A stretch of DNA of 64,000 nucleotides. Origin: Sutterella sp. Its GTDB lineage: Bacteria; Pseudomonadota; Gammaproteobacteria; Burkholderiales; Burkholderiaceae_F. How positions within the stretch are numbered: position 1 is the stretch's first letter; each line of letters opens with the position of its first letter. The notes beneath the pieces were generated by a model, which did not search any database, was not told the origin of the DNA, and saw only the letters and a list, made by a program, of their open reading frames with translations. The stretch covers positions 81,350-145,349 of the forward strand of contig DYBN01000054.1 in the NCBI GenBank assembly GCA_019418605.1. The letters are read 5' to 3'. A program made the translations under genes and the position numbers. Below are positions 1-64,000 of the stretch, one piece after another.

Positions 1-110
1 CCCCCCAGGAAAGCTTCCGGGCCCGAAAGCCGCATTTCAAAAGCGTCAGGCCCTTAAATATACGAGCTTCAGGCACCGTCTGCACTTTAGAAGTGCAAAC
101 CGCGAGGGGC

Positions 111-491
111 TTAAAAAAACGGGGAACCGCCCTCCTGCGCTTGAGCGTGCGCGGGAAACTTCCCGCGCAGCGCCCGCAAGTACCCCTCGAGCCGGTCAAG
201 ATCGCTTCTTGCCTGCCGGATGTGCGCCAAGTACTCGTCGAGCCGCGCAAGCAGCCAGTCTGAGCCCAGCGTCGGGTCGTCGGCAAACTGCAAAAAACGC
301 TCGATGCACTCAAGCTTCATGCCGTTTGTGCGGCAGGTCATCACGAAGTCAAGCCTGCGCACGTCGTCGTTCGTGTACTCGCGCTGCCCGCCCGCCGTGC
401 GGGCCGGGGCGGCGAGCACGCCCTTTGATTCGTAAAACCGAATCCGCGGCACCGGACAGCCGGTGCGGCGGGAGAGCTCTCCAATTTTCAT
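111..491 (-). CDS. MerR-family transcriptional regulator
   Basis: The N-terminal HTH 'MKIGELSRRTGCPVPRIRFYESKGVL...REYTNDDVRRLDFV' is typical of MerR proteins. I moved the start from the track ORF (587) to the ATG at 491 because the divergent MerR-type promoter and dyad occupy 553-583. Confidence 0.85.
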   Translation of the reverse strand: MKIGELSRRTGCPVPRIRFYESKGVLAAPARTAGGQREYTNDDVRRLDFVMTCRTNGMKLECIERFLQFADDPTLGSDWLLARLDEYLAHIRQARSDLDRLEGYLRALRGKFPAHAQAQEGGSPFF

Positions 492-552
492 TTGCCAATC
501 GCTCCTTGCGGGCGCCGCCGCGCTGCGCGCGCCTTTTTTTTCGTCCTGCCCC

Positions 553-583
553 TTGAACCTCAAGCAGCTTGAGGTTGTACATT
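553..583 (+). promoter_or_regulatory. MerR-type promoter: TTGAAC, 19-bp spacer, TACATT, with an internal dyad operator
   Basis: TTGAAC (553-558), a 19-nt spacer and TACATT (578-583) are read directly. The spacer contains the perfect dyad AACCTCAAGC-A-GCTTGAGGTT (556-576). It faces the MBL-fold gene at 725 and is divergent from the MerR gene. Confidence 0.7.
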
Positions 584-724
584 GCACCGGACCTTCCCGT
601 CAAGCCCCGAAAAAAATAGAAACCCCGCATTCAATGTTGCCTTCGCGCGCTTTTTGCTCTTCCGGCGGCTTTTGAAAGGAAGTTCCCGTTCTTTGCCTTT
701 CTCTGGAAAAAAGGAGTCTTTGAG

Positions 725-1510
725 ATGCTTTTTCAACAAATTCGCAGCGCCACGAGCATCGTCACGTTTGGCGGCGTGCGCTTTCTGATCGACCCGATGC
801 TCGCGCCGATGGGCGCCTATCCGAGCGTGCCCGATACGTGCGACACGGGCCGCGGCAACCCCGACTGCGAGCTGCCCTGCAAAGTTGACGATCTCTTTGA
901 CGTTGACGCCGTCATCGTCACGCACCTGCACTTTGACCACTTTGACGAGGCGGCCGCGCGGCTGCTGCCCAAAACCCTGCCCCTCTTTTCCCAGTCCGAA
1001 GAGGACGCGCGCACCATCCGCTCCTACGGCTTTGAAGACGTGCGGGTGTTGTCCGAAACCGGCGCGCATTTCAAGGGCGTCACTCTCACCCGCACGCCGT
1101 GCGACCATGGCGCAAGCGACCCCGTGACGGTGGCGGGCTACCGCAGCATGGGCTTTGACGAGCACGCCTGCGGCGTCGTGTTTTCTTCCGACGCCGAGCC
1201 CTTTGTTTTTTACCTTGCGGGCGATACGGTCTACTGCGAGCTTGTGGCCGGGACCATCCGCAGGTACAAGCCCGCCGTCGTTGCGGTCAACGCCGCCGGC
1301 GCACAGTTCCCGCTCGGGCACCCGCTCATCATGAATCAGTACGACGTGGCGCTGCTTATGAAAACGTTCCCTGAGATCGACGTCATCGCCACGCACGTCG
1401 AAGGCGTCTCGCACGCGACGGTGACAAGAGCGCTGCTGCGCGATTTCGCTACCACCCGAGGGCTTGAAAAACTGCACATTCCGGAAGACGGCGAAGTCGT
1501 AGAATTCTGA
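725..1510 (+). CDS. Metallo-beta-lactamase-fold hydrolase
   Basis: It has the HxHxDH motif 'THLHFDHFD' and an AGGAG-type RBS upstream of the ATG at 725. Confidence 0.8.
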   Translation: MLFQQIRSATSIVTFGGVRFLIDPMLAPMGAYPSVPDTCDTGRGNPDCELPCKVDDLFDVDAVIVTHLHFDHFDEAAARLLPKTLPLFSQSEEDARTIRSYGFEDVRVLSETGAHFKGVTLTRTPCDHGASDPVTVAGYRSMGFDEHACGVVFSSDAEPFVFYLAGDTVYCELVAGTIRRYKPAVVAVNAAGAQFPLGHPLIMNQYDVALLMKTFPEIDVIATHVEGVSHATVTRALLRDFATTRGLEKLHIPEDGEVVEF

Positions 1511-1529
1511 GCCCGCCGCAGCCCGGACA

Positions 1530-2879
1530 ATGCCGCATGAGCGTTTTTTAAAGCCGCGCGCCGGCGGGCCTGAAGCTTTTTTACGCCCTCCACCTCTTTA
1601 CGAGATCATGCGCATTCAGTTTGTGCACAAATCCCTGGCCCGGCCCGAGGCAGACGCCCTGCCGCGGCGCGCGCTCACCTTTTTTACGGCGGCCCTGTGC
1701 CTGATCAGCTGCTTTGTCACGTCCTCGGTCCCGATCCCGATGATGGCCGTCTGGATGCAGCAGCTCAACCTCTCGACGGCCGACGTCGCGATGACCGTGG
1801 TGGCCTACTTCGGCGGGTGCGTGGCAACGCTTTTGTTTTTCGCGCGCCTCTCGAACTTTCTGGGCCGCAAGCCCGTGGTTCTCTTGTCGCTTGCCTTCGG
1901 CTGCCTTGCGAGCTTTCTTTTTGCGCACGCCGACTCAAGCGCCGTGCTCAACGTCGGACGCTTTCTGCAGGGGCTCTCGTGCGGGTTTGCTTCAAGCGCC
2001 TCCATGAGCTGGGTGGTCGACACGGCCCCGCCCAAGCGCGCCTGGCTTGGCACGGCGCTCACCTCGGCAGGCCCCAACATCGGACTTTCGGTCGGCACGC
2101 TTTTATCGGGCCTCATCATCTCGAGCGCTCTTATAAGCAACACGCACCTGTTTGAACTCACGATCGCGCTGTTGGCGGGTTGCGCGGTGCTCACACTTTT
2201 TTGCACCGAGACGATGCGCATGGGGACCGAACCCATAGGTCAAGTGCTCATCCCCAAAATCGCCATTCCCCGACGGCTGCTTCGCATCTTCTTTATCAGT
2301 GCGGCGGGCTTTATCGGCACCTGGGGGATGGGAAGCTTCTTTCAGGGCTTTGCCGCGCGCGTCTCCTCCATCGTCTTTGGCGAGGCAAGCGCATTTCTGG
2401 CCGCGGCCACCTATCTTGCGCTCATTCTTCCCAACGCAACGGCAGGGCTCCTCGCGGGACGATTTCGGGCGGGCTTTGTTGCGCCCTTTGTGATCACGGT
2501 CTTTCTTTTTTCGGGCCTTGCCGTCTTTGCGGCCATCCACCTGCAGTCGGCCGTGCTCTTTGTCGTTGCTGTCGCGCTGTGCGGCGCCTCGGGCGGCAGC
2601 TACTGCTCGGCGGGCCTGAAGCTCCTGCTGGCCGACGCCACGCTCAAAGAGCGCGCCGGGGCCATCTCGGCGCTTTACTTCTCGGCCTATGTGGGCTCCG
2701 GCGTTCCCAACTTTTTGGTCGGCATGGCAGCCGCCAACGCCGGCATGGACACAATCAGCCTGGGCTACACGGTCTGGATCGTGTGCACGTGGATTTTGGT
2801 GATGGGCGCCATCGTGCTCGTGCGGCGGCACCCCACGCCCGCCGAAGCCCTGCGCTTCGGGCCGGGCGCGCAGGTTTAG
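1530..2879 (+). CDS. MFS transporter
   Basis: The protein is about 12 hydrophobic segments with an MFS-like loop 'LSNFLGRKPVVL'. The start is uncertain; an alternative ATG at 1608 (MRIQF...) is possible. Confidence 0.8.
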   Translation: MPHERFLKPRAGGPEAFLRPPPLYEIMRIQFVHKSLARPEADALPRRALTFFTAALCLISCFVTSSVPIPMMAVWMQQLNLSTADVAMTVVAYFGGCVATLLFFARLSNFLGRKPVVLLSLAFGCLASFLFAHADSSAVLNVGRFLQGLSCGFASSASMSWVVDTAPPKRAWLGTALTSAGPNIGLSVGTLLSGLIISSALISNTHLFELTIALLAGCAVLTLFCTETMRMGTEPIGQVLIPKIAIPRRLLRIFFISAAGFIGTWGMGSFFQGFAARVSSIVFGEASAFLAAATYLALILPNATAGLLAGRFRAGFVAPFVITVFLFSGLAVFAAIHLQSAVLFVVAVALCGASGGSYCSAGLKLLLADATLKERAGAISALYFSAYVGSGVPNFLVGMAAANAGMDTISLGYTVWIVCTWILVMGAIVLVRRHPTPAEALRFGPGAQV

Positions 2880-2888
2880 GAGAAAAGA

Positions 2889-2925
2889 CTGCGGCCGGAA
2901 AAAAAAGCTTTTTCTTCGGCCGCAG
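2889..2925. terminator. Bidirectional hairpin terminator between the MFS gene and gltD
   Basis: A 9-bp perfect stem, CTGCGGCCG (2889-2897) with CGGCCGCAG (2917-2925), has an A/T-rich loop (aaaaaaaagcttttt). It lies between convergent genes. Confidence 0.6.
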
Positions 2926-2977
2926 GTCAGCGATCGAGCTTTGGGTTTTGCGCCGAGGGCTCGGCGCAGAAAAATCT

Positions 2978-4489
2978 TTACCCCAACCGATAGGGCGGCA
3001 GTTCGCTCTCGCCCATTAAAAAGAGATCGACGGCTCTTGCACAGCGCCTGCCTTCGCTCATGGCGCGCACCACAAGCGACTGGCCGCTTCGCGCGTCGCC
3101 GCAGGCAAAGACGCCTTCAACCGAGGTGGCAAAGGGCTGTTCGCCGTCTTCAAGCGAAGCTTGGGCGTTGCCCCTCGCGCTTTTCTCAACGCCAAAGGCC
3201 TCGAGCACGGGCGAAGAAGGCGCCAAAAACCCCATGGCGATGAAGACGCGCCCCACCGCAATCTCAAAGCCCGAGTCGGGCACTTCCTTTCGCACCATGC
3301 GGCCTGTTTCAGGGTCCTTGACCGAAGCAAGCTTGACGCAGCGAATGCCGCGCACTTCGCCCTTTTCGTTGAGAAGAATCTCCTTTGTCGCCGTATCCCA
3401 GAGCCGCTCGCAGCCTTCTTCCTGCGAAGTGGAGGTGCGAAGCTTTCTGGGCCAGTCGGGCCACGTCGCGTCCTTGTCTTCCTTAACCGGCGGGCAGGAG
3501 CTGATGTCAATTTGATAGATCTTTCCCGCTCCCTGGCGCCTTGCAATGCCCACACAGTCGCTTCCCGTGTCGCCGCCGCCGATGATGGCGACGTCGCACC
3601 CCTTGCAGGAGACGGGCGCGGTCTTTAATTCGCCCGAGACGACCTTGTTTTTGCCCTGCAACAATTCAAGGGCAAAGTACGCGCCCTTGCCTTCGCGCCC
3701 GGGAACCTGCAGATCGCGCGGAGTCTCCGACCCGCAGGCAAGCACCACGGCGTCAAACTCGCGCTTGAGTTTTGCAGCCGTCACGGTGTTTGCCGCATCG
3801 TTGAGCACGCCCTTGGGAAAGTCCTTGGCGCCCACGGCCGTGGAAAGCTTGAAGACGACGCCTTCGGCGCACATCTGCTCGATGCGCTTGTCGATCAAGT
3901 CCTTGGAGAGCTTGAAGTCGGGAATGCCGTAGCGAAGCAGGCCCCCTGCGCGGGCGTTCTTTTCGTAGACCACGACCTTGTGGCCTGCGCGCGCAAGCTG
4001 CTGCGCACAGGCTAGCCCCGCCGGGCCCGAGCCCACGACCGCCACCTTTTTCCCGGTCTGCTTCAAGGCCGGCATGGGCTTGACCCAGCCCGAGAGCCAG
4101 GCGCGGTCAATGATGGCCCGCTCGATCGTTTTGATCCCCACGGCCGCATCTTCAAGGTAGTACTGCGTGCAGCCCGCCTCGCAGATGGCCGGACAGACGC
4201 GGCTAGTGAATTCCGGAAAGCTACTCGTGGCGTTGAGGCACTCCCAGGCCGCGCGCCACTTGCCCTCGCGCACGAGGCGGTTGAAATCGACGGGGCGGTT
4301 GTGCAGCGGGCAGCTCGCCGAACAGTAGGGCGTGCCGCAGGAGAGGCACCGCAATGTCTGCGCGTGCACCTGTTCGTCGGTAAGGGCAATCGTGAAGTCC
4401 TTGAAGTGCTTGATGCGCTCTTCGATGCTTTGATGCCCGAACTCAATGCGCTGCAGCGTGGTGCGGGCCTTGTTTTGCTGATTGGTCAT
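2978..4489 (-). CDS. gltD: Glutamate synthase (NADPH) small subunit
   Basis: It has the N-terminal Fe-S cysteine clusters 'CLSCGTPYCSASCP' and 'CPAICEAGC' and the FAD/NAD motif 'VAVVGSGPAGLACA'. It lies immediately downstream of gltB. Confidence 0.95.
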   Translation of the reverse strand: MTNQQNKARTTLQRIEFGHQSIEERIKHFKDFTIALTDEQVHAQTLRCLSCGTPYCSASCPLHNRPVDFNRLVREGKWRAAWECLNATSSFPEFTSRVCPAICEAGCTQYYLEDAAVGIKTIERAIIDRAWLSGWVKPMPALKQTGKKVAVVGSGPAGLACAQQLARAGHKVVVYEKNARAGGLLRYGIPDFKLSKDLIDKRIEQMCAEGVVFKLSTAVGAKDFPKGVLNDAANTVTAAKLKREFDAVVLACGSETPRDLQVPGREGKGAYFALELLQGKNKVVSGELKTAPVSCKGCDVAIIGGGDTGSDCVGIARRQGAGKIYQIDISSCPPVKEDKDATWPDWPRKLRTSTSQEEGCERLWDTATKEILLNEKGEVRGIRCVKLASVKDPETGRMVRKEVPDSGFEIAVGRVFIAMGFLAPSSPVLEAFGVEKSARGNAQASLEDGEQPFATSVEGVFACGDARSGQSLVVRAMSEGRRCARAVDLFLMGESELPPYRLG

Positions 4490-4508
4490 CGTTGTCCTCC
4501 GTCAATCT

Positions 4509-7500
4509 CTAAAGGCCCGCCTTGGCAAGCAGCGCCTGCTTGTACTGCAGCGGCATCACCTTCACAAAGCGAGAGCGCGAGCTCGTCCAGTGCTCCAAAA
4601 GCTCAGAGGCAAGCCGCGAGCCCGTGAGCTGCGCGTGCCGCATGATGAGCTCTTTGAGAAGCTCCTCGTCGGTCTTGCCCATGTGCCAGGTGTGCGGATC
4701 GCTTGTGCGGGCCTGCTCGTCAGACCCCGTAACCCGCTCGAGGCTTACCATCGACGTGTTGCAGTGCGACTCAAAGTCGCCGTCGGCGTCAAAGACAAAC
4801 GCCACGCCGCCCGACATGCCGGAGGCAAAGTTGCGCCCCGTGCGGCCGAGCACCACCACGGTGCCGCCCGTCATGTACTCGCACCCGTGGTCTCCCGTGC
4901 CTTCCACGACGGCGCTTGCGCCCGACAAGCGCACGGCAAAGCGCTCGCCCACGACGCCGTTGAAGTACGCCTCGCCGCTTGTGGCCCCATAGAGCGTCGT
5001 GTTGCCCGCGATGATGTTTTCCTCGGGCTTTCCGTGAAAGTCGTGGTCGGCGCGCACCACGATGCACCCGCCCGAGAGTCCCTTGCCGACGTAGTCGTTG
5101 GCGTCGCCCTCAAGCTCAAGCGTCATGCCGGGCACGGCAAAGGCGCCGAAGGACTGACCCGCCGTGCCTTTAAACGAGAGGTGAATGGTGTCCGCAGGCA
5201 ATCCCTTTGCGCCGTACTTTTCAACGACGGCGTGCGCAATCTGCGTGCCCACCGTGCGGTTGACGTTGCGAATGGGAAGCGACACTGTCACCTTGCGCCC
5301 CTGTGCGATGTCTTCGGCAATCTCGGTGAGGATGCCGGCATCAAGACTCTTTTCAAGGCCGTGGTCCTGGCTTGCGCTGTGGCGCATGGCCTCGGGCTTG
5401 TCCTGCGGGTGCCAGAGCACGCGCGAGAGGTCCACTCCGCGGGCCTTCCAGTTGTCGATGTCGCCTCGCTGCTCAAGGAGGTCGCTGCGGCCGATGAGGT
5501 CTTCAAAGCGCCGAATGCCCAGCTGCGCCATGATTTCGCGCACCTCTTCGGCCACGAAGAAGAAGTAGTTCACAACGCTCGAGGGCTTGCCCTTGAAGCG
5601 CTTTCTCAATTCAGGATCCTGCGTGGCGATGCCCACCGGGCAGGTGTTGAGGTGGCACTGGCGCATCATCAGGCAGCCTTCGACCACCAGGGGCGCCGTG
5701 GCAAAGCCAAACTCATCGGCCCCGAGCATGGCGCCGATGACGACGTCGCGCCCCGTTTTGATCTGGCCGTCGACTTGCAGCACCACGCGCTCGCGCAGAT
5801 GGTTGAGCACAAGCGTCTGCTGCGTTTCAGACAACCCCATCTCCCAGGCGCTGCCCGCGTGCTTGACCGAGGAGACGGGGCTTGCGCCCGTGCCGCCGTC
5901 GTGTCCGGCAATGACGATGTGGTCTGCCTTGGCCTTGGCCACGCCCGCGGCCACCGTGCCCACGCCCGATTCGCTGACGAGCTTGACCGAAATGTCGGCC
6001 TTGCTGTTGGCGTTTTTAAGATCATGGATGAGCTGCGCGAGATCCTCAATCGAGTAGATGTCGTGGTGCGGGGGCGGGGAAATGAGCCCCACGCCGGGAA
6101 CCGAGTAGCGAAGCTCGGCGATGTACTCGGTCACCTTGTGGCCGGGCAGCTGCCCGCCTTCGCCCGGCTTGGCGCCCTGGGCCATCTTGATTTGGATTTG
6201 ATCGGCGCTCGCGAGGTACTGCTCGGTGACGCCGAAACGCCCGCTTGCGACCTGCTTGATGCGCGAGCGCAGGCTGTCGCCCTCTTCAAGTTCGATGCGC
6301 GCCACGATGCGGTCGCTGCCGAGCACGTCGGCCACCGTCATGCCCTTTTTCACGGGCGAGCGGCCGCTTCTTAATTCCTCTTCGTAGCGGCGGGGATCTT
6401 CGCCGCCCTCGCCCGTGTTGCTCTTGCCTCCGATGCGGTTCATCGCCACGGCAAGCGTGGCGTGCGCCTCGGCCGAAATCGAGCCCATGCTCATGGCCCC
6501 GGTGGCAAAGCGGCGCACGATCTCGCGGGCGGGCTCGACTTCTTCGAGCGGCACCGGCGTGCAGCCCTCGGTCTTAAAGCGCAGCAGCCCGCGCAGCGTC
6601 ATCTGCCGGCGGCTCTGATCGTTGATGATGCGCGCGTACTCCTTGTAGGTGGCGTAGTTTTTCTGCCGCGCGGCCTTTTGCAGCTTCACGATCGCCTCGG
6701 GCGTCCACATGTGCTCTTCGCCGTCGGCTCTCCAGGCGTACTCGCCCCCGGTGGGAAGCTCCGCGACCGGCATGCGGCGCTCGGCATACGCCGCGCGGTG
6801 ACGGTCGACCGCCTCCTGCATGACTTCAAAGAGCCCGATGCCCTCGATTTTGCTCGACGTCCCGTGAAAGTACTGATCGACAAAGTCGCTTTTAAGACCA
6901 ATCGCCTCGAAGATGCACGCGCCGCGATAGCTCATGAGGGTGCAGATGCCCATCTTGGCCATCACTTTGGTGAGTCCCTTGCCCACGGCCTTGACGTAGT
7001 GCGCCACGGCCTCTTCGGGAGAAAGGCCCGAGAGGGGCGCGAGCCTGCGGATGACCGCAAGGCTCAGGTACGGGTGCACGGCCTCGGCCCCGTAGCCCAT
7101 TAAAAGCGCAAAATCGTGCGTCTCAAAGACCGAGCCCGAGTTGACGACCAGGCCCACGTTCGTGCGCAGCCCCTCGCGGATCAGGTGCTGGTGCAGGGCG
7201 CTCACGGCCAAAAGAACCGGCACGGCCACGCGGTCGCGCCCGACCTTTTCGTCGCTGACGATCAAAATGTTGTAGCCCTCGCCGATGGCGTCGACGGCCT
7301 GCGCGCACAGGCTTGCCAGGTGCGCCTCAACGCCGTCGCGGCCCCAAGCCGCCGGGTACGTGATGTCGATTTCGCAGCTTCTGAACTTGCCCGCGGTGTG
7401 CGCGTCGATGGCGCGAAGCTTTGCCATGTCTCTTTCAACGAGCACGGGCTGCAGCACCTCGATGCGCCGCGGAGGATTGACGTTGTTGACGTCAAGCAGG

Positions 7501-9185
7501 TTGGGCTTGGGGCCGATGAAGCTCACAAGGCTCGTGACGAGCTCCTCGCGAATGGGATCGATCGGCGGGTTGGTGACCTGTGCAAAGAGCTGCTTGAAGT
7601 AGGAGAAAAAGGACTTCGTCTTTTTCGAGAGCACGGGAAGGGCCGCGTCGTTGCCCATCGAGCCCGTGGGCTCCATTCCTTTGACGGCCATGGGCATCAA
7701 AATGACGTTGATGTCTTCCTGCGTCATTCCGAAGACGCGCTCAAGCTCGTGGAGGCGCTCCTCGCTCATCGGCAGCGGCATCTTCTTTTGCTCTTCGTTT
7801 TCGCTCAAATCGGCAAGCCGCAGGTTGAGTCTTTCGACCCATTCGCGGTAGGGCTTGTCGAGCGCCACCTGGTTTTTGAGCTCCTCGTCGCCAATGATGC
7901 GCCCCTGCACCGTATCGATTAACAGCATCTTGCCCGGCTCAATGCGCCACTTGCGGCGGATGCGGCTTTCAGGAATCGGCAGCACGCCCACTTCGGAGGC
8001 AAGCACCACGGTGTCGTCGTCGGTTTCGATGTAGCGCGCAGGCCGCAGGCCGTTGCGATCGAGCATGGCGCCGATCTGCACGCCGTTTGTAAAGACAATG
8101 GCGGCCGGCCCATCCCAGGCTTCCATCATCGGCGCGTGGTAGGCGTAGAAGGCCTGCCGGTCGGCGTCCATCGTGCTTGCCCGCTCCCAGGCCTCGGGCA
8201 CGAGCATCATCATCGCCTGCGGCAGCGAATAGCCCGCCATCACCAAAAGCTCGACGGCGTTGTCAAGACTTGCCGTGTCGGACTGCCCCTCGTAGATGAG
8301 CGGCACGAGCTTTTTAACATCGTCTCCTAACACGGGCGAATTCCAGACGTTTTCTCTGGCGCAGATCCAGTTGTAGTTGCCCTTGACGGTGTTGATTTCG
8401 CCGTTGTGAGCGATGTAGCGGTAGGGGTGCGCAAGCGCCCAGGCCGGAAACGTGTTGGTCGAAAAGCGCTGGTGCACGACCGCAATCGCGCTTTTGCAGG
8501 CCAGGTTCTGCAGATCAAGGTAGTAGCGCCCGACCTGATCGGCAAGAAGCAGCCCCTTGTAGACCACCGTGCGGGTGCTCATCGAGGGAACAAAATACTC
8601 GGCGCCGTGCTTTAAGTGCAGCGACTGGATGCGGTGCGAGGAGCTCTTGCGGATGACGTAGAGCTTGCGCTCAAGGGCGTCCTGCACCATCACGTCGGGA
8701 CCGCGGCCGATGAAGATCTGACGAATGACGGGTTCGGAGGCGCGCACCGTGGGGCTCATCTGCATGTCGACCGCAACCGGCACGTCGCGCCAGCCGAGCA
8801 CCACCTGCCCCTCCTTTTTCACCATGCGCTCGAGCTCCTGCTCGCAGGCCTCGCGCGAGGCGGGCTCGCGCGGCAGAAAGATCATGCCCACGCCGTAGTC
8901 GCCGGGCGCGGGCAGCGTCACGCCCTGGCGCGCCATTTCCTCGCGGTAAAAACTGTCGGGGATTTGAATCAAAATGCCGGCGCCGTCGCCGCACAGCGGA
9001 TCGGCGCCCACGGCGCCGCGGTGATCGAGGTTGTGCAAAATCAAGAGCGCATCCTCAATGACCTTGTGCGAGACCTTTCCCTTGATGTTGGCGACAAAGC
9101 CCACGCCGCAGGCGTCGCGCTCGGTCTCGGGGCGATAAAGCCCCCTTACGGCAGCCTCCTGCCGCATGGCTTGCGAACTTGCCAT
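4509..9185 (-). CDS. gltB: Glutamate synthase large subunit
   Basis: This 1558-aa protein has the Ntn-amidotransferase start '...[15 protein letters not shown]', the FMN/3Fe-4S central domain and the C-terminal GXGXG beta-helix region. Confidence 0.97.
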
Positions 9186-9662
9186 GACATTGTCTCCCTT
9201 TGAATTTCTGATGAGTCTTCGTGCACTTGCCGCAGCGCCAAAGGGGTGAATTGCAGGGCGTTTGACCTTTTGGGCCCGAAAACGTCCGTTTGCGGGGTGT
9301 TTTTGTGTTTTGCGTGACCGTAAGCCCCTCAGGCGGGGCCCCGCCCCTTTTTCTTTTTCAGGCGCAAATGCGGCGTGAGCTTAGTAATCTATCCGACACG
9401 AACGCAGCACGCGCCCGGCATCTGCCTTTGCCCGCCTTTAATTTCAATTCCACTGATTTAGCCCAAATGAAGTATGAGATTTCTCCTAGGGCTTTTTAGA
9501 ATGGTCCTTGTCACTTTTTCCGGCTTTTGCCTCATACTTCAAGACTGCAGCGCTGCAAAAACACCGCTTTGACGGTGCGCGCGGTTGCCCGGACTTCTTT
9601 TGATTGTGTACGCCATTCCGTACATTTTCTCCCCGCCGTTTTATTCTTAAGGCCCTCCGTTC

Positions 9663-12600
9663 ATGGCTATCTCGACGACCCGCCCCCAAAATCAGACCAA
9701 TCCCCGTCCCGCGGCCGGCACCGCCGCCGAGGGCGCGGCGCATGCGGCCGACTCCGGCGCTTCCGGCCGCATCCGCGAGATTCCCTACAACTACACCTCC
9801 TATTCGGACCGCGAGATCGTCTGCCGCCTTTTGGGAGAGAGCGCCTGGAAGCTTTTGTGCGAACTCAGAGACGAGCGCCGCACGGGCCGAAGCTCGCGCA
9901 TGCTCTACGAGGTTTTGGGCGACATCTGGGTCGTCTACCGCAACCCGTACCTGCAGGAAGACCTTCTTGAAAACGTCGAGCGACGCAAACTTCTTTTGGA
10001 CGCCCTTGAGCACCGCCTGAAGGAAATCGACAAGCGGCGAGACCCGGCGCACCCCGAGCGCGACGCCAAGGTCGTGCAGTTAATCAGCATGGCCTACAAG
10101 GCGGTGCGCAAGTTTGAGACGAGCTTTGCGCGCATCAAGGCGCTGCGCGCCAAAATTTTCAAGGCGCTCAAGCACGCCACGCGCGAAGACAACATCCGCT
10201 TTGATCCCTTTACAAGGGCCGCGCACGTCACCGACGCCACCGACCTTCGCATCGAGTACCCCTTCGTGGTGATCACGCCGCAAAGCGAGGGAGAAATCCC
10301 CGCTCTCGTGCGCGCCTGCGTGAGCCTGGGGCTTGTCATCATCCCGCGCGGCGGCGGAACGGGCTACACCGGCGGCGCGGTCCCGATGAGCGAGATGAGC
10401 GCGGTCATCAACACCGAAAAGCTCGATCAGATCAGCCGCCCGTTTCTTGCGCAGCTGCCGGGGCTCGAGGAGAAGCCCCCTGTCATCCACACGGGCGCGG
10501 GCGCCGTCACGCGCCGCGTCACCGAAGCCGCCGCAGCCGACGGGCTTGTGTTTTCCGTTGACCCGGCAAGCGCCGACAGCTCCACGATCGGCGGCAACAT
10601 CGCCGAAAACTCGGGCGGCAAAAAAGCCGTGCTCTGGGGCACGGCCGTCGACAACCTGGCAAGCTACCGCATGGTCACGGCCGACGGCAACTGGATGGAA
10701 GTCGAGCGGCTCAACCACAACCTCGGAAAGATTCACAAGCAAGAGACCGTCTCTTGGAAAATCACCGTCAAGGACGGCAAGAACCCCGACCCGGCAAGCG
10801 CCCGCGTGATCGAAGAGCGCCGCCTTGAGATGCCCGGGCACATCTTTCGCAAGAAGGGGCTTGGCAAAGACGTCACGAACAAGTACCTCGGGGGACTGCC
10901 TGCCGTGCAAAAGGAAGGCACCGACGGTCTGGTGACGTCGGCCACCTGGATTTTGCACAAGATGCCCCGCCACACGCGCACGGTGTGCCTGGAGTTTTTC
11001 GGCGCAGCCAAGCTTGCGGGCCCGGCGATCGTGCAGATCACGCGCTTTCTTGATACGCACCCCAGAGGGTGCCTCCTTGCGGGCCTTGAGCACCTCGACG
11101 ACCGCTATCTGCGGGCGGTCAACTACCCGGTCAAGAGCGCGCGCAGCGACTATCCCAAGATGGTGCTCGTCGGCGACATCGTCTCCGACGACGAGGCGGC
11201 GCTTGAGGCCATCACCGAAGAGGTGGTCAACATGTGCCGCACGTCGGCCGACTGCGAGGGCTTCATCGCCCGCACCGACGAAGAGCGATTCCGCTTCTGG
11301 CACGAAAGAAGCCGCACGGCGGCCATCAGCGCGCACACCAACGCCTTCAAGCTCAACGAGGACGTGGTGATTCCGCTTGACCGAATCGGCGACTACACCC
11401 TGGCCTGCGAGCGCTTCAACATCTGCTGCTCGATTGAAAACAAAATCGACATGATCGACGCGGCTCTGCAGTATCTGGGAGGCTACATTTCTCTTGGCAA
11501 GCCCACGATGACCGCAGGCGTTGCCAAGGAGACGCTGCTTGCCGACTCCGTTCCCGCCGCGCGGGACGTGCTCAACAAGGTGCGCGAGCGCTGGGCGTAC
11601 GTGCTCGGGCACTTGGACGACCCCGCAGACAAATCGCTTGCCGCTCTAAAAAAGGCGGGGCTTGAGGTTGACGACGATCTCGCTCGCCGCTACGCCGGCG
11701 CCACGCTTTTTGAACCGGTCTATGACCGCGTGCTTCGCATTTCCTGGAAGCGGGAGGTGAGGCGCGAACTCTTTCGCATCTTCTCGGGCGACGTCTTTGA
11801 AAAGGTGCGAGCCGAAATCGACGCCATCCACGACCGCGTGCTCAGAGGGCGCGTTTTCATCGCCCTGCACATGCACGCGGGCGACGGCAACGTGCACACC
11901 AACATTCCTTTGAATTCGGACAACTACGCCATGATGCAAAAGGGCGTGCAGGCCGTGCAGATGGTGATGAAGACCGCAAAGGAGTTGGGAGGCGCCATCA
12001 GCGGCGAGCACGGCATCGGGCTTACAAAAATCGAATTTCTCGACAAGGCCCAGCTCAAGGACTACGCCGCCTACGTGAGAAAAGCCGATCCGGCGCGCGT
12101 TTTTAACCGCGGCAAGCTCGAGGCCGACATCAATCTGCGGCGCATCTACACGCCGAGCTTTAACCTGCTCGGGTCCGAGTCGCTCATCATGCAGCAGACG
12201 CAGCTCAAGGCCATCAGCGACGCGATCAAAAACTGCCTGCGCTGCGGCAAGTGCAAGTCCAAGTGCACGACGCACGTGCCGCGCGCGAGCCTTTTGTATT
12301 CGCCCCGCAACAAGATCATCGCCACAAGCTTGCTCATTGAATCGATTCTCTACGAGAGCCAGACGCGCCGCGGCCTCTCCAAGCTGCACCTGCAGGCAAT
12401 GGAGGATCTCGGAGAGCACTGCACGCTGTGCATGAAGTGCCTCAATCCCTGCCCGGTGAAGATCAACTTCGGCGAAGTCACGATTCTCATCCGCAACTTC
12501 CTGCACCGCATGAACGCCCACGACGATCCTCTGGCCAAGAAGGCGGGCATGAAGTTTCTGGAGATCACCAACAACCGGGGCGTGGAGCTCGCGCGCAAGG

Positions 12601-13643
12601 GGCTCGTCAACTGGGGCTTTAAGGCGCAGCGGCTTGCCTGCGACATTCTCTCGCCCGTGGCAAAGCCGACGCTGCAGCACCCCAAGAACACGACAGGGCG
12701 CCCGGGCGTTGTCGAGCAGACGATCACGATGGTCAACCGCCGCCTTCCCTCGCCCAGGCTTCCCAAGACCATGAGGGCGGTGCTGGGGTTAAACGACCCG
12801 ACCACCGCTCCCATCATCCGCAAGCCCTCGGCCGTCGACGGCGAAGCCGTGTTCTATTTCCCCGGCTGCGGCAACGAGAGGCTCTTTCCCGAAGTGGGGC
12901 TTGCGGCTCTGGCCATGCTCTACGACATCGGCGTGCAGACCGTGCTGCCTCCAAAGTTTTTGTGCTGCGGCTACCCGCAGCGCGGCGCGGGCGATCAGGC
13001 GCTTGCCGACAAAATCGTCACCAACAACCGCGTTCTCTTTCATCGCGTGGCCAACACGCTCAACTACCTTGACATCAAGACCGTGCTCGTCTCCTGCGGC
13101 ACCTGCATGAAGCAGCTCAAGGACTATCACTTCGAGGAAATCTTCCCCGGATGCCGCCTGATGGACATTCACGACTATCTGCACGAAAAGGGCGTCAAGG
13201 TCACGGGCGGCGACAACGTGCGCTACCTCTTTCACGACCCCTGCCACACGCCCTTTGCGGCACCCGCGCCGGTAAAAACCGTCAACGAGCTCATCACCCC
13301 GTTTGACGGCTCGAAGGTGGTGCTCACCGAGCGCTGCTGCGGGGAGTCCGGCACCTTTGCCGTTGCGCGCCCCGACATCGCCACGCAGGTGCGCATGCGC
13401 AAGGAGGAGGATATCGGCAAAAACAAGGTCAAGGTCAGCGAAGGGGGCTTCTACGGCCAGGTGAAGATTCTCACGGCCTGCCCGGGATGCCTGCAGGGCC
13501 TGAGCCGCTACAACGAAACGTCCGGCACAAAAGCGGAGTTTCTCGTGGTCGAAATGGCGCACTTGCGCCTGGGAGACAACTGGCTGTCGAACTTTGTGAC
13601 GCAGGCCGTCGACGAGGGCGGCATGGAAAAGGTTCTTGTTTAA
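9663..13643 (+). CDS. Fused FAD-linked oxidase (GlcD-like) / Fe-S CCG-domain oxidoreductase (GlcF/HdrD-like) with a long N-terminal extension
   Basis: This 1326-aa protein has a FAD-binding PCMH region '[16 protein letters not shown]', a ferredoxin-type '[11 protein letters not shown]' and '[12 protein letters not shown]', and C-terminal CCG repeats 'FLCCGYP' and 'RCCGESG'. Confidence 0.85.
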
Positions 13644-13670
13644 AATACTGGTAAATAGAGGATTTTCACC

Positions 13671-14132
13671 ATGTCCTGCGAACTGTGCACCGAACACCAT
13701 GCGCGCGAAATCTGGCGCTGCAAAGAGGCCTACGTCATCGATGCTTCGGAAGCAGAGCTGCCCTGCTTCATCCGCATCGTCTCAACGCGCCACGCAGCGG
13801 AAATGACGGATCTGCCAGAGCACGAGCAGTCGCTCATTCTCTCGCTCGTGCTTGCCGCAGAGAGCGCCATGCGGCGCACGGCGGCCCCCGACAAGGTCAA
13901 CCTGGCAAGCCTTGGCAACATGGTTGCGCACGTGCACTGGCACGTCATCGGCCGCTGGAGAGACGATGCGTTTTTCCCGAACTCCATCTGGTCTTCAAGG
14001 CTTCGCACGACGCCGCCCGAGGTACTCGCGCAGCGCCGCGAAAAGAACGCAGAACTGCTGCGCGTGCTGCCCGAAGTGTTGACGAGCGCACGCAAGGCGC
14101 ACGAAGACAAACAGCGCTCGCAACAGAGTTAA
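13671..14132 (+). CDS. HIT-family (histidine triad) protein
   Basis: It carries the histidine-triad motif 'HVHWHVIGR'. Confidence 0.8.
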   Translation: MSCELCTEHHAREIWRCKEAYVIDASEAELPCFIRIVSTRHAAEMTDLPEHEQSLILSLVLAAESAMRRTAAPDKVNLASLGNMVAHVHWHVIGRWRDDAFFPNSIWSSRLRTTPPEVLAQRREKNAELLRVLPEVLTSARKAHEDKQRSQQS

Positions 14133-14478
14133 AGCGCTCCGTGCACGGGCCGCTTTCGCAAAAAGCACTTCTTTCTTTTATACCCCTGACTGAGAAAGCC
14201 ATACCGCGCTTTGGGCCTTGCCGCGCAAGGCTTTTCTTCAAGTCAGGGTGCGAAATGCACGCTTGACGGAAAGCCGTGCCGAGCAGGCTGATTCCCTTTG
14301 CAGAATACGGAACAAAATCCACATTCTGTTCGTATTTTTGAAAAATGTGGAATTTATTCCTCATCTCTCGGCATGTAGCTTTCTCCCCCGAAGAGGGATC
14401 GTCAACATAAATTTTGAGGACTTCGATACGGGGCCGCTGCGAGAGTCCAAAGTTTTGCGCGAGTAACTGCTTCGTTTC

Positions 14479-15162
14479 TCAGTAGCCGAAATAGCTGCAG
14501 TTTTTAAGCTGCGTGCCGGACTGCGACTTCCAGATGCCAAAGAGCTTTGTGCGCTCCTCTTTGCCGAGGCCGCGAAAGATCAAGTCGACCTCGTCGGAAG
14601 GCTCGCCCAGGCGGTTTGTAACGCGCAGGCCCTGCACCTCGGGCGCCTTGCCCGAGACAAGGTATTCCTGAGCCTCCGTGCGGCTTTTAAACGCCTTGAT
14701 TTCCACACCGTAGGCAAGGTCTCCGCGCACGATCGGGCGCACCTCCTTGAAGCCCTGCTGCTTGAACTGCTTGACGAAGGCCCGCACGGCCACCTCGTTG
14801 GCGTAAGGCCCAAGATAGACGATGTAGCGCTCGGGCAAAAACCGATCGGCAATCTCCATTTTCTGCATGAGCTGCGCCTTTTGCAAAACGGGCTCGACGC
14901 GGCGCAAGGCGCGCGTCGTAAAAGGTCCCCAGACAAAGCAGGCGGCGTCCACGGGCCCTGAGGCGCCGTCGACCTCGGGGAGCGCATCCTCGGGGCCGCC
15001 CGCCAAGTCGGCCCGCAGCTTTTGCTCGTCGATCATGTGAAGCCGCAGCGGCACGCCCGTATTTGTCTGCACGTCCTCAACGGGTTTTTGCGCATCGACA
15101 TAGATCACCGCGACGCCTGCGGCGATGCATGCCAAAAGAAGCAGATTGATGAGAATGCGCAT
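14479..15162 (-). CDS. Membrane-anchored protein, probably SPOR-domain
   Basis: It has an N-terminal TM segment 'ILINLLLLACIAAGVAVIYV'. The C-terminal half, 'YIVYLGPYANEVAVRAFVKQFKQQGF...GVEIKAFKSRTEAQEYL', resembles a SPOR repeat. It sits downstream of birA-coaX, as in other Burkholderiales. Confidence 0.5.
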   Translation of the reverse strand: MRILINLLLLACIAAGVAVIYVDAQKPVEDVQTNTGVPLRLHMIDEQKLRADLAGGPEDALPEVDGASGPVDAACFVWGPFTTRALRRVEPVLQKAQLMQKMEIADRFLPERYIVYLGPYANEVAVRAFVKQFKQQGFKEVRPIVRGDLAYGVEIKAFKSRTEAQEYLVSGKAPEVQGLRVTNRLGEPSDEVDLIFRGLGKEERTKLFGIWKSQSGTQLKNCSYFGY

Positions 15163-15198
15163 ATCGTGAGCTGATGCTTCAAATAGAGAACACCGACG

Positions 15199-15963
15199 TC
15201 AACAGTGTTGGGCGAACATCCCCAGCCCCCGCAGCACGAGATTGTGCTTGAGCACGGCGCCGGGAAACTCCTCTTGAATAAAGGGCGCAAGCAGCGGGGC
15301 AGCCCCGCCCGCAAAAATAAGCCTTCCTTCAAACCCGGCGCGCCGCACGGACTTGAGCGCACGGTCTATGACGCCCAGATGCGCTTCAAGTATGCCGTTT
15401 GAGATCGCATCGGTCGTGTTGCTTGGAAACTGCACGTGCCGCCCGATCCCGCCGGGGCGGCAGCGCGTCTTGTCAACGAGCGCCTGATACATCATGGCGG
15501 GCCCCGGAAGAATGCGCCCGCCCATGAATTTCAAGGTGTGCGCGTTTTCCTGCGGCAGCACCGTATCGACGGTCGTGGCCGTGCCGACGTGCACGACGAC
15601 AAGCGCCTGCTGCGGATAAAGAGACGCCGCGCCAATGGCCGCATACCAGCGGTCGCTTCCCAACTGCTGGTAGTCGTCGTAGCCGTTGCGCAGAACAAAG
15701 GGGCCTTCAAACACGGGCTGGGAGTGCATCCACTCCCAGGCGATGCGGTGCTGATTGAAAAACTTGGTGAGGGCAAGAGCAAGATTTTCGCTTGAGACCA
15801 TGCAGCCGATCACGCGCTCGGGCTTGAGCGAGAGCCACTCCTTAAAAATCTCCTCGGGAAGCGCATCCGCACCGCAGTGCACAAACGTACGGGGGTCTTC
15901 GGCCTCTCCCAGGGGAGCCCACTTGAGCGCCGTATTCCCCAGGTCAAGCAATAGGACTGTCAC
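15199..15963 (-). CDS. coaX: Type III pantothenate kinase
   Basis: The N-terminal 'LLLDLGNTALKWA' is the ASKHA phosphate-1 motif characteristic of CoaX, and the gene is adjacent to birA. Confidence 0.9.
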   Translation of the reverse strand: MTVLLLDLGNTALKWAPLGEAEDPRTFVHCGADALPEEIFKEWLSLKPERVIGCMVSSENLALALTKFFNQHRIAWEWMHSQPVFEGPFVLRNGYDDYQQLGSDRWYAAIGAASLYPQQALVVVHVGTATTVDTVLPQENAHTLKFMGGRILPGPAMMYQALVDKTRCRPGGIGRHVQFPSNTTDAISNGILEAHLGVIDRALKSVRRAGFEGRLIFAGGAAPLLAPFIQEEFPGAVLKHNLVLRGLGMFAQHC

Positions 15964-16128
15964 TTGCGTTTCGCCTTCTTTTGTTGTGTGAAGCCAAAGT
16001 CATGCACAAAAAGCCGACAAAAAGATGCGCCTTGGCGTCTTTTCATGCCTATTTATGTGCCGTTGTGCGCTTTTGCTGTCTTTTTCGCGCTTTTTTAATC
16101 TTTTTTAATCTTTTTCGCCTGGCTCGCG

Positions 16129-17019
16129 TCAAACCGCGCGCACACTACCCGTCTGAACGAGAATGCGCCCCTTGCTCGTTTCAAGCACGAGCTCTCCGGC
16201 AGGCGTGATGCCGCAGACGACGCCCTCGGCGACAACGCCTGCGCCTTGCGCCGCATCCGGGTCGGATTCAGGGTCAAAGACGCGCACGCGTCTGCCTGCC
16301 ATGGCGTCGTACATCGGCCAGAGGGAAACAACGCGGCGCATCGTCTCCACCCCGAAGCCCGTCAGCGTTTTGCAAATAGCCCTGGCCAAAAGTGCGGCAA
16401 GCGACACGCGCAAGGGGTCAAGCGTTTGCGCGCTTTGCCCCGCCTCAAGCGAGAGCAGCGCCGCGCGCGGGCTGGCGCCGGCCGCAGGAGAGACGCCAAC
16501 TGCAGCATCCGAACGGGCCTCTTTCAAGCCGAAGGCAATATTAACGCCGATACCTGCGGCAACATGGACGCGTCCGGTTTTATCCCGACAGGCTTCACAC
16601 AGGATGCCGGCGAGTTTTCCCTCATGCAGCCACAAGTCGTTGGGCCACTTCACGCGCACGGCGGGCTCAAGGCTGCGCAGCGCCTGCGCGGCCGCCACTC
16701 CCACGGCCAGCGGCAGCCCCCGGGCCTGCGCAACGGGCACGGACAAGGGAGCGGCAACCGTCATCAAAAGGCTTGCGCCTGCGTCGTCCCACTTTCTGCC
16801 GTGCGTGCCGCGCCCTGCGCTCTGGCTGTCGGCAACATAGACGGCCGACACGGGCCCCGCGGCAGCGCTCGCGCAGCCTCGCGCGAGGTCCTGCGTGCTT
16901 GCCGTCATGCGCATCCACGCAATCGAATCAAAGCCGTCGGCTGAAAGAAGTTCTTGCAGTTTTGCCGTCAAATCAGCGCGAAGGGCCTGCACACGGCCGT
17001 TAGAATGCTCAACCGACAT
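16129..17019 (-). CDS. birA: Biotin-[acetyl-CoA-carboxylase] ligase (no N-terminal HTH visible)
   Basis: It has the biotin-binding loop 'GRGTHGRKW' and 'KWPNDL'. The short N-terminus gives no obvious wHTH. Confidence 0.9.
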   Translation of the reverse strand: MSVEHSNGRVQALRADLTAKLQELLSADGFDSIAWMRMTASTQDLARGCASAAAGPVSAVYVADSQSAGRGTHGRKWDDAGASLLMTVAAPLSVPVAQARGLPLAVGVAAAQALRSLEPAVRVKWPNDLWLHEGKLAGILCEACRDKTGRVHVAAGIGVNIAFGLKEARSDAAVGVSPAAGASPRAALLSLEAGQSAQTLDPLRVSLAALLARAICKTLTGFGVETMRRVVSLWPMYDAMAGRRVRVFDPESDPDAAQGAGVVAEGVVCGITPAGELVLETSKGRILVQTGSVRAV

Positions 17020-17054
17020 AACGCAAACAGTTCAGTTGAAAGGAATTTCAAGCG

Positions 17055-17684
17055 ATGCCGCAGACGCACACGATCAAAATCGACGGCCCGGCCGGACTTT
17101 TGGAAACAAGCCTCGACATTCCTGATGCGTGCACGCGCGGAATCGCTTTTTTAGCACACCCCATCACGATTCGAGGCGGCAACAAGGACCACAAGGTGAT
17201 CCGCACGCTGGCAAAGGCACTGGCAAGCGCAGGCTACATCGTGGTGCGGCCCAATTTGCGCGGCGCAGGCGCAAGCGACGGGCGCTACGAAGCGGGCCCG
17301 GGCGAGGCGCAGGACTTTCTGCGCGTCATTGAGCGCACCTTTGAAATCAGGGGCATAGCCGAACTTCTTCCCGCCGACGGGCGCGTCGTGTTCGGGGGCT
17401 TTTCCTTTGGCACCTACGTGATGTCGCTTGCCGCGGCCGTGCGGCAGCCCGCCGCGATGATCTACGCGGGCCCCGCCGTGCACAAGTACGACATCGTGCC
17501 GCCCACCTCTGAAATTTTCGTCGTGCACGGAGAAAACGACGAAATCGCGCCTCTTGCCGACGTCCTTCAATGGGCGCGGATGGTCGACACGCCCGTTGCC
17601 GTGATCCCGGGGGCCAACCACGCATTTTCTGGAAAACTGCCGCTACTGGAGCGCGTCTTCTCTCAGTTCATTGCACTCATCTAG
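17055..17684 (+). CDS. Alpha/beta-hydrolase family protein
   Basis: It is about 200 aa with a nucleophile-elbow-like 'GFSFG' and a late 'HAF' histidine. Confidence 0.65.
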   Translation: MPQTHTIKIDGPAGLLETSLDIPDACTRGIAFLAHPITIRGGNKDHKVIRTLAKALASAGYIVVRPNLRGAGASDGRYEAGPGEAQDFLRVIERTFEIRGIAELLPADGRVVFGGFSFGTYVMSLAAAVRQPAAMIYAGPAVHKYDIVPPTSEIFVVHGENDEIAPLADVLQWARMVDTPVAVIPGANHAFSGKLPLLERVFSQFIALI

Positions 17685-17771
17685 CCGCCCGCAGCGCATT
17701 GCCGTCCGATTCTTGTAAAAGCGCCTTTCATGCAGGACGGCCGCGCCGGGGGCCTTTGTACAATTAGCGCC

Positions 17772-19196
17772 ATGCGTCTTCACCATCTGATCGTTGTCTT
17801 TGGCTTTGCCCTGAGCATCGCCGCGGGCTTGTTTGCGGCTCCGGGCTTTGCAGCGGCTCCCAAGCCCCCCGCCCTGCACTCGGGGGCCGAGGCCTGGATC
17901 GTAGTCGACGGCGCAAGCGGCTCGGTCATGGGAAGCTCGCACGCAGACCAGGTCGTCAACCCCGGCGACCTGGTGCAGCTCATGACGCTTTTTACGGCTT
18001 TGGAGAGAATCTCAGAGGCGCCCGAGCGGCTCGACGAGCCCGTCACGATCAGCGCCAAGGACAGCCTGCGCCCCTTGAGCGCGCGGCGCCTGTATCTCGT
18101 CGCGGGCGAAAAAACGCCCTTGAAGACGCTCTTAAACGGCGTTGCCGTCGTGGCCGCCGAAGATGCGGCGCTGGCCGTCGCCACCCACCTTGAAGGCAGC
18201 ATTGAAGCCTTTGTCAACGCCATGAACGCCACGGCGCAGACCATCGGCATGACGCAGTCGCACTTTGTCTCGCCCATTGCCGCCATCGGTCAGAAAACCA
18301 CGGCAAACGATCTGGCCAAGCTTGCGGTGCAGTTCTGGCGCCGCCACCCCAAGGCCTTCGAGTGGTTTTCCCAGCGCGAGTTCTCCTTTACCAACCACAC
18401 CCAGCGCAACCGCAACCTGATGCTCTGGAAGGATGCCGGGGTCAACGGCATGATGGAAAGCGGCAACAACACCAATCTCGTAAGCAGCTGGCACCGCGAT
18501 CCGCTCAACGCCGAGGGCTCCATGCCGCGCGACATCTTTGCCGTGCTGCTTGGCGGCTCAAACGCCGACCTTGCCTCCAACGACATGCTGGCGCTGCTGC
18601 GCTACGGACGGCTCGAATTCGAAACCATCCGGCTTTTTGAAGCCAACACGACCATCAAGAAGATCGACATTCTGACCGGCAACCGCGATCAGCTCGCGGT
18701 GGGCAGCATGGAGCCCATCTGGGTCACGGTGCGCCGCCAGGACATCGTCTCGCGCGGCACGGGAGGCTTTTCAACCAGTTTCGAGTACATGGCCCCGGCC
18801 ATTGCACCTGTGGCCGCAGGCGACCCGGTGGGAACGCTGCATGTGTACTTTCGCAACAAGCCCGTGGCCGACTTCACGCTTGTGGCCATGCACGACGTGG
18901 GACCGGGAAGTTTTTTAAGCCGCTTCGTCGACTCGGTGCGCCTGCGCATGAAGCCAGCCAGTCAACCGCTCGAGCAAACCGCAGGCAAAACCGATGAAAA
19001 AGCGCCCGCGCAGCACGCGGATCTCCCGCAGCAAGCTCCCGCAATTAACGAAGAAGCCGAAAAAGAAAAGGACGAGCAGAGAGCTTCTCAATCGGCGGGC
19101 GCGGCGCCGCAGTCAACAGATCCGGCGGCAGACAAGGATGCATCCGCACAAACGAACGACGGCGACAACGCCGCTTTAAAAGACAAGCAAAACTAA
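17772..19196 (+). CDS. PBP5/6-type D-alanyl-D-alanine carboxypeptidase homologue with degenerate active-site motifs
   Basis: It is collinear with E. coli DacA over the catalytic and C-terminal beta domains and has the signal peptide 'MRLHHLIVVFGFALSIAAGLFAAPGFAAA'. The SxxK, SxN and KTG positions read DLVQ, AAE and ESG. It ends in an ~80-aa low-complexity tail. The dac-ybeD-lipB synteny matches E. coli. Confidence 0.8.
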   Translation: MRLHHLIVVFGFALSIAAGLFAAPGFAAAPKPPALHSGAEAWIVVDGASGSVMGSSHADQVVNPGDLVQLMTLFTALERISEAPERLDEPVTISAKDSLRPLSARRLYLVAGEKTPLKTLLNGVAVVAAEDAALAVATHLEGSIEAFVNAMNATAQTIGMTQSHFVSPIAAIGQKTTANDLAKLAVQFWRRHPKAFEWFSQREFSFTNHTQRNRNLMLWKDAGVNGMMESGNNTNLVSSWHRDPLNAEGSMPRDIFAVLLGGSNADLASNDMLALLRYGRLEFETIRLFEANTTIKKIDILTGNRDQLAVGSMEPIWVTVRRQDIVSRGTGGFSTSFEYMAPAIAPVAAGDPVGTLHVYFRNKPVADFTLVAMHDVGPGSFLSRFVDSVRLRMKPASQPLEQTAGKTDEKAPAQHADLPQQAPAINEEAEKEKDEQRASQSAGAAPQSTDPAADKDASAQTNDGDNAALKDKQN

Positions 19197-19205
19197 TCAA
19201 ACGCC

Positions 19206-19553
19206 ATGGCAGACAACAAAGACGATCACGCCAAGACCGAAGCTTTGAGCGGCGCGGCGCAGGCGCGCAAAAATGAAGAAGCCCGCATTGAGGAGCAAGA
19301 CAGCCTTCTTCAATTTCCCTGCGACTTTCCGATCAAGGTAATGGGGCTTACGCACCCTGACTTTGCCAAAACCATCAGCGCGGCCGTGCGGGAGCTCGCG
19401 CCGGACTTTGACGAGAGCCGCATCAGCGAGTCCCGCTCGCGCACCGGCAAGTACACGGCGCTCACGGTCAATGTCCACGCCGTGAGCCGCGCGCAGCTCG
19501 ACAGCATCTACATGATGCTCACGAGCCACCCGATGGTTAAAGTCGTGCTCTAA
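19206..19553 (+). CDS. ybeD: YbeD/UPF0250 (DUF493) family protein
   Basis: It has the 'LLQFPCDFPIKVMG' signature and a conserved position upstream of lipB. Confidence 0.85.
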   Translation: MADNKDDHAKTEALSGAAQARKNEEARIEEQDSLLQFPCDFPIKVMGLTHPDFAKTISAAVRELAPDFDESRISESRSRTGKYTALTVNVHAVSRAQLDSIYMMLTSHPMVKVVL

Positions 19554-19650
19554 GACGAGAAAAGCTCTTTATTAACCTGATTTTTAAAGGTTTTTAAACA
19601 CTCGTTTTTTGCGTTATCTTCCTGATTTTTTAGGGTCTTTCAGATCTTTC

Positions 19651-20301
19651 ATGGCAAGCCGCATCACCATCCGCCGCCTCGGCCGCCAGCCCTACGGCGC
19701 GGTTTATGAGGCCATGCAGCGGTTTACGCAAAGCCGCGGCCCGGAAACGCCCGACGAAATCTGGCTTGTCGAGCACGATCCGGTCTTTACGATCGGAAAG
19801 GCGCACGCCGCGCATGCAGGCGCCTCGATTCACGGCATTGCTGTCGTTGTGGTCGACCGCGGAGGCGACGTCACGTACCACGGTCCGGGACAAGTGGTGG
19901 CCTATCCTCTTGTCGACCTCAGACGGCGCGGCCTTCTTGTGCGCGACTTTGTCGATATTCTTGAAGCCTCGGTCATCAACACGCTTGCCGGCTGCGGCAT
20001 CGGGGCTTTAACACACAAGGACGCACCCGGCGTCTACGTCAAAGCCTCGGGCGGCACGGGCGCTTTTGCGGGCAAAGCAAAGATCGCCTCTTTGGGCGTG
20101 CACGTCTCGCGCGGGTGCACCTATCACGGCCTTGCGCTAAACGTCGACATGGACTTAAAGCCCTTTTCCTACATTGCACCCTGCGGGTACCAAGGGCTGC
20201 GCGTCACCGACATGCGCACCCAGGGCGCAGACTGCACGCTTGAAGCCGCCTGCGACATGGTGCAGGCTCACCTGCTCGAACAACTTGAACGCCATGAATA
20301 A
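19651..20301 (+). CDS. lipB: Octanoyltransferase
   Basis: It has 'GGDVTYHGPGQVVAYP' and 'CGY' motifs. The start is taken at the ATG at 19651 (MASRITIRRLG) rather than the TTG at 19609. Confidence 0.92.
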   Translation: MASRITIRRLGRQPYGAVYEAMQRFTQSRGPETPDEIWLVEHDPVFTIGKAHAAHAGASIHGIAVVVVDRGGDVTYHGPGQVVAYPLVDLRRRGLLVRDFVDILEASVINTLAGCGIGALTHKDAPGVYVKASGGTGAFAGKAKIASLGVHVSRGCTYHGLALNVDMDLKPFSYIAPCGYQGLRVTDMRTQGADCTLEAACDMVQAHLLEQLERHE

Positions 20302-21274
20302 CGACAATCTCAATGCACCTGCGGCAAGCCCCTCGCAAACCGCCCGGCCCGCCAAAGAGCCCTCCCCAGGAAGTCTTGCTGCGTGGCTAGCCTGCATCCG
20401 GCCCAAAACGCTTGGCGTTGCCGCCGCCCCCGTTGCCGTGGGGCTTGGCGTTGCGGCCGCCGCCGGACATGAATTTCATGCATTGACGGCGCTTGCCACG
20501 CTCGTGCTGTCGCTTTTAATGCAGATCATCACCAACATGGAAAACGATGCGGGCTACACCAAGCGCAAGGCCGAAAGAAGCACCCGCAAGGGACTGCCGC
20601 GCGCCACGGCAAACGGCTGGCTCACGATTGCCGCAGTCGAGCGCGCCATCAAGTTTTGCATCCTGCTGGTTGTTGCCGACACGCTCTATTTGATCTCGCA
20701 GGGCGGCTGGGTGATGATTGTCATCAGTGCCGCCTCGGTCATTGCCGCCTACGCGTACATGGGCGGCCCCAAGCCCATTGCCTACACGCCTTGGGGAGAG
20801 TTTCTCGTCTTTGTCTTCTTCGGCCTTGTTGCCGTGGGAGGCACGTACTACCTGCAGTGCGCCAGGCTCGACCTCGCGCCTCTTTTGGCGGGCGCGGCCG
20901 TCGGAGCGCTTGCAGCCGGCGTTTTGGCCGTCAACAACTACCGCGACATCGAACACGACCGCGAGGTCGGCCGCCGCACGCTTGCCGTCGTTTTGGGAGC
21001 CAACGGCATGCGCAAGGCCTACGCCGCCATGATCATCTCGGCCTACGTCTTTTGCGCCGTCCTCGCCTTCCTGCAGCTTGAGCTCATCTTCATGCTCCTT
21101 GTTTTCCTCTGGGCCCCTGCGGGACGCGCTCTTATTGCAGACCTGCCGCGCTTTCGCGGCAACGATCTCAACGGCGTGATGTTTCGCACGGTCAAGCTTG
21201 AGCTGCGCTTTGCCTTTACCATGACGGCCGCTTCGCTTTTGGGCGCAGCGGGCTATGCACTGGGCTGGCTTTAG
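20294..21274 (+). CDS. menA: 1,4-dihydroxy-2-naphthoate polyprenyltransferase (UbiA superfamily)
   Basis: It is polytopic and has the motif '[22 protein letters not shown]', close to E. coli MenA 'NNLRDINSDRENGKNTLVVRLG', plus a first motif 'NMENDAGY'. The ATG at 20294 overlaps the lipB stop (ATGAATAA). Confidence 0.8.
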
Positions 21275-21302
21275 CCCATCGAATCTTCTTTGCTTTTTCG
21301 CC

Positions 21303-22235
21303 ATGACAGACGAACCGCAAAAGGAAAAAGGCGCGCGCAAGTTCGAAAGACTCCCCATTCACGTTGACCGGAATGCGCCCCGACTGCCCAAACCCGCCTG
21401 GCTCAAGGTGCGTGCGCGCACGCACGACGCCCAAAGCGAGCGGGTCGCGGGCATTCTCGCCCAAGAGCGCCTTTCAACCGTCTGCCGCGAGGCCTCGTGC
21501 CCCAACATGGGCGAGTGCTTCTCGCACGGAACGGCCGCCTTTCTCATCATGGGAGAGGTGTGCACGCGGCGCTGCCCGTTCTGCGACGTCGCGCACGGCC
21601 GCCCCGCTCCCCTCGATGCCAACGAGCCGCAGCGCCTCGCGCAGGCCGCCTCTCTCATGGGCCTGCACTACGTGGTGGTCACAAGCGTGGATCGAGACGA
21701 TTTGTTCGACGGCGGCGCCTCTCACTACGCTGCCGTCATCCGTGCTCTGCGCCAAAAAATTAAGGCCGTGCAAATCGAAATACTGGTGCCCGACTTCAGA
21801 GGCAGGCTCCCGCGCGCCCTTGACATTTTGTGCAAGGAGCCGCCCGACGTCTTCAACCACAATCTCGAGACGGTGCCCTCGCTTTACCCCACCTGCCGCC
21901 CGGGAGCCGACTACGCGCATTCGCTTCGAGTTTTGCGCGAATTTAAGGATAGATGCCCGCAAATTCCAACAAAAAGCGGCATCATGCTTGGATTGGGAGA
22001 GACCGACGAGCAGGTCGAAGAGGTGCTGCGCGCGCTTTTGGAAAACGGCGTTGACATTGTCACGCTCGGACAGTACCTGGCCCCGAGCGCGCACCACATC
22101 CCGGTGCGCCGCTACGTGTCCCCGCAGGAATTTGCCGCCTGGCAGCAAAAGGCGCTTTCCATGGGCTTTAAAAAGGCCTTTGCCGGCGTTTTCGTGCGCT
22201 CAAGCTACCACGCTGGCGAGCTCGCGGCGCAATAG
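21303..22235 (+). CDS. lipA: Lipoyl synthase
   Basis: It has the radical-SAM '[10 protein letters not shown]' and the auxiliary cluster '[12 protein letters not shown]'. The start is taken at ATG 21303. Confidence 0.95.
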
Positions 22236-22270
22236 GCAAAAGAAAAGCCGCTTGCGCGGCCCTGTTCACT

Positions 22271-22293
22271 CCGCCCGTCGTTTTGACGGGCGG
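22271..22293. terminator. Hairpin between convergent lipA and the BON-lipoprotein gene
   Basis: A 9-bp stem, CCGCCCGTC with GACGGGCGG, closes a GTTTT loop. Confidence 0.55.
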
Positions 22294-22312
22294 CTGCTTC
22301 AAGATCGCTTCG

Positions 22313-23020
22313 CTAATTGAGCGGAACGCCTTCCTGCGTGTTTTGCTGCGCCGCGTTCTCGCGCTCGATATCGCGCATGCGCTGCGCAATGCGCTCGGCG
22401 CTCATGATGTCGCAGACGCTGATGACGCGCGCCACGCCGCTTGTGTGCGCGGCAACGTCAAGTGCAAGCGCATTCTCCTGCGGCGTCACGATGCCCATGA
22501 GGTAGACGATGCCGCGCTCGACCACGACCTTCATCTGGCTTAAATAGACCTCCTTGGTGGTCATCAGGAGCGAGCGCACCTTGGTGGCAAGCGAGGAGTC
22601 GCTCATGCGCTGAAAAAGCCCCACGCTTTCCATCACGGCAAGCTCATTGACGACCGAGGCGACGTCAAGGCTTCTTGCAGCCGTCGCTCCCGCCGTGGCC
22701 TTGGCCTGCTCGGTGGCGATTTCGCCCGAGAGCAGAAGCTTTCCGTTGTAGGCCGTCACCGTGATGTGCGAGTCCACGTCGTGCCCCACGGCCTGATCTA
22801 TTTCCCAGGCCACGCGCTTTTCGAGCACGGCGTCGTTGACGACGGCTCCCGCCGAGCGGCGGTCCGTGATGGTCGAGACCGTTGCGCCGGCCGTTACGGC
22901 AGCTCCGCCGACAACAAGCGGCGCGCAGCCCGAGGCAACCAGCACGGCGGCCGCGGCGCCCACCAAGGCGGCAATAACTTGCGTTCTCATAGATTTCTTC
23001 TCGTCCTCGTTGGTATTCAT
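22313..23020 (-). CDS. BON-domain lipoprotein (DolP/YraP/OsmY-like)
   Basis: It has the lipobox 'LVASGC' and two BON-like repeats ('...HITVTAYNGKLLLSGEI', '...MKVVVERGIVYLMGIV'). The start could be the internal ATG at 22990. Confidence 0.75.
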   Translation of the reverse strand: MNTNEDEKKSMRTQVIAALVGAAAAVLVASGCAPLVVGGAAVTAGATVSTITDRRSAGAVVNDAVLEKRVAWEIDQAVGHDVDSHITVTAYNGKLLLSGEIATEQAKATAGATAARSLDVASVVNELAVMESVGLFQRMSDSSLATKVRSLLMTTKEVYLSQMKVVVERGIVYLMGIVTPQENALALDVAAHTSGVARVISVCDIMSAERIAQRMRDIERENAAQQNTQEGVPLN

Positions 23021-23033
23021 GCAAAGCGCGCGC

Positions 23034-23825
23034 TCAACGCTTTAAATCGAGCTCCAGGCGGTCAAAAACCGTCGCCTTGGCAGACATCGGCACCAAGTCC
23101 TCGTGCATGCGCACAAAGGGCTGCATCCACTGCCAGTAGTGATCCAGGAGTTCGGCCTCGAGCGCAAACTCGCCGTTTACCCAGCGCAAAACCCCCTGAT
23201 CTGCCCAGCGGTGCACAACGTCATTGATTTCCTCGCCCCGGGCGGCAAGCAGCGCTGTGATGAGTTTACGCGAGGGCAACACCCTCGAAGCAACCCAGCG
23301 CTGCCGGGATGCCTTGCTTTTTTCCGGTGCGTACTGTCCTTGAGCGGCCAGAAGCGACGTGCAAAAGACTCCGAGACGCTCCTCGATGCTGCCTGCCTGC
23401 GTCACCATCAGTCCCAGGCGCTCGCTCATGGCGTGGCGCAGCGCATAGCTTGCCAGCTCGTGATTGAGCCGCTCGTCGACTTCCGAGAGACTCAAAACAA
23501 TCTCCGGCATGAGCGTGAGCACCTCGCAGTGCGTCGCCGCCCAGTAGCGCCGCGGCAGATTGTCCACGGCGTCGACCGCCCCGGCCGTGGCGCCGAAGCT
23601 TCCCTGCGCCGAGAGCGTCAGCATAAAGAGCCGGCTGCCGCCGGGATTGATGACGCCCTGCGCCAAAAGACCATCATGCACGTAAACCAGACGATTGAAA
23701 AACAAGGAGGAATTGAGCGTCTGGCCGCGTTCAAGCACGGCGCGGCGACCAAGACTCTGCACAACGCGGGAGACCGCTTGGGAGAGCTTGGGGGCAAACC
23801 ACGGCAAAAGAACGTCCGGCGACAT
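23034..23825 (-). CDS. Hypothetical protein, possibly a Crp/Fnr-like regulator
   Basis: Its size and layout resemble the Crp family: an N-terminal barrel-like region and a C-terminal HTH-like 'LPSRKLITALLAARGEEINDVVHRWADQGVL'. I recognise no strong motif. The track ORF extends to 23879. Confidence 0.4.
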   Translation of the reverse strand: MSPDVLLPWFAPKLSQAVSRVVQSLGRRAVLERGQTLNSSLFFNRLVYVHDGLLAQGVINPGGSRLFMLTLSAQGSFGATAGAVDAVDNLPRRYWAATHCEVLTLMPEIVLSLSEVDERLNHELASYALRHAMSERLGLMVTQAGSIEERLGVFCTSLLAAQGQYAPEKSKASRQRWVASRVLPSRKLITALLAARGEEINDVVHRWADQGVLRWVNGEFALEAELLDHYWQWMQPFVRMHEDLVPMSAKATVFDRLELDLKR

Positions 23826-23950
23826 GCTTGAGGCTTGAAAATAAACGATGAAACCGCTGATCCCGGTGATTTTACCCACGTTAAATAACGAAAATTCACC
23901 GGCCGGCGGGGGTCTTCAGCGTTGCCGCAGCGGCACTTTGCTCTCCGAGG

Positions 23951-24085
23951 CTGTGGATAACTCAATGCAATTTCTGTGGATAACTCAAGGCGTTTTGTGA
24001 AGAGCTAAACCCCACGAAAACGCCTCCACAAGTTATTCACCTCCATCCACAGTCTCTCCACAGCGTTTGCAATGTCTTATCCAGA
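23951..24085. promoter_or_regulatory. DnaA-box cluster A: two perfect boxes plus phased degenerate boxes
   Basis: TGTGGATAA occurs at 23952-23960 and 23975-23983, inside a 15-nt direct repeat CTGTGGATAACTCAA, and TGTGAAGAG at 23996. Opposite-orientation 9-mers then follow: GCCTCCACA (24022), TTATTCACC (24033), CCATCCACA (24043), CTCTCCACA (24054) and TTATCCAGA (24077). Confidence 0.6.
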
Positions 24086-24435
24086 AGGTTTTCAACATGC
24101 AAAGTATTTGATTTAAAAGAGAAAAACAACGATATCAACAGAGTTTCCCACATCTACTGTTTACTACATCTACGTAAAAATTTTTTCTTTTTAGGGATAA
24201 ATGGCGAAAGACTGCAAGCCGCTCAAGCGCTTCGCAAAGCGGTCTTCCAAACGCCGCGGAAAGGTTGATAAATAAGAAAAGGGAGGCTGTAGGATCAGGC
24301 TTGCTCCGTCATCTTTTTGACGCTGAGAATCCCCTTGCCGGAAGAACAAGCATTCTGGGTGGGCAGAAACCACCAGCGGAGCACCATCGAAGGTTTTTCA
24401 CAGCCGCCAACGCGCAATCGAATCAAAACAAGGCG

Positions 24436-24468
24436 AAAAAAAAGCTCTGACAAGAAGAGCGTCAGAGC
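24436..24468 (-). terminator. Rho-independent terminator downstream of the FadH-like gene
   Basis: On the minus strand, an 8-bp stem GCTCTGAC/GTCAGAGC is followed by a T8 run. Confidence 0.75.
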
Positions 24469-24497
24469 CGGATCAAAATCAAACCGCATCAAGGCCT

Positions 24498-26537
24498 TCA
24501 GACTTCCAAAGCCTTTTCAATGGCCTCGTGAACGGCTTCGTAAATGGGTAGGTAGCCCGAGTCTCTGGCCGCGGCGCCAATGCTGATGACGTTGACGCCT
24601 GCCGCGGAAAGGCGCATTTCAAGCTCATTGTTGGGAACCGCGCCGCAGCAAACAACGACGTGATCAACGCGCACGGCGTATCGGTCCTCGTGCCTTTCGC
24701 CCCAGCTTGCGCGCAGCGCGAAATTGTCGATTGCCTCAATGTTGGCGTCGCGCAGCGTCTGCGCGCCGCGCATCAAAAGCCACTGCAGCTCCCAGCGATC
24801 AACCGGCTCGCGCAGCACTTGATCGGTCTGACCGCGTTCGGACTCAACCAGATACACCTGCCGCAGGGGCGGCGCAATTTCGGGCACCACGCCCAAAACG
24901 CCGCCGCGGTTAAAGCGCATGTCGCCGATCCCCCAGGCTTTTTTCCACTGTTCGGCCGTCAGCTCCGCCTCTTCGAGCTGCTCGAGAAGATAGCGGCAGA
25001 CCGTGACGGAAACCGCATTGACGCCGATAACCGCCACGCGGTTTCCCACCGGCGCGTTCTCTCCCAAGAGTTCCTCGTAGGTAACGACGTTGGAAGAATC
25101 AATGCCGGGAAAATCCGGTATCTCCGGATCAGATCCGGCGGCGTTGACGACAAGATCGATGTCATTTAACGACAAAATGCTGCTTGTGTCTGCTTTTTCG
25201 TTTAAATGGATGTCAACTCCCGCCAAAATTAGATCTTTTTCCAGTAAGTCAATCCAGCGCTCAATTTTTGTCGTCTGTCTGATTTTTCCTACAAAACGGA
25301 CGGAGCCGCCCAAAAAATCCTGTTTTTCCAGCAAACGCACGAAGTGGCCCCGGCGGGCGGCCGTGAGGGCAAAAAGCATGCCGCTGATGCCGCCGCCCGC
25401 AACGAGGATGCGCCGCTTTTTGGCTGCGGGCACGAAGGCTTGCGGGAAGGCGTTGAAGGAAAAGGGGGAGCTCAGGCTAAAAAGCCGCCGGGTGCGCGAG
25501 AGCGCGTCGATGCGGGCGCACTCGGGGTATTCGATCCAGGGGTGAATGACGCCTTCGCTCGAGCCCAGAGACTTGCGAAGAAAATGGCTGTCGGCGACAA
25601 GCGGGCGGCCAAAGGCAATGAGAAGATTGGCTAGGCCCTCAATCGCCTGATCGGCGTCTTCGAGCGAGCCCAAATCTTCGTTGTAGATCACCGCCAAAGA
25701 GGTGTTTTCCGCCAGAAGCCGCACGGCGGGCAGCCACACGTCCCTGGGGATTGGGTGCAGGTACGTGGGAATGCGGTCTTCGGGCCCTCCGAACTCGGGC
25801 CGCAGGTAGTCGGCTCCGGCAATGCGAAGCATCTGAACAAGCCTTAGCGTCTCCTCCCAGTCGGCGCCGCGCGGGGAGAGTTCCATGAGATTAAAGCGCA
25901 CGCCGATGACAAAGTCGTCGCCCGCCGCCTTGCGGATGCCCCGCACGATGTCAAGCACGAATTTAAAGCGCGCAAGCTGCGTGGCGCCCCAGGCATCGTG
26001 CCTGCGGTTGCTTGCGGGGCTCAAAAACGAGGCCGCAAGCGAGCGGCCCGCCGCGTGCACTTCGACGCCGTCGTAGCCCGCCTCTTTGGCCAGCAGCGCC
26101 GTGTCGATAAATCCCGCGATGATGCGGCGGATAAGAAAGTGCGGTGCCCGCCAGGCCGTTGACTTCGACTTCTGCCTGACGGTGCTTGAAGACCATGCGG
26201 GCCAGGACGAGGCCTGAGCACCCGAGTGCACCAGCTGCAAAATGCTGCGGCAGTCTCGTTTCTTGAGAGCCGCATTGAGGGCCCGGTGGCGCGGGACGTC
26301 GATTGCCTCGTTAAAAACGCGCCACTTGGGGCTTGGCGCGCCGCTTGCATGCACAAGTCCTGCGCAGACCGTCACCATGCTCACGCCGTCGTCGGCGAGT
26401 TGTTCGAAAAAGCGCGAGAGCTCCGCAAGGCTCGGTTCAAATTCGAGTCCCGTAAAGATCGGCGCGGCCGTGATGCGGTTTTTGAGCTGCAGCCGCGCAC
26501 GGGAAAACGGGCACTGCAGGTTGTCAAAGGTCGGCAT
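24498..26537 (-). CDS. 2,4-dienoyl-CoA reductase (FadH)-like OYE/FAD two-domain flavoprotein, divergent
   Basis: It is collinear with E. coli FadH ('APVGNRVAVIG', 'VDHVVVCCGAVPNNEL') and keeps the FAD motif 'ILVAGGGISG'. The Fe-S cysteine motif and the second GxGxxG are degenerate. The start is taken at ATG 26537 (MPTFDNL). Confidence 0.75.
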   Translation of the reverse strand: MPTFDNLQCPFSRARLQLKNRITAAPIFTGLEFEPSLAELSRFFEQLADDGVSMVTVCAGLVHASGAPSPKWRVFNEAIDVPRHRALNAALKKRDCRSILQLVHSGAQASSWPAWSSSTVRQKSKSTAWRAPHFLIRRIIAGFIDTALLAKEAGYDGVEVHAAGRSLAASFLSPASNRRHDAWGATQLARFKFVLDIVRGIRKAAGDDFVIGVRFNLMELSPRGADWEETLRLVQMLRIAGADYLRPEFGGPEDRIPTYLHPIPRDVWLPAVRLLAENTSLAVIYNEDLGSLEDADQAIEGLANLLIAFGRPLVADSHFLRKSLGSSEGVIHPWIEYPECARIDALSRTRRLFSLSSPFSFNAFPQAFVPAAKKRRILVAGGGISGMLFALTAARRGHFVRLLEKQDFLGGSVRFVGKIRQTTKIERWIDLLEKDLILAGVDIHLNEKADTSSILSLNDIDLVVNAAGSDPEIPDFPGIDSSNVVTYEELLGENAPVGNRVAVIGVNAVSVTVCRYLLEQLEEAELTAEQWKKAWGIGDMRFNRGGVLGVVPEIAPPLRQVYLVESERGQTDQVLREPVDRWELQWLLMRGAQTLRDANIEAIDNFALRASWGERHEDRYAVRVDHVVVCCGAVPNNELEMRLSAAGVNVISIGAAARDSGYLPIYEAVHEAIEKALEV

Positions 26538-26776
26538 GAGCGTGGCGCCGTGTCTTTCAACGCAATCCTGCGGCTCTTGCCGCAAAAGAAAAACGCGCAA
26601 GGAATGAGGGCGGCGCGAGTGTGTCCTTGCTTGAAAACAATGGGTGACGATGGCCGATAATGGGCGCAGTTGATTCTATCACCGGGCCTTTTGCCGACAT
26701 CTTGCCGTCATTTTGACGACGCGTTCGCGGCAGTTTCGCGACCTTGTGCTCGTGTTTTGCGCGTTTTTCGCGTGCG

Positions 26777-27742
26777 TTACGGCGTCTCCGGCGGGGCGGC
26801 TTCAAGCTGCGCCAGGTTGTTGATGCCAAAGGGCACGAGCACGCTCGGAATGGTCGTTGCCGTGCTCTCCAGGTGCGAGAGCTGATCGTCAAAGAAGATG
26901 TGCGGCCGCATGATGTTGAGCACCCTGCTCTTTTGCAGTCCGTCCATCAAAAAGAGTTCGGCTGCGCTCATGCCGAGCGCTTTGAGCGTCGTGATGAGGC
27001 GCTCTTCGCTCGGGGCGCCGCGCGCCGTGACGATGGAAACGCGCAGCGCAGGCTTGTAGTACGGATCGTTTTCTCCCCGCTTGGCGTCAAGCGCCTGAAA
27101 CTGCGCGAGCTTGCGAAAGAGTTTGCTCAACGGGCCCGGTGCGTGCGGCGTCTCCTTCATGTCCGTCTCGTGCCGCTCAAAGCCCGCCAGACCGTCTTTT
27201 TGAAACTCGCGCTCGGCCTCGTCGTCGATGATGACGCCGTCAAAGTCAAAGGCAATCCTGAGCTCCCCGTCGTCGTCTTCTTCGCTGCTGAGCTGATTGG
27301 GCCCCACGGGCAGCACAAGCCCTGCCGGGTGATGCTTTTGAATGGCGCGGATCACGTTTTCCTTGTTCGCGCTCAGAAAAAGCGAGGCGTCGAAGGCTTC
27401 GATGTAGGGAAAGGTTGACTGGCCCGACGTGAAGGCGCCGGCCTTGATCGGCAGCTCGTAGTAGCGGCACGAGGCAAAAAAGCGCTGCCCCGTTTCCGGC
27501 GAGTTGCGGCTTAAAACCACGACGCGAAAGGGCTCCTCGGCCGGAAAGAGGCGGTTGATTCTCAAGAGCCTTGTCACAAAGGGAAAGGCCACGCCCGGCT
27601 GCAGGGGCTTGTCGCGGTTGTCGATCTGATACTTGCGGTAGGCGGCGATGCCCATGGACTCAAAGATTTGATGCTCATCCTCAAGATCAAAGAGCGCGCG
27701 GGAGCTGACGGCGACGACGAGTTGATTGTCCGTGGTCTTCAT
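26777..27742 (-). CDS. 5'-nucleotidase-family protein (cytosolic 5'-nucleotidase-like)
   Basis: The N-terminal 'LVVAVSSRALFDLEDEHQIF...YRKYQ' and 'IAFDFDGVI' resemble the bacterial 5'-nucleotidase family. Confidence 0.65.
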   Translation of the reverse strand: MKTTDNQLVVAVSSRALFDLEDEHQIFESMGIAAYRKYQIDNRDKPLQPGVAFPFVTRLLRINRLFPAEEPFRVVVLSRNSPETGQRFFASCRYYELPIKAGAFTSGQSTFPYIEAFDASLFLSANKENVIRAIQKHHPAGLVLPVGPNQLSSEEDDDGELRIAFDFDGVIIDDEAEREFQKDGLAGFERHETDMKETPHAPGPLSKLFRKLAQFQALDAKRGENDPYYKPALRVSIVTARGAPSEERLITTLKALGMSAAELFLMDGLQKSRVLNIMRPHIFFDDQLSHLESTATTIPSVLVPFGINNLAQLEAAPPETP

Positions 27743-27770
27743 GGTCGTTGATTTTTGGGCCCTGAAACAG

Positions 27771-27800
27771 CAAAAAAGCCCGAAACGAGCGGGCCTTTTT
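27771..27800 (-). terminator. Rho-independent terminator after gyrB
   Basis: On the minus strand, a GCCCG...CGGGC stem is followed by TTTTTT. It lies between the gyrB stop and the next gene's start. Confidence 0.6.
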
Positions 27801-27813
27801 GCATTGAAAATCG

Positions 27814-30381
<2,568 letters not shown>

Positions 30382-30593
30382 TCAAATTTTCGTGTAAAGG
30401 TCAAGATTGCCGCCGCCGGTTTTGCTGCGCTTGAAAACCTTGCGCCAATGCAGCGAAAAAATCGCGTTGCATTGGCGCTCTTTGCGGGATCCGGAAAATT
30501 GGGCGGCCAAAGGGGACTTTGGACTTTGCCCGAAGGCCCCCTGCCGTTTTGCTCGTGCACAGACAAAAATCGTGCGGCACGAGGCGGTGCACG

Positions 30594-31709
30594 TTAAATG
30601 CGCATCGGCATCAGCACGTAGCGGAAGTTTTCGCTCTCGGGCATCGTCAGCAGCGTGGCGCCCTGGTTATTGGCAAAGGCAAAGCGCACTTCGCTGTTTT
30701 TGAGGTTTCCGAGAACGTCAAGCAGGTAGACGACGTTAAAGCCCAGATCGAGTTCGTCGCCCTCGTAGTTGATGGCGATTTCCTCAACGGCCTCCTCCAT
30801 GTCGGCGTTGGCGCTCTGAATCTGCAGGCAGCCGGGCTTGACGAGCCAGCGCAGGCCCTTGAACTTCTCGTTGGCAAGCACGGCCGCGCGTCTTAGCGCG
30901 CCGATGAGCTGCTCGCGGTTGATGAGGAAGATTTTGTCATTGTGCTGCGGAATGACGCGCTTGTAGTCGGGGTACTTGCCGTCGACGAGCTTGGTGAGAA
31001 ATTCGATGCTACCAAAGGTAAAGCGCGCCTGATTGGCCGAGAGCTCCACCCGCACGGGAGCGTCGCTCTCCGGGAGCAGCTTCATGAGCTGCTGGACGGT
31101 CTTGCGCGGCAAGATGGCCTCGATCGGGCGCTCTTCGTCGGTGGTGATCTCAAGCGCGGCGTCGCAGCAGGCCAGACGGTGCCCGTCGGTGGCAACCGTG
31201 CGCACAAGCCCGTTTTCAATTGAGAGCAGCATGCCGTTGAGGTAGTAGCGGATGTCCTGCTGGGCCATGGCAAAGTGCACCATCTGCAGCAGGTGCTTGA
31301 GCACGTTTGCGGGCAGCGTGAAGTCGTGGTCGATCGCCGCCACGGGCAGCACCGGGTACTCCTCGGCGGACATCTGCGAGAGTGAAAAGCGCGAGTTGTC
31401 GGCGCGAAGCACCACCTTCTTGCCGTCAACGAGCATGGAGACCTCGGTCGAGGCGCTCGGCAGCGCCGTCAAGAGGGCGATGAGCTTGCCTGCGGGCACG
31501 GTGGCTTTCACCTGCTCGGCGCCGACGCCGATCTGGGCGCTCGTGCGAATCTGGATTTCAAGGTCGGTTGTGGTGAAGGTGACTTCGCTACCGTTTGCGT
31601 CGACCAGAATGTTGGAGAGAATGGGAAGCGTCTGACGGCCTTCCACGATTCCCCCCACAATCTGCAGAGGTTTCAGAAGCGCCTCGCGCGTACATTGGAT
31701 GAACTGCAT
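30594..31709 (-). CDS. dnaN: DNA polymerase III beta sliding clamp
   Basis: It is 371 aa, starts 'MQFIQCTREALLKPLQIVGGIVE' and ends '...MPMRI'. It lies between dnaA and gyrB. Confidence 0.97.
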   Translation of the reverse strand: MQFIQCTREALLKPLQIVGGIVEGRQTLPILSNILVDANGSEVTFTTTDLEIQIRTSAQIGVGAEQVKATVPAGKLIALLTALPSASTEVSMLVDGKKVVLRADNSRFSLSQMSAEEYPVLPVAAIDHDFTLPANVLKHLLQMVHFAMAQQDIRYYLNGMLLSIENGLVRTVATDGHRLACCDAALEITTDEERPIEAILPRKTVQQLMKLLPESDAPVRVELSANQARFTFGSIEFLTKLVDGKYPDYKRVIPQHNDKIFLINREQLIGALRRAAVLANEKFKGLRWLVKPGCLQIQSANADMEEAVEEIAINYEGDELDLGFNVVYLLDVLGNLKNSEVRFAFANNQGATLLTMPESENFRYVLMPMRI

Positions 31710-31831
31710 GAAATCAACCTTTTCTCGTAATCAAAACTGAAGCCGAAGCAAAACTTCGGCCCGTCTGTGGATTTTAATGAAAAACTACCCGGCTGTCGCC
31801 TGGTGCGCGGGGCGAAAATCGTTGATTTTCC

Positions 31832-33187
31832 TCAGCTTTTGATCTTCTGCTCGAGGATGTGAAGATCGTACTTGAGCTCTTCGTCGGTGTTGCGCTCCGC
31901 GGCGATTTTTTTGCACGCATAGATGATGGTGGCGTGGTCTCGCCCGCCAAAGAGGTCGCCGAGTTCGGGCAGGCTCTTTTTGGTGAGCTCGCGGGCAAGG
32001 TAGATGGCGATTTGGCGCGCGCGCACAAGCTTGGCCTTGCGCGACTTTGAGTTGATGTCGGCCACTTTAAAGCCGTAGTGCTGCGCCACGGTCTGCTGGA
32101 TGGCCTCGATCGTGACCGGCGTGCTGCTTGCCTTGAAGATGTCGCGCAGCGCAAGCTTTACGGTGTCGATCGTGACGTCGACCTGATGAAAGCGCGTGTA
32201 GGCAAGAACCTGCTGCACGGCGCCTTCGAGTTCTCGCACGTTGCTCTTGAGTTTTTTGGCGATGATCTCGGCCACCTCGCGGGGCATGTCAAGCCCCGAG
32301 CGCTCGGCCTTTAAAAGCAGAATCTGCACGCGCATGTCAAACTCGGGCGGCTCGATCGTCACGATGAGCCCCTGCGTGAGGCGGCTCAAAAGCCGCTCCT
32401 GAAAGTCCTTGAGGTTGCGCGGATAGGTGTCGCTCGTGAGCACGATCTGCTTGCCGTGCGGCACCATGCTCTCAAAGGTGAGAAAGAAGTTGGTCTGCGT
32501 GCCCGTACGGGGACCGAAGCTTTGAATGTCGTCGATCAAAAGCAGATCAAGGCCGCGGTAGCGCTCCTCAAAGCGGCGCATCTCATCGGCAAAGCGGTCC
32601 CGGTCAACGCTGTTGAGCCGCATGACCTCCATGAATTCCTGAACGTACTGCTGCGCGGAGATGCACAGCACCTTTGCCTTGGGATTGTTTTGCAAAAAAC
32701 GGTTGCCGATGGCGTGCATCAGGTGCGTTTTTCCAAGGCCTACGCCGCCGTAGATGAAAAGCGGGTTGTAGATCGACTTGGGGCTTGAGGCGACCTGCAG
32801 GGCCGAGGCAAAGGCCATCTGGTTGGCCTGGCCTTCGACCAGATTTTCAAACGTGAGGTAGGGCAGCAGCCCCGTTTTGGCAATGTCGGCCTGCGACGGG
32901 GCTTCGGGCTCGGCTGGAGCCGCGGCGGAGGCGGTCTCGGCTCCCTCTTCCCTTACCTGCCAGAGCAGTTCGACTTCTTTTGCAGCCAGACGGTTGACGG
33001 TCTGCGAGATCGTCTTTCCGTAGGCCTTGACGACTTGGCGCATCTTTGCGTTTGAAGGGGCATAAATCGTCACGACCCCTGCGTCGAGCTCGACATCGGC
33101 CGTCAGATCTGAAAACCAGTTCTGATAGACCAAGGCGGGCGTTGACTCCCGCAGGGCTTCAAGGCATTGCGTCCAGAAATCGTTCAT
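31832..33187 (-). CDS. dnaA: Chromosomal replication initiator DnaA
   Basis: It has the AAA+ Walker A 'GGVGLGKTHLMHA', 'LLIDDIQ', and the domain IV DNA-binding 'GGRDHATIIYACKKI'. The start is taken at ATG 33187 (MNDFWTQCLE). Confidence 0.97.
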   Translation of the reverse strand: MNDFWTQCLEALRESTPALVYQNWFSDLTADVELDAGVVTIYAPSNAKMRQVVKAYGKTISQTVNRLAAKEVELLWQVREEGAETASAAAPAEPEAPSQADIAKTGLLPYLTFENLVEGQANQMAFASALQVASSPKSIYNPLFIYGGVGLGKTHLMHAIGNRFLQNNPKAKVLCISAQQYVQEFMEVMRLNSVDRDRFADEMRRFEERYRGLDLLLIDDIQSFGPRTGTQTNFFLTFESMVPHGKQIVLTSDTYPRNLKDFQERLLSRLTQGLIVTIEPPEFDMRVQILLLKAERSGLDMPREVAEIIAKKLKSNVRELEGAVQQVLAYTRFHQVDVTIDTVKLALRDIFKASSTPVTIEAIQQTVAQHYGFKVADINSKSRKAKLVRARQIAIYLARELTKKSLPELGDLFGGRDHATIIYACKKIAAERNTDEELKYDLHILEQKIKS

Positions 33188-33899
33188 CTGCTTCAATGAA
33201 AAGGGAAAAAAACGCCCCGCGGCGCCGGCGCGCATTGCCGCAGGCCGGCCTTGCTCCTTGGGAGAAAACCTTGAGACGACAAAAGCCGCGCCGCAGGCGG
33301 GGAATGTTTGTACGAGTGTTCGGGGAAAATAGGCGAGGATTTTACCTGCGGCGCCTGAAGTTATCTATGTGGCGGCCCGCCTTCGCCCCTTGCTTGGGAT
33401 TCGCTGATTTTGCGCATTCGCACGACCGATTGTGGTGGGCTGAGGTCCCCGACGCTAGATGCTGTGGAAAACGCCAGGGGCGATCGCGGCGATAAAAATT
33501 TTTCTCCGGCTCGGGGGAGCGTGAAATTTTTGCGCAAAGATTGACAGAAACACCAAAAATAGGGTTTAATATCAGGCTTTTCACGGACACGGATCACTGC
33601 GGCCGGCGTTTTCACCTGGCCGCACGGCGGATGCGCGCGTTTTTTTGCGGCAAAGATGCTTTTGCCGACGGCTCGTTTGGCCGGGCGCACATCGTCTGCG
33701 CGCATGGGCGTGTCTTCGCGAAAAGAGCGTCTTCTGCGGCCGCCAAAAAGGCGTTGACAGCAACAGGCATTTTGTGCGGCCCGAACTTTGTTTTAGATGA
33801 AGCGCCGGCTGCGGCGCGCCAAACGAAGGAAAAGACATCAATTTTCCCGGCGCTGCTGCCTCTTCATCGTCTTCCTTTGACTGAAGGTAAGGAAATATC

Positions 33900-34040
33900 A
33901 TGGCTACCAAGCGTACGTACCAACCCTCCAAGATCAAGCGTGCCCGCACGCACGGCTTCCTGGTCCGCTCCCGCACCAAGGGCGGCCGCGCCGTTCTGGC
34001 CCGCCGTCGCCGCAAGGGGCGTCACACCCTCGCTCTCTAA
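33900..34040 (+). CDS. rpmH: 50S ribosomal protein L34
   Basis: This gene is not in the ORF track (46 aa). Hand translation gives [46 protein letters not shown], preceded by the RBS 'AAGGAAAT'. Confidence 0.95.
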
Positions 34041-34088
34041 TCTGAGGACGTTTTCGCCGTCGTCGAAAAAGACGTCTTCAGTGCAGCT

Positions 34089-34550
34089 GTGACGCAGACC
34101 CGGTCCGGATACCGCTTTCCAAAGTCGGCTCGAATTCTCAGTTCAGACGACTTCGGAAGACTTTTGCGGTCCGACCGCCCCGGAGCAATCCGACTCGGAC
34201 GTGATTCTGTTTCTTTGTGTGCCCAGGCACATCAACAAACGGGTCGCGTCCGTTTTGGTTTTACGGTCGGAAAGCGCAACGTTCCGCTCTCGGTGGACCG
34301 CGCGCTCGTCAAGCGGATCATGCGCGAAGAGGTCCGGCACGCACTTCCCGATTTCGAGAGCCGGTGCAGGGCGCTTGGCGTGGGGCTTGACGTGAGCCTG
34401 CGCTTTCGCACGCCCCTGCGCACAAGCGGCGCCGCAACGACGCAGGCGCAGGCAAGGGCGCTTGTGCGAGGCTCCTGCAAACTGTGCCTGAAGGCGCTCT
34501 CAAAGCGCCTGCCGCAGCTTGCGGGCGCACTTGAAAGCGCCGCGAAATAA
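34089..34550 (+). CDS. rnpA: Ribonuclease P protein component
   Basis: It has 'RFPKSARILSSDDFGRLL' and 'FGFTVGKR' and a GTG start. It lies between rpmH and yidD. Confidence 0.9.
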   Translation: MTQTRSGYRFPKSARILSSDDFGRLLRSDRPGAIRLGRDSVSLCAQAHQQTGRVRFGFTVGKRNVPLSVDRALVKRIMREEVRHALPDFESRCRALGVGLDVSLRFRTPLRTSGAATTQAQARALVRGSCKLCLKALSKRLPQLAGALESAAK

Positions 34551-34554
34551 GAAA

Positions 34555-34803
34555 ATGCTTGCCCGGATTTTCATTGCCCTCGTTCGCCTCTATCAGCTCA
34601 CCTTCTCGAGCTGGGTCGGCTGGCAGTGCCGTTTTGTTCCGACGTGCTCGAACTACGCCATCGAGGCTTTTGAAAAGCACGGAGCGCTCAAGGGGCTTTG
34701 GATGACGGTGATGCGTCTTCTTCGCTGCCATCCGCTGGGCGGGTGCGGTTATGATCCCGTACCGGATAAGTTTCGCTGGCGCTGCTGGCGTCACGATCAA
34801 TGA
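34555..34803 (+). CDS. yidD: Membrane protein insertion efficiency factor YidD
   Basis: It has 'CRFVPTCSNYAIEAFEKHG' and 'RCHPLGGCGYDPVP'. Confidence 0.93.
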   Translation: MLARIFIALVRLYQLTFSSWVGWQCRFVPTCSNYAIEAFEKHGALKGLWMTVMRLLRCHPLGGCGYDPVPDKFRWRCWRHDQ

Positions 34804-34858
34804 AGAGGCCGTCAAGCGGCCGCTTTTTTGCTACTAATTTGATTCATCAGGACCAGAT

Positions 34859-36598
34859 ATGGGTGATTTCAAACGAACCCTCATGTGGGTGATTCTGGTT
34901 GCAGCCTGCTTCATGTTGTGGGACAACTGGCAGGTCTACAACGGACAGCCCTCGTTCTTCGGCGGCGGCGCCACTCAGACCGCCCAAGAGCAGCCTCAGG
35001 AGGCGCAGCCCGGCGCCGACGCCGTGCCCGATGCGCCCGGCAGCGGTGCGCAGGCCCTCGCCAAAGGCATGATTCAGGCTTCCAAACCCGTTGAAGTCCA
35101 GAACGATCTCTTAAAGCTCAACATCGACGAACAGGGCGCCGTGGTGACCCGCGCCGAGCTCTTGAAGGAGCAGCAGCAGGCCGACTGGACCGATGTAGGC
35201 CTGGCCGGCCTCATTCTCGGCAACGAAAAGCCGCAGCTCAACAACATCGTGATGCTCGACGTGACCCCGCAGCACGTCTACGTTGCGCAAAGCGGCCTCA
35301 TCGGCGGAGATTTCCCCAATCACAAGTCGCCCTTCAAGTACCTCGGCACAAAGACCGAAAAGAAGCTTGACGCCGAGCAGAACAAGGAAGTCAACTTCGT
35401 GACGGCAACCTTTGAGAGCACGCAGGGTCCGGTGACGCTGCGAAAGAGCTACGAGCTTGCCGACGGCCGCTACGCCGTGTTCGTGCGCAACGAGGTGATC
35501 AACAACGGCGAGGCTCCCATCAAGCCCTCGATCTACTACCAGATCACGCGCGACGATGCCAAGCCCGAAGGCGAGAGCTCCTTTTACTACACGTACACGG
35601 GGCCGGCCATCTACACCGAAGAAAACAAGTTCCAGAAGATTGCCTTCGACGACATCGGCGATCAGCCCGATCACGTCACCAAGGCCGACAACGGCTGGGT
35701 GGCGATGGTGCAGCACTACTTCATCACGGCCTGGACCGACATCAAGGGCGACGATTCAAAGCGCGAGCGAGAGTTCTACACCACGAAGCTCGACAAGAAC
35801 CTCTATGCCGTGGGCTCCATTCAGCGCCTGGGCACGATCGAGCCCAAGCAGAGCCTGACGACGTCCGAGCTTCTCTACATCGGCCCGCAGGATCAGCAGC
35901 GTCTGCAGTATCTTGCCGACGGCCTTGAACTCGTGGTCGACTACGGGTGGCTTACGTTCCTTGCCAAGCCGATTTACTCCGTGCTGTATTTCCTCTACGG
36001 CCTCGTGGGCAACTGGGGCTGGTCGATTGTGCTTTTGACCTGCCTGGTGAAGGCCATCCTCTATCCGATTTCGGCCGCAGGCTACAAGTCCATGGCCCGC
36101 ATGAAGGAAGTGACGCCCCGCATGAAGGCGCTGCAGGAGCAGTACGGCAGCGACAAGCAGCGCTATCAGCAGGCGGTGATGGAGCTCTACCGCAAGGAAA
36201 AGATCAACCCGGTGGGCGGATGCTTCCCGATTCTGCTGCAGATCCCCGTGTTCCTTGCCCTGTACTGGGTGCTGCTTGCCAGCGTCGAGCTGCGCGGCTC
36301 GGCCTGGATCGGCTGGGTGACCGACCTTGCCATGCCTGATCCCTGGTTCATTTTGCCGGCCATCATGATGGCGACGATGTTCCTGCAGATCAAGCTCAAC
36401 CCGAAGCCCACCGACGCCATGCAGGCGCGCATGATGGTCATGATGCCGCTCATCTTCGGCGTGATGTTCTTCTTCTTTGCTTCCGGCCTGGTGCTGTACT
36501 GGCTCACGAACAACGTTCTCTCCATCCTGCAGCAGTGGTGGGTTAACAAGAAGATTGCCGAAGAGCGTCAAAAGCGTCTTCAGGCAGCCAACCGCTAG
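34859..36598 (+). CDS. yidC: Membrane protein insertase YidC
   Basis: This 579-aa protein has an N-terminal TM segment, a large periplasmic domain and a C-terminal 5-TM core ('GGCFPILLQIPVFLALYWVL'). Confidence 0.97.
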   Translation: MGDFKRTLMWVILVAACFMLWDNWQVYNGQPSFFGGGATQTAQEQPQEAQPGADAVPDAPGSGAQALAKGMIQASKPVEVQNDLLKLNIDEQGAVVTRAELLKEQQQADWTDVGLAGLILGNEKPQLNNIVMLDVTPQHVYVAQSGLIGGDFPNHKSPFKYLGTKTEKKLDAEQNKEVNFVTATFESTQGPVTLRKSYELADGRYAVFVRNEVINNGEAPIKPSIYYQITRDDAKPEGESSFYYTYTGPAIYTEENKFQKIAFDDIGDQPDHVTKADNGWVAMVQHYFITAWTDIKGDDSKREREFYTTKLDKNLYAVGSIQRLGTIEPKQSLTTSELLYIGPQDQQRLQYLADGLELVVDYGWLTFLAKPIYSVLYFLYGLVGNWGWSIVLLTCLVKAILYPISAAGYKSMARMKEVTPRMKALQEQYGSDKQRYQQAVMELYRKEKINPVGGCFPILLQIPVFLALYWVLLASVELRGSAWIGWVTDLAMPDPWFILPAIMMATMFLQIKLNPKPTDAMQARMMVMMPLIFGVMFFFFASGLVLYWLTNNVLSILQQWWVNKKIAEERQKRLQAANR

Positions 36599-36652
36599 AA
36601 AGCCTCTCCTTTGCGCGCGCCTTAAAGTTTGGGCGCGCGCTCAACAAAAAGA

Positions 36653-36690
36653 GCCGTGCCGGAGGACATCTTCCGGACACGGCCTTTTTG
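36653..36690 (+). terminator. Rho-independent terminator after yidC
   Basis: The stem GCCGTGCCGGA...TCCGGACACGGC is followed by TTTTTG. A second GC hairpin lies at 36613-36640. Confidence 0.7.
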
Positions 36691-36796
36691 TTGCCGCAGG
36701 CTTCTTCGGCAAGGCGGGCAAGCGCGGTCGTGCCGATGCCTTTGCCGCAATTTGCGGGGCGGTAAGATTGATCGATGAGGTAGTAAGCGCTTTGTT

Positions 36797-37108
36797 TTAC
36801 TGCCTGGAGCGTGCGGCAAACTTGTGCGCCGCCAACAGCAGGGGCCAGAGCCAGGCGCTTAAAAACCAAAGCGCAATCTGCGGGACGCTCATGGGCTTTC
36901 CCTGCGCGTCCTTGGTTAGAAGAAAGATCGTGATGGCGCCGACAACCGCCCACAACAGAAGGCCGCCGTAGATGAGCACGCGCATGTTGTAAGTGTCGCC
37001 GAAAAAGGCGGCGAGAAAGGCCGCCGCCGGCACGGACGTGACGACGGCAAGGCAGGCGCCCAATAGTGCGGCTCCAAAGTACTGATTCTTTTTTGTCGGA
37101 AGGCTCAT
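36797..37108 (-). CDS. Small hypothetical membrane protein (3 predicted TM segments)
   Basis: This 103-aa ORF has three clear hydrophobic stretches. I prefer it over the overlapping Arg-rich 200-aa frame at 36543-37145. Confidence 0.45.
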   Translation of the reverse strand: MSLPTKKNQYFGAALLGACLAVVTSVPAAAFLAAFFGDTYNMRVLIYGGLLLWAVVGAITIFLLTKDAQGKPMSVPQIALWFLSAWLWPLLLAAHKFAARSRQ

Positions 37109-37185
37109 AAGGATTGAGAAGTTTGATGGAAAGCAACTCCGTCAATCTTACCCCGGCTGTTGATTTTGCTGAAAATAATTAAAAA

Positions 37186-37202
37186 AGTTTGATTTATCAA
37201 TC
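37186..37202. promoter_or_regulatory. Dyad TTGAT-TT-ATCAA upstream of mnmE (motif shared with the parA upstream region)
   Basis: AAAAAAGTTTGATTTATCAATCATAAAG lies about 20 nt before the mnmE ATG. It is near-identical in form to 43571-43600. Confidence 0.3.
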
Positions 37203-37222
37203 ATAAAGTTTTGGACATCACA

Positions 37223-38599
37223 ATGCACTCGGAAAAAGAACCGATCATTGCCAGAGCAAGCGCAGCCGGGCGCGGCGGCATCGGCATTATTCGCCTCTCC
37301 GGAACGCAGAATTCCATGCTGTTCATGCTGGGAGCTCTTTTCCCGGACAAGAAAATCAAGCCGCGGCATGCACACCTCTTTTCAGTCAAGGACGCCAAAG
37401 GTGAGCTCATCGATCAGGCGATCGTTCTTTTCTTTCCCTCCCCCGCTTCTTACACGGGCGAGGCGGTTGTGGAAATTCAGGCGCACGGCGGCCCTGCCGT
37501 CATGCAGATGATTGAGGCGCGCGCGCTTGAAGTGGGCGCAGCCGTTGGGCTGCGGCAGGCGCAGCCCGGAGAATTCTCCGAGCGTGCATTTTTAAACGGC
37601 CGCATGGATCTTGCACAGGCCGAGGCGGTGGCAGATCTGATTGAAGCTTCAAGTCAGGCTGCGGCGCGCGCCGCGGCGCGCTCCCTGCAGGGGGCTTTTT
37701 CCACTGAAGTCAACCGCATCAATCAGGATCTTGTGGAGCTGCGCGCCTACATCGAGGCCACGATTGACTTTCCCGAGGAAGAAATCGACTTTATTGCCGA
37801 CGGCCATGTCAATGAACGCGTTGAGGTGATTGCCGGGGAACTCGAAACGCTGTCGCGCAATGCCATGCGCGGCAAGGTTTTGCGCGACGGCCTGACGGTT
37901 GTTCTGGTGGGGTCGCCCAATGTCGGCAAGAGCTCCCTGATGAATTGTCTGGCCCGTGAAGAGGTGGCGATTGTCACCGATATTGCCGGCACCACGCGAG
38001 ACAAAATCGCCCACACCATCAACCTGGACGGATTTTCCGTGAACTTGATTGATACGGCGGGCGTCAGACATACACAGGACACGGTTGAGCAAATCGGCAT
38101 TGAGCGGACACTGAAAGCCGTGGAGGACGCCGACGTCGTCGTGCATCTCACCAGTGCCGATCAGTCCAACAGAGATGCCGAACGCGAGGCCATGGATTTG
38201 ATCCGGCCCCGACTGCGCGAAGGGGTTGTGTTTCTTCAGGTGAAAAACAAGATGGACCTTGTCGGCCCGGCAAGCGCTGAAGAAGACGGCGAGATCATCT
38301 GCGTGTCCGCTCGAACCGGTCAAGGAATTGATCTTCTTGTGCAGAAACTCAAAACGATTGCCGGCATGGCCTCCGATACGCAGGGAGACTTTTTAGCCCG
38401 CAGCCGCCATCTGGAGTGCATTGCCCGTGCGCTCGAGCACGTCAACCTCATCAGAGGCGGCGTTGGAAGTCGAGTCGGACTTGATATCGCAGCCGAGGAA
38501 CTGCGGCTTGCCGGTCAGGCCTTGGGAGAGATTGTCGGCCAAACCCTGTCCGACGATCTTCTCGGCATTATCTTTTCCAAGTTCTGCATCGGCAAGTAG
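37223..38599 (+). CDS. mnmE: tRNA modification GTPase MnmE
   Basis: It has 'GRGGIGIIRLSG', the G-domain 'GSPNVGKSSLMN' and 'DTAG', and the C-terminal 'FCIGK'. The start is taken at ATG 37223. Confidence 0.96.
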   Translation: MHSEKEPIIARASAAGRGGIGIIRLSGTQNSMLFMLGALFPDKKIKPRHAHLFSVKDAKGELIDQAIVLFFPSPASYTGEAVVEIQAHGGPAVMQMIEARALEVGAAVGLRQAQPGEFSERAFLNGRMDLAQAEAVADLIEASSQAAARAAARSLQGAFSTEVNRINQDLVELRAYIEATIDFPEEEIDFIADGHVNERVEVIAGELETLSRNAMRGKVLRDGLTVVLVGSPNVGKSSLMNCLAREEVAIVTDIAGTTRDKIAHTINLDGFSVNLIDTAGVRHTQDTVEQIGIERTLKAVEDADVVVHLTSADQSNRDAEREAMDLIRPRLREGVVFLQVKNKMDLVGPASAEEDGEIICVSARTGQGIDLLVQKLKTIAGMASDTQGDFLARSRHLECIARALEHVNLIRGGVGSRVGLDIAAEELRLAGQALGEIVGQTLSDDLLGIIFSKFCIGK

Positions 38600-38619
38600 T
38601 CCCACTGTCTTTTCAAGCA

Positions 38620-38635
38620 TGTTTCACGTGAAACA
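38620..38635. promoter_or_regulatory. parS site 1
   Basis: TGTTTCACGTGAAACA is a perfect palindrome identical to the canonical parS consensus TGTTNCACGTGNAACA. Confidence 0.85.
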
Positions 38636-38796
38636 TTGCCTGCCGGGGTGTCGATTGATTTTCTCGACGAGAGCGTTGCGGCTCCCTTATTCTCTATACA
38701 ACAAAAAGTCTTTGCGGGCGCTTCATGCATTGGAGGGCTGAAGCGTCTCAGCCCTGCTCTGCTCCAGCTCACAAGCTTTGCGCTTGCAAAGTCTTT

Positions 38797-40368
38797 TTAT
38801 GCTTTGCTGACCTTTGGCCGCTCCGGCTTTCGTTTTGGTTGGGGCGGTTCTTTTTTTTCAGAGGCCGTCTTTGTCTTGTTCTTGCTTCCTTTGGGACGAC
38901 CGCGCCTGCCGGGCTTGACAAGCTCTCCCACCGGAGTGGGCTTTGATTTTTCAGACAATCCCAGTTTTTCCAAGATGGCTTTGATGCTCGGCGTGGTGTG
39001 CACCCAGGCATCGTCGTCTGATTGAGCCGGTAGGGGACCGTCGACGCGGCGCCATGCGGTAGACAAGTCGTCCATCAAATCCGACCACGAGTCATTGTCG
39101 AGCAGGCCGGCCGCCTCTGCCTTGTGAAGCATTCGACAGGTGAGCGTGGCAGCAATGCAGTTGATGAACTCAGAACCGATGACGGAAAAGTCATCCTGTA
39201 CGCCGCTCTCTTCCGGAGGCGCGTCGTTTTTGAAGCGCTGAAATATTCTCTCGATCTGCCGGCGGTCCTTGCAGCATCGGTAAACCACGTCGGGATCCAA
39301 GTCCTCATTGGACTCAAGGACGATCATGCCGAAGGAATTCTTCTTTGCGCGCTCCGCGACTGGAGGCTCTTTGAGCGCCTCCTCGGTGCCGGTCTTGTAA
39401 ACGTAGAGAAATTGCCCGTTGTCTGCCCTCTCCTTTTTGTACAAGACGTCTATGTTGTCTTTGAGCACTCCTTGAAACTCGAGCGTGTTGAATTTTGCAA
39501 TGCGTGAGTCTTCGAGCTTGATTGGAGTGATGAACTGCAGCTGCGGCTGCGGCTGCGAGGCCAGCTCCTGAGCGAGCTGCTCGCGCGGAATCTCTTCGTC
39601 AAAAATAAGGATGCCTTTGTCGATGTCGTTGTCTTTCATGAAGGAGCGGCAGGACGCGGCGGCGTCAATGCTGTTGTCCGGGAAGACCTCTGCGCAGACG
39701 GGTTCGCGCCGCACCAGATCGTATGCGTAGATGATGGAGATGCCACGGCTGTCTTCGTCGTGCGCGTTGTAGGAAAAGGTTGAAAGGTCGTTCACGTCGA
39801 CCGTGTTCTGTTTGCGCACGTTGCCAATGGCAATGCGGGGGTGAGGTTTCATCGCACGGATTCGCCGCATATGAAATTGGCGGCGTTTGGCTCCGTCCTT
39901 GCCAAGCTGCTGAAACAAGGACGACACGGCATTGGCCGACAGAGCCAGGTCCGGGTAGTAGCGGCTGATGAAAGTGCGTCGATACTCCACGTCGATGCGG
40001 TGCATCGTGATCTTTGGTTTTAAGACGCGCACAGAGGCGATGGCCATGATTCTCTGCGCATCCTCCACTGAATAGACAGCGGACAGATCGTCGAGCAAAT
40101 CGGCCGAACAGTCGCGGATGAAGGCGGCTGCTCCATAGGAGAGCATGTCAGGCTCCGCGTTGACCGCTTTGGCAACAACAGGCACGAATTGGTGATCGAC
40201 AATGTGTCCGATGATCGGGCCGTTGATTGGCCGAGGATTGCCGGCGGGACCGTACTTGACGCCGATGCGCTCGCGCACGGCGTAGCGTTTCGTTTCCCTG
40301 GCGCCGGACAAAACAACGACGGTGTTCCGAGGCCGCGGAACGCTTCGAATATCTGCGGGAATGCTCAT
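38797..40368 (-). CDS. IS4/IS1634-like DDE transposase homologue with a basic AT-hook-like C-terminal tail
   Basis: The C-terminal catalytic signature 'YRCCKDRRQIERIFQRFKN' resembles the IS4-superfamily R-x3-E-x6-K block. The tail 'KPGRRGRPKGSKNKTK' is AT-hook-like (GRP core). The family assignment comes from pattern memory only. Confidence 0.5.
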   Translation of the reverse strand: MSIPADIRSVPRPRNTVVVLSGARETKRYAVRERIGVKYGPAGNPRPINGPIIGHIVDHQFVPVVAKAVNAEPDMLSYGAAAFIRDCSADLLDDLSAVYSVEDAQRIMAIASVRVLKPKITMHRIDVEYRRTFISRYYPDLALSANAVSSLFQQLGKDGAKRRQFHMRRIRAMKPHPRIAIGNVRKQNTVDVNDLSTFSYNAHDEDSRGISIIYAYDLVRREPVCAEVFPDNSIDAAASCRSFMKDNDIDKGILIFDEEIPREQLAQELASQPQPQLQFITPIKLEDSRIAKFNTLEFQGVLKDNIDVLYKKERADNGQFLYVYKTGTEEALKEPPVAERAKKNSFGMIVLESNEDLDPDVVYRCCKDRRQIERIFQRFKNDAPPEESGVQDDFSVIGSEFINCIAATLTCRMLHKAEAAGLLDNDSWSDLMDDLSTAWRRVDGPLPAQSDDDAWVHTTPSIKAILEKLGLSEKSKPTPVGELVKPGRRGRPKGSKNKTKTASEKKEPPQPKRKPERPKVSKA

Positions 40369-40385
40369 ATAAACAAGTAGACGAA

Positions 40386-40416
40386 ATTAGTACTGTTATT
40401 ATATATCTGTACTAAT
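40386..40416. promoter_or_regulatory. AT-rich inverted repeat upstream of the transposase-like gene
   Basis: ATTAGTAC-N15-GTACTAAT lies 18-48 nt upstream of the start at 40368. Confidence 0.35.
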
Positions 40417-40520
40417 ATACGTTTTGTTTGCTTGGATCAGACTCTGAAGGTTGGCTTCGATTTCGCTTTCTTGTTTATGCATGTGACCGGGAGGAATCAA
40501 GATGAACGGATTGGCAGCAA

Positions 40521-40536
40521 TGTTCCACGTGGAACA
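40521..40536. promoter_or_regulatory. parS site 2
   Basis: TGTTCCACGTGGAACA is a perfect palindrome. Confidence 0.85.
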
Positions 40537-40718
40537 TTACTTTTGCCTGGCTTTTAGAGCAGACAGTGCCTTGCATCAACACTGTTGATCGAGCAATTGA
40601 TGCACGTGATTTTTCGGGATTTGATCTTTATGAATAGATTGCGAGAAAGAGATCTCCGTGCAAGTTTTGGATGCATTGATTGGATATACTCTCGAAACAC
40701 AAATGAAATTTGACTTGA

Positions 40719-40734
40719 TGTTCCACGTGAAACA
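40719..40734. promoter_or_regulatory. parS site 3
   Basis: TGTTCCACGTGAAACA. Confidence 0.85.
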
Positions 40735-40753
40735 TGAACGGCGCAGTGCCCGA

Positions 40754-40769
40754 TGTTTCACGTGGAACA
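40754..40769. promoter_or_regulatory. parS site 4
   Basis: TGTTTCACGTGGAACA. Confidence 0.85.
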
Positions 40770-40792
40770 TTGTTTAAGTTGGTGAGTGAGTT

Positions 40793-40808
40793 TGTTCCAC
40801 GTGGAACA
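40793..40808. promoter_or_regulatory. parS site 5
   Basis: TGTTCCACGTGGAACA ends 6 nt before the mnmG ATG. Confidence 0.85.
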
Positions 40809-40814
40809 TCAGCC

Positions 40815-42722
40815 ATGAATTACCCAGATAGTTTTGATGTCATTGTCGTTGGCTGCGGGCATGCCGGTGCAGAGGCTTCGCTGGCTGCGGCAAGAATGGG
40901 AGCGAAGACTCTTCTTGTTACGCACAATGTGGAGACGATAGGTCAGTTGTCGTGCAACCCGTCCATTGGCGGCATTGGCAAGGGGCACTTGGTTAAGGAA
41001 GTGGATGCAATGGGCGGCGCGATGGGAATCGTGACCGACTATGCCGGCATTCAATTTCGAATCCTGAATAGTTCAAAAGGACCTGCCGTGCGTGCGACGC
41101 GGGCACAGATTGATAGAAATCTGTACCGCGTGGAAATGCGCCGCCGTGTGGAAACTCAACCGAATCTTTGGATCTTTCAGCAAGCCGTCGACGATCTAAT
41201 TGTCAAAGGCGAGAGAGTTTGCGGCGTCGTCACAAAGACGAACATCCGCTTTTCTTCAAAAACGGTGGTGATCTGTTCCGGCACGTTCTTAAACGGCCTG
41301 GTGCACATCGGGTTGGATCATTATTCCGCCGGCCGTGCAGGAGATCCGCCTTCGATTGCTCTCGCTGAGCGCTTGATTGATCTGGGTCTGCCCAAGGGAC
41401 GGCTGAAGACTGGAACGCCGGCAAGAATTGATGGCCGATCCATTGATTTTGAAAAGTGCAAAAGACAAGACGGGGATTTAAATCCCGTTCCGTCGTTTTC
41501 ATTGATGGAGCCCGGCATTGAACATCCCCGTCAGGTTCCTTGCTGGATAACGCACACCAATGAGCGCATGCACGAAATCATCCGTGCGAATCTTGATCGC
41601 TCGCCCATGTATTCCGGCATCATCGAAGGGATCGGTCCGCGCTACTGCCCGTCCATTGAGGACAAGGTACAGCGGTTTAAAGACAAGACGAGCCACCAGA
41701 TATTTTTGGAGCCGGAGGGTTTGGATACGAATGAGTATTACCCGAACGGCATTTCCACTTCGCTGCCCTTTGATGTGCAGCTGGACATGATTCATTGCAT
41801 CCCCGGTTTGGAGCACGCGCATTTGCTGCGGCCGGGTTATGCAATCGAATATGACTTCTATGATCCTCGCGAGTTAAAGCGCACGTTCGAAACAAAGAAA
41901 CTCGCCAATCTTTACTTTGCCGGGCAAATCAACGGAACGACCGGTTATGAAGAAGCTGCGGCGCAAGGGCTCTTGGCGGGAATCAATGCCGCGGCACGCG
42001 CTTTGAATAAGGAAGAATGGTGCCCGCGGCGCGATGAGGCCTACATCGGCGTCATGGTTGATGACCTGACGACGCGAGGCGTGACGGAGCCCTACCGCAT
42101 GTTTACTAGCCGTGCGGAATATCGATTGAGCTTGAGAGAAGACAATGCGGATGTACGGCTCTCCGAGCTAGCACACCACCTCGGCGTTCTTCCGGAAGAG
42201 AAGTGGGAGCGTTTTCAAAGGAAAAAGGAAGCCGTTGAAAAAGAACTTCAGCGGTTGAAATCCGTCTGGGTCAATCCTTCTCTGCTCAAGGCTGGAGAGG
42301 CAAAACGTGTTTTAGGAACGGAGATTGAGCGCGAATACAACTTGTCCGCGCTTTTGTCGCGTCCCGCCGTACGGTATGAGGAGTTGATGACGCTTAAAGG
42401 TTCAGACGATCAGTTGATCAGTCAGGATCGGCTGCAAGACTCCCGCCAGATCGAACAGGTTGAAATTGCGCTGAAGTACCAGGGTTATATCGAACGGCAA
42501 AAAGAAGAAGTTCAGAAAACTCTGGTGCACGAAAGCATGCAAATACCGGAGGATATGGACTACGACAAAGTCGTGGGGCTTTCTTTTGAGGTTCGTCAGA
42601 AGTTAAAGGCCGTGCGGCCTGAGACGCTGGGACAGGCAAGCCGAATTTCCGGCGTGACGCCAGCCGCCGTGTCTTTGTTGTTGATTCACTTAAAGCGCCT
42701 CAAATGGGGGAAGCCGGCATGA
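40815..42722 (+). CDS. mnmG: tRNA uridine 5-carboxymethylaminomethyl modification enzyme MnmG (GidA)
   Basis: It has '[15 protein letters not shown]', '[17 protein letters not shown]' and '[11 protein letters not shown]'. The start is taken at ATG 40815; the upstream part of the track ORF covers parS sites. Confidence 0.97.
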
Positions 42723-43375
42723 TGTTCCAACCTGAAGCAATCAGAGCGCGTGTTCAGGAGCTCCTGTCAATTGAGCTTGACGAGGAAGAGGCGCGTTTGC
42801 TTTCTCGCTTTGCCGAACTGTTGCTGAAGTGGAATGCAACGTACAACCTCACCAGCATCACATCAAGCGAAGAAGTCATTGACCTTCATTTGGTGGATTC
42901 GCTTGCTTTGGTGAAATACGCCGACAAATACTTAAACGGCGAAAAGAGCGTTCTCGACGTTGGCAGCGGCGGCGGGCTTCCAGCCATTCCCTTGGCCATC
43001 ATGCGGCCGGAACTGCACATTACGATGGTCGACGCCGTTCAGAAAAAGACGATCTTTCAGCGTCAGGCAATTGCCATGTGCCGGCTGAAAAACATTGAGG
43101 CGGTGCATGCGCGGGTGGAAACGATCAAGAATCGACAATTTGATCTGGTGACAAGCCGTGCATTTTCCTCTTTGTCCGAGATGATCCGCCTGACGGAGCA
43201 TCTGCTCGCGCCAGAAGGCCTGTGGATTGCCATGAAGGGGAAGTTTCCGGAAAAAGAAATTGAGGATTTGCCGAAAAACGTGCGCGTGCGCGAGACGATG
43301 GAGGTTAAAAATCTCAATTTCGAGCGTCATTTAATTGTCCTTGAGAAATTTTCATCGAGTATTCCATCATCTTGA
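42719..43375 (+). CDS. rsmG: 16S rRNA (guanine527-N7)-methyltransferase RsmG (GidB)
   Basis: It has the SAM motif '[17 protein letters not shown]' and '[10 protein letters not shown]'. Its ATG overlaps the mnmG stop (ATGA). Confidence 0.93.
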
Positions 43376-43577
43376 GGTCAAATAAACGCATGTCGCAAAT
43401 GAAGGGTTTTTGGAGAAAAAAAAGCGAAATTTTCTGCAGAATTTGCGATGATTTGATGCATGCAGGGAAATTTGTGCGGGATTGAAAATTCGACTTATTT
43501 CAAACGTGCATGCAGGGATCAGCAAGCTGCAGGGCGAACCGAATCCATTTCTTTCGTTTGAGTGGGTTTTATAAAAA

Positions 43578-43595
43578 AGTTTGATATATCAAACT
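43578..43595. promoter_or_regulatory. Perfect 18-bp palindrome upstream of parA
   Basis: AGTTTGATATATCAAACT lies 17 nt upstream of the parA ATG. Its core, TTGAT-AT-ATCAA, is the same as upstream of mnmE. Confidence 0.35.
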
Positions 43596-43611
43596 ATAAG
43601 GAATAAAGGCA

Positions 43612-44409
43612 ATGGCTTATATTTTTTGCGTCGCCAATCAAAAAGGGGGCGTAGGAAAAACAACGACGGCGGTCAACACGGCGGCCGCCCTGGCGCGCAA
43701 GCGCCAGAAGGTTCTGCTCGTCGATCTTGATGCGCAGGGCAACGCCACGATGGGCTCGGGCATTGAGAAAAACGACTGCGCTCTGACCGTCTATCAACTG
43801 CTGATCGGCGAGGCGACGTTTGACGACGTGGTGCAGAAAAGCCCCACGGGGGGCTACGACGTGGTGCCAGCCAACCGCGACTTGTCGGCGGCTGAGCTTG
43901 ACTTGATGCAGCTTAAAAACCCCGACAAGCGCCTCAAAGGCGTGATCGACAAGGTGGCCGACCGCTACGACTTTATTCTGATCGACTGCCCCCCGTCGCT
44001 TTCGATGATCACGGTCAATGCGCTTTGTTGCGCAAAGGGCGTGATTATTCCGATGCAGTGCGAGTACTTTGCCTTGGAAGGTTTAAGCGACCTTGTCAAC
44101 ACCGTGCGCCGCGTGCGGCAAAACAAAAATCCCGACTTGACGATCATCGGGCTTTTGCGCGTGATGTTTGACGCGCGCATGACGCTGCAAAAGGAAGTGA
44201 GCCAGCAGCTCAAGGACAACTTCGGCGACCGCGTCTTTGATGCGGTGATCCCGCGCAACGTTCGTCTGGCCGAGGCACCGTCCTATGGCGAGCCCGGCAT
44301 TGTCTACGACAAAACAAGCCGAGGAGCGAAAGCCTACCTTGCCTTCGGGCGCGAATTGATCAAGCGCATGAAGGATGCGCAGGGCGTTGAGAACACAACT
44401 GAGGAGTGA
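43612..44409 (+). CDS. parA: Chromosome partitioning ATPase ParA (Soj)
   Basis: It has the deviant Walker A 'NQKGGVGKTTT'. Confidence 0.96.
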   Translation: MAYIFCVANQKGGVGKTTTAVNTAAALARKRQKVLLVDLDAQGNATMGSGIEKNDCALTVYQLLIGEATFDDVVQKSPTGGYDVVPANRDLSAAELDLMQLKNPDKRLKGVIDKVADRYDFILIDCPPSLSMITVNALCCAKGVIIPMQCEYFALEGLSDLVNTVRRVRQNKNPDLTIIGLLRVMFDARMTLQKEVSQQLKDNFGDRVFDAVIPRNVRLAEAPSYGEPGIVYDKTSRGAKAYLAFGRELIKRMKDAQGVENTTEE

Positions 44410-44415
44410 TGAACC

Positions 44416-45348
44416 ATGGCGACGAAAAAAATGCGCGGACTCGGGCGGGGGCTTGACACCCTCCTGGGCGAAGATGTGGCAAAGACCAAAGCGGCTCCCG
44501 CCGAGACTGCCAAGGCCGCACCGGCTGCCGCAGCACCGGCCGAGAACGCAGTGGTCGAACTCGAGCTCACGCTTTTAAAGGCGGGCAAGTATCAGCCCCG
44601 CACGCTCATTGAGCAGGAAAAGTTAAGCGAACTTGCCGAGTCGATCAAGCAGCAGGGCGTCATCAGTCCCATCATCGTGCGTCGTACGGCCAACGGCCGC
44701 TACGAAATCATCGCGGGCGAGCGGCGCTTCAGAGCGTCCAAGATTGCCGGCAAAAAGACGATTCCTGCGATCGTGCGCACGGTTCAGGACAAGGACGCGC
44801 TTGCCATGGCGCTCATTGAAAACATGCAGCGCGAGGACCTCAACGCCATGGAGGAGGCCCAAGGCGTCAAGCGCTTAATCGATGAATTCGGCTACACGCA
44901 CGAGCAGGCGGCCGACGCCATCGGGCGCAGCCGCTCGGGTACGACGAATCTGCTGCGGCTTTTAAATCTGACGGAAGCCGTGCAGCGCATGTTGATTGAC
45001 GGCAAGATCGACATGGGGCACGCCCGGGCACTGCTCTCCCTTTCGGGGGCCGAGCAGATCGAGGCCGCCAATGAGATTGTCGCCAAAGAGCTCTCCGTAA
45101 GAGAAGCCGAAAAGCTCGTGCAGCAGGCTGCGGCCAAGCCGCGGACCAAGTCGGCCGCCAAAAAGGAGCCCAAGGTCAACCGCGACGACCAGATTTTGGA
45201 AGAGCGCCTCTCGGAGGCAATCGGCGCGCCCGTGCACGTCGTCTACGGCAAGAAGGGCAAGGGGCAGGTGGTGATCGATTTTGCCAACTTCGACGATCTC
45301 GACTCGCTTCTTGAGCGCATCGCGCCGGGCGTGAAGGCCGAAAGCTGA
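44416..45348 (+). CDS. parB: Chromosome partitioning protein ParB (Spo0J)
   Basis: It has the ParB box 'IIAGERRFRA' and the HTH 'HEQAADAIGRSRSGTTNLLRLL'. Confidence 0.96.
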   Translation: MATKKMRGLGRGLDTLLGEDVAKTKAAPAETAKAAPAAAAPAENAVVELELTLLKAGKYQPRTLIEQEKLSELAESIKQQGVISPIIVRRTANGRYEIIAGERRFRASKIAGKKTIPAIVRTVQDKDALAMALIENMQREDLNAMEEAQGVKRLIDEFGYTHEQAADAIGRSRSGTTNLLRLLNLTEAVQRMLIDGKIDMGHARALLSLSGAEQIEAANEIVAKELSVREAEKLVQQAAAKPRTKSAAKKEPKVNRDDQILEERLSEAIGAPVHVVYGKKGKGQVVIDFANFDDLDSLLERIAPGVKAES

Positions 45349-45357
45349 GGCGGCGAA

Positions 45358-45385
45358 TGAAACCCACTAAGTTTGTGGGTTTATA
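45358..45385 (+). terminator. Hairpin after parB
   Basis: AAACCCAC-taagttt-GTGGGTTT is followed by AT-rich sequence. Confidence 0.55.
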
Positions 45386-45470
45386 CCTAGAAAGGAATAC
45401 TCAATGTTAAGTCCTTCAGGTACTTGTTAAAAAGTATGTTCACCCGTAAAATTTCGCTGTTTTAGGGGCA

Positions 45471-45836
45471 GTGCACGATATGAATCGTGAGGAATTGATC
45501 CGTATCGTCGTCTGGCAGTACGCATGTGTCAGCGCGGTGGCGCTTGTTGCCTGGCTCGTCTGGGGAACAACGCAGTGCCTGTCCGCGCTTGCTGGCGGTC
45601 TGTGCGTGGCCGTCCCGAATTCTCTTTTCGCGTTCAACCTGATCATTGGTCAGCTGTCCGGAAAATCGGTCCGACCGATCGGCGTCATCGTCGGAGAGTT
45701 CCTCAAAATGATCGTCATCTGCTGTCTTTTTGCAGCGGTGGCGAAATTCTTCCCAGGTGTGAATTGGCCGGCATTGCTCGCGGGTATCGTCGCAGCGGTG
45801 TTCGGGCAGTTTGCTCTGATCTTTTACAAACACTAA
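45471..45836 (+). CDS. atpI: ATP synthase protein I
   Basis: It is a small hydrophobic protein directly upstream of atpB. Confidence 0.7.
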   Translation: MHDMNREELIRIVVWQYACVSAVALVAWLVWGTTQCLSALAGGLCVAVPNSLFAFNLIIGQLSGKSVRPIGVIVGEFLKMIVICCLFAAVAKFFPGVNWPALLAGIVAAVFGQFALIFYKH

Positions 45837-45851
45837 ACCGAAGGATAGGTT

Positions 45852-46685
45852 ATGTCTACGACTGAAGCGCTCAGCCCTACCGGGTACATGCTTCATCACC
45901 TTGCACATAATGCCTCAGGGAAGATGTCGTCGATCATTGATTTTTCAGTGATCAACTACGACACCATCGTGTTTTCCGTTCTCATGCTCTGTCTCGGTTT
46001 GTGGCTCCTGTATCGGGGAGCGCGCAAGGCGACCAGCGGCGTGCCCGGAAAATGGCAGTGTGCGGTTGAAATGCTCGTCGAAATGGTCGAGGAGCAGAGC
46101 AAGTCGATCGTGCACGGCGACCGCACGTTCATTGCTCCCGCGGCTCTGACGGTCTTTGTCTGGGTGGTGTTGATGAACGCCATCGATTTGGTGCCCGTCG
46201 ATCTGCTGCCGTGGGTGGCAAGTCTGTTCGGCATCAACTATCTCAGGCCGCTGCCGACTGCGGACTTGAACGGAACGCTCGGCATTTCCGTGAGCGTGCT
46301 GATTCTTTGCATCTACTACGGCCTGAAGGTCAAGGGCGCGGGCGGCTTCGTGCACGAGCTCTTCTCGGCTCCCTTCGGCAACAACATTCTTCTGTGGCCG
46401 TGCAACTTCGCGCTGAACATCGTTGAGTACATCGCCAAGACCGTCAGTCTCGGCATGCGACTGTTCGGCAACATGTATGCCGGCGAACTGGTTTTCTTCC
46501 TGATTGCTCTTTTGGGCGGCTATGCGCTGTCGTTCGGCGTGGTCGGCGGCACCATGAGCGCGATTGGACAAGTTGTGGCGGGCCTCTGCTGGTGGCTGTT
46601 CCACATTTTGATTGTTCTTCTGCAGGCGTTCATCATGATGATGCTGACCTTGGTCTACCTTGGTCAGGCGCATGAGTCGCACTAA
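45852..46685 (+). CDS. atpB: F0F1 ATP synthase subunit a
   Basis: It has 'SLGMRLFGNMYAGE' with the conserved Arg. Confidence 0.96.
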   Translation: MSTTEALSPTGYMLHHLAHNASGKMSSIIDFSVINYDTIVFSVLMLCLGLWLLYRGARKATSGVPGKWQCAVEMLVEMVEEQSKSIVHGDRTFIAPAALTVFVWVVLMNAIDLVPVDLLPWVASLFGINYLRPLPTADLNGTLGISVSVLILCIYYGLKVKGAGGFVHELFSAPFGNNILLWPCNFALNIVEYIAKTVSLGMRLFGNMYAGELVFFLIALLGGYALSFGVVGGTMSAIGQVVAGLCWWLFHILIVLLQAFIMMMLTLVYLGQAHESH

Positions 46686-46997
<312 letters not shown>

Positions 46998-47108
46998 TTC
47001 CGTTCGCGGAAATTGGCTCGAAAAAATCGTCTTTCTTTTAATGACGTCGTCGACGCCTGAGGGCGCGCTCGTGCGCCTTCGGCGCGTCGGCATGAACGGG
47101 GTTTGACA

Positions 47109-47579
47109 ATGAACATTAATGCCTCACTGTTTGTACAGATGGTGGTGTTCTTCATCGGGTGCTACATCACGATGAAGTACATCTGGCCGCCTTTGATCAA
47201 AGCGATCGAAGAGCGCCAAAGCAAGATCGCCGAAGGTCTTGCTGCTGCGGACAAGAGCGCAGAGGCTCTTGCTGAAGCCCAGGTCAAAGGCAAGGAGATC
47301 GAGGCCGAAGCGCGCGCCCGTGCCACGACGATCGTGTCCGACGGCGAGAAGCGCGGGGCAATGATCGTTGAGAACGCCAAGCAGCAGGCCCAGGCCGATG
47401 CCGACCGCATCATCGCCAACGCCAAGGCTGAAGCCGCTCAGGAAATGCAGCGCGCACGCGAACAGCTTCGCGATGAAGTGGCTGCGCTTGCCGTTGCCGG
47501 CGCTCAGCAGATTCTGGCTCGAGAAGTGGACAAGTCTGTTCACGCTCAGCTGCTCGAACAACTTAAGGCGAAGCTCTAA
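47109..47579 (+). CDS. atpF: F0F1 ATP synthase subunit b
   Basis: It has an N-terminal TM segment and a long charged helix. The ATG at 47109 is preferred over the TTG at 47103. Confidence 0.92.
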   Translation: MNINASLFVQMVVFFIGCYITMKYIWPPLIKAIEERQSKIAEGLAAADKSAEALAEAQVKGKEIEAEARARATTIVSDGEKRGAMIVENAKQQAQADADRIIANAKAEAAQEMQRAREQLRDEVAALAVAGAQQILAREVDKSVHAQLLEQLKAKL

Positions 47580-47581
47580 TC

Positions 47582-48130
47582 ATGGCTGAACTTTCGACGA
47601 TTGCACGTCCTTACGCCAGTGGCCTCTGGAAGGCCATGGTTGAATGTAAGACCACTGCGCAGGCTGCCAAAATGGCGGAACTCCTCGATGCGCTCAGCAA
47701 AGTGACCGAGGATCCCAAGGTCGCGGAGCTTATCAACGACCCGAAGATCACCGATGAGGAGCTGTACGACGTCATCGCCGGCTCTCTCGGTCAGGATCTG
47801 CCTGACCAGCTGCCCGGTCTGCTGCGTACAGTCATCGAAAACGGTCGTCTCAACGCTTTGCCCGAGATCGCCGCGCAGTTCCACGCGCTCAAGAACGAAT
47901 CCGAAGGCCTCGCCGATGCCTACATCGAGACGGCCTACGCGCTCACCAAGAAGGATGTCGAGCAACTTCTCGAGGTTCTCTCCAAGAAGTTCCCCGGCAA
48001 GAAGCTCAAGCCGATCGTGACGATCAACAAGGACCTGATCGGCGGCGTGTGCATCCGGGTCGGCGACCAAGTCCTCGACGGTTCTGTTCGCGCACGTCTT
48101 GCGCAGATGCAGCAGGCGCTTACCGCATAA
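47582..48130 (+). CDS. atpH: F0F1 ATP synthase subunit delta
   Basis: It has 'IARPYA' at the N-terminus and lies between atpF and atpA. Confidence 0.92.
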
Positions 48131-48146
48131 ATTTCGGAGCTCAAGA

Positions 48147-49688
<1,542 letters not shown>

Positions 49689-49717
49689 GAGCGCACACAA
49701 CATTCTGAGAGGACCAA

Positions 49718-52032
<2,315 letters not shown>

Positions 52033-52130
52033 GGCGCGCTTGTCGGTTCAAAGCCTTCGGCCCGGTCCGCGACATGGGCCGAAGGGACTTTCCTCAAGAC
52101 AAGTGACGTACCGATTTAACGGAGCAACTT

Positions 52131-52541
52131 ATGGCTAAGATTTTTGTCGACGTCGTCAGCGCAGAAGAGGCCATCTTCTCGGGCGAGGCGCAGTTTGTGG
52201 CGCTTCCCGGCCAGGAAGGTGAACTCGGCATTCTGCCCGGCCACGTGCCCCTTATTACCCGCATTCGTCCCGGTGCCGTGCGCATCAAGACCGAGCAGGG
52301 TACTGAGGAAAACGTTTTCGTTGCCGGCGGCATCCTCGAGGTTCAGCCTGACCGCGTGACGGTACTTGCCGATACGGCAATCCGAAGCAAGGATCTCGAT
52401 GAAGCCAAGGCCAAGCAGGCGCTCGAGGAGGCCAAGCTCAGCCGCGCCAAGGCTCAGAGCAACCGCGAAATCGCCAAGATCGAGGCGACGATGGCGGCTC
52501 TGGCCGCGCAGCTGGCCTACATCCGCCGTCTGCGCCACTGA
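52131..52541 (+). CDS. atpC: F0F1 ATP synthase subunit epsilon
   Basis: It is the last gene of the atp operon and has '[31 protein letters not shown]'. Confidence 0.95.
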
Positions 52542-52810
52542 TCGCGCCAGCCGCTTTCAGATCGAAACGACGCGCTCCCTTTGCGCGCCGCCGATGTCTT
52601 TTCGGGCAGTCGGCTTTTCTCGCCAAGACGCGAAAAAAGCATGAGCCCAAAATTCCGGCGGCTTCACGGGGAGGCGTCGTTTTTTTTTATTGCCGGGCTT
52701 CTGCGGCCGCAGCGTTCTTGCGCTAGGATCAAGGCTAAAGAAGCGGGCATTCCGTGCGCGTGCCCGTGTTTGGTACGGTACAACAAGAAATCAATAAAAA
52801 GGAGCAGGCC

Positions 52811-53230
52811 ATGGATGGCGTGAAGGAATTGACCGGTGTGATTGAAGTCTGCACGGACGGCAGTCAGTTGTCGGAGAAGGGGGTGGACACGGCCGTTGAG
52901 CTTGCCCGCAGCCTCAACCTCCCGCTTCTGGGCATGACGGCTGTTTCGGGCGCAGCGCCCGAAGGCGGCCTTGAAAAGGAAGATCCCAAGACGCTCGAGC
53001 GCTTGAAGTACATCCGCGAGGCCGCGCAGGCCGCGGGCGTTGAGTTTGAACTGGTGGCCGAGCACTGCCAGGCGCCCTGGCAGGGCATTCTTGCGCTTGC
53101 AAAGCGGCGCGATGCGCGCTTTATCGTCATGGCCAGCCGCGGCCTGGGCTCTCTTGGCAGCCTCATTCTCGGCTCCGAAACCCAGAAGGTGCTCGCGGCG
53201 GCCGACCGCCCGGTGCTCGTGATCCGCTAG
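52811..53230 (+). CDS. Universal stress protein (UspA family)
   Basis: The C-terminal 'IVMASRGLGSLGSLILGSETQKVLAAADRPVLVI' is the Usp ATP-binding signature. The start is taken at ATG 52811. Confidence 0.85.
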   Translation: MDGVKELTGVIEVCTDGSQLSEKGVDTAVELARSLNLPLLGMTAVSGAAPEGGLEKEDPKTLERLKYIREAAQAAGVEFELVAEHCQAPWQGILALAKRRDARFIVMASRGLGSLGSLILGSETQKVLAAADRPVLVIR

Positions 53231-53616
53231 ACGCCGGACGTTGTTTCACTGACTGCAACCGCAAGCGCGGCGGCAATGTCATCGGCCGCCGCGTTTTTAA
53301 TCAAAACGCGTTTGGAGCGGCTTGTCTGTCCCGCGGTGATGTCGATCGAAGACTTCGGCGCTCCCAGACGCTTTGCCAAAAACGCCCTGAGAGCGGCGTT
53401 GGCTTTTCCGTCAACGGCCGGGGCGGCAAGCGCAATCTTGATGCGCTCGCCGTAGAGGCCGCAGAGCGCATCGCGCCTGGCGCCGGGCTGCGCATGCACG
53501 GCAAGCACGGCTCCCGCCTCAGTTTGGCTTAACCAAACGGGCAGGGCCTGCGTGCGAGAATTGCCCTCTGCGCCGTTTTGACCAACCTTTCGAGTTTTTC
53601 CCATGAAGCCCGTCAA
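53227..53616 (-). CDS. DUF167 (YggU/UPF0235) family protein
   Basis: '[12 protein letters not shown]...[26 protein letters not shown]' matches the YggU signature. The 5' end is uncertain because it overlaps the hemE start on the other strand. Confidence 0.75.
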
Positions 53617-54670
53617 CGATACGTTTCTGCGCGCATTAAAGCGCGAACATACCGACTATACCCCGCTGTGGCTGATGCGCCAGGCGGGCCGCTATCTGCC
53701 CGAGTACAACGCCACGCGCAGCCGTCTGGGCAGCTTCATGGCGCTTGCGCAGGACCCGCAGGCGGCCTGCGAGGTGACGCTGCAGCCCGTGGAGCGCTTC
53801 GGGCTTGACGCGGCGATTCTTTTCTCCGACATCCTCACGGTGCCCGACGCCATGGGGCTGGGGCTTTCCTTTGTCACCGGCAAGGGGCCGGTGTTTGCGC
53901 ATCCCGTGCAAAGCGAGGAAGCCGTCGACGCCCTCTTTGTGCCCGATCCGGAAGAAAAGCTGGGCTACGTGATCGAAGCCGTGCGCACCATCCGCCGCGA
54001 GCTCAACAACCGCGTGCCCTTGATCGGCTTTTCGGGCTCGCCCTTTACGCTTGCCTGCTACATGGTCGAGGGCGGCGGCTCGAGGGACTTTGCGACGATC
54101 AAGAAGATGATGTACGCGCGCCCCGATCTGCTCTCGCGCATTCTCGATGTCAATGCGCGCGCCGTGACCGCGTATTTGAACGCGCAGATTCGCGCGGGCG
54201 CGCAGGCCGTGCAGATTTTTGACACCTGGGGCGGCGCCTTGGCCGACGGGTGCTTTGAGGAGTTTTCTCTCAAGTACATGGCCCGCGTCATCGAGGGGCT
54301 CATCCGGGAAAACGACGGCGAGCGCGTGCCCGTGATTGTCTTTACCAAGGGCGGCGGCATGTGGCTTGAAAAGATCGCGCAGTGCGGCTGCGACTGCGTG
54401 GGCGTCGATTGGACGGTGAATCTTGCGCAGGCGCGCGTCAGGACGGGAGACCGCGTCAGCCTGCAGGGAAACCTCGATCCAATGGTGCTTTTTGCGGGCG
54501 AAGAAGCCATCCGGCGCGAGGCGCGCCGCGTCATCGACTCCTTTGGCACGGTGGGCGCCGGCGGCCACGTCTTTAACCTCGGCCACGGCATCAGCCAGTA
54601 CACCGACCCCGAGGCGGTGGCGATCCTGGTCGACGAGGTGCACGCCTACTCGGCTGCCATGCACAAGTAG
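53603..54670 (+). CDS. hemE: Uroporphyrinogen decarboxylase
   Basis: It has '[15 protein letters not shown]' and 'FDTWGG'. Confidence 0.96.
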
Positions 54671-54766
54671 GGCTTTTGTTTCCGGAAGGGGCGGGCAGAG
54701 GGAATCAGCTTTTTCATGGCGGCCTCCCGGGCTGCGCACCGCTCTTTGCGGGGACAAACGCAGAAG

Positions 54767-54854
54767 TTGTGCACAGCCTTTTCACAAGGTTTAAACAGGT
54801 TTTCCAGAGCCTCTTCACAGGTTCTGCACAAGCCTTTCCACAGACTTTTCCACA
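54767..54854 (+). repeat. Array B: eight DnaA-box-like 9-mers in 11-bp register
   Basis: TTGTGCACA (54767), CTTTTCACA (54778), GTTTAAACA (54789), TTTTCCAGA (54800), CTCTTCACA (54811), TTCTGCACA (54822), CTTTCCACA (54834) and TTTTCCACA (54846). Start-to-start spacing is 11,11,11,11,11,12,12. Confidence 0.6.
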
Positions 54855-54932
54855 GGCGGTCTTAAGGCGCCGCTGCACGACGGCCCCCGCGGTTTGCTTT
54901 GCCGCGGCCTGAAATAGAGAAGGAAAATAGAC

Positions 54933-54971
54933 AAGGAGCCTGCTCTTTTTGAAATGAAGAGCAGGCTCCTT
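54933..54971. terminator. Strong bidirectional hairpin between hemE and the cytochrome c gene
   Basis: A 15-bp perfect stem, AAGGAGCCTGCTCTT with AAGAGCAGGCTCCTT, closes a 9-nt loop. It lies between convergent genes. Confidence 0.75.
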
Positions 54972-55089
54972 GCGCAGTTGACGCAGTGTTTCATCTCGCA
55001 AAACAGACGAAAACTGGCCGCAGGAAAGAGAAAGAAGGAGGCTTCTGAAAGCCGCGGCGGGCTTTGCCGCCCTTAAAGGAAGCCGCGCT

Positions 55090-55437
55090 TTAGGGGACCT
55101 TGATGTCGCGGAACTCATGGCACTGATCGCACACGAGCCGCGGGGGCTTGTGGCCCTGATGGCAGTCGCCGCAGGGGACTTCGCCCAGGTGGGAGTCGTG
55201 CGGATTCATGTCGGCGTCGGCCGTCTGTTCGGCGAGCTTGGCGTACGTGCCGCCGTGGCAGGCAAGGCACTGCTTGTCGACGCCCTGGGCCTTGGGCGGC
55301 ATCGGGTTGTGGCAGGACTCGCACTTGAGGCCGCGGGCGACGTGACGGTCGGCAAGAAGCGCATCGGCAGCCGTCGAGACGCCGGCCACGGCGCCTAAGA
55401 CGGCGGCAAGCACGAGCTTGAGGCAAATGTTTTTCAT
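55090..55437 (-). CDS. Periplasmic tetrahaem cytochrome c (Fcc3 N-terminal-domain-like)
   Basis: It has a Sec signal peptide and four CXXCH motifs (CESCH, CLACH, CGDCH, CDQCH). 'NPHDSHLGEVPCGDCHQGH...CDQCHEF' parallels the haem domain of Shewanella flavocytochrome c3. Confidence 0.88.
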   Translation of the reverse strand: MKNICLKLVLAAVLGAVAGVSTAADALLADRHVARGLKCESCHNPMPPKAQGVDKQCLACHGGTYAKLAEQTADADMNPHDSHLGEVPCGDCHQGHKPPRLVCDQCHEFRDIKVP

Positions 55438-55565
55438 GGTTGTTTCTTGCTAAGAAGTAGGGCACCGGCCGTCTCTCGAAAGTGACGGCTCCCTTTCGGG
55501 GAACGCTCCCGTGAGGGCGGCGCGAGCAACATCGCAGACGGCCCGGTGCGGTGAAAACGAAGGCT

Positions 55566-57155
55566 TTAGCTCCAGGGCTTTTCAGCGGCGACGTTGCGGC
55601 CGGCGATGCGCCCGAAGACGCAGGCCTCCGAGTTGTTCGTGGCGCCCTGATAGATGTGGCCCCACATGGAACCGAGTTCGCCTGCGCTGTAAAGGCGCGG
55701 GATGGGCTTTTTGAGCGCCGTGAGCACCTGGCCGCGTTCGTTGCGGCGCGGGCCGCCCTGGGTGTTCAAAAGCGTCGGGTAGAGCTTGGCCGCGTAGTAC
55801 GGTCCCTGCTCGTCGAAGGGCTCGCTGATGATGGGAGCCTCGCGCCCTTCAAAGGCGATCTTGCCCTTCTTCTTCAGGGGACGGCCGAACTCCTTGTCCG
55901 CGCCCGACTTGATGTTTTCGTTCCAGGTGCGCAGCGTCGCCTCGAGGTTTTCAGCCGGCACGCCGATCTTTTCGGCCAGCGCCTTGATGCTCGGGGCCGA
56001 GACGATCACGCCCTTTTCGATTTCGGCGCTGTTGTCGCGGCTCCACTTGTAGTTCTCGCGGTTGATGGCCCAGCCCGAAGTGGCCCCGCCCACGATGGGA
56101 CCGCGCTTGCGGGCCTTCTCGTCGAAGATGACGTAGCAGGGGATGCGCGGGTAGCGGTGTTTGATGGCGTCAAGGTAGTTCACCGCATAGATGCAGGTGT
56201 GGTTGTCCATCTTCTCGTTGCAAAAGCGCTTGCCGTCCTGATCGACGTAGAAGTAGCTCGCGGCGAGCATGTTGATCTGAAGCGACGTTTTGAGCCCCGG
56301 CACTTCGAGCCCCAGGGGGCACGAGAGCGCATTCATGTGCCAGAGGCCTGCGCCTGCGGCCTGCGCCATGCGGATGCCGTCGCCCGTGTTGCCCGGGCAC
56401 CCGAGGCGATGAAACATCTGGCCCATGGTGTGGTTTTGCAAGAGCTCGTCGTCAAACTCAAAGCCGCCCGTGCAGAGCACGACGCCGCGGCGGGCCTTGA
56501 CGGCCTGCTTTTTGCCGTCGATTTCGACCCAGACGCCAAGGACTTCGTCGTTTTCGCGGATGAGCTCAAGGGCGCGGGCGTTGTAGACCACGGGGATCTT
56601 GCGGGTGGTTTCGACCGCGTAGCGGTAGTTCTTAAAGAGCATGTCGCCGCCGCGCAGCTTGAGTCCCTTCGGGGTGCGGAAGCGCCACTTTTCGATGGCG
56701 TCGGACTCGGGGATGTTGGCAAAGCCCGCGTAGCCGTAGATGTAGATCTTCTGGTCGGGCGCCAGAGACATGAGGAAGTCCTTGGACTTCATGGCCTCCT
56801 TGACGAAGGTGCGCAGCTGGGTGCGGTCGATTTCGCTGTTGGCAAAGGAGTAGGTCTTCTCGAGGTAGGTGTAGGCGCGCTCTTCGTTGTTGGGGATCAT
56901 CATGCCGCCCGAGGAGACGGCGGTGTTGCCGCCGCCTTCGGAGAGCTTTTCAAAGATCATGACCTTGGCGCCGGCGTCGTGGGCGGTGATGGCGGCGCTT
57001 GCGCCCGCGCCGCCGTAGCCCAGGATGGCGACGTCGGTTTCAATGTCCCACTTGGCGGGCAGGTCGGCCTTTTTGGCGTGAGCGGCGCCCACGACGGGAA
57101 GAGCGGCGGCAAGGGCCGCGCCTTTCAAGAAACTGCGCTTGGAGATGTTGGTCAT
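55566..57155 (-). CDS. Tat-exported FAD-dependent reductase (fumarate reductase/flavocytochrome c flavoprotein family)
   Basis: It has the Tat-like signal 'MTNISKRSFLKGAALAAALPVVGAAHA' and the FAD motif 'GYGGAGASAAITAHDAGAKVMIFEK'. The start is taken at ATG 57155; the upstream part of the track ORF is Arg/Pro-rich junk. Confidence 0.85.
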   Translation of the reverse strand: MTNISKRSFLKGAALAAALPVVGAAHAKKADLPAKWDIETDVAILGYGGAGASAAITAHDAGAKVMIFEKLSEGGGNTAVSSGGMMIPNNEERAYTYLEKTYSFANSEIDRTQLRTFVKEAMKSKDFLMSLAPDQKIYIYGYAGFANIPESDAIEKWRFRTPKGLKLRGGDMLFKNYRYAVETTRKIPVVYNARALELIRENDEVLGVWVEIDGKKQAVKARRGVVLCTGGFEFDDELLQNHTMGQMFHRLGCPGNTGDGIRMAQAAGAGLWHMNALSCPLGLEVPGLKTSLQINMLAASYFYVDQDGKRFCNEKMDNHTCIYAVNYLDAIKHRYPRIPCYVIFDEKARKRGPIVGGATSGWAINRENYKWSRDNSAEIEKGVIVSAPSIKALAEKIGVPAENLEATLRTWNENIKSGADKEFGRPLKKKGKIAFEGREAPIISEPFDEQGPYYAAKLYPTLLNTQGGPRRNERGQVLTALKKPIPRLYSAGELGSMWGHIYQGATNNSEACVFGRIAGRNVAAEKPWS

Positions 57156-57682
57156 CTTCGTGACTCCTTTTGGTGTTGGGGTCCGGCGCCGAAGCGGCAT
57201 TCGGTTCGTTTCTGGCAAAGGCTTTGGAGCGAAAAAGAGAAGGCGGGATGCCCTCTTGTCCCCTGCGGGTGCCCGGAAAACGAAGCCGCCGCGCTGCGGC
57301 CGGGTTTTTCTTGGCGGCAATCATCCCGCCTGCGGCTACGTAAGTAGCTTGCGGGCGCACAAGAAAACCCGAAAAAAACTGCCGCGGGTCAGCTGCGGCG
57401 CACCCGGCGCAGGGCCGGGGTCCGGCGCCCTGAGCCGCCTGATGTGCGGCCTGGTGTGCGGGGAGCTTTTTGCCGCGCACCGGTACAATCCGCCTGATTT
57501 CCTTAAAAAAAGAGCCCCGCGCCGCGGCGCCAGGCACCGCAGCGGTCCTCAAGCCTCTTTTTTTTCTCATTTCCTCACTGCTTTTCCCGGATTTTTTGCG
57601 ACAAGGACGCACTGCCTGCCGCGTTGCTTTCAAGCACGAAAAGAGGCGCTGCGGGCGTCGTTCTTGACAAAAGGAGCTTTCC

Positions 57683-60600
57683 ATGCCCGCTTTGGAGAAT
57701 GCGCAGCCGGCCGAGGCCGGACGGCAGACCGAATATGGAACCACCTGGTGGGGGCGCCGATGGCTTGACGCCCTGGCGGGCATCGACTACGAAAACCGCA
57801 TTCCGCGCGGCAAGGCCTATGCCGATCAGGGGCGCGTTTTAAGCTTTAAGGCCGATCCCAAAAAGAGGCTTGTGAAGGCGCGCGTTGAAGGCAACTACGA
57901 TCCGTTTTATCTGGTGCGGCTCAAGTTCGAGGCGATCGCGCCGCGAAAGTTAAAAAAGCTCATCGACGAGATGGCCGCCTCGCCCCTGATCGTCTCGCGG
58001 CTGGCCGCGCGGGAGCTCTCGCCTGAGATCGCGGAAATTTGCGACCGGCTCGACATCCGCATCTTCCCGCAGTCCTGGAAGGATATCGACATGCAGTGCT
58101 CGTGCCCGGACGAGGCCGTGCCCTGCAAGCACATCGCCGCCGTGATCTACAAGATGTGCGAGGAAATCGACGCCAATCCCTTCATCCTCTTTCAGCTGCA
58201 CGGAATTGACCTCATCGGCCAGATGCAAAAGCGCGGCGTCGAAATCGACCGCGCCGTCGACGTGGAGCTGCCGCGCTGGAAGGACCTGGTGGCTGAAACC
58301 GGAGTCCCCGCGCCCGAAGACGACGAGCAGTGGCTTGCCGCCTTGTCGGCCGTGACCTTCGAGAAGCCCGCCGCGCAGGGCGAGGCGCTCGCCAAGCTTT
58401 TTGCCGACAAGCCCGCGGGCTACACCCGCGGCAGCCTGCGCGAGCTCCTTGTGCGCGTGCTCGAGCGCGCCTCAAGGCTTGCCGCGAGGCAAAAAAGCCT
58501 CAAGGCCGAGCGCACGCTGCCCGAGTATGACGAGAGCAAGCCTCTGCTGTCAGTCAACGGCTGGGGACAGACGCTGCCGGATGCGTCTCTCGTTTGGCGC
58601 GAAAGAAGCGCCGAAGGCGAGCTGCAGGTGCTGCAGGCAGGCAAGCCCGGCTTTAGTGCCTTGCGGTTTGCGCGCGGCTTTGATTCCCGCCGCAGGCCCT
58701 TGTTTGAGATGTTTTCGGGCTTTTTGACCGCCCGCGACTTTGCCGAAGCCCCCAAGGCCCTTGAGGCGCTTTTTGACGCCTGGCTTGTTGCCTCGCGTCT
58801 GGTTGAAAGCGGCGCGGTGCTCGCACAGGCCTATGAGCCGGTCGAAGACTTCATCGCCGTGCGCTGGATGCCGGCGGTGCTCGACGCAGGCGTGCGCTCC
58901 ATCACCGAGCGCGTGGGCGAGGCGTTTGCGCACGTTGACAGGGACTTTTTGCGCATCTCCGGCACCCGAAGCCCGGTTCACCCGCTGCTTTTGGGCGAGC
59001 TCGTGCTCGGCGTCTTCATCGAGAGCTACGTGCACGAAGCGTTTGCCGAGGAGATGGCGCTTGCGGGCGAAGAGCCCGAAGCCCAGGACGAGCGCAGCAT
59101 CATCTTTGCGGGCGCAACGGTCGATCGAAGCGAGGATGCGGAAATCGAGGCGCTTGCCATGCGCGTGGAGAGCTGGCTCTCGCCCCTGGTGATGGAGGCG
59201 GCGCTGCCGGTCAAGCCCATCGTGGTGGTCTACGACTGCGCGGCCGCGGGCGGCGCCGACGACATCAAGGACGCCCCCGTTTCGCTGGAGCTGCGCTTTG
59301 CGCTCAAGGACAAGGAGAAGGCCCCCGAGAGCGTGGCGCTTTTCGACATCCTCGAAGAGGACGACTACAAGGACGTGCGCTTTGACTGCCTGCGCTCGGT
59401 CTCGCAGCTTTCCTCGCACTGCCCGGCGCTCACCGAACTTTTGCGAAACAAAACGAGCCGGCGGCAGGTCACGCTCGAGCAGCTCACGGACCTTCTTTTT
59501 GAGTCGCTGCCCGCGCTGCGGCTGCTCGGGGTGGACATCGTGCTGCCGCGCAGCTTGAAGAGCCTGCTGCAGCCGCAGGCGCGCATGCAGATTGACTCCG
59601 AAGATGAATGGAAGCTGGGCAGCGGCCTCGGGGGACTGGCCTCGCTTTTGAACTTCCGCTGGCAGCTTGCCGTGGGCGATACGCCCGTCTCCGAAGAGGA
59701 GTTCGACAGACTCTGCGAGCACGCAGGCAAGGTCGTGCGCTTTCGCGACGGCTTCATGTACGTGAGCGCCGACGAAGTCAAGCGCATCCGGCACCGCCTG
59801 CAGCGGCGCTCCTTTACGAAGTCCGAGCTGCTGCGCGAGGCGCTCGGCTCGAAAAAGGGCGGCAAAGGGGTGGTTCTGGGCAAAAAGCTGCGGGCTGCGC
59901 TCGATCAGATTTTTGCCGACAGAGACATCGCCATGCCCGCGCACGTCGAGGCCGTGCTGCGCCCCTATCAGGAAAGGGGCTATCGCTGGATGATGCGAAA
60001 CTTCTACTCCGGCGTGGGCTCGATCATTGCCGACGACATGGGGCTTGGCAAGACGCTGCAGGTGATCACGGTTCTTGAGCGCCTGCGCGAAGACGGTGCG
60101 CTCGACGAAAAGCAGGCGCTTGTGGTGGTGCCGGCCTCGCTTTTAATCAACTGGCAGAGGGAAGTGGGCAGGTTTGCCCCCAAGCTGCGGCTTGGCATCT
60201 TCTACGGCCCCAACAGGGAGCTCGACGAGAGCGTACACATCATCCTCACCACCTACGGGACGCTGCGCTCCTCAATCAAGGTCCTCGGGGCCCGCAGCTG
60301 GCGCCTGCTTGTGATCGATGAGGCGCAGGCGGTCAAAAACTACCGCACGAGCGCCTTTAGAGCCGTGACAGGCGTTGCGGCCGACGGCGTGATCGCCATG
60401 TCGGGCACGCCCGTGGAAAACCGCCTCTCCGAGTACTGGTCGATCATGGAAGTGTGCAACAAAGGGCTTTTCGGCACGATCGGCGCATTTCGCGACGAGT
60501 TCGTCGTGCCGATTGAAATCAACCGCGATCCGGCCGCGGCCGAGGCGTTTCGCCGCATCAGTTCGCCCTTCCTGCTGCGGCGCATGAAGACCGACAAGTC

Positions 60601-61360
60601 GATCATCAGCGATCTGCCCGACAAGGTGGTAAGCGACGAATTCTGCACGCTCACCAAGGAGCAGGCCTCGCTCTACGAGGCCGAGGTCAACCGCGGCCTT
60701 GCGCTTGTCGAAGGCGCAAGCTCAAACTTCGTGGCGCGCGCTCTCGTGCTGCAGCTCATGGTGCGCTTAAAGCAGATTTGCGACGCGCCCGCGCTCTACG
60801 ACGCCGCCGCGGGGTGCGACTCTCCTGCAACGAGCGGCAAGATGCAGCGGCTCTTTGACATTCTCGACGAAATGCACGAGGCGGGCCGCAAGGTGCTCAT
60901 CTTCACGCAGTTCGTACAGATGGGGCTTTTGCTGCAGGGCTGGATTGAAGAGCACACCGGCCGCAGGCCGCAGTTTCTGCACGGCGGCCTGAACGTGCGC
61001 GCGCGACAGCAGCTTGTGGACCGCTTCCAGAAAAGGCGCGATGAAAACGTCATGATTTTGTCGCTGCGCGCCGCGGGCACGGGCTTAAATCTCACGGCCG
61101 CCTCCGCCGTGGTGCACTACGATCTGTGGTGGAATCCGGCCGTGGAAAACCAGGCCACCGACCGCGCCTACCGCATCGGGCAAAAGCAAAACGTGAGCGT
61201 CTACCGCTTCGTGACCGCCAACACGTACGAGGAGAAAATCAACGAGCTCATCGCTTCCAAAAAGGAGCTGGTGGACATGACGGTCGCCGCGGGCGAAAAC
61301 TGGATCGGAGACTTGAACCGCACCGAAATTGCCTCGATCTTCAGGCTCTCGGCGCGCTAG
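57683..61360 (+). CDS. SWIM zinc-finger / SNF2-family helicase
   Basis: It has the N-terminal 'WWGRRWLDAL...' region and the SWIM motif 'CSCPDEAVPCKH'. It also has the SNF2 motifs 'LRPYQERGYRWM', 'DDMGLGKT', 'DEAQAVKN', 'SGTPVENRL' and 'QATDRAYRIGQ'. An AAGGAG RBS lies upstream. Confidence 0.9.
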   Translation: MPALENAQPAEAGRQTEYGTTWWGRRWLDALAGIDYENRIPRGKAYADQGRVLSFKADPKKRLVKARVEGNYDPFYLVRLKFEAIAPRKLKKLIDEMAASPLIVSRLAARELSPEIAEICDRLDIRIFPQSWKDIDMQCSCPDEAVPCKHIAAVIYKMCEEIDANPFILFQLHGIDLIGQMQKRGVEIDRAVDVELPRWKDLVAETGVPAPEDDEQWLAALSAVTFEKPAAQGEALAKLFADKPAGYTRGSLRELLVRVLERASRLAARQKSLKAERTLPEYDESKPLLSVNGWGQTLPDASLVWRERSAEGELQVLQAGKPGFSALRFARGFDSRRRPLFEMFSGFLTARDFAEAPKALEALFDAWLVASRLVESGAVLAQAYEPVEDFIAVRWMPAVLDAGVRSITERVGEAFAHVDRDFLRISGTRSPVHPLLLGELVLGVFIESYVHEAFAEEMALAGEEPEAQDERSIIFAGATVDRSEDAEIEALAMRVESWLSPLVMEAALPVKPIVVVYDCAAAGGADDIKDAPVSLELRFALKDKEKAPESVALFDILEEDDYKDVRFDCLRSVSQLSSHCPALTELLRNKTSRRQVTLEQLTDLLFESLPALRLLGVDIVLPRSLKSLLQPQARMQIDSEDEWKLGSGLGGLASLLNFRWQLAVGDTPVSEEEFDRLCEHAGKVVRFRDGFMYVSADEVKRIRHRLQRRSFTKSELLREALGSKKGGKGVVLGKKLRAALDQIFADRDIAMPAHVEAVLRPYQERGYRWMMRNFYSGVGSIIADDMGLGKTLQVITVLERLREDGALDEKQALVVVPASLLINWQREVGRFAPKLRLGIFYGPNRELDESVHIILTTYGTLRSSIKVLGARSWRLLVIDEAQAVKNYRTSAFRAVTGVAADGVIAMSGTPVENRLSEYWSIMEVCNKGLFGTIGAFRDEFVVPIEINRDPAAAEAFRRISSPFLLRRMKTDKSIISDLPDKVVSDEFCTLTKEQASLYEAEVNRGLALVEGASSNFVARALVLQLMVRLKQICDAPALYDAAAGCDSPATSGKMQRLFDILDEMHEAGRKVLIFTQFVQMGLLLQGWIEEHTGRRPQFLHGGLNVRARQQLVDRFQKRRDENVMILSLRAAGTGLNLTAASAVVHYDLWWNPAVENQATDRAYRIGQKQNVSVYRFVTANTYEEKINELIASKKELVDMTVAAGENWIGDLNRTEIASIFRLSAR

Positions 61361-61484
61361 CGCAAAGGCGGGCAGGCCCCTTTCGGGGCGGTCCGCCTTT
61401 CGGGTGCTTTCGCGGCTGTCTTTCAGAAGGGCTTTTGCCCTTGATGCGGCTTGCGAAAACCGGCCCGGCGCGGGGGCAAAACGG

Positions 61485-61752
61485 GTTTTCCGCAAAGTTA
61501 TCCACAGGCGCAGTCAAGCGCGCTTTCGGACACCCCGCCCCGGCCCCGGACGGGGGAGTCTGAGAAAAGAGGGCGTAGATCGTTGATTTGAAAGGGTTTT
61601 TGATATTACTGCTGCAATCGTGCAAGTTAACGCACATCCCTTGCAAAAGCGCTTTGCCGCAAGGCTTTCGCGAGTTTTCCGCAAAGTTATCCACAGGGGC
61701 TGTGAAAGGCTGTGGAGAGCCTGTGAAGGGATTGTGAAGAGCTTGTGAAGAA
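61485..61752. repeat. Array C: two identical 24-nt DnaA-box-bearing repeats plus five phased inverted 9-mers
   Basis: GTTTTCCGCAAAGTTATCCACAGG occurs at 61485-61508 and 61674-61697, with TTATCCACA at 61498 and 61687. TGTGAAAGG (61701), TGTGGAGAG (61711), TGTGAAGGG (61722), TGTGAAGAG (61733) and TGTGAAGAA (61744) then follow. Confidence 0.6.
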
Positions 61753-61811
61753 GAGGCTTTTTGCCGCGCGCTTTTTTGGTTTTTTTTCAGTCTTTTGTCG
61801 TTTTTCTTTCC

Positions 61812-63824
61812 ATGACCGGCCGCTACATTGAAGTTTTGCTCGACGTTCCCCTGCCGCCGCTTGACTATGCGCTGCCAGAGGGCGAAACCGCCGCGCCCGG
61901 CGAGCGCGTGGTTGTGCCGTTGGGGCCCCGCAGAAAGGACGTGGGGATCGTCGTGGCGGTCAAAGACGAAAGCGAGCTGCCGCCCGAGCGCATCCGGCCT
62001 GCCGAAGCGGTGCTCCACGACGTGGCTCCGCTTGCCAAAGACTGGCTTGACTTCACGCGCTTTGCAGCCGACTACTACGTCAAGTCCTGGGGCGAGGCGG
62101 CCGTGGCAAGCCTGCCGCTTTTTTTCCGCCACCCGCCCAAGGCGCGCTATGAGGCTAGCCTCAAGAGGCTTCGCACGATGCCTGCCAAAAAGACGCAGCC
62201 GGGGCCTCAGGTGGAGCTCAACGCCGAGCAGCGCGCCGCGGTTGAGGCCGTCACCGCAGCTGATGGCTACGCGACGTTTCTTCTTTTCGGGGTGACGGGC
62301 TCGGGCAAGACCGAGGTGTACCTGCACGTGATGCAGGAGGTGCTCAAGCGCTCGGAGTCGGCTCAGGTGCTCCTTTTGGTGCCTGAAATCAATCTCACCC
62401 CGCAGCTTGAGGCGCGCGTGCGCAGCCGCTTTGTCGACGAACTCGTCGTCACGATGCACTCGGAACTCACGCCCAACGAGCGCGCCCGCAGCTGGCTTGC
62501 CGTGCACGAGGGGAGAGCCCGCGTGCTTGTGGGCACCCGCATGGCGATCTTTGCAAGTTTTCAGGACCTCAGGCTCGTCATCGTCGACGAAGAGCACGAC
62601 CTGAGCTACAAGGCGGGCGAGGGGCTGCGCTTTTCGGCTCGCGACCTTGCCGTCAAGCGCGCGCACGACGCCCGCGTGCCTTGTCTTTTGGGGTCTGCGA
62701 CGCCTTCGCTTGAGACCTGGGCCAAGGCTCTTGCGGGCACCTACCGGCTGCTGCGGCTCTCGCAGCGGGCCGTGCAAAGCGCAATGCTCCCGCAGATGGA
62801 GCTCATCGACATCAGCCGCCGCAAGCCGCGCGTGTTCGCCCCGGAAATCAAGGAGGCCGTTGACGCCGCCTTGTCGCGCGGCGAGCAGGTGCTGGTCTTC
62901 ATTAACCGCAGAGGCTACGCGCCGGTTGTCACTTGTACGAGCTGCGGCTGGGTGAGCCGGTGCCTGCACTGCTCGGGCTTTACCGTGTTTCACAAGGCAA
63001 GCAGGCAGCTTGTGTGCCACCACTGCGGCAGCACCTACCCGGTGCCCGAGCGCTGCCCGAGCTGCGGCAATCCGGAGCTTGTGGCAATCGGCACCGGCAC
63101 GCAGAGAATCGAGGAGGGGATTGCCGCGCTCTGGCCCGAGGCCCGGGTTCTTCGCATCGACCGCGACAGCGTGCGCAGCAAAACGGCCGCGCAGGCCGCC
63201 TTTGGCAGCGTGCACGCTGGAGACGTCGACATCATCGTGGGCACGCAGATGATTGCCAAGGGGCACGACTTCAAGCACGTCACGCTCGTGGTGGTGTTAA
63301 ACGCCGACGCGCAGCTCGTAAGCCCGAGCGTGCGCGCCGAAGAGCACCTTTTTGCCACGCTCCTGCAGGTGGCCGGGCGCGCCGGGCGCGACAAGCTCGC
63401 TGGCCGCGTGATGATTCAAACGCGCTTTCCCTCGCACCCGATTTACGCCGACTTAAAGGCGCAAAGCTTTGAGAGCTTTGCCAAGCGCCTTCTTGCGGAT
63501 CGCCGGGAGGCCTTTGCGCCGCCCTACAGCTTTCAGGCGCTTTTGACGGCGCAGTCGCCCTCTTTGGAGAGAACGCTCGGGTTTTTGCGCCGCGCAAGGG
63601 ATGAAGCCCTGGCGCTTGCAGGCGACGATGTCGTCATCTACGACCCGGTGCCGATGCAGCTCATGCGGCTTAAAGACGCCGAGCGCGGGCAGCTTCTCAT
63701 CGAGTCCGCGCACCGGCCGCGCCGCCAGGCGCTGCTGCACGCGCTTGACGGCGTGCTGCGCGCGGGCTTTAAGGAATTCGGCGGCGTGGGCTGGGCCATT
63801 GAAGTCGACCCGGTCGACGTGTAG
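61812..63824 (+). CDS. priA: Primosomal protein N' (replication restart helicase PriA)
   Basis: It has the Walker A 'GVTGSGKTEVY', 'DEEHD', and the Cys-rich zinc region 'CTSCGW...CLHCSG...CHHCG...CPSCGN'. The start is taken at ATG 61812. Confidence 0.96.
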   Translation: MTGRYIEVLLDVPLPPLDYALPEGETAAPGERVVVPLGPRRKDVGIVVAVKDESELPPERIRPAEAVLHDVAPLAKDWLDFTRFAADYYVKSWGEAAVASLPLFFRHPPKARYEASLKRLRTMPAKKTQPGPQVELNAEQRAAVEAVTAADGYATFLLFGVTGSGKTEVYLHVMQEVLKRSESAQVLLLVPEINLTPQLEARVRSRFVDELVVTMHSELTPNERARSWLAVHEGRARVLVGTRMAIFASFQDLRLVIVDEEHDLSYKAGEGLRFSARDLAVKRAHDARVPCLLGSATPSLETWAKALAGTYRLLRLSQRAVQSAMLPQMELIDISRRKPRVFAPEIKEAVDAALSRGEQVLVFINRRGYAPVVTCTSCGWVSRCLHCSGFTVFHKASRQLVCHHCGSTYPVPERCPSCGNPELVAIGTGTQRIEEGIAALWPEARVLRIDRDSVRSKTAAQAAFGSVHAGDVDIIVGTQMIAKGHDFKHVTLVVVLNADAQLVSPSVRAEEHLFATLLQVAGRAGRDKLAGRVMIQTRFPSHPIYADLKAQSFESFAKRLLADRREAFAPPYSFQALLTAQSPSLERTLGFLRRARDEALALAGDDVVIYDPVPMQLMRLKDAERGQLLIESAHRPRRQALLHALDGVLRAGFKEFGGVGWAIEVDPVDV

Positions 63825-63882
63825 AGAAGGGGGCGGCGCTCTTGTATAATGCCCCTTCGCGTGTTTCGTGCCGAGACCGTTT

Positions 63883-63958
63883 GTCGCCGTAGTTCAACTG
63901 GATAGAATATGGCCCTCCGAAGGCTGTGATGTGGGTTCGAGTCCCGCCGGCGGCACCA
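63883..63958 (+). tRNA. tRNA-Arg (anticodon CCG)
   Basis: Hand-folded cloverleaf. The acceptor is GTCGCCG/CGGCGGC with one G-U pair, the D-arm is GTTC...GAAT, the anticodon stem TGGCC/GGCTG closes the loop CTCCGAA, and the T-arm is GTGGG-TTCGAGT-CCCGC. The 3' ACCA is encoded. Confidence 0.85.
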
Positions 63959-64000
63959 TCACAAGCGGCGCTCCGGGCCTTTTTTCGCCGCTTGCTGCGT

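Follow-up and report, generated by a model that had tools for sequence, protein, structure and literature searches.

Where does replication of a Sutterellaceae chromosome begin when the densest group of DnaA boxes lies away from dnaA? We addressed this by sequence analysis of a 64-kb stretch of one Sutterellaceae contig (Betaproteobacteria; hereafter the window), in which a first-pass annotation had placed the strongest DnaA-box cluster 9 kb from dnaA and had read it as either an alternative oriC or a DnaA-regulatory locus. The cluster lies between an OYE/FadH-type oxidoreductase gene and the gene for a 263-residue protein referred to here as hyp263 (the OYE/hyp263 gap, 23826-24497). We conclude that this gap very likely holds the chromosomal oriC, and not an 'alternative' one, with a core at about 23951-24200; the origin reading is supported by box enrichment, conserved anatomy, low duplex stability and a switch in strand composition. 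Our literature search, which covered Sutterella and Burkholderiales origins, found no paper on a Sutterellaceae origin and turned up one precedent only, that of Cupriavidus (see below).

The gene content of the window is that of an origin-proximal region, with co-oriented rpmH-to-mnmE and mnmG-parB genes and the atp operon. Left of hyp263 there is a gene for a BON/DolP-like lipoprotein and then lipA, menA, lipB and dacA (+ strand). On the right, every gene of the dnaA-dnaN-gyrB-5'-nucleotidase-OYE block (24498-33235, - strand) is transcribed towards the gap, and beyond dnaA the genes rpmH-rnpA-yidD-yidC-mnmE, mnmG-rsmG-parA-parB and the atp operon all run rightward (+ strand), with an IS1634-family transposase gene (- strand) sitting between mnmE and mnmG (see Table 1 for coordinates). 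The gap measures 672 bp with the start codon used by gene callers on identical contigs; the 618 bp given originally is correct as a longest-ORF measure but not by the gene-caller start. A strong intrinsic terminator of the OYE-type gene is positioned in the sequence to end incoming transcription approximately 240 bp before the unwinding element, and the filler between the two contains a 24-codon ORF (24202-24276, + strand). We considered this ORF as a source of outward transcription and dropped it, as it is missing from the related loci, some of which have gaps as short as 392-427 bp and no counterpart of the filler. A promoter scan detected no sigma-70-like promoter in the gap, and an Rfam scan of the window returned tRNA only, leaving no RNA element in the gap.

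Table 1. Coordinates of genes and sequence features in and around the OYE/hyp263 gap (window positions; column identities are for 13 aligned species).
Feature	Position	Strand	Remarks
hyp263 gene, 263 aa	23034-23825	-	Transcribed away from the origin; adjoins the gap
B10, perfect box TGTGGATAA	23952-23960	-	Opposed; 135 bp upstream of hyp263 start
B9, perfect box TGTGGATAA	23975-23983	-	Opposed; 135 bp upstream of hyp263 start
B8, TGTGAAGAG on + strand	23996-24004	-	Degenerate opposed box, 3 mismatches
B7 (TTATTCACC, 24033), B6 (CCATCCACA, 24043), B5 (CTCTCCACA, 24054)	24033-24062	+	10-11 bp phasing
B4, TTATCCAGA	24077-24085	+	1 mismatch; column identity 0.68
B3, TTTTCAACA	24089-24097	+	Column identity 0.89
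IHF-like site, AATCAAATACTTT	24101-24113	-	12/13 positions match WATCAANNNNTTR; in the 34-bp B2-B3 spacer
B2, ATATCAACA	24132-24140	+	Tandem partner of B1, 3-bp gap; 2 mismatches; column identity 0.84
B1, TTTCCCACA	24144-24152	+	R1-type, box nearest the unwinding element; column identity 0.86
Trio-like segment, 5'-ACGTAGATGTAGTAAACAGTAGA-3'	24153-24176	-	Directly 5' of B1; column identity 0.78
AT-rich core of candidate DNA unwinding element, AAAATTTTTTCTTTTTAGGGATAA	24177-24200		Column identity 0.77
Non-conserved filler, terminator to unwinding element	24201-24442		No counterpart in relatives
Intrinsic terminator of OYE-type gene	24443-24469	-	10-bp stem, then T8
OYE/FadH-type oxidoreductase gene	24498-26537	-	Right border of gap
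5'-nucleotidase gene (PF06189)	26777-27742	-	
gyrB	27814-30378	-	
dnaN	30594-31709	-	
dnaA	31832-33235	-	

The flanking protein hyp263 has no Pfam or NCBIfam match and belongs to a narrow family of 30 clusters. Its AlphaFold2 model (pLDDT 70.5) gave Foldseek matches to Clr, CprK, CRP and FNR (E about 1e-11, TM 0.6-0.73), and on the strength of this model hyp263 is predicted to be a divergent Crp/Fnr-fold regulator. We used the hyp263 family alignment to retrieve 12 related loci, all from Sutterellaceae (Duodenibacillus and Sutterella MAGs) and with 47-66% protein identity. The order dnaA-dnaN-gyrB-5'-nucleotidase-OYE-gap-hyp263-BON is kept in each of the 12 loci reaching far enough, and hyp263 marks the box-bearing gap by synteny in 12/12 relatives.

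DnaA boxes are enriched in the window as a whole, with 12 at no more than one mismatch where 3.9 were expected and none of 100 shuffles reaching 12. The gap alone contains 2, 3 and 13 boxes at zero, up to one and up to two mismatches, respectively, compared to 0.0, 0.1 and 1.4 expected from 3000 dinucleotide-preserving shuffles of the gap itself, not one of which reached the observed counts. The 300-bp windows starting at 23851-23951 have the top weighted box density in the 64 kb, and this agrees with the first-pass ranking of the cluster as the strongest at 9 kb from dnaA. The rpmH-dnaA gap is GC-rich with a single 1-mismatch box and the dnaA-dnaN gap has a single 2-mismatch box; neither contains a box cluster or a comparable AT-rich tract, and boxes combined with an AT-rich tract were found in no other gap of the 64-kb window. 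Because the rpmH-dnaA and dnaA-dnaN gaps are without cluster and tract, we regard the OYE/hyp263 gap, on the 64 kb surveyed, as the primary and probably the only chromosome origin, and the qualifier 'alternative' in the first-pass annotation falls away.

We numbered the boxes of the core from B1, nearest the unwinding element, to B10. When drawn so that the unwinding element comes first, on the left, it consists of an AT-rich tract (AAAAATAAAAATATTTAT-like), the TAG/TAA segment, B1 and B2, the 34-bp spacer, B3 and B4, B5 to B7, a variable spacer of about 30 bp, and finally the opposed boxes ending in AGTTATCCACA. The same-orientation array B1-B7 (24033-24152) has spacings of 12, 43, 12, 23, 11 and 10 bp, and the start-to-start distance of 12 bp between B2 and B1 is conserved. 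In this drawing B1 reads TGTGGGAAA (the reverse complement of 24144-24152); it has two mismatches to TTATCCACA and one to TGTGNAWAA, and its offset is the same in all relatives. The spacing of B7, B6 and B5 is likewise identical in all relatives (column identities 0.83-0.87). At the other end, a duplicated 15-mer, CTGTGGATAACTCAA (23951-23965 and 23974-23988), encloses one perfect box in each copy, with B10 nearly invariant among the 13 species (AGTTATCCACA, column identity 0.97), and the position of B8 aligns with a TTATCCACA box (perfect or with one mismatch) in six distant relatives (column identity 0.67). B9 and B10 form the far, opposed end of the proposed origin and would correspond to R4 of E. 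coli.

Much of this anatomy had already been recognised. The two perfect boxes inside a 15-nt direct repeat (at 23952 and 23975), the third related box TGTGAAGAG at 23996, TTTCCCACA at 24144, the ACATCTAC repeat at 24150 and 24167 and the A5T6 run at 24176-24186 are all present in the sequence as described. An opposed run of five boxes had also been proposed, and the members starting at 24033, 24043, 24054 and 24077 stand, but the one at 24022 (GCCTCCACA, with three mismatches and not conserved in relatives) is doubtful; B3 (24089) and B2 (24132) had been overlooked, and the array has seven conserved members running into what was earlier taken as the AT-rich tract. The assignment of parts is also revised: the perfect boxes form the far opposed end and do not nucleate beside the unwinding element, which is adjoined by the seven-box array.

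The box cluster was found in the same OYE/hyp263 gap in 12/12 relatives, with up to 10-12 boxes (no more than one mismatch) in the more distant species. A MAFFT alignment of the 13 species showed a collinear and essentially indel-free core of approximately 300 bp, within gaps of 370-1536 bp that could not otherwise be aligned, and the box offsets from the hyp263 start agree between the window and its relatives, with seven boxes in the same orientation followed by two or three opposed. Column identity was 0.82 for the boxes compared to 0.65 for the other core columns (p = 1.5e-9; pure spacers about 0.5), and 0.77-0.78 for the AT-rich and TAG-rich segments.

The stretch beside B1 had been described as the most AT-rich noticed in the window. 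This is the case at the 100-150 bp scale, where its GC content of 0.27 ranks first and it includes the least stable 100 bp, but not at 40-60 bp, where it ranks 4th-6th and is outranked by tracts at 37.17, 43.57 and 40.37 kb. We computed unwinding with an approximate single-bubble Benham (SIDD-type) model, in which 24160-24200 and 24101-24128 open from sigma = -0.05 in a 5-kb domain. In a 20-kb domain including the rpmH-dnaA gap, 24160-24200 dominates the opening from the same sigma. At sigma = -0.045 in the 20-kb domain a tract upstream of mnmE (37160-37219) is predicted to open instead, and the rpmH-dnaA region opens in the model only at sigma -0.055 or stronger, and then only at the rpmH promoter. 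The unwinding element proper is predicted to span about 24153-24200.

The part of this element next to B1 is rich in TAG/TAA, contains the ACATCTAC repeat, and has the consensus TAGA.a.AGTagt.AgTAGa. Its minus strand (24153-24176) is a candidate single-strand DnaA-binding segment by analogy with known systems, having 4-5 TAG/TAA per 30 nt in 12/13 species compared to 1-3 on the complement. Three or more consecutive NAN trios, which is the formal trio rule, occur in 11/13 species, yet also in 73% of shuffles, and we take the conserved strand-specific TAG/TAA excess to be the informative part, with the formal rule being non-discriminating in AT-rich DNA. In the B2-B3 spacer, a conserved AAATCAA element gives a strict WATCAANNNNTTR match at the same position in 5/13 species compared to 0.2% of shuffled segments, and the TTTAAAATCAA block is conserved. 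This site may have an IHF role like that of the IHF site of E. coli oriC.

Cumulative GC skew in its raw form is lowest at 24-25 kb, but this is confounded with gene orientation because coding strands everywhere carry more C than G at third positions, and raw skew was set aside as proof. We tested polarity with a logistic model containing a coding term and a replication term, with the change-point scanned across the window. The best GC3 and TA3 change-point in the window was 24,161; rpmH-dnaA as the change-point was 5.2 log units worse (7.5 with the IS and a foreign insertion excluded), and a change-point upstream of priA was approximately 35 log units worse, the same as no switch at all. It should be noted that the window alone only narrows the switch to an interval of about 23-34 kb, in which 24 kb is modestly preferred, and that 4-fold G/C sites in the window alone do not distinguish 24.16 kb from 33.66 kb.

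It is the related genomes that fix the position of the switch at the gap, although gene-specific codon usage could contribute. In the window the dnaA-to-OYE block has a third-position skew of the lagging-strand type. In 10/10 informative related loci, the GC3 skew of this block lies between -0.19 and -0.25, which is equalled by lagging-strand genes beyond the gap (-0.15 to -0.32), and co-oriented genes just across the gap have a skew of -0.11 to +0.22. Summed over the 10 relatives, the log-likelihood favoured the gap over rpmH-dnaA by +122 for GC3 and +80 for 4-fold sites, in a comparison which uses 20-kb loci with differing gene sets and to which the codon usage of dnaA, dnaN and gyrB could add signal. 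A skew minimum elsewhere, for example at dnaA-rpmH, had been named among the findings that would speak against an origin here; in the window and the 10 relatives, the switch maps to the gap instead. Finally, KOPS-type motifs (GGGNAGGG and GGNAGGG) in the loci number 7 on the plus and 12 on the minus strand left of the gap, and 21 and 9, respectively, to the right, counts which are too sparse to carry weight and show only a weak trend in the expected direction.

From analogy with E. coli and B. subtilis, we propose how the origin might fire. DnaA would bind the far-end perfect boxes (23952 and 23975) and fill the seven-box array, with the fixed 10-12 bp phasing supporting a DnaA oligomer. A bend at the IHF-like site could bring the array towards the AT-rich element, the oligomer would then extend from B2-B1 onto the TAG/TAA-rich minus strand and open the AT-rich tract, and helicase would be loaded at the opened tract with two forks leaving. 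DnaA binding, IHF binding, the site of unwinding and firing are all predictions of this analogy.

We also observed a second conserved box module upstream of priA (61.5-61.75 kb). It contains two tandem pairs, TTTTCCGCA-AAG-TTATCCACA, 189 bp apart, and five TGTGAAG-type boxes with about 10-11 bp spacing. The double tandem-pair layout recurs in the hemE-priA gap of four relatives (PriA identity 79-54%), with the pairs 187-189 bp apart in three of these and more loosely, at about 177 bp, in the most distant one; in the window about 6.7 kb is inserted between hemE and the module. We considered this cluster as a rival origin and rejected it, as it shows no strand-bias switch and has no AT-rich tract in the window. 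From its sequence it is a candidate for the datA/DARS class, and a better one than the OYE/hyp263 gap, and the DnaA-regulatory option which the first-pass annotation had offered for the gap fits better here.

That option nonetheless needs to be weighed, as the gap could be a DnaA-titrating or recycling locus (datA- or DARS-like) or a back-up origin, while the firing origin would be the rpmH-dnaA site, the region preceding priA or a site beyond the window. It is established that datA, DARS1 and DARS2 are DnaA-box clusters away from the E. coli origin, and dual origin-like sequences are reported in Pseudomonas and Halomonadaceae (bioRxiv 10.1101/2025.08.05.668638; PMC13438810); the breaking of the flanking-gene orientation rule at the gap (see below) and the existence of the 61.5 kb module could be read in the same way. 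However, datA and DARS possess neither an unwinding element nor a trio-like segment nor multi-box arrays in phase, whereas the gap has all of these, conserved together; the strand switch coincides with the gap in the window and 10 relatives and not with rpmH-dnaA or priA, and no other gap in the window pairs boxes with an AT-rich tract. We consider this explanation improbable.

Slightly less probable again, and very unlikely in our view, is that the boxes serve mainly for DnaA control of the hyp263 promoter and take no part in initiation. The gene always adjoins the cluster, the perfect boxes precede its start codon by 135 and 158 bp, and DnaA is a known transcription factor at box-bearing promoters such as those of dnaA and P. 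aeruginosa gidA (PMC13438810), but an operator needs neither ten phased boxes over 200 bp and an IHF-like site nor a conserved AT-/TAG-rich module 330-375 bp upstream. Such a reading leaves the strand-bias switch unexplained and no sigma-70-like promoter was detected in the gap, while origin function and control of hyp263 could go together, as they do for mioC and gidA at E. coli oriC. As for the cluster and the skew minimum arising by coincidence, from the AT-rich composition of intergenic DNA and from genes changing direction, raw GC skew is indeed largely driven by gene orientation (through the C > G third positions) and the genes do change strand at the gap; however, the replication-type term survives separate modelling of the coding strand and peaks at the gap, shuffles of local composition never reach the observed box counts, and box positions are conserved among species in which the flanking protein is only 47-66% identical. 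This last explanation is effectively refuted. None of the three accounts at once for the conserved unwinding module and the polarity switch.

Features of the context count against the reading of the gap as the origin. The OYE gene reads towards the unwinding element, breaking criterion 3 of Weigel (see below), and from the position of the origin and the direction of the genes it follows that the dnaA-dnaN-gyrB-5'-nucleotidase-OYE block meets the rightward fork head-on in each of the species studied; such a head-on dnaA-dnaN-gyrB block is atypical. We note that the origin module is oriented as it would be in the rpmH-dnaA gap, its unwinding element facing rpmH, and the simplest history would therefore be a 9-kb relocation relative to the block without inversion. 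A wider scenario is one we put forward tentatively, as its parts together are rather less likely to be right than wrong. In it, either the origin module changed place or the dnaA-to-OYE block was transposed past it, and the family has since lived stably with its essential dnaA-dnaN-gyrB genes head-on to the fork and with a gene reading into the unwinding-element side; the conserved hemE-priA module would regulate DnaA in the manner of datA/DARS, or link DnaA to the production of the restart helicase PriA. If the scenario is true, the family offers a natural exception to the rule which is reported for all confirmed origins.

Our analysis provides a well-supported origin position and base-level anatomy for a gut-associated family (Sutterella and Duodenibacillus), which could be used in estimating growth rate from metagenome coverage (peak-to-trough ratio), in orienting assemblies, and in genetics. 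The kind of origin is not new, as E. coli is known, and Cupriavidus predicted, to have its origin apart from dnaA. It is the context which is unusual, being family-wide, with dnaA-dnaN-gyrB pointing at the origin and a gene reading into the unwinding-element side, and this offers a natural test of how much the direction of flanking transcription, or head-on conflict near the origin, matters.

When compared with the oriC criteria set out by Weigel 2025 (section 2.2.12, bioRxiv 10.1101/2025.08.05.668638), the gap shows one unwinding element by stress-induced destabilisation (criterion 1), placed at 24160-24200 by the approximate SIDD model. The reverse TGTGNAWAA box at about two helical turns, with one mismatch allowed (criterion 2, which Weigel regards as mandatory), is represented by TGTGGGAAA with one mismatch, and the AT-rich core starts 24 bp from B1, a position conserved in 13/13 species. 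Criterion 4 corresponds to the seven same-orientation boxes followed by three opposed, trios between the unwinding element and the proximal box (criterion 5, optional) occur at the frequency and against the shuffle background given above, and the general expectation that an oriC coincides with a switch in strand composition is borne out in the 64-kb window and the 20-kb loci of relatives. The exception is criterion 3, reported by Weigel to hold in all confirmed origins but not treated, like criterion 2, as indispensable. By this criterion, transcription of the gene beside the unwinding element leads away from the origin; that of the OYE gene does not, in the window or in any of the relatives.

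The likeness to E. coli oriC first noted for this locus, with opposed arrays, about 11-bp phasing and a flanking unwinding element, holds and is conserved in the 13 species. The canonical one-sided layout of E. coli oriC consists of the unwinding element, R1, an IHF site, the left array, and the right array ending in R4 (PMC13643167). Both origins have an unwinding element at one edge, next to an R1-type box reading TGTGNAWAA, and the orientation of unwinding element, triplets and this box agrees with that of DUE-R1 in E. coli. In both, the first boxes are followed by an IHF-like site, the boxes of the same-orientation array are phased at 10-12 bp, high-affinity boxes are opposed at the far end, and the origin lies apart from dnaA. 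They differ in that here a low-consensus tandem pair lies beside the unwinding element and perfect boxes are found at the far end only, no GATC/SeqA system is evident, and the flanks are OYE-type and Crp/Fnr-like genes where E. coli has gidA and mioC. Beside the unwinding element, the flanking gene reads towards the origin here, whereas gidA is transcribed away from it in E. coli, and dnaA is head-on here and co-directional in E. coli.

The edge of the unwinding element also resembles the basal unwinding system of B. subtilis and others (PMC8287927, PMC6669920), with tandem boxes 3 bp apart followed by TAG/TAA triplets (3'-GAT-5' consensus) on the 5'-tail strand and then an AT-rich tract, but differs from it in that the triplets are not in one frame, there are only 2-5 consecutive NAN trios, and there is no GC-rich spacer. 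The rule for that system is a box with no more than two mismatches (and an optional tandem box with no more than four), then a spacer not exceeding 16 bp and a 5'-tail strand with three or more NAN trios (PMC8287927); B1 and B2 have two mismatches each and a 3-bp gap, and are followed after a 1-bp spacer by the trios TAG, CAG and AAA, although the match by this rule does not exceed chance, its specificity in AT-rich DNA being low, and it adds little weight. The gap shares with datA and DARS of E. coli the conserved boxes outside the dnaA promoter and, with some of them, an IHF site. Those loci lack both the unwinding element and the trio-like segment, and no strand switch coincides with them, whereas the gap has an unwinding element and does coincide with a switch, and is thus unlikely to be of the datA/DARS type. 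Lastly, in Cupriavidus metallidurans CH34, which also belongs to the Burkholderiales, chromosome 1 has a skew transition and a cluster of perfect boxes approximately 90 kb from dnaA (PMC2864759; an Ori-Finder prediction alone). There as here, the switch and the cluster are away from dnaA-dnaN-gyrB and few boxes are found upstream of dnaA, with the distance between origin and dnaA being approximately 90 kb in C. metallidurans compared to 9 kb in the window.

The origin gap lies between a gene for an OYE-type oxidoreductase and the gene for the 263-aa protein hyp263, and part of it is not conserved. A 24-codon ORF found there in the window is directed away from the AT-rich unwinding element and has no counterpart in the relatives, in which the gap may be as short as 392 bp. 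The more distant Sutterellaceae loci carrying hyp263 (L011–L014) have extra boxes with 0–1 mismatches to the DnaA box consensus beyond the unwinding element, 390–780 bp upstream of hyp263 and including pairs 42–43 bp apart, which suggests a bilateral variant of the origin inside the family; on this far side the window has only weak box matches. The gene for hyp263 always adjoins the origin, and 135–158 bp upstream of it lie the perfect DnaA boxes. The protein had no match in Pfam or NCBIfam but is predicted to adopt a Crp/Fnr fold (a beta-barrel, a long helix and a winged helix-turn-helix), and the family appears to be confined to the Sutterellaceae.

Features of the window discussed in the text
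Feature	Position	Strand	Context	Basis
hyp263 (263 aa)	23034-23825	-	Flanks origin gap	
24-codon ORF (MAKDCKPLKRFAKRSSKRRGKVDK)	24202-24276	+	Non-conserved part of origin gap	
Single 1-mismatch box (TGTGGAAAA)	33463-33471		228 bp upstream of dnaA	
IS1634-family transposase gene	38797-40368	-	Between mnmE and mnmG	
Cytochrome c3	55090-55437	-	~6.7-kb insertion	
TAT-signal flavocytochrome	55566-57320	-	~6.7-kb insertion	
SNF2/SWIM/DUF3670 helicase (1225 aa)	57683-61360	+	~6.7-kb insertion	
Second conserved DnaA-box locus	61486-61750		Upstream of priA (61812-63824)	Box pattern and relatives

The rpmH–dnaA gap of the window is 660 bp long and GC-rich, and only one box is kept there, as is also the case in the relatives; this lone box fits either autoregulation of dnaA or descent from an ancestral origin of which it is a remnant. 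The transposase gene borders on a very AT-rich tract at ~40.37 kb. Across the whole window, C exceeds G at third codon positions of the coding strand whatever the direction of replication (leading-strand genes have a GC3 skew of about -0.08, lagging-strand genes one of about -0.20), and raw GC-skew plots here therefore mostly follow gene orientation.

In the locus upstream of priA, the tandem pair TTTTCCGCA-AAG-TTATCCACA occurs twice, at a distance of 189 bp, after which come five TGTGAAG-type boxes spaced by ~10–11 bp. A double tandem-pair module is also found in the hemE–priA gap of four relatives, where the separation is 187–189 bp in L016–L018 and a looser ~177 bp in L019. In relatives, hemE is the gene immediately preceding priA; in the window, an insertion of ~6.7 kb (54671–61485) separates hemE (53603–54670) from the box module, and a few DnaA-like boxes are left just past hemE (~54.75–54.85 kb). 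No switch in strand bias was seen at the priA-upstream locus in the window, and we regard it as a candidate datA/DARS-like site or DnaA-controlled priA promoter.

Follow-up and report, generated by a model that had tools for sequence, protein, structure and literature searches.

The window, by which we mean the whole 64-kb stretch of Sutterella DNA analysed here, carries the gene priA for primosomal protein N' at 61812–63824 on the plus strand. Its ATG lies at 61812, and the 670-aa frame that starts there is a residue-for-residue match to the gene product recorded on other contigs. The gene upstream encodes an SNF2-family helicase and is followed by a hairpin; the sole tRNA sits downstream of priA. 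Between the hairpin and priA lies a non-coding element of ~260 bp for which a non-random cluster of DnaA boxes had been proposed, and our analysis supports that proposal.

The 24-mer GTTTTCCGCAAAGTTATCCACAGG occurs at 61485–61508 and 61674–61697, both times on the plus strand, as exactly two copies 189 bp apart. Similarity between the two sites spans 36 nt (89% identity). No third copy was found in the 64-kb window, even when three mismatches were allowed, and 0.00 copies were expected from shuffled sequences, which places the repeat far above chance. Each copy consists of the DnaA box TTTTCCGCA, the spacer AAG and the perfect box TTATCCACA, and these 24-mers make up the element's two DnaA-box doublets. 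In the distal doublet the boxes lie at 61486–61494 and 61498–61506; in the proximal doublet we refer to them as box A (61675–61683) and box B (61687–61695). The only other perfect copies of TTATCCACA in the window are those at 23952 and 23975. The original prediction had thus described both the exact repeat and its two boxes per copy correctly.

Five base pairs past box B lies an inverted box, box C (61701–61709, minus strand; TGTGAAAGG, which is CCTTTCACA on the minus strand), so that A(+), B(+) and C(−) form the predicted head-to-head junction at 61675–61709. The inverted box after the distal doublet is decayed (AGTCAAGCG), unlike the one after the proximal copy. By its spacing, box C is also the first unit of a phased array of five inverted 9-mers, which start at 61701, 61711, 61722, 61733 and 61744 and are spaced 10, 11, 11 and 11 bp as had been predicted. 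The four further weak DnaA boxes (61711–61752, minus strand; CTCTCCACA, CCCTTCACA, CTCTTCACA and TTCTTCACA) have gaps of 1–2 bp, and the downstream end of the array is 60 bp short of the priA ATG. Boxes A and C have 1–2 mismatches to TT[A/T]TNCACA. For box C together with the array units behind it the number is 1–3, hence these are weak sites; the TNCACA part is kept by every unit.

An IHF-type site (TAGATCGTTGATT; 61576–61588, minus strand) with one mismatch to YAANNNNTTGATW, the reverse complement of WATCAANNNNTTR, is located between the doublets, 78 bp past the distal perfect box and 99 bp ahead of the proximal doublet. It falls within an AT-rich stretch (61575–61630; 56 bp, 36% GC) with one GATC (61578). 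That stretch, noted in the original prediction, is real but short, and we do not read it as an unwinding or SeqA region; it coincides with the position at which relatives conserve an IHF-consensus site. Further downstream we found a remnant dyad, TGCTGCAATCGTGCA (61610–61624; TGC-N9-GCA). Relatives have a 17-bp dyad, TGC-N11-GCA, which is an exact Fis consensus in 10 of 41 loci, at −77/−78; the window's dyad is 2 bp shorter, and the Fis consensus GNNYANNNNNTRNNC is not matched in the window's element. An inverted repeat, CCTTGC...GCAAGG (61638–61664), has its counterpart in other Burkholderiales in CCTTGATTTTCAAGG at about the same position.

Three phased arrays and a candidate origin

Phased arrays, defined as at least four weak DnaA boxes at 10–12 bp spacing, occur at three loci of the 64-kb window: at 24022 (four units), 54767 (eight units) and 61701 (five units, minus strand). 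None was obtained in 100 Markov simulations, and the same three loci are the densest DnaA-box clusters of the window. The companion array at 54767–54854 (plus strand) lies just after hemE and consists of eight head-to-tail DnaA-box-like 9-mers with gaps of 2, 2, 2, 2, 2, 3 and 3 bp, of which the last, TTTTCCACA, is a full match to TT[A/T]TNCACA. The three arrays had been taken for a dispersed repeat family. They are indeed the only phased DnaA-box arrays in the window, but they lack extended homology, and a profile of the element (see below) found no more than single-box matches at the hemE and 24-kb loci (E = 0.004 and 0.025).

The cluster at ~24 kb is a candidate chromosomal origin (23952–24215). 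It comprises two perfect minus-strand boxes (23952 and 23975), a phased plus-strand array (24022–24062), further boxes and an AT-rich region (24095–24215), which includes the most AT-rich 100 bp of the window (24101–24200, 27% GC); the cumulative G–C minimum is at 25340. Upstream of dnaA there is one DnaA box and an AT-rich tract is absent. The best interpretation of the 24-kb cluster is oriC itself, and the element is situated ~37 kb from this candidate.

A DnaA-box cluster, an IHF-type site and a short AT-rich stretch would also be expected if the element itself were a second or relic replication origin, and its linkage to hemE recalls the hemE-linked origins of the alpha-proteobacteria Caulobacter and Rickettsia, as cited in PMC1470461. 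However, GC skew showed no switch at the element, neither in the window nor across 12 related loci for which long flanks were available; in the latter the mean skew was −0.029 on either side. The AT-rich stretch is just 56 bp long at 36% GC, whereas 24101–24200 has a richer box cluster next to it and the skew minimum nearby. The end of hemE in relatives is so close to the distal box (within ~100 bp) that an unwinding element would not fit between them, and copies in tandem and between convergent genes (see below) also speak against an origin. We rejected an origin at the element on GC skew and AT content, both features being present at ~24 kb instead, and consider even a relic origin highly improbable. 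The array does resemble the left and right DnaA-oligomerisation regions of E. coli oriC, in which weak 9-mers of one orientation, ~2 bp apart, are anchored by a strong box and converge. Unlike oriC, the element has no adjacent duplex-unwinding element or skew switch.

Conservation of the element

Of 46 metagenomic loci in which priA directly follows hemE, 43 have the element. When a profile was made from 37 beta-proteobacterial loci, the window not included, it matched the window at 61580–61715 with E = 2.5e-10. Among 39 non-redundant loci, box B is TTATCCACA in 36 and the A–B spacer is AAG in 27. The distal site of most other beta-proteobacterial loci is a single box, mostly TTATGCACA, at −186 to −190 from the proximal perfect box. 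Exact IHF consensus sequences occur at −109/−110 in 30 of 41 related loci and at +40 in 27 of 41. Judged by these similarities, the window's element is a local, remodelled copy of a ~260-bp non-coding element that is conserved between hemE and priA in beta-proteobacteria.

In eight Sutterellaceae relatives the distal site is a doublet rather than a single box. The distance between doublets is 187–189 bp in the window and these eight; the distal doublet is 77–78 bp from the IHF-type site, which is 98–99 bp from the proximal doublet, and this phasing holds down to ~57% PriA identity. The best IHF-like match (0–2 mismatches) lies at the window's offset (77–78 and 98–99 bp) in seven of the eight, and in the eighth (L010) an IHF-like match is absent at the conserved offset. 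Box C is found in one of the eight (L093), at 4 bp, and the head-to-head box is conserved in other Burkholderiales, as TGGAT at 5 bp. The extension of the array behind box C is confined to the window (five units) and locus L012 (~3 units, register shifted by 10 bp). L012 also has an eight-unit array with the same gap pattern as the window's companion array after hemE, and L093 has two units.

A search for the A–B–C trio pattern gave 44 matches in 1.13 Mb of retrieved loci plus the window, all of them in the hemE–priA element or in three alpha-proteobacterial loci of like architecture. Trios with the exact DARS spacing (see below) were found in 39 loci of other beta- and alpha-proteobacteria. 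Scanning reference genomes with the 21-mer TTTTCCGCAAAGTTATCCACA yielded six unrelated single matches, three of which are the alpha-proteobacterial loci of like architecture; here the counterpart lies directly 5' of uvrC, not next to hemE. One relative (L025) has a complete second copy of the element between the 3' ends of two convergent genes, and two others (L034 and L065) carry two to three copies in tandem.

Sites of OmpR/PhoB/ArcA-type response regulators have the format of a 7-bp repeat with a 4-bp spacer and thus an 11-bp period. The TGTGAAG-type units, as direct repeats at 10–11 bp, might therefore bind such a protein instead of DnaA, or the whole feature might be a REP-like dispersed repeat. 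The shared period is what the first of these readings has in its favour; we find both very hard to credit, since TNCACA is kept in every unit, the first unit occupies the conserved position of box C, and the arrays are confined to the three DnaA-box clusters of the window. Nor does the 24-mer have further copies in the window or in an extra 10 kb of L001, and the synteny is kept in dozens of loci. A REP/BIME-type repeat, which the original prediction had named as the finding that would undo the link to DnaA, was rejected: the 24-mer is confined to one intergenic region of the window and its position is syntenic in 43 of 46 loci. A known RNA family was likewise rejected, as Rfam searches of the whole window at the gathering threshold and of 61300–61900 at E ≤ 1 returned the tRNA and chance-level matches only.

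The proposed link to priA has to be qualified. A DnaA cluster does lie upstream of priA, but it is not peculiar to this genome; it belongs to an old, conserved hemE–priA intergenic element. In the examined loci the element stands directly 5' of priA in one orientation, and where genes have been inserted between hemE and priA, as in this species and in L012, it has been kept beside priA. These observations would fit a purely transcriptional role, in which a DnaA- and IHF-controlled promoter region ties PriA expression to DnaA status and DnaA itself is unaffected. The end of the window's array 60 bp ahead of the priA ATG points the same way, as do the alpha-proteobacterial counterparts directly 5' of uvrC and, in E. 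coli, DARS1 5' of uvrB and DARS2 5' of mutH. However, a promoter/terminator consensus scan of 61200–61900 gave no match and no sigma-70-type promoter, and an alignment of 27 loci showed no conserved promoter hexamers past the element. The tandem copies in L034 and L065 also count against this explanation, and a distal box fixed at ~187 bp, together with up to two exact IHF sites, exceeds the needs of simple repression. Since the second copy in L025 lies between convergent genes, regulation of priA alone is insufficient to explain the element. We consider a purely transcriptional role improbable; the extra copies and the absence of conserved hexamers suggest that the element is more than a promoter. 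A transcriptional function is nevertheless compatible with both of the readings weighed below, and the array probably makes priA transcription sensitive to DnaA.

Comparison with DARS1, DARS2 and datA

DARS elements are defined by three DnaA boxes, of which I and II are head-to-head and II and III have the same orientation (PMC11724364, PMC6868365). The spaces between the boxes show strong conservation across DARS1, DARS2 and predicted DARS candidates, and DnaA is recruited to the two outer boxes, I and III, by box II (Sugiyama 2019, PMC6868365). The core of the window's element reads TTTTCCGCA-AAG-TTATCCACA-GGGGC-TGTGAAAGG. As reverse complements, the E. coli cores read TAATACACA-TGG-TTATCCACA-GGAAT-AGTGGATAA for DARS1 and TTCTTCACA-ACT-CTATCCACA-GAAAA-GGTGAATAA for DARS2 (on the other strand, the spacers are ATTCC and CCA in DARS1, and TTTTC and AGT in DARS2). 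All three have identical orientations, 3-bp and 5-bp spacers and the best match in the middle box, with weaker outer boxes in the window. One search with the trio pattern retrieved the window's trio and both DARS cores, and nothing else in the window. In terms of sequence, box A is the equivalent of box III, box B of box II and box C of box I of a DARS-type trio.

Beyond the boxes no homology was detected: the element profile did not match the DARS1 and DARS2 regions at E ≤ 1e-3, and the neighbours differ, being hemE and priA here and the uvrB and mutH regions in E. coli. The element nevertheless shares further traits with DARS2, which lies upstream of mutH. The essential IHF site of DARS2, 87 bp from box III, has a putative counterpart here of equal orientation, ~90–100 bp off and likewise on the side of box III. 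Both have another strong DnaA box at ~190 bp from box II (197 bp in DARS2, 187–189 bp here) and a cluster of weak boxes at 2–3 bp gaps, and both stand 5' of a DNA-repair or replication gene. In DARS2, weak-box clusters with 2–3 bp gaps that are filled by ATP-DnaA only form a feedback device (PMC8682772). The differences are in the arms: our distal box or doublet is oriented like boxes II and III, whereas box V of DARS2 is opposite. The Fis-type dyad of the relatives lies between the core and the IHF site, and the Fis site of DARS2 beyond the IHF site; a Fis site, essential in DARS2, is missing in the window's element. Most relatives have a second IHF consensus on the box I side, unlike DARS2, and in the window the box I equivalent is extended into the five-unit array, which is also unlike DARS2. 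DARS1, upstream of uvrB, resembles the element in its identical trio geometry, perfect middle box, weaker outer boxes and position 5' of a DNA-repair gene. Unlike the element, however, it does not need IHF, has no distal arm and, with respect to the gene downstream, has its trio in the opposite orientation. The window's DnaA retains Gln208, Leu290, Asp269 and Arg285, the residues used in the DARS papers (PMC11724364, PMC6868365). A Thr435-to-Ala change was seen elsewhere in the same protein.

The composition of minimal datA is given in PMC10950094 and PMC11724364. In E. coli (NC_000913.3), box 7 (TTGTAAACA), GAG and box 2 (TTATCCACA) form a doublet with a 3-bp gap. The datA IHF site, TAACCTATTGATA, lies 65 bp past box 2 and 77 bp from box 7, and box 3 follows 97 bp past the IHF site, then the inverted box 4. 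The element has the same components, namely a doublet with its boxes 3 bp apart, a single IHF-type site of equal orientation, main boxes of one orientation on both sides of that site at fixed distances (78 and 99 bp in the window) and an inverted box beside the last. From the IHF site it is 97 bp to the next box in datA and 97–99 bp in the element; from box 2 to the IHF site it is 65 bp in datA, versus 77–78 bp here.

The element might therefore be a datA-like negative element, in which a DnaA–IHF loop promotes hydrolysis of DnaA-ATP or titrates DnaA soon after the nearby origin has fired, and the arrays here and after hemE serve as tracks for ATP-DnaA oligomerisation. The parallel layout of doublet, IHF site and box, in one orientation in the window and its relatives, agrees with this, and weak-box arrays favour ATP-DnaA. 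The Sutterellaceae keep the doublets and the phasing (with the IHF-type site in 7 of 8 relatives), not box C, and a datA-like complex fits this pattern better. The candidate oriC is only 37 kb away. In E. coli, datA lies closer to the origin, and a site near the origin is better suited to inactivating DnaA after initiation, as datA does, than to reactivating it. Against a datA-like element stands the A–3–B–5–C trio, which datA lacks (the trio search of the datA stretch, L091, gave no match) and which is kept with exact DARS spacing in the 39 other beta- and alpha-proteobacterial loci. The inverted box 4 of datA is 3 bp from box 3 and merely stimulatory. Moreover, datA follows a tRNA operon, and IHF binding there is controlled by read-through from it, whereas no tRNA operon reads into the element. 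On balance, we regard a datA-like function as possible but doubtful. DnaA-box clusters outside oriC also have regulatory or titrating roles in Bacillus subtilis. Those clusters have no fixed trio or IHF site, unlike the element.

A possible role in DnaA reactivation

We tentatively favour the reading that the element is a DnaA–IHF assembly site outside the origin, of the DARS/datA class, and that it acts like DARS in reactivating DnaA; we put the probability of this at roughly 35%. The mechanism that we infer would involve binding of DnaA and IHF, looping, nucleotide exchange and an effect on priA. DnaA would bind both same-orientation doublets (61486/61498 and 61675/61687), and IHF would bend the DNA between them at 61576–61588. 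The fixed distances of 78 and 99 bp would then allow the distal pair of DnaA molecules to loop back to the proximal one. The perfect box B would draw DnaA to its neighbours on both sides: head-to-tail to box A, 3 bp away, and head-to-head to the inverted box C, 5 bp away. As in DARS1 and DARS2, the forced head-to-head contact between DnaA AAA+ domains would cause ADP to be released, whereupon DnaA could rebind ATP. The four extra weak boxes behind box C, which are lineage-specific, may be filled cooperatively by ATP-DnaA alone; this would probably provide feedback on the complex, DnaA-responsive transcription of priA from a start within ~60 bp, or both.

Several findings count against DARS-like reactivation. 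Box C, the counterpart of a box that is essential for DARS function, is mostly missing in the Sutterellaceae (present in 1 of 8 relatives, L093), and the arms resemble those of datA at least as well as those of DARS2. The distance of ~37 kb to the candidate origin, the one mismatch in the window's putative IHF site, the absent Fis consensus, the apparent lack of homology to DARS1 and DARS2 beyond the boxes and the differing neighbours also speak against it. Weak DnaA sites are bound poorly by ADP-DnaA in E. coli, and the predicted weakness of box C and its followers is a further argument of this kind.

In the literature that we found, DARS and datA are described solely for E. coli and its gamma-proteobacterial relatives; conservation of DARS2 is documented for nine species of that group (Kasho 2014, supplementary figure S10). 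We found no description of a DnaA-box element between hemE and priA or of DARS in beta- or alpha-proteobacteria, although candidates may have been mentioned earlier. By its sequence, the hemE–priA element closely resembles these sites, outside the gamma-proteobacterial group. The E. coli model of once-per-cycle initiation depends centrally on DARS1, DARS2 and datA, the sites at which DnaA is recharged or discharged. An element that combines the core geometry of DARS with exact IHF sites and fixed phasing, and that most beta-proteobacteria with hemE beside priA and some alpha-proteobacteria carry, would provide testable loci beyond E. coli and raises the question of a shared origin of DARS and datA. 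Strong DnaA-box clusters outside the origin, such as this one, can also mislead origin-prediction programs.

It is conceivable, if somewhat speculative, that the hemE–priA element, its uvrC-linked counterparts, DARS1, DARS2 and datA descend from, or have converged on, one ancient module, made of a trio (or doublet) of DnaA boxes, a bend introduced by IHF and a distal DnaA box, which would govern the nucleotide state of DnaA throughout Proteobacteria. In beta-proteobacteria the module would combine a DARS core with a datA-type arm. In the organism studied here it would be one of three origin-proximal DnaA loci (oriC at 24 kb, the eight-unit array after hemE and the element before priA) that may together time initiation and couple it to replication-restart capacity. 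The recurrent placement of such elements beside uvrB, mutH, uvrC and priA suggests that DnaA status and repair capacity are linked.

DnaA-box repeats upstream of priA and the conserved element

The intergenic region that separates priA (ATG at 61812) from the SNF2-family helicase gene before it (57683-61360) contains two copies of GTTTTCCGCAAAGTTATCCACAGG, at 61485 and 61674. No further copy was found in the window at up to three mismatches, nor would chance be expected to produce one. The similarity between the two copies extends over 36 nt, and each is a DnaA-box doublet, TTTTCCGCA-AAG-perfect TTATCCACA. In the second copy the doublet consists of boxes A (61675-61683) and B (61687-61695), both on the plus strand. 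Five inverted 9-mers, the first 5 bp past this copy, start at 61701, 61711, 61722, 61733 and 61744; the first is box C (61701-61709, minus strand). The original observation of two identical 24-mers and five inverted phased 9-mers before priA was confirmed in every detail. Phased arrays of at least four weak DnaA boxes occur exactly three times in the window (24022, 54767 and 61701) and were obtained in 0 of 100 simulations with a first-order Markov model.

We fetched 80 metagenomic loci encoding PriA relatives. Two same-orientation DnaA boxes, 186-190 bp apart, were found upstream of priA in most of them, with hemE directly upstream in nearly all loci with the two spaced boxes. Alignment of these hemE-priA loci yielded an element of ~260 bp. 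A profile built on 37 loci, with the window excluded, matched the window at 61580-61715 (E = 2.5e-10) and detected the element in 43 of 46 loci in which hemE abuts priA. The hemE-priA element is old and conserved, and a REP-type repeat was ruled out by copy number in the window and a further 10 kb (locus L001) and by synteny. Counted from the perfect box B, the distal box of the related loci is at -186 to -190. An exact IHF consensus (TAAGTCATTGATT type) follows at -109/-110 in 30 of 41 loci, and at -78 there is a dyad of 17 bp, TGC-N11-GCA, that fits the Fis consensus exactly in 10 of 41. Next comes box A-AAG-box B, with box B being TTATCCACA in 36 of 39 loci. A spacer of 5 bp, often GAAAA, leads to box C, which is weak and inverted and has the core TGGAT, and a second exact IHF consensus is at +40 (27 of 41 loci).

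Its position would fit a promoter of priA, but a promoter role alone is unlikely to be the whole story. Locus L025 carries a complete second copy (12120-12364) where priA and a membrane-protein gene converge, between their 3' ends, and tandem copies are present in loci L034 (three, 8915-9874) and L065 (two, 9260-9847). Promoter-like hexamers were neither found in the window priA upstream region nor conserved in the aligned loci.

The family set was enlarged by five Sutterellaceae loci (PriA identity 79-63%). Here the element has a doublet on both arms and its phasing is essentially invariant, with 187-189 bp from doublet to doublet, 77-78 bp from the distal perfect box to an IHF-type site and 98-99 bp from there to the proximal doublet. 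Distal and proximal doublets are nearly identical within a species and differ between species (window, 61482-61517 and 61671-61706; L012, 9552 and 9740; L009, 9716 and 9904). Since the doublets are closer to each other than to their orthologues, this suggests concerted evolution of the two arms, by gene conversion or co-adaptation. The Sutterellaceae loci do not conserve box C, and within this family the inverted multi-unit array is restricted to the window (five units) and L012 (about three units, register shifted by 10 bp).

Gene insertions between hemE and the element were likewise found, among the Sutterellaceae loci, only in the window species (55090-61360) and L012 (about 7200-9450). Both share inserted genes for a cytochrome c3 and a flavocytochrome c-like FAD protein (in the window at 55090-55437 and 55566-57320, both on the minus strand); the gene for the SNF2-family helicase (57683-61360; 1225 aa, Pfam domain DUF3670) is inserted in the window alone. 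In both species the element was kept on the priA side, and in seven other Sutterellaceae relatives (L009, L010 and L093-L097) hemE directly adjoins it.

Genomic setting and candidate origin

The window covers the neighbourhood of the origin in an uncultured Sutterellaceae bacterium. Among named organisms, relatives of its PriA come from a Sutterellaceae bacterium (70% identity), Duodenibacillus sp. (59%) and Sutterella sp. (54%), and the exact protein is present in metagenome assemblies. Gene content comprises dnaA-dnaN-gyrB (minus strand), followed by yidC, mnmE, mnmG, rsmG, parAB, the atp operon, hemE and priA. An IS1634-family transposase-like ORF (38797-40368) lies between mnmE and mnmG, and the mnmG, rsmG, parAB region (about 39000-46000) has a GC content of 0.51-0.55, clearly below the window average of ~0.61.

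The densest DnaA-box cluster of the window lies in a 618-bp intergenic region (23880-24497), with perfect boxes at 23952 and 23975 (minus strand), a four-unit phased array at 24022-24062 (plus strand) and additional boxes. After them, at 24101-24200, comes the 100-bp stretch with the highest AT content in the window (27% GC), and cumulative G-C reaches its minimum nearby, at 25340. The dnaA upstream region has one DnaA box and no AT-rich tract. We therefore read about 23.95-24.22 kb as the origin. It lies ~3.3 kb beyond gyrB and does not adjoin dnaA; on this reading, dnaA-dnaN-gyrB transcription runs towards the origin, head-on to the rightward fork. The priA-side cluster is ~37 kb away. An origin role of the element itself was ruled out by GC skew, both in the window and in 12 related loci (mean skew -0.029 on both sides), and it has no unwinding element.

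Just after hemE, an eight-unit head-to-tail array of DnaA-box-like 9-mers (54767-54854) ends in the full-consensus TTTTCCACA. The eight units of L012 (6751-6838) have drifted in sequence but keep exactly its gap pattern of 2,2,2,2,2,3,3, and L093 has two units (about 8438-8460). This array could be a track for ATP-DnaA oligomerisation or titration.

The DNA-binding motif of the window DnaA (gene at 31832-33235, minus strand) is GGRDHATIIYA, compared with GGRDHTTVLHA in E. coli, and has Ala at the position aligned with E. coli Thr435, a residue reported to give sequence specificity. In the clade of the window species, DnaA boxes often have G at position 7 (TTTTCCGCA), and we speculate that the two features may be linked.

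Resemblance to DARS and datA

The E. coli loci were taken directly from NC_000913.3. The cores of DARS1, TTATCCACT-ATTCC-TGTGGATAA-CCA-TGTGTATTA, and DARS2, TTATTCACC-TTTTC-TGTGGATAG-AGT-TGTGAAGAA, have the same box orientations and the same 5-bp and 3-bp spaces as the reverse complement of the window trio. This arrangement defines the DARS core, and its spaces are stressed as conserved (PMC11724364, PMC6868365). One trio pattern search retrieved the window trio, both E. coli cores and the related elements, with no other match in the 1.13 Mb searched and none in the datA stretch. In DARS2, box III is also 87 bp from an IHF site whose side and orientation are those seen in the window-type element; in addition, DARS2 has a strong box ~197 bp from box II and a weak-box cluster used by ATP-DnaA for feedback (PMC8682772). 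In datA, the box 7-GAG-box 2 doublet is followed by an IHF site 65 bp on, box 3 97 bp later and then the inverted box 4, a very close match to the arm layout of the window-type element. In its trio and arms, the element combines a DARS-type core with a datA-type arm.

All functional statements on the element are inferred from sequence. We lean towards a DARS-like rather than a datA-like role, since, of all the matches, the trio geometry is the most specific, and box C of the window lies at the canonical 5 bp; the window DnaA also keeps Gln208, Leu290 and Asp269. This preference is weak, however, because box C is lost in close relatives, the near-origin position favours datA and the window element has no Fis site. 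ATP-DnaA would fill the array behind box C, which could exert feedback on the complex or repress priA.

Distribution beyond the hemE-priA spacer

A 21-mer scan of reference genomes gave six chance-level matches, three of which fall in alpha-proteobacterial MAG loci that share the trio (L003, about 3331-3560, minus strand; L004, about 5300-5540; L007, about 7050-7290, minus strand), for example TTTTCCGCA-AAG-TTATCCACA-AGATC-CGTGGATAG. At -77/-78, each of the three has a dyad that matches the Fis consensus exactly. The distal box of L007, TTATACACA, is at -191; in L003 and L004 a weaker one, TTGTCCACT, was spotted by eye ~180 bp upstream. L004 matched the beta-proteobacterial element profile with E = 7.9e-11. 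A Clostridia MAG (L006, 2587-2607) also has this 21-mer double box between dnaA and dnaN, where Firmicutes origins are typically found, but lacks the inverted third box there. The A-3-B doublet is thus not in itself specific to the hemE-priA element.

DARS2 conservation has been shown in nine gamma-proteobacteria (Kasho 2014, supplementary figure S10). One review names 'beta- or gamma-proteobacterial species' without detail, and a passage of PMC6868365 mentions, after another paper, predicted DARS candidates in various species. Our literature search found no paper tying DARS to Burkholderiales or DnaA boxes to the hemE-priA spacer.

In the Rhodobacteraceae-like L003 and L004 the element is directly upstream of uvrC. 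Counting also the E. coli neighbours uvrB and mutH and, in the window, priA, all of these are DNA-repair or restart genes. The element is of real interest to specialists in replication control.
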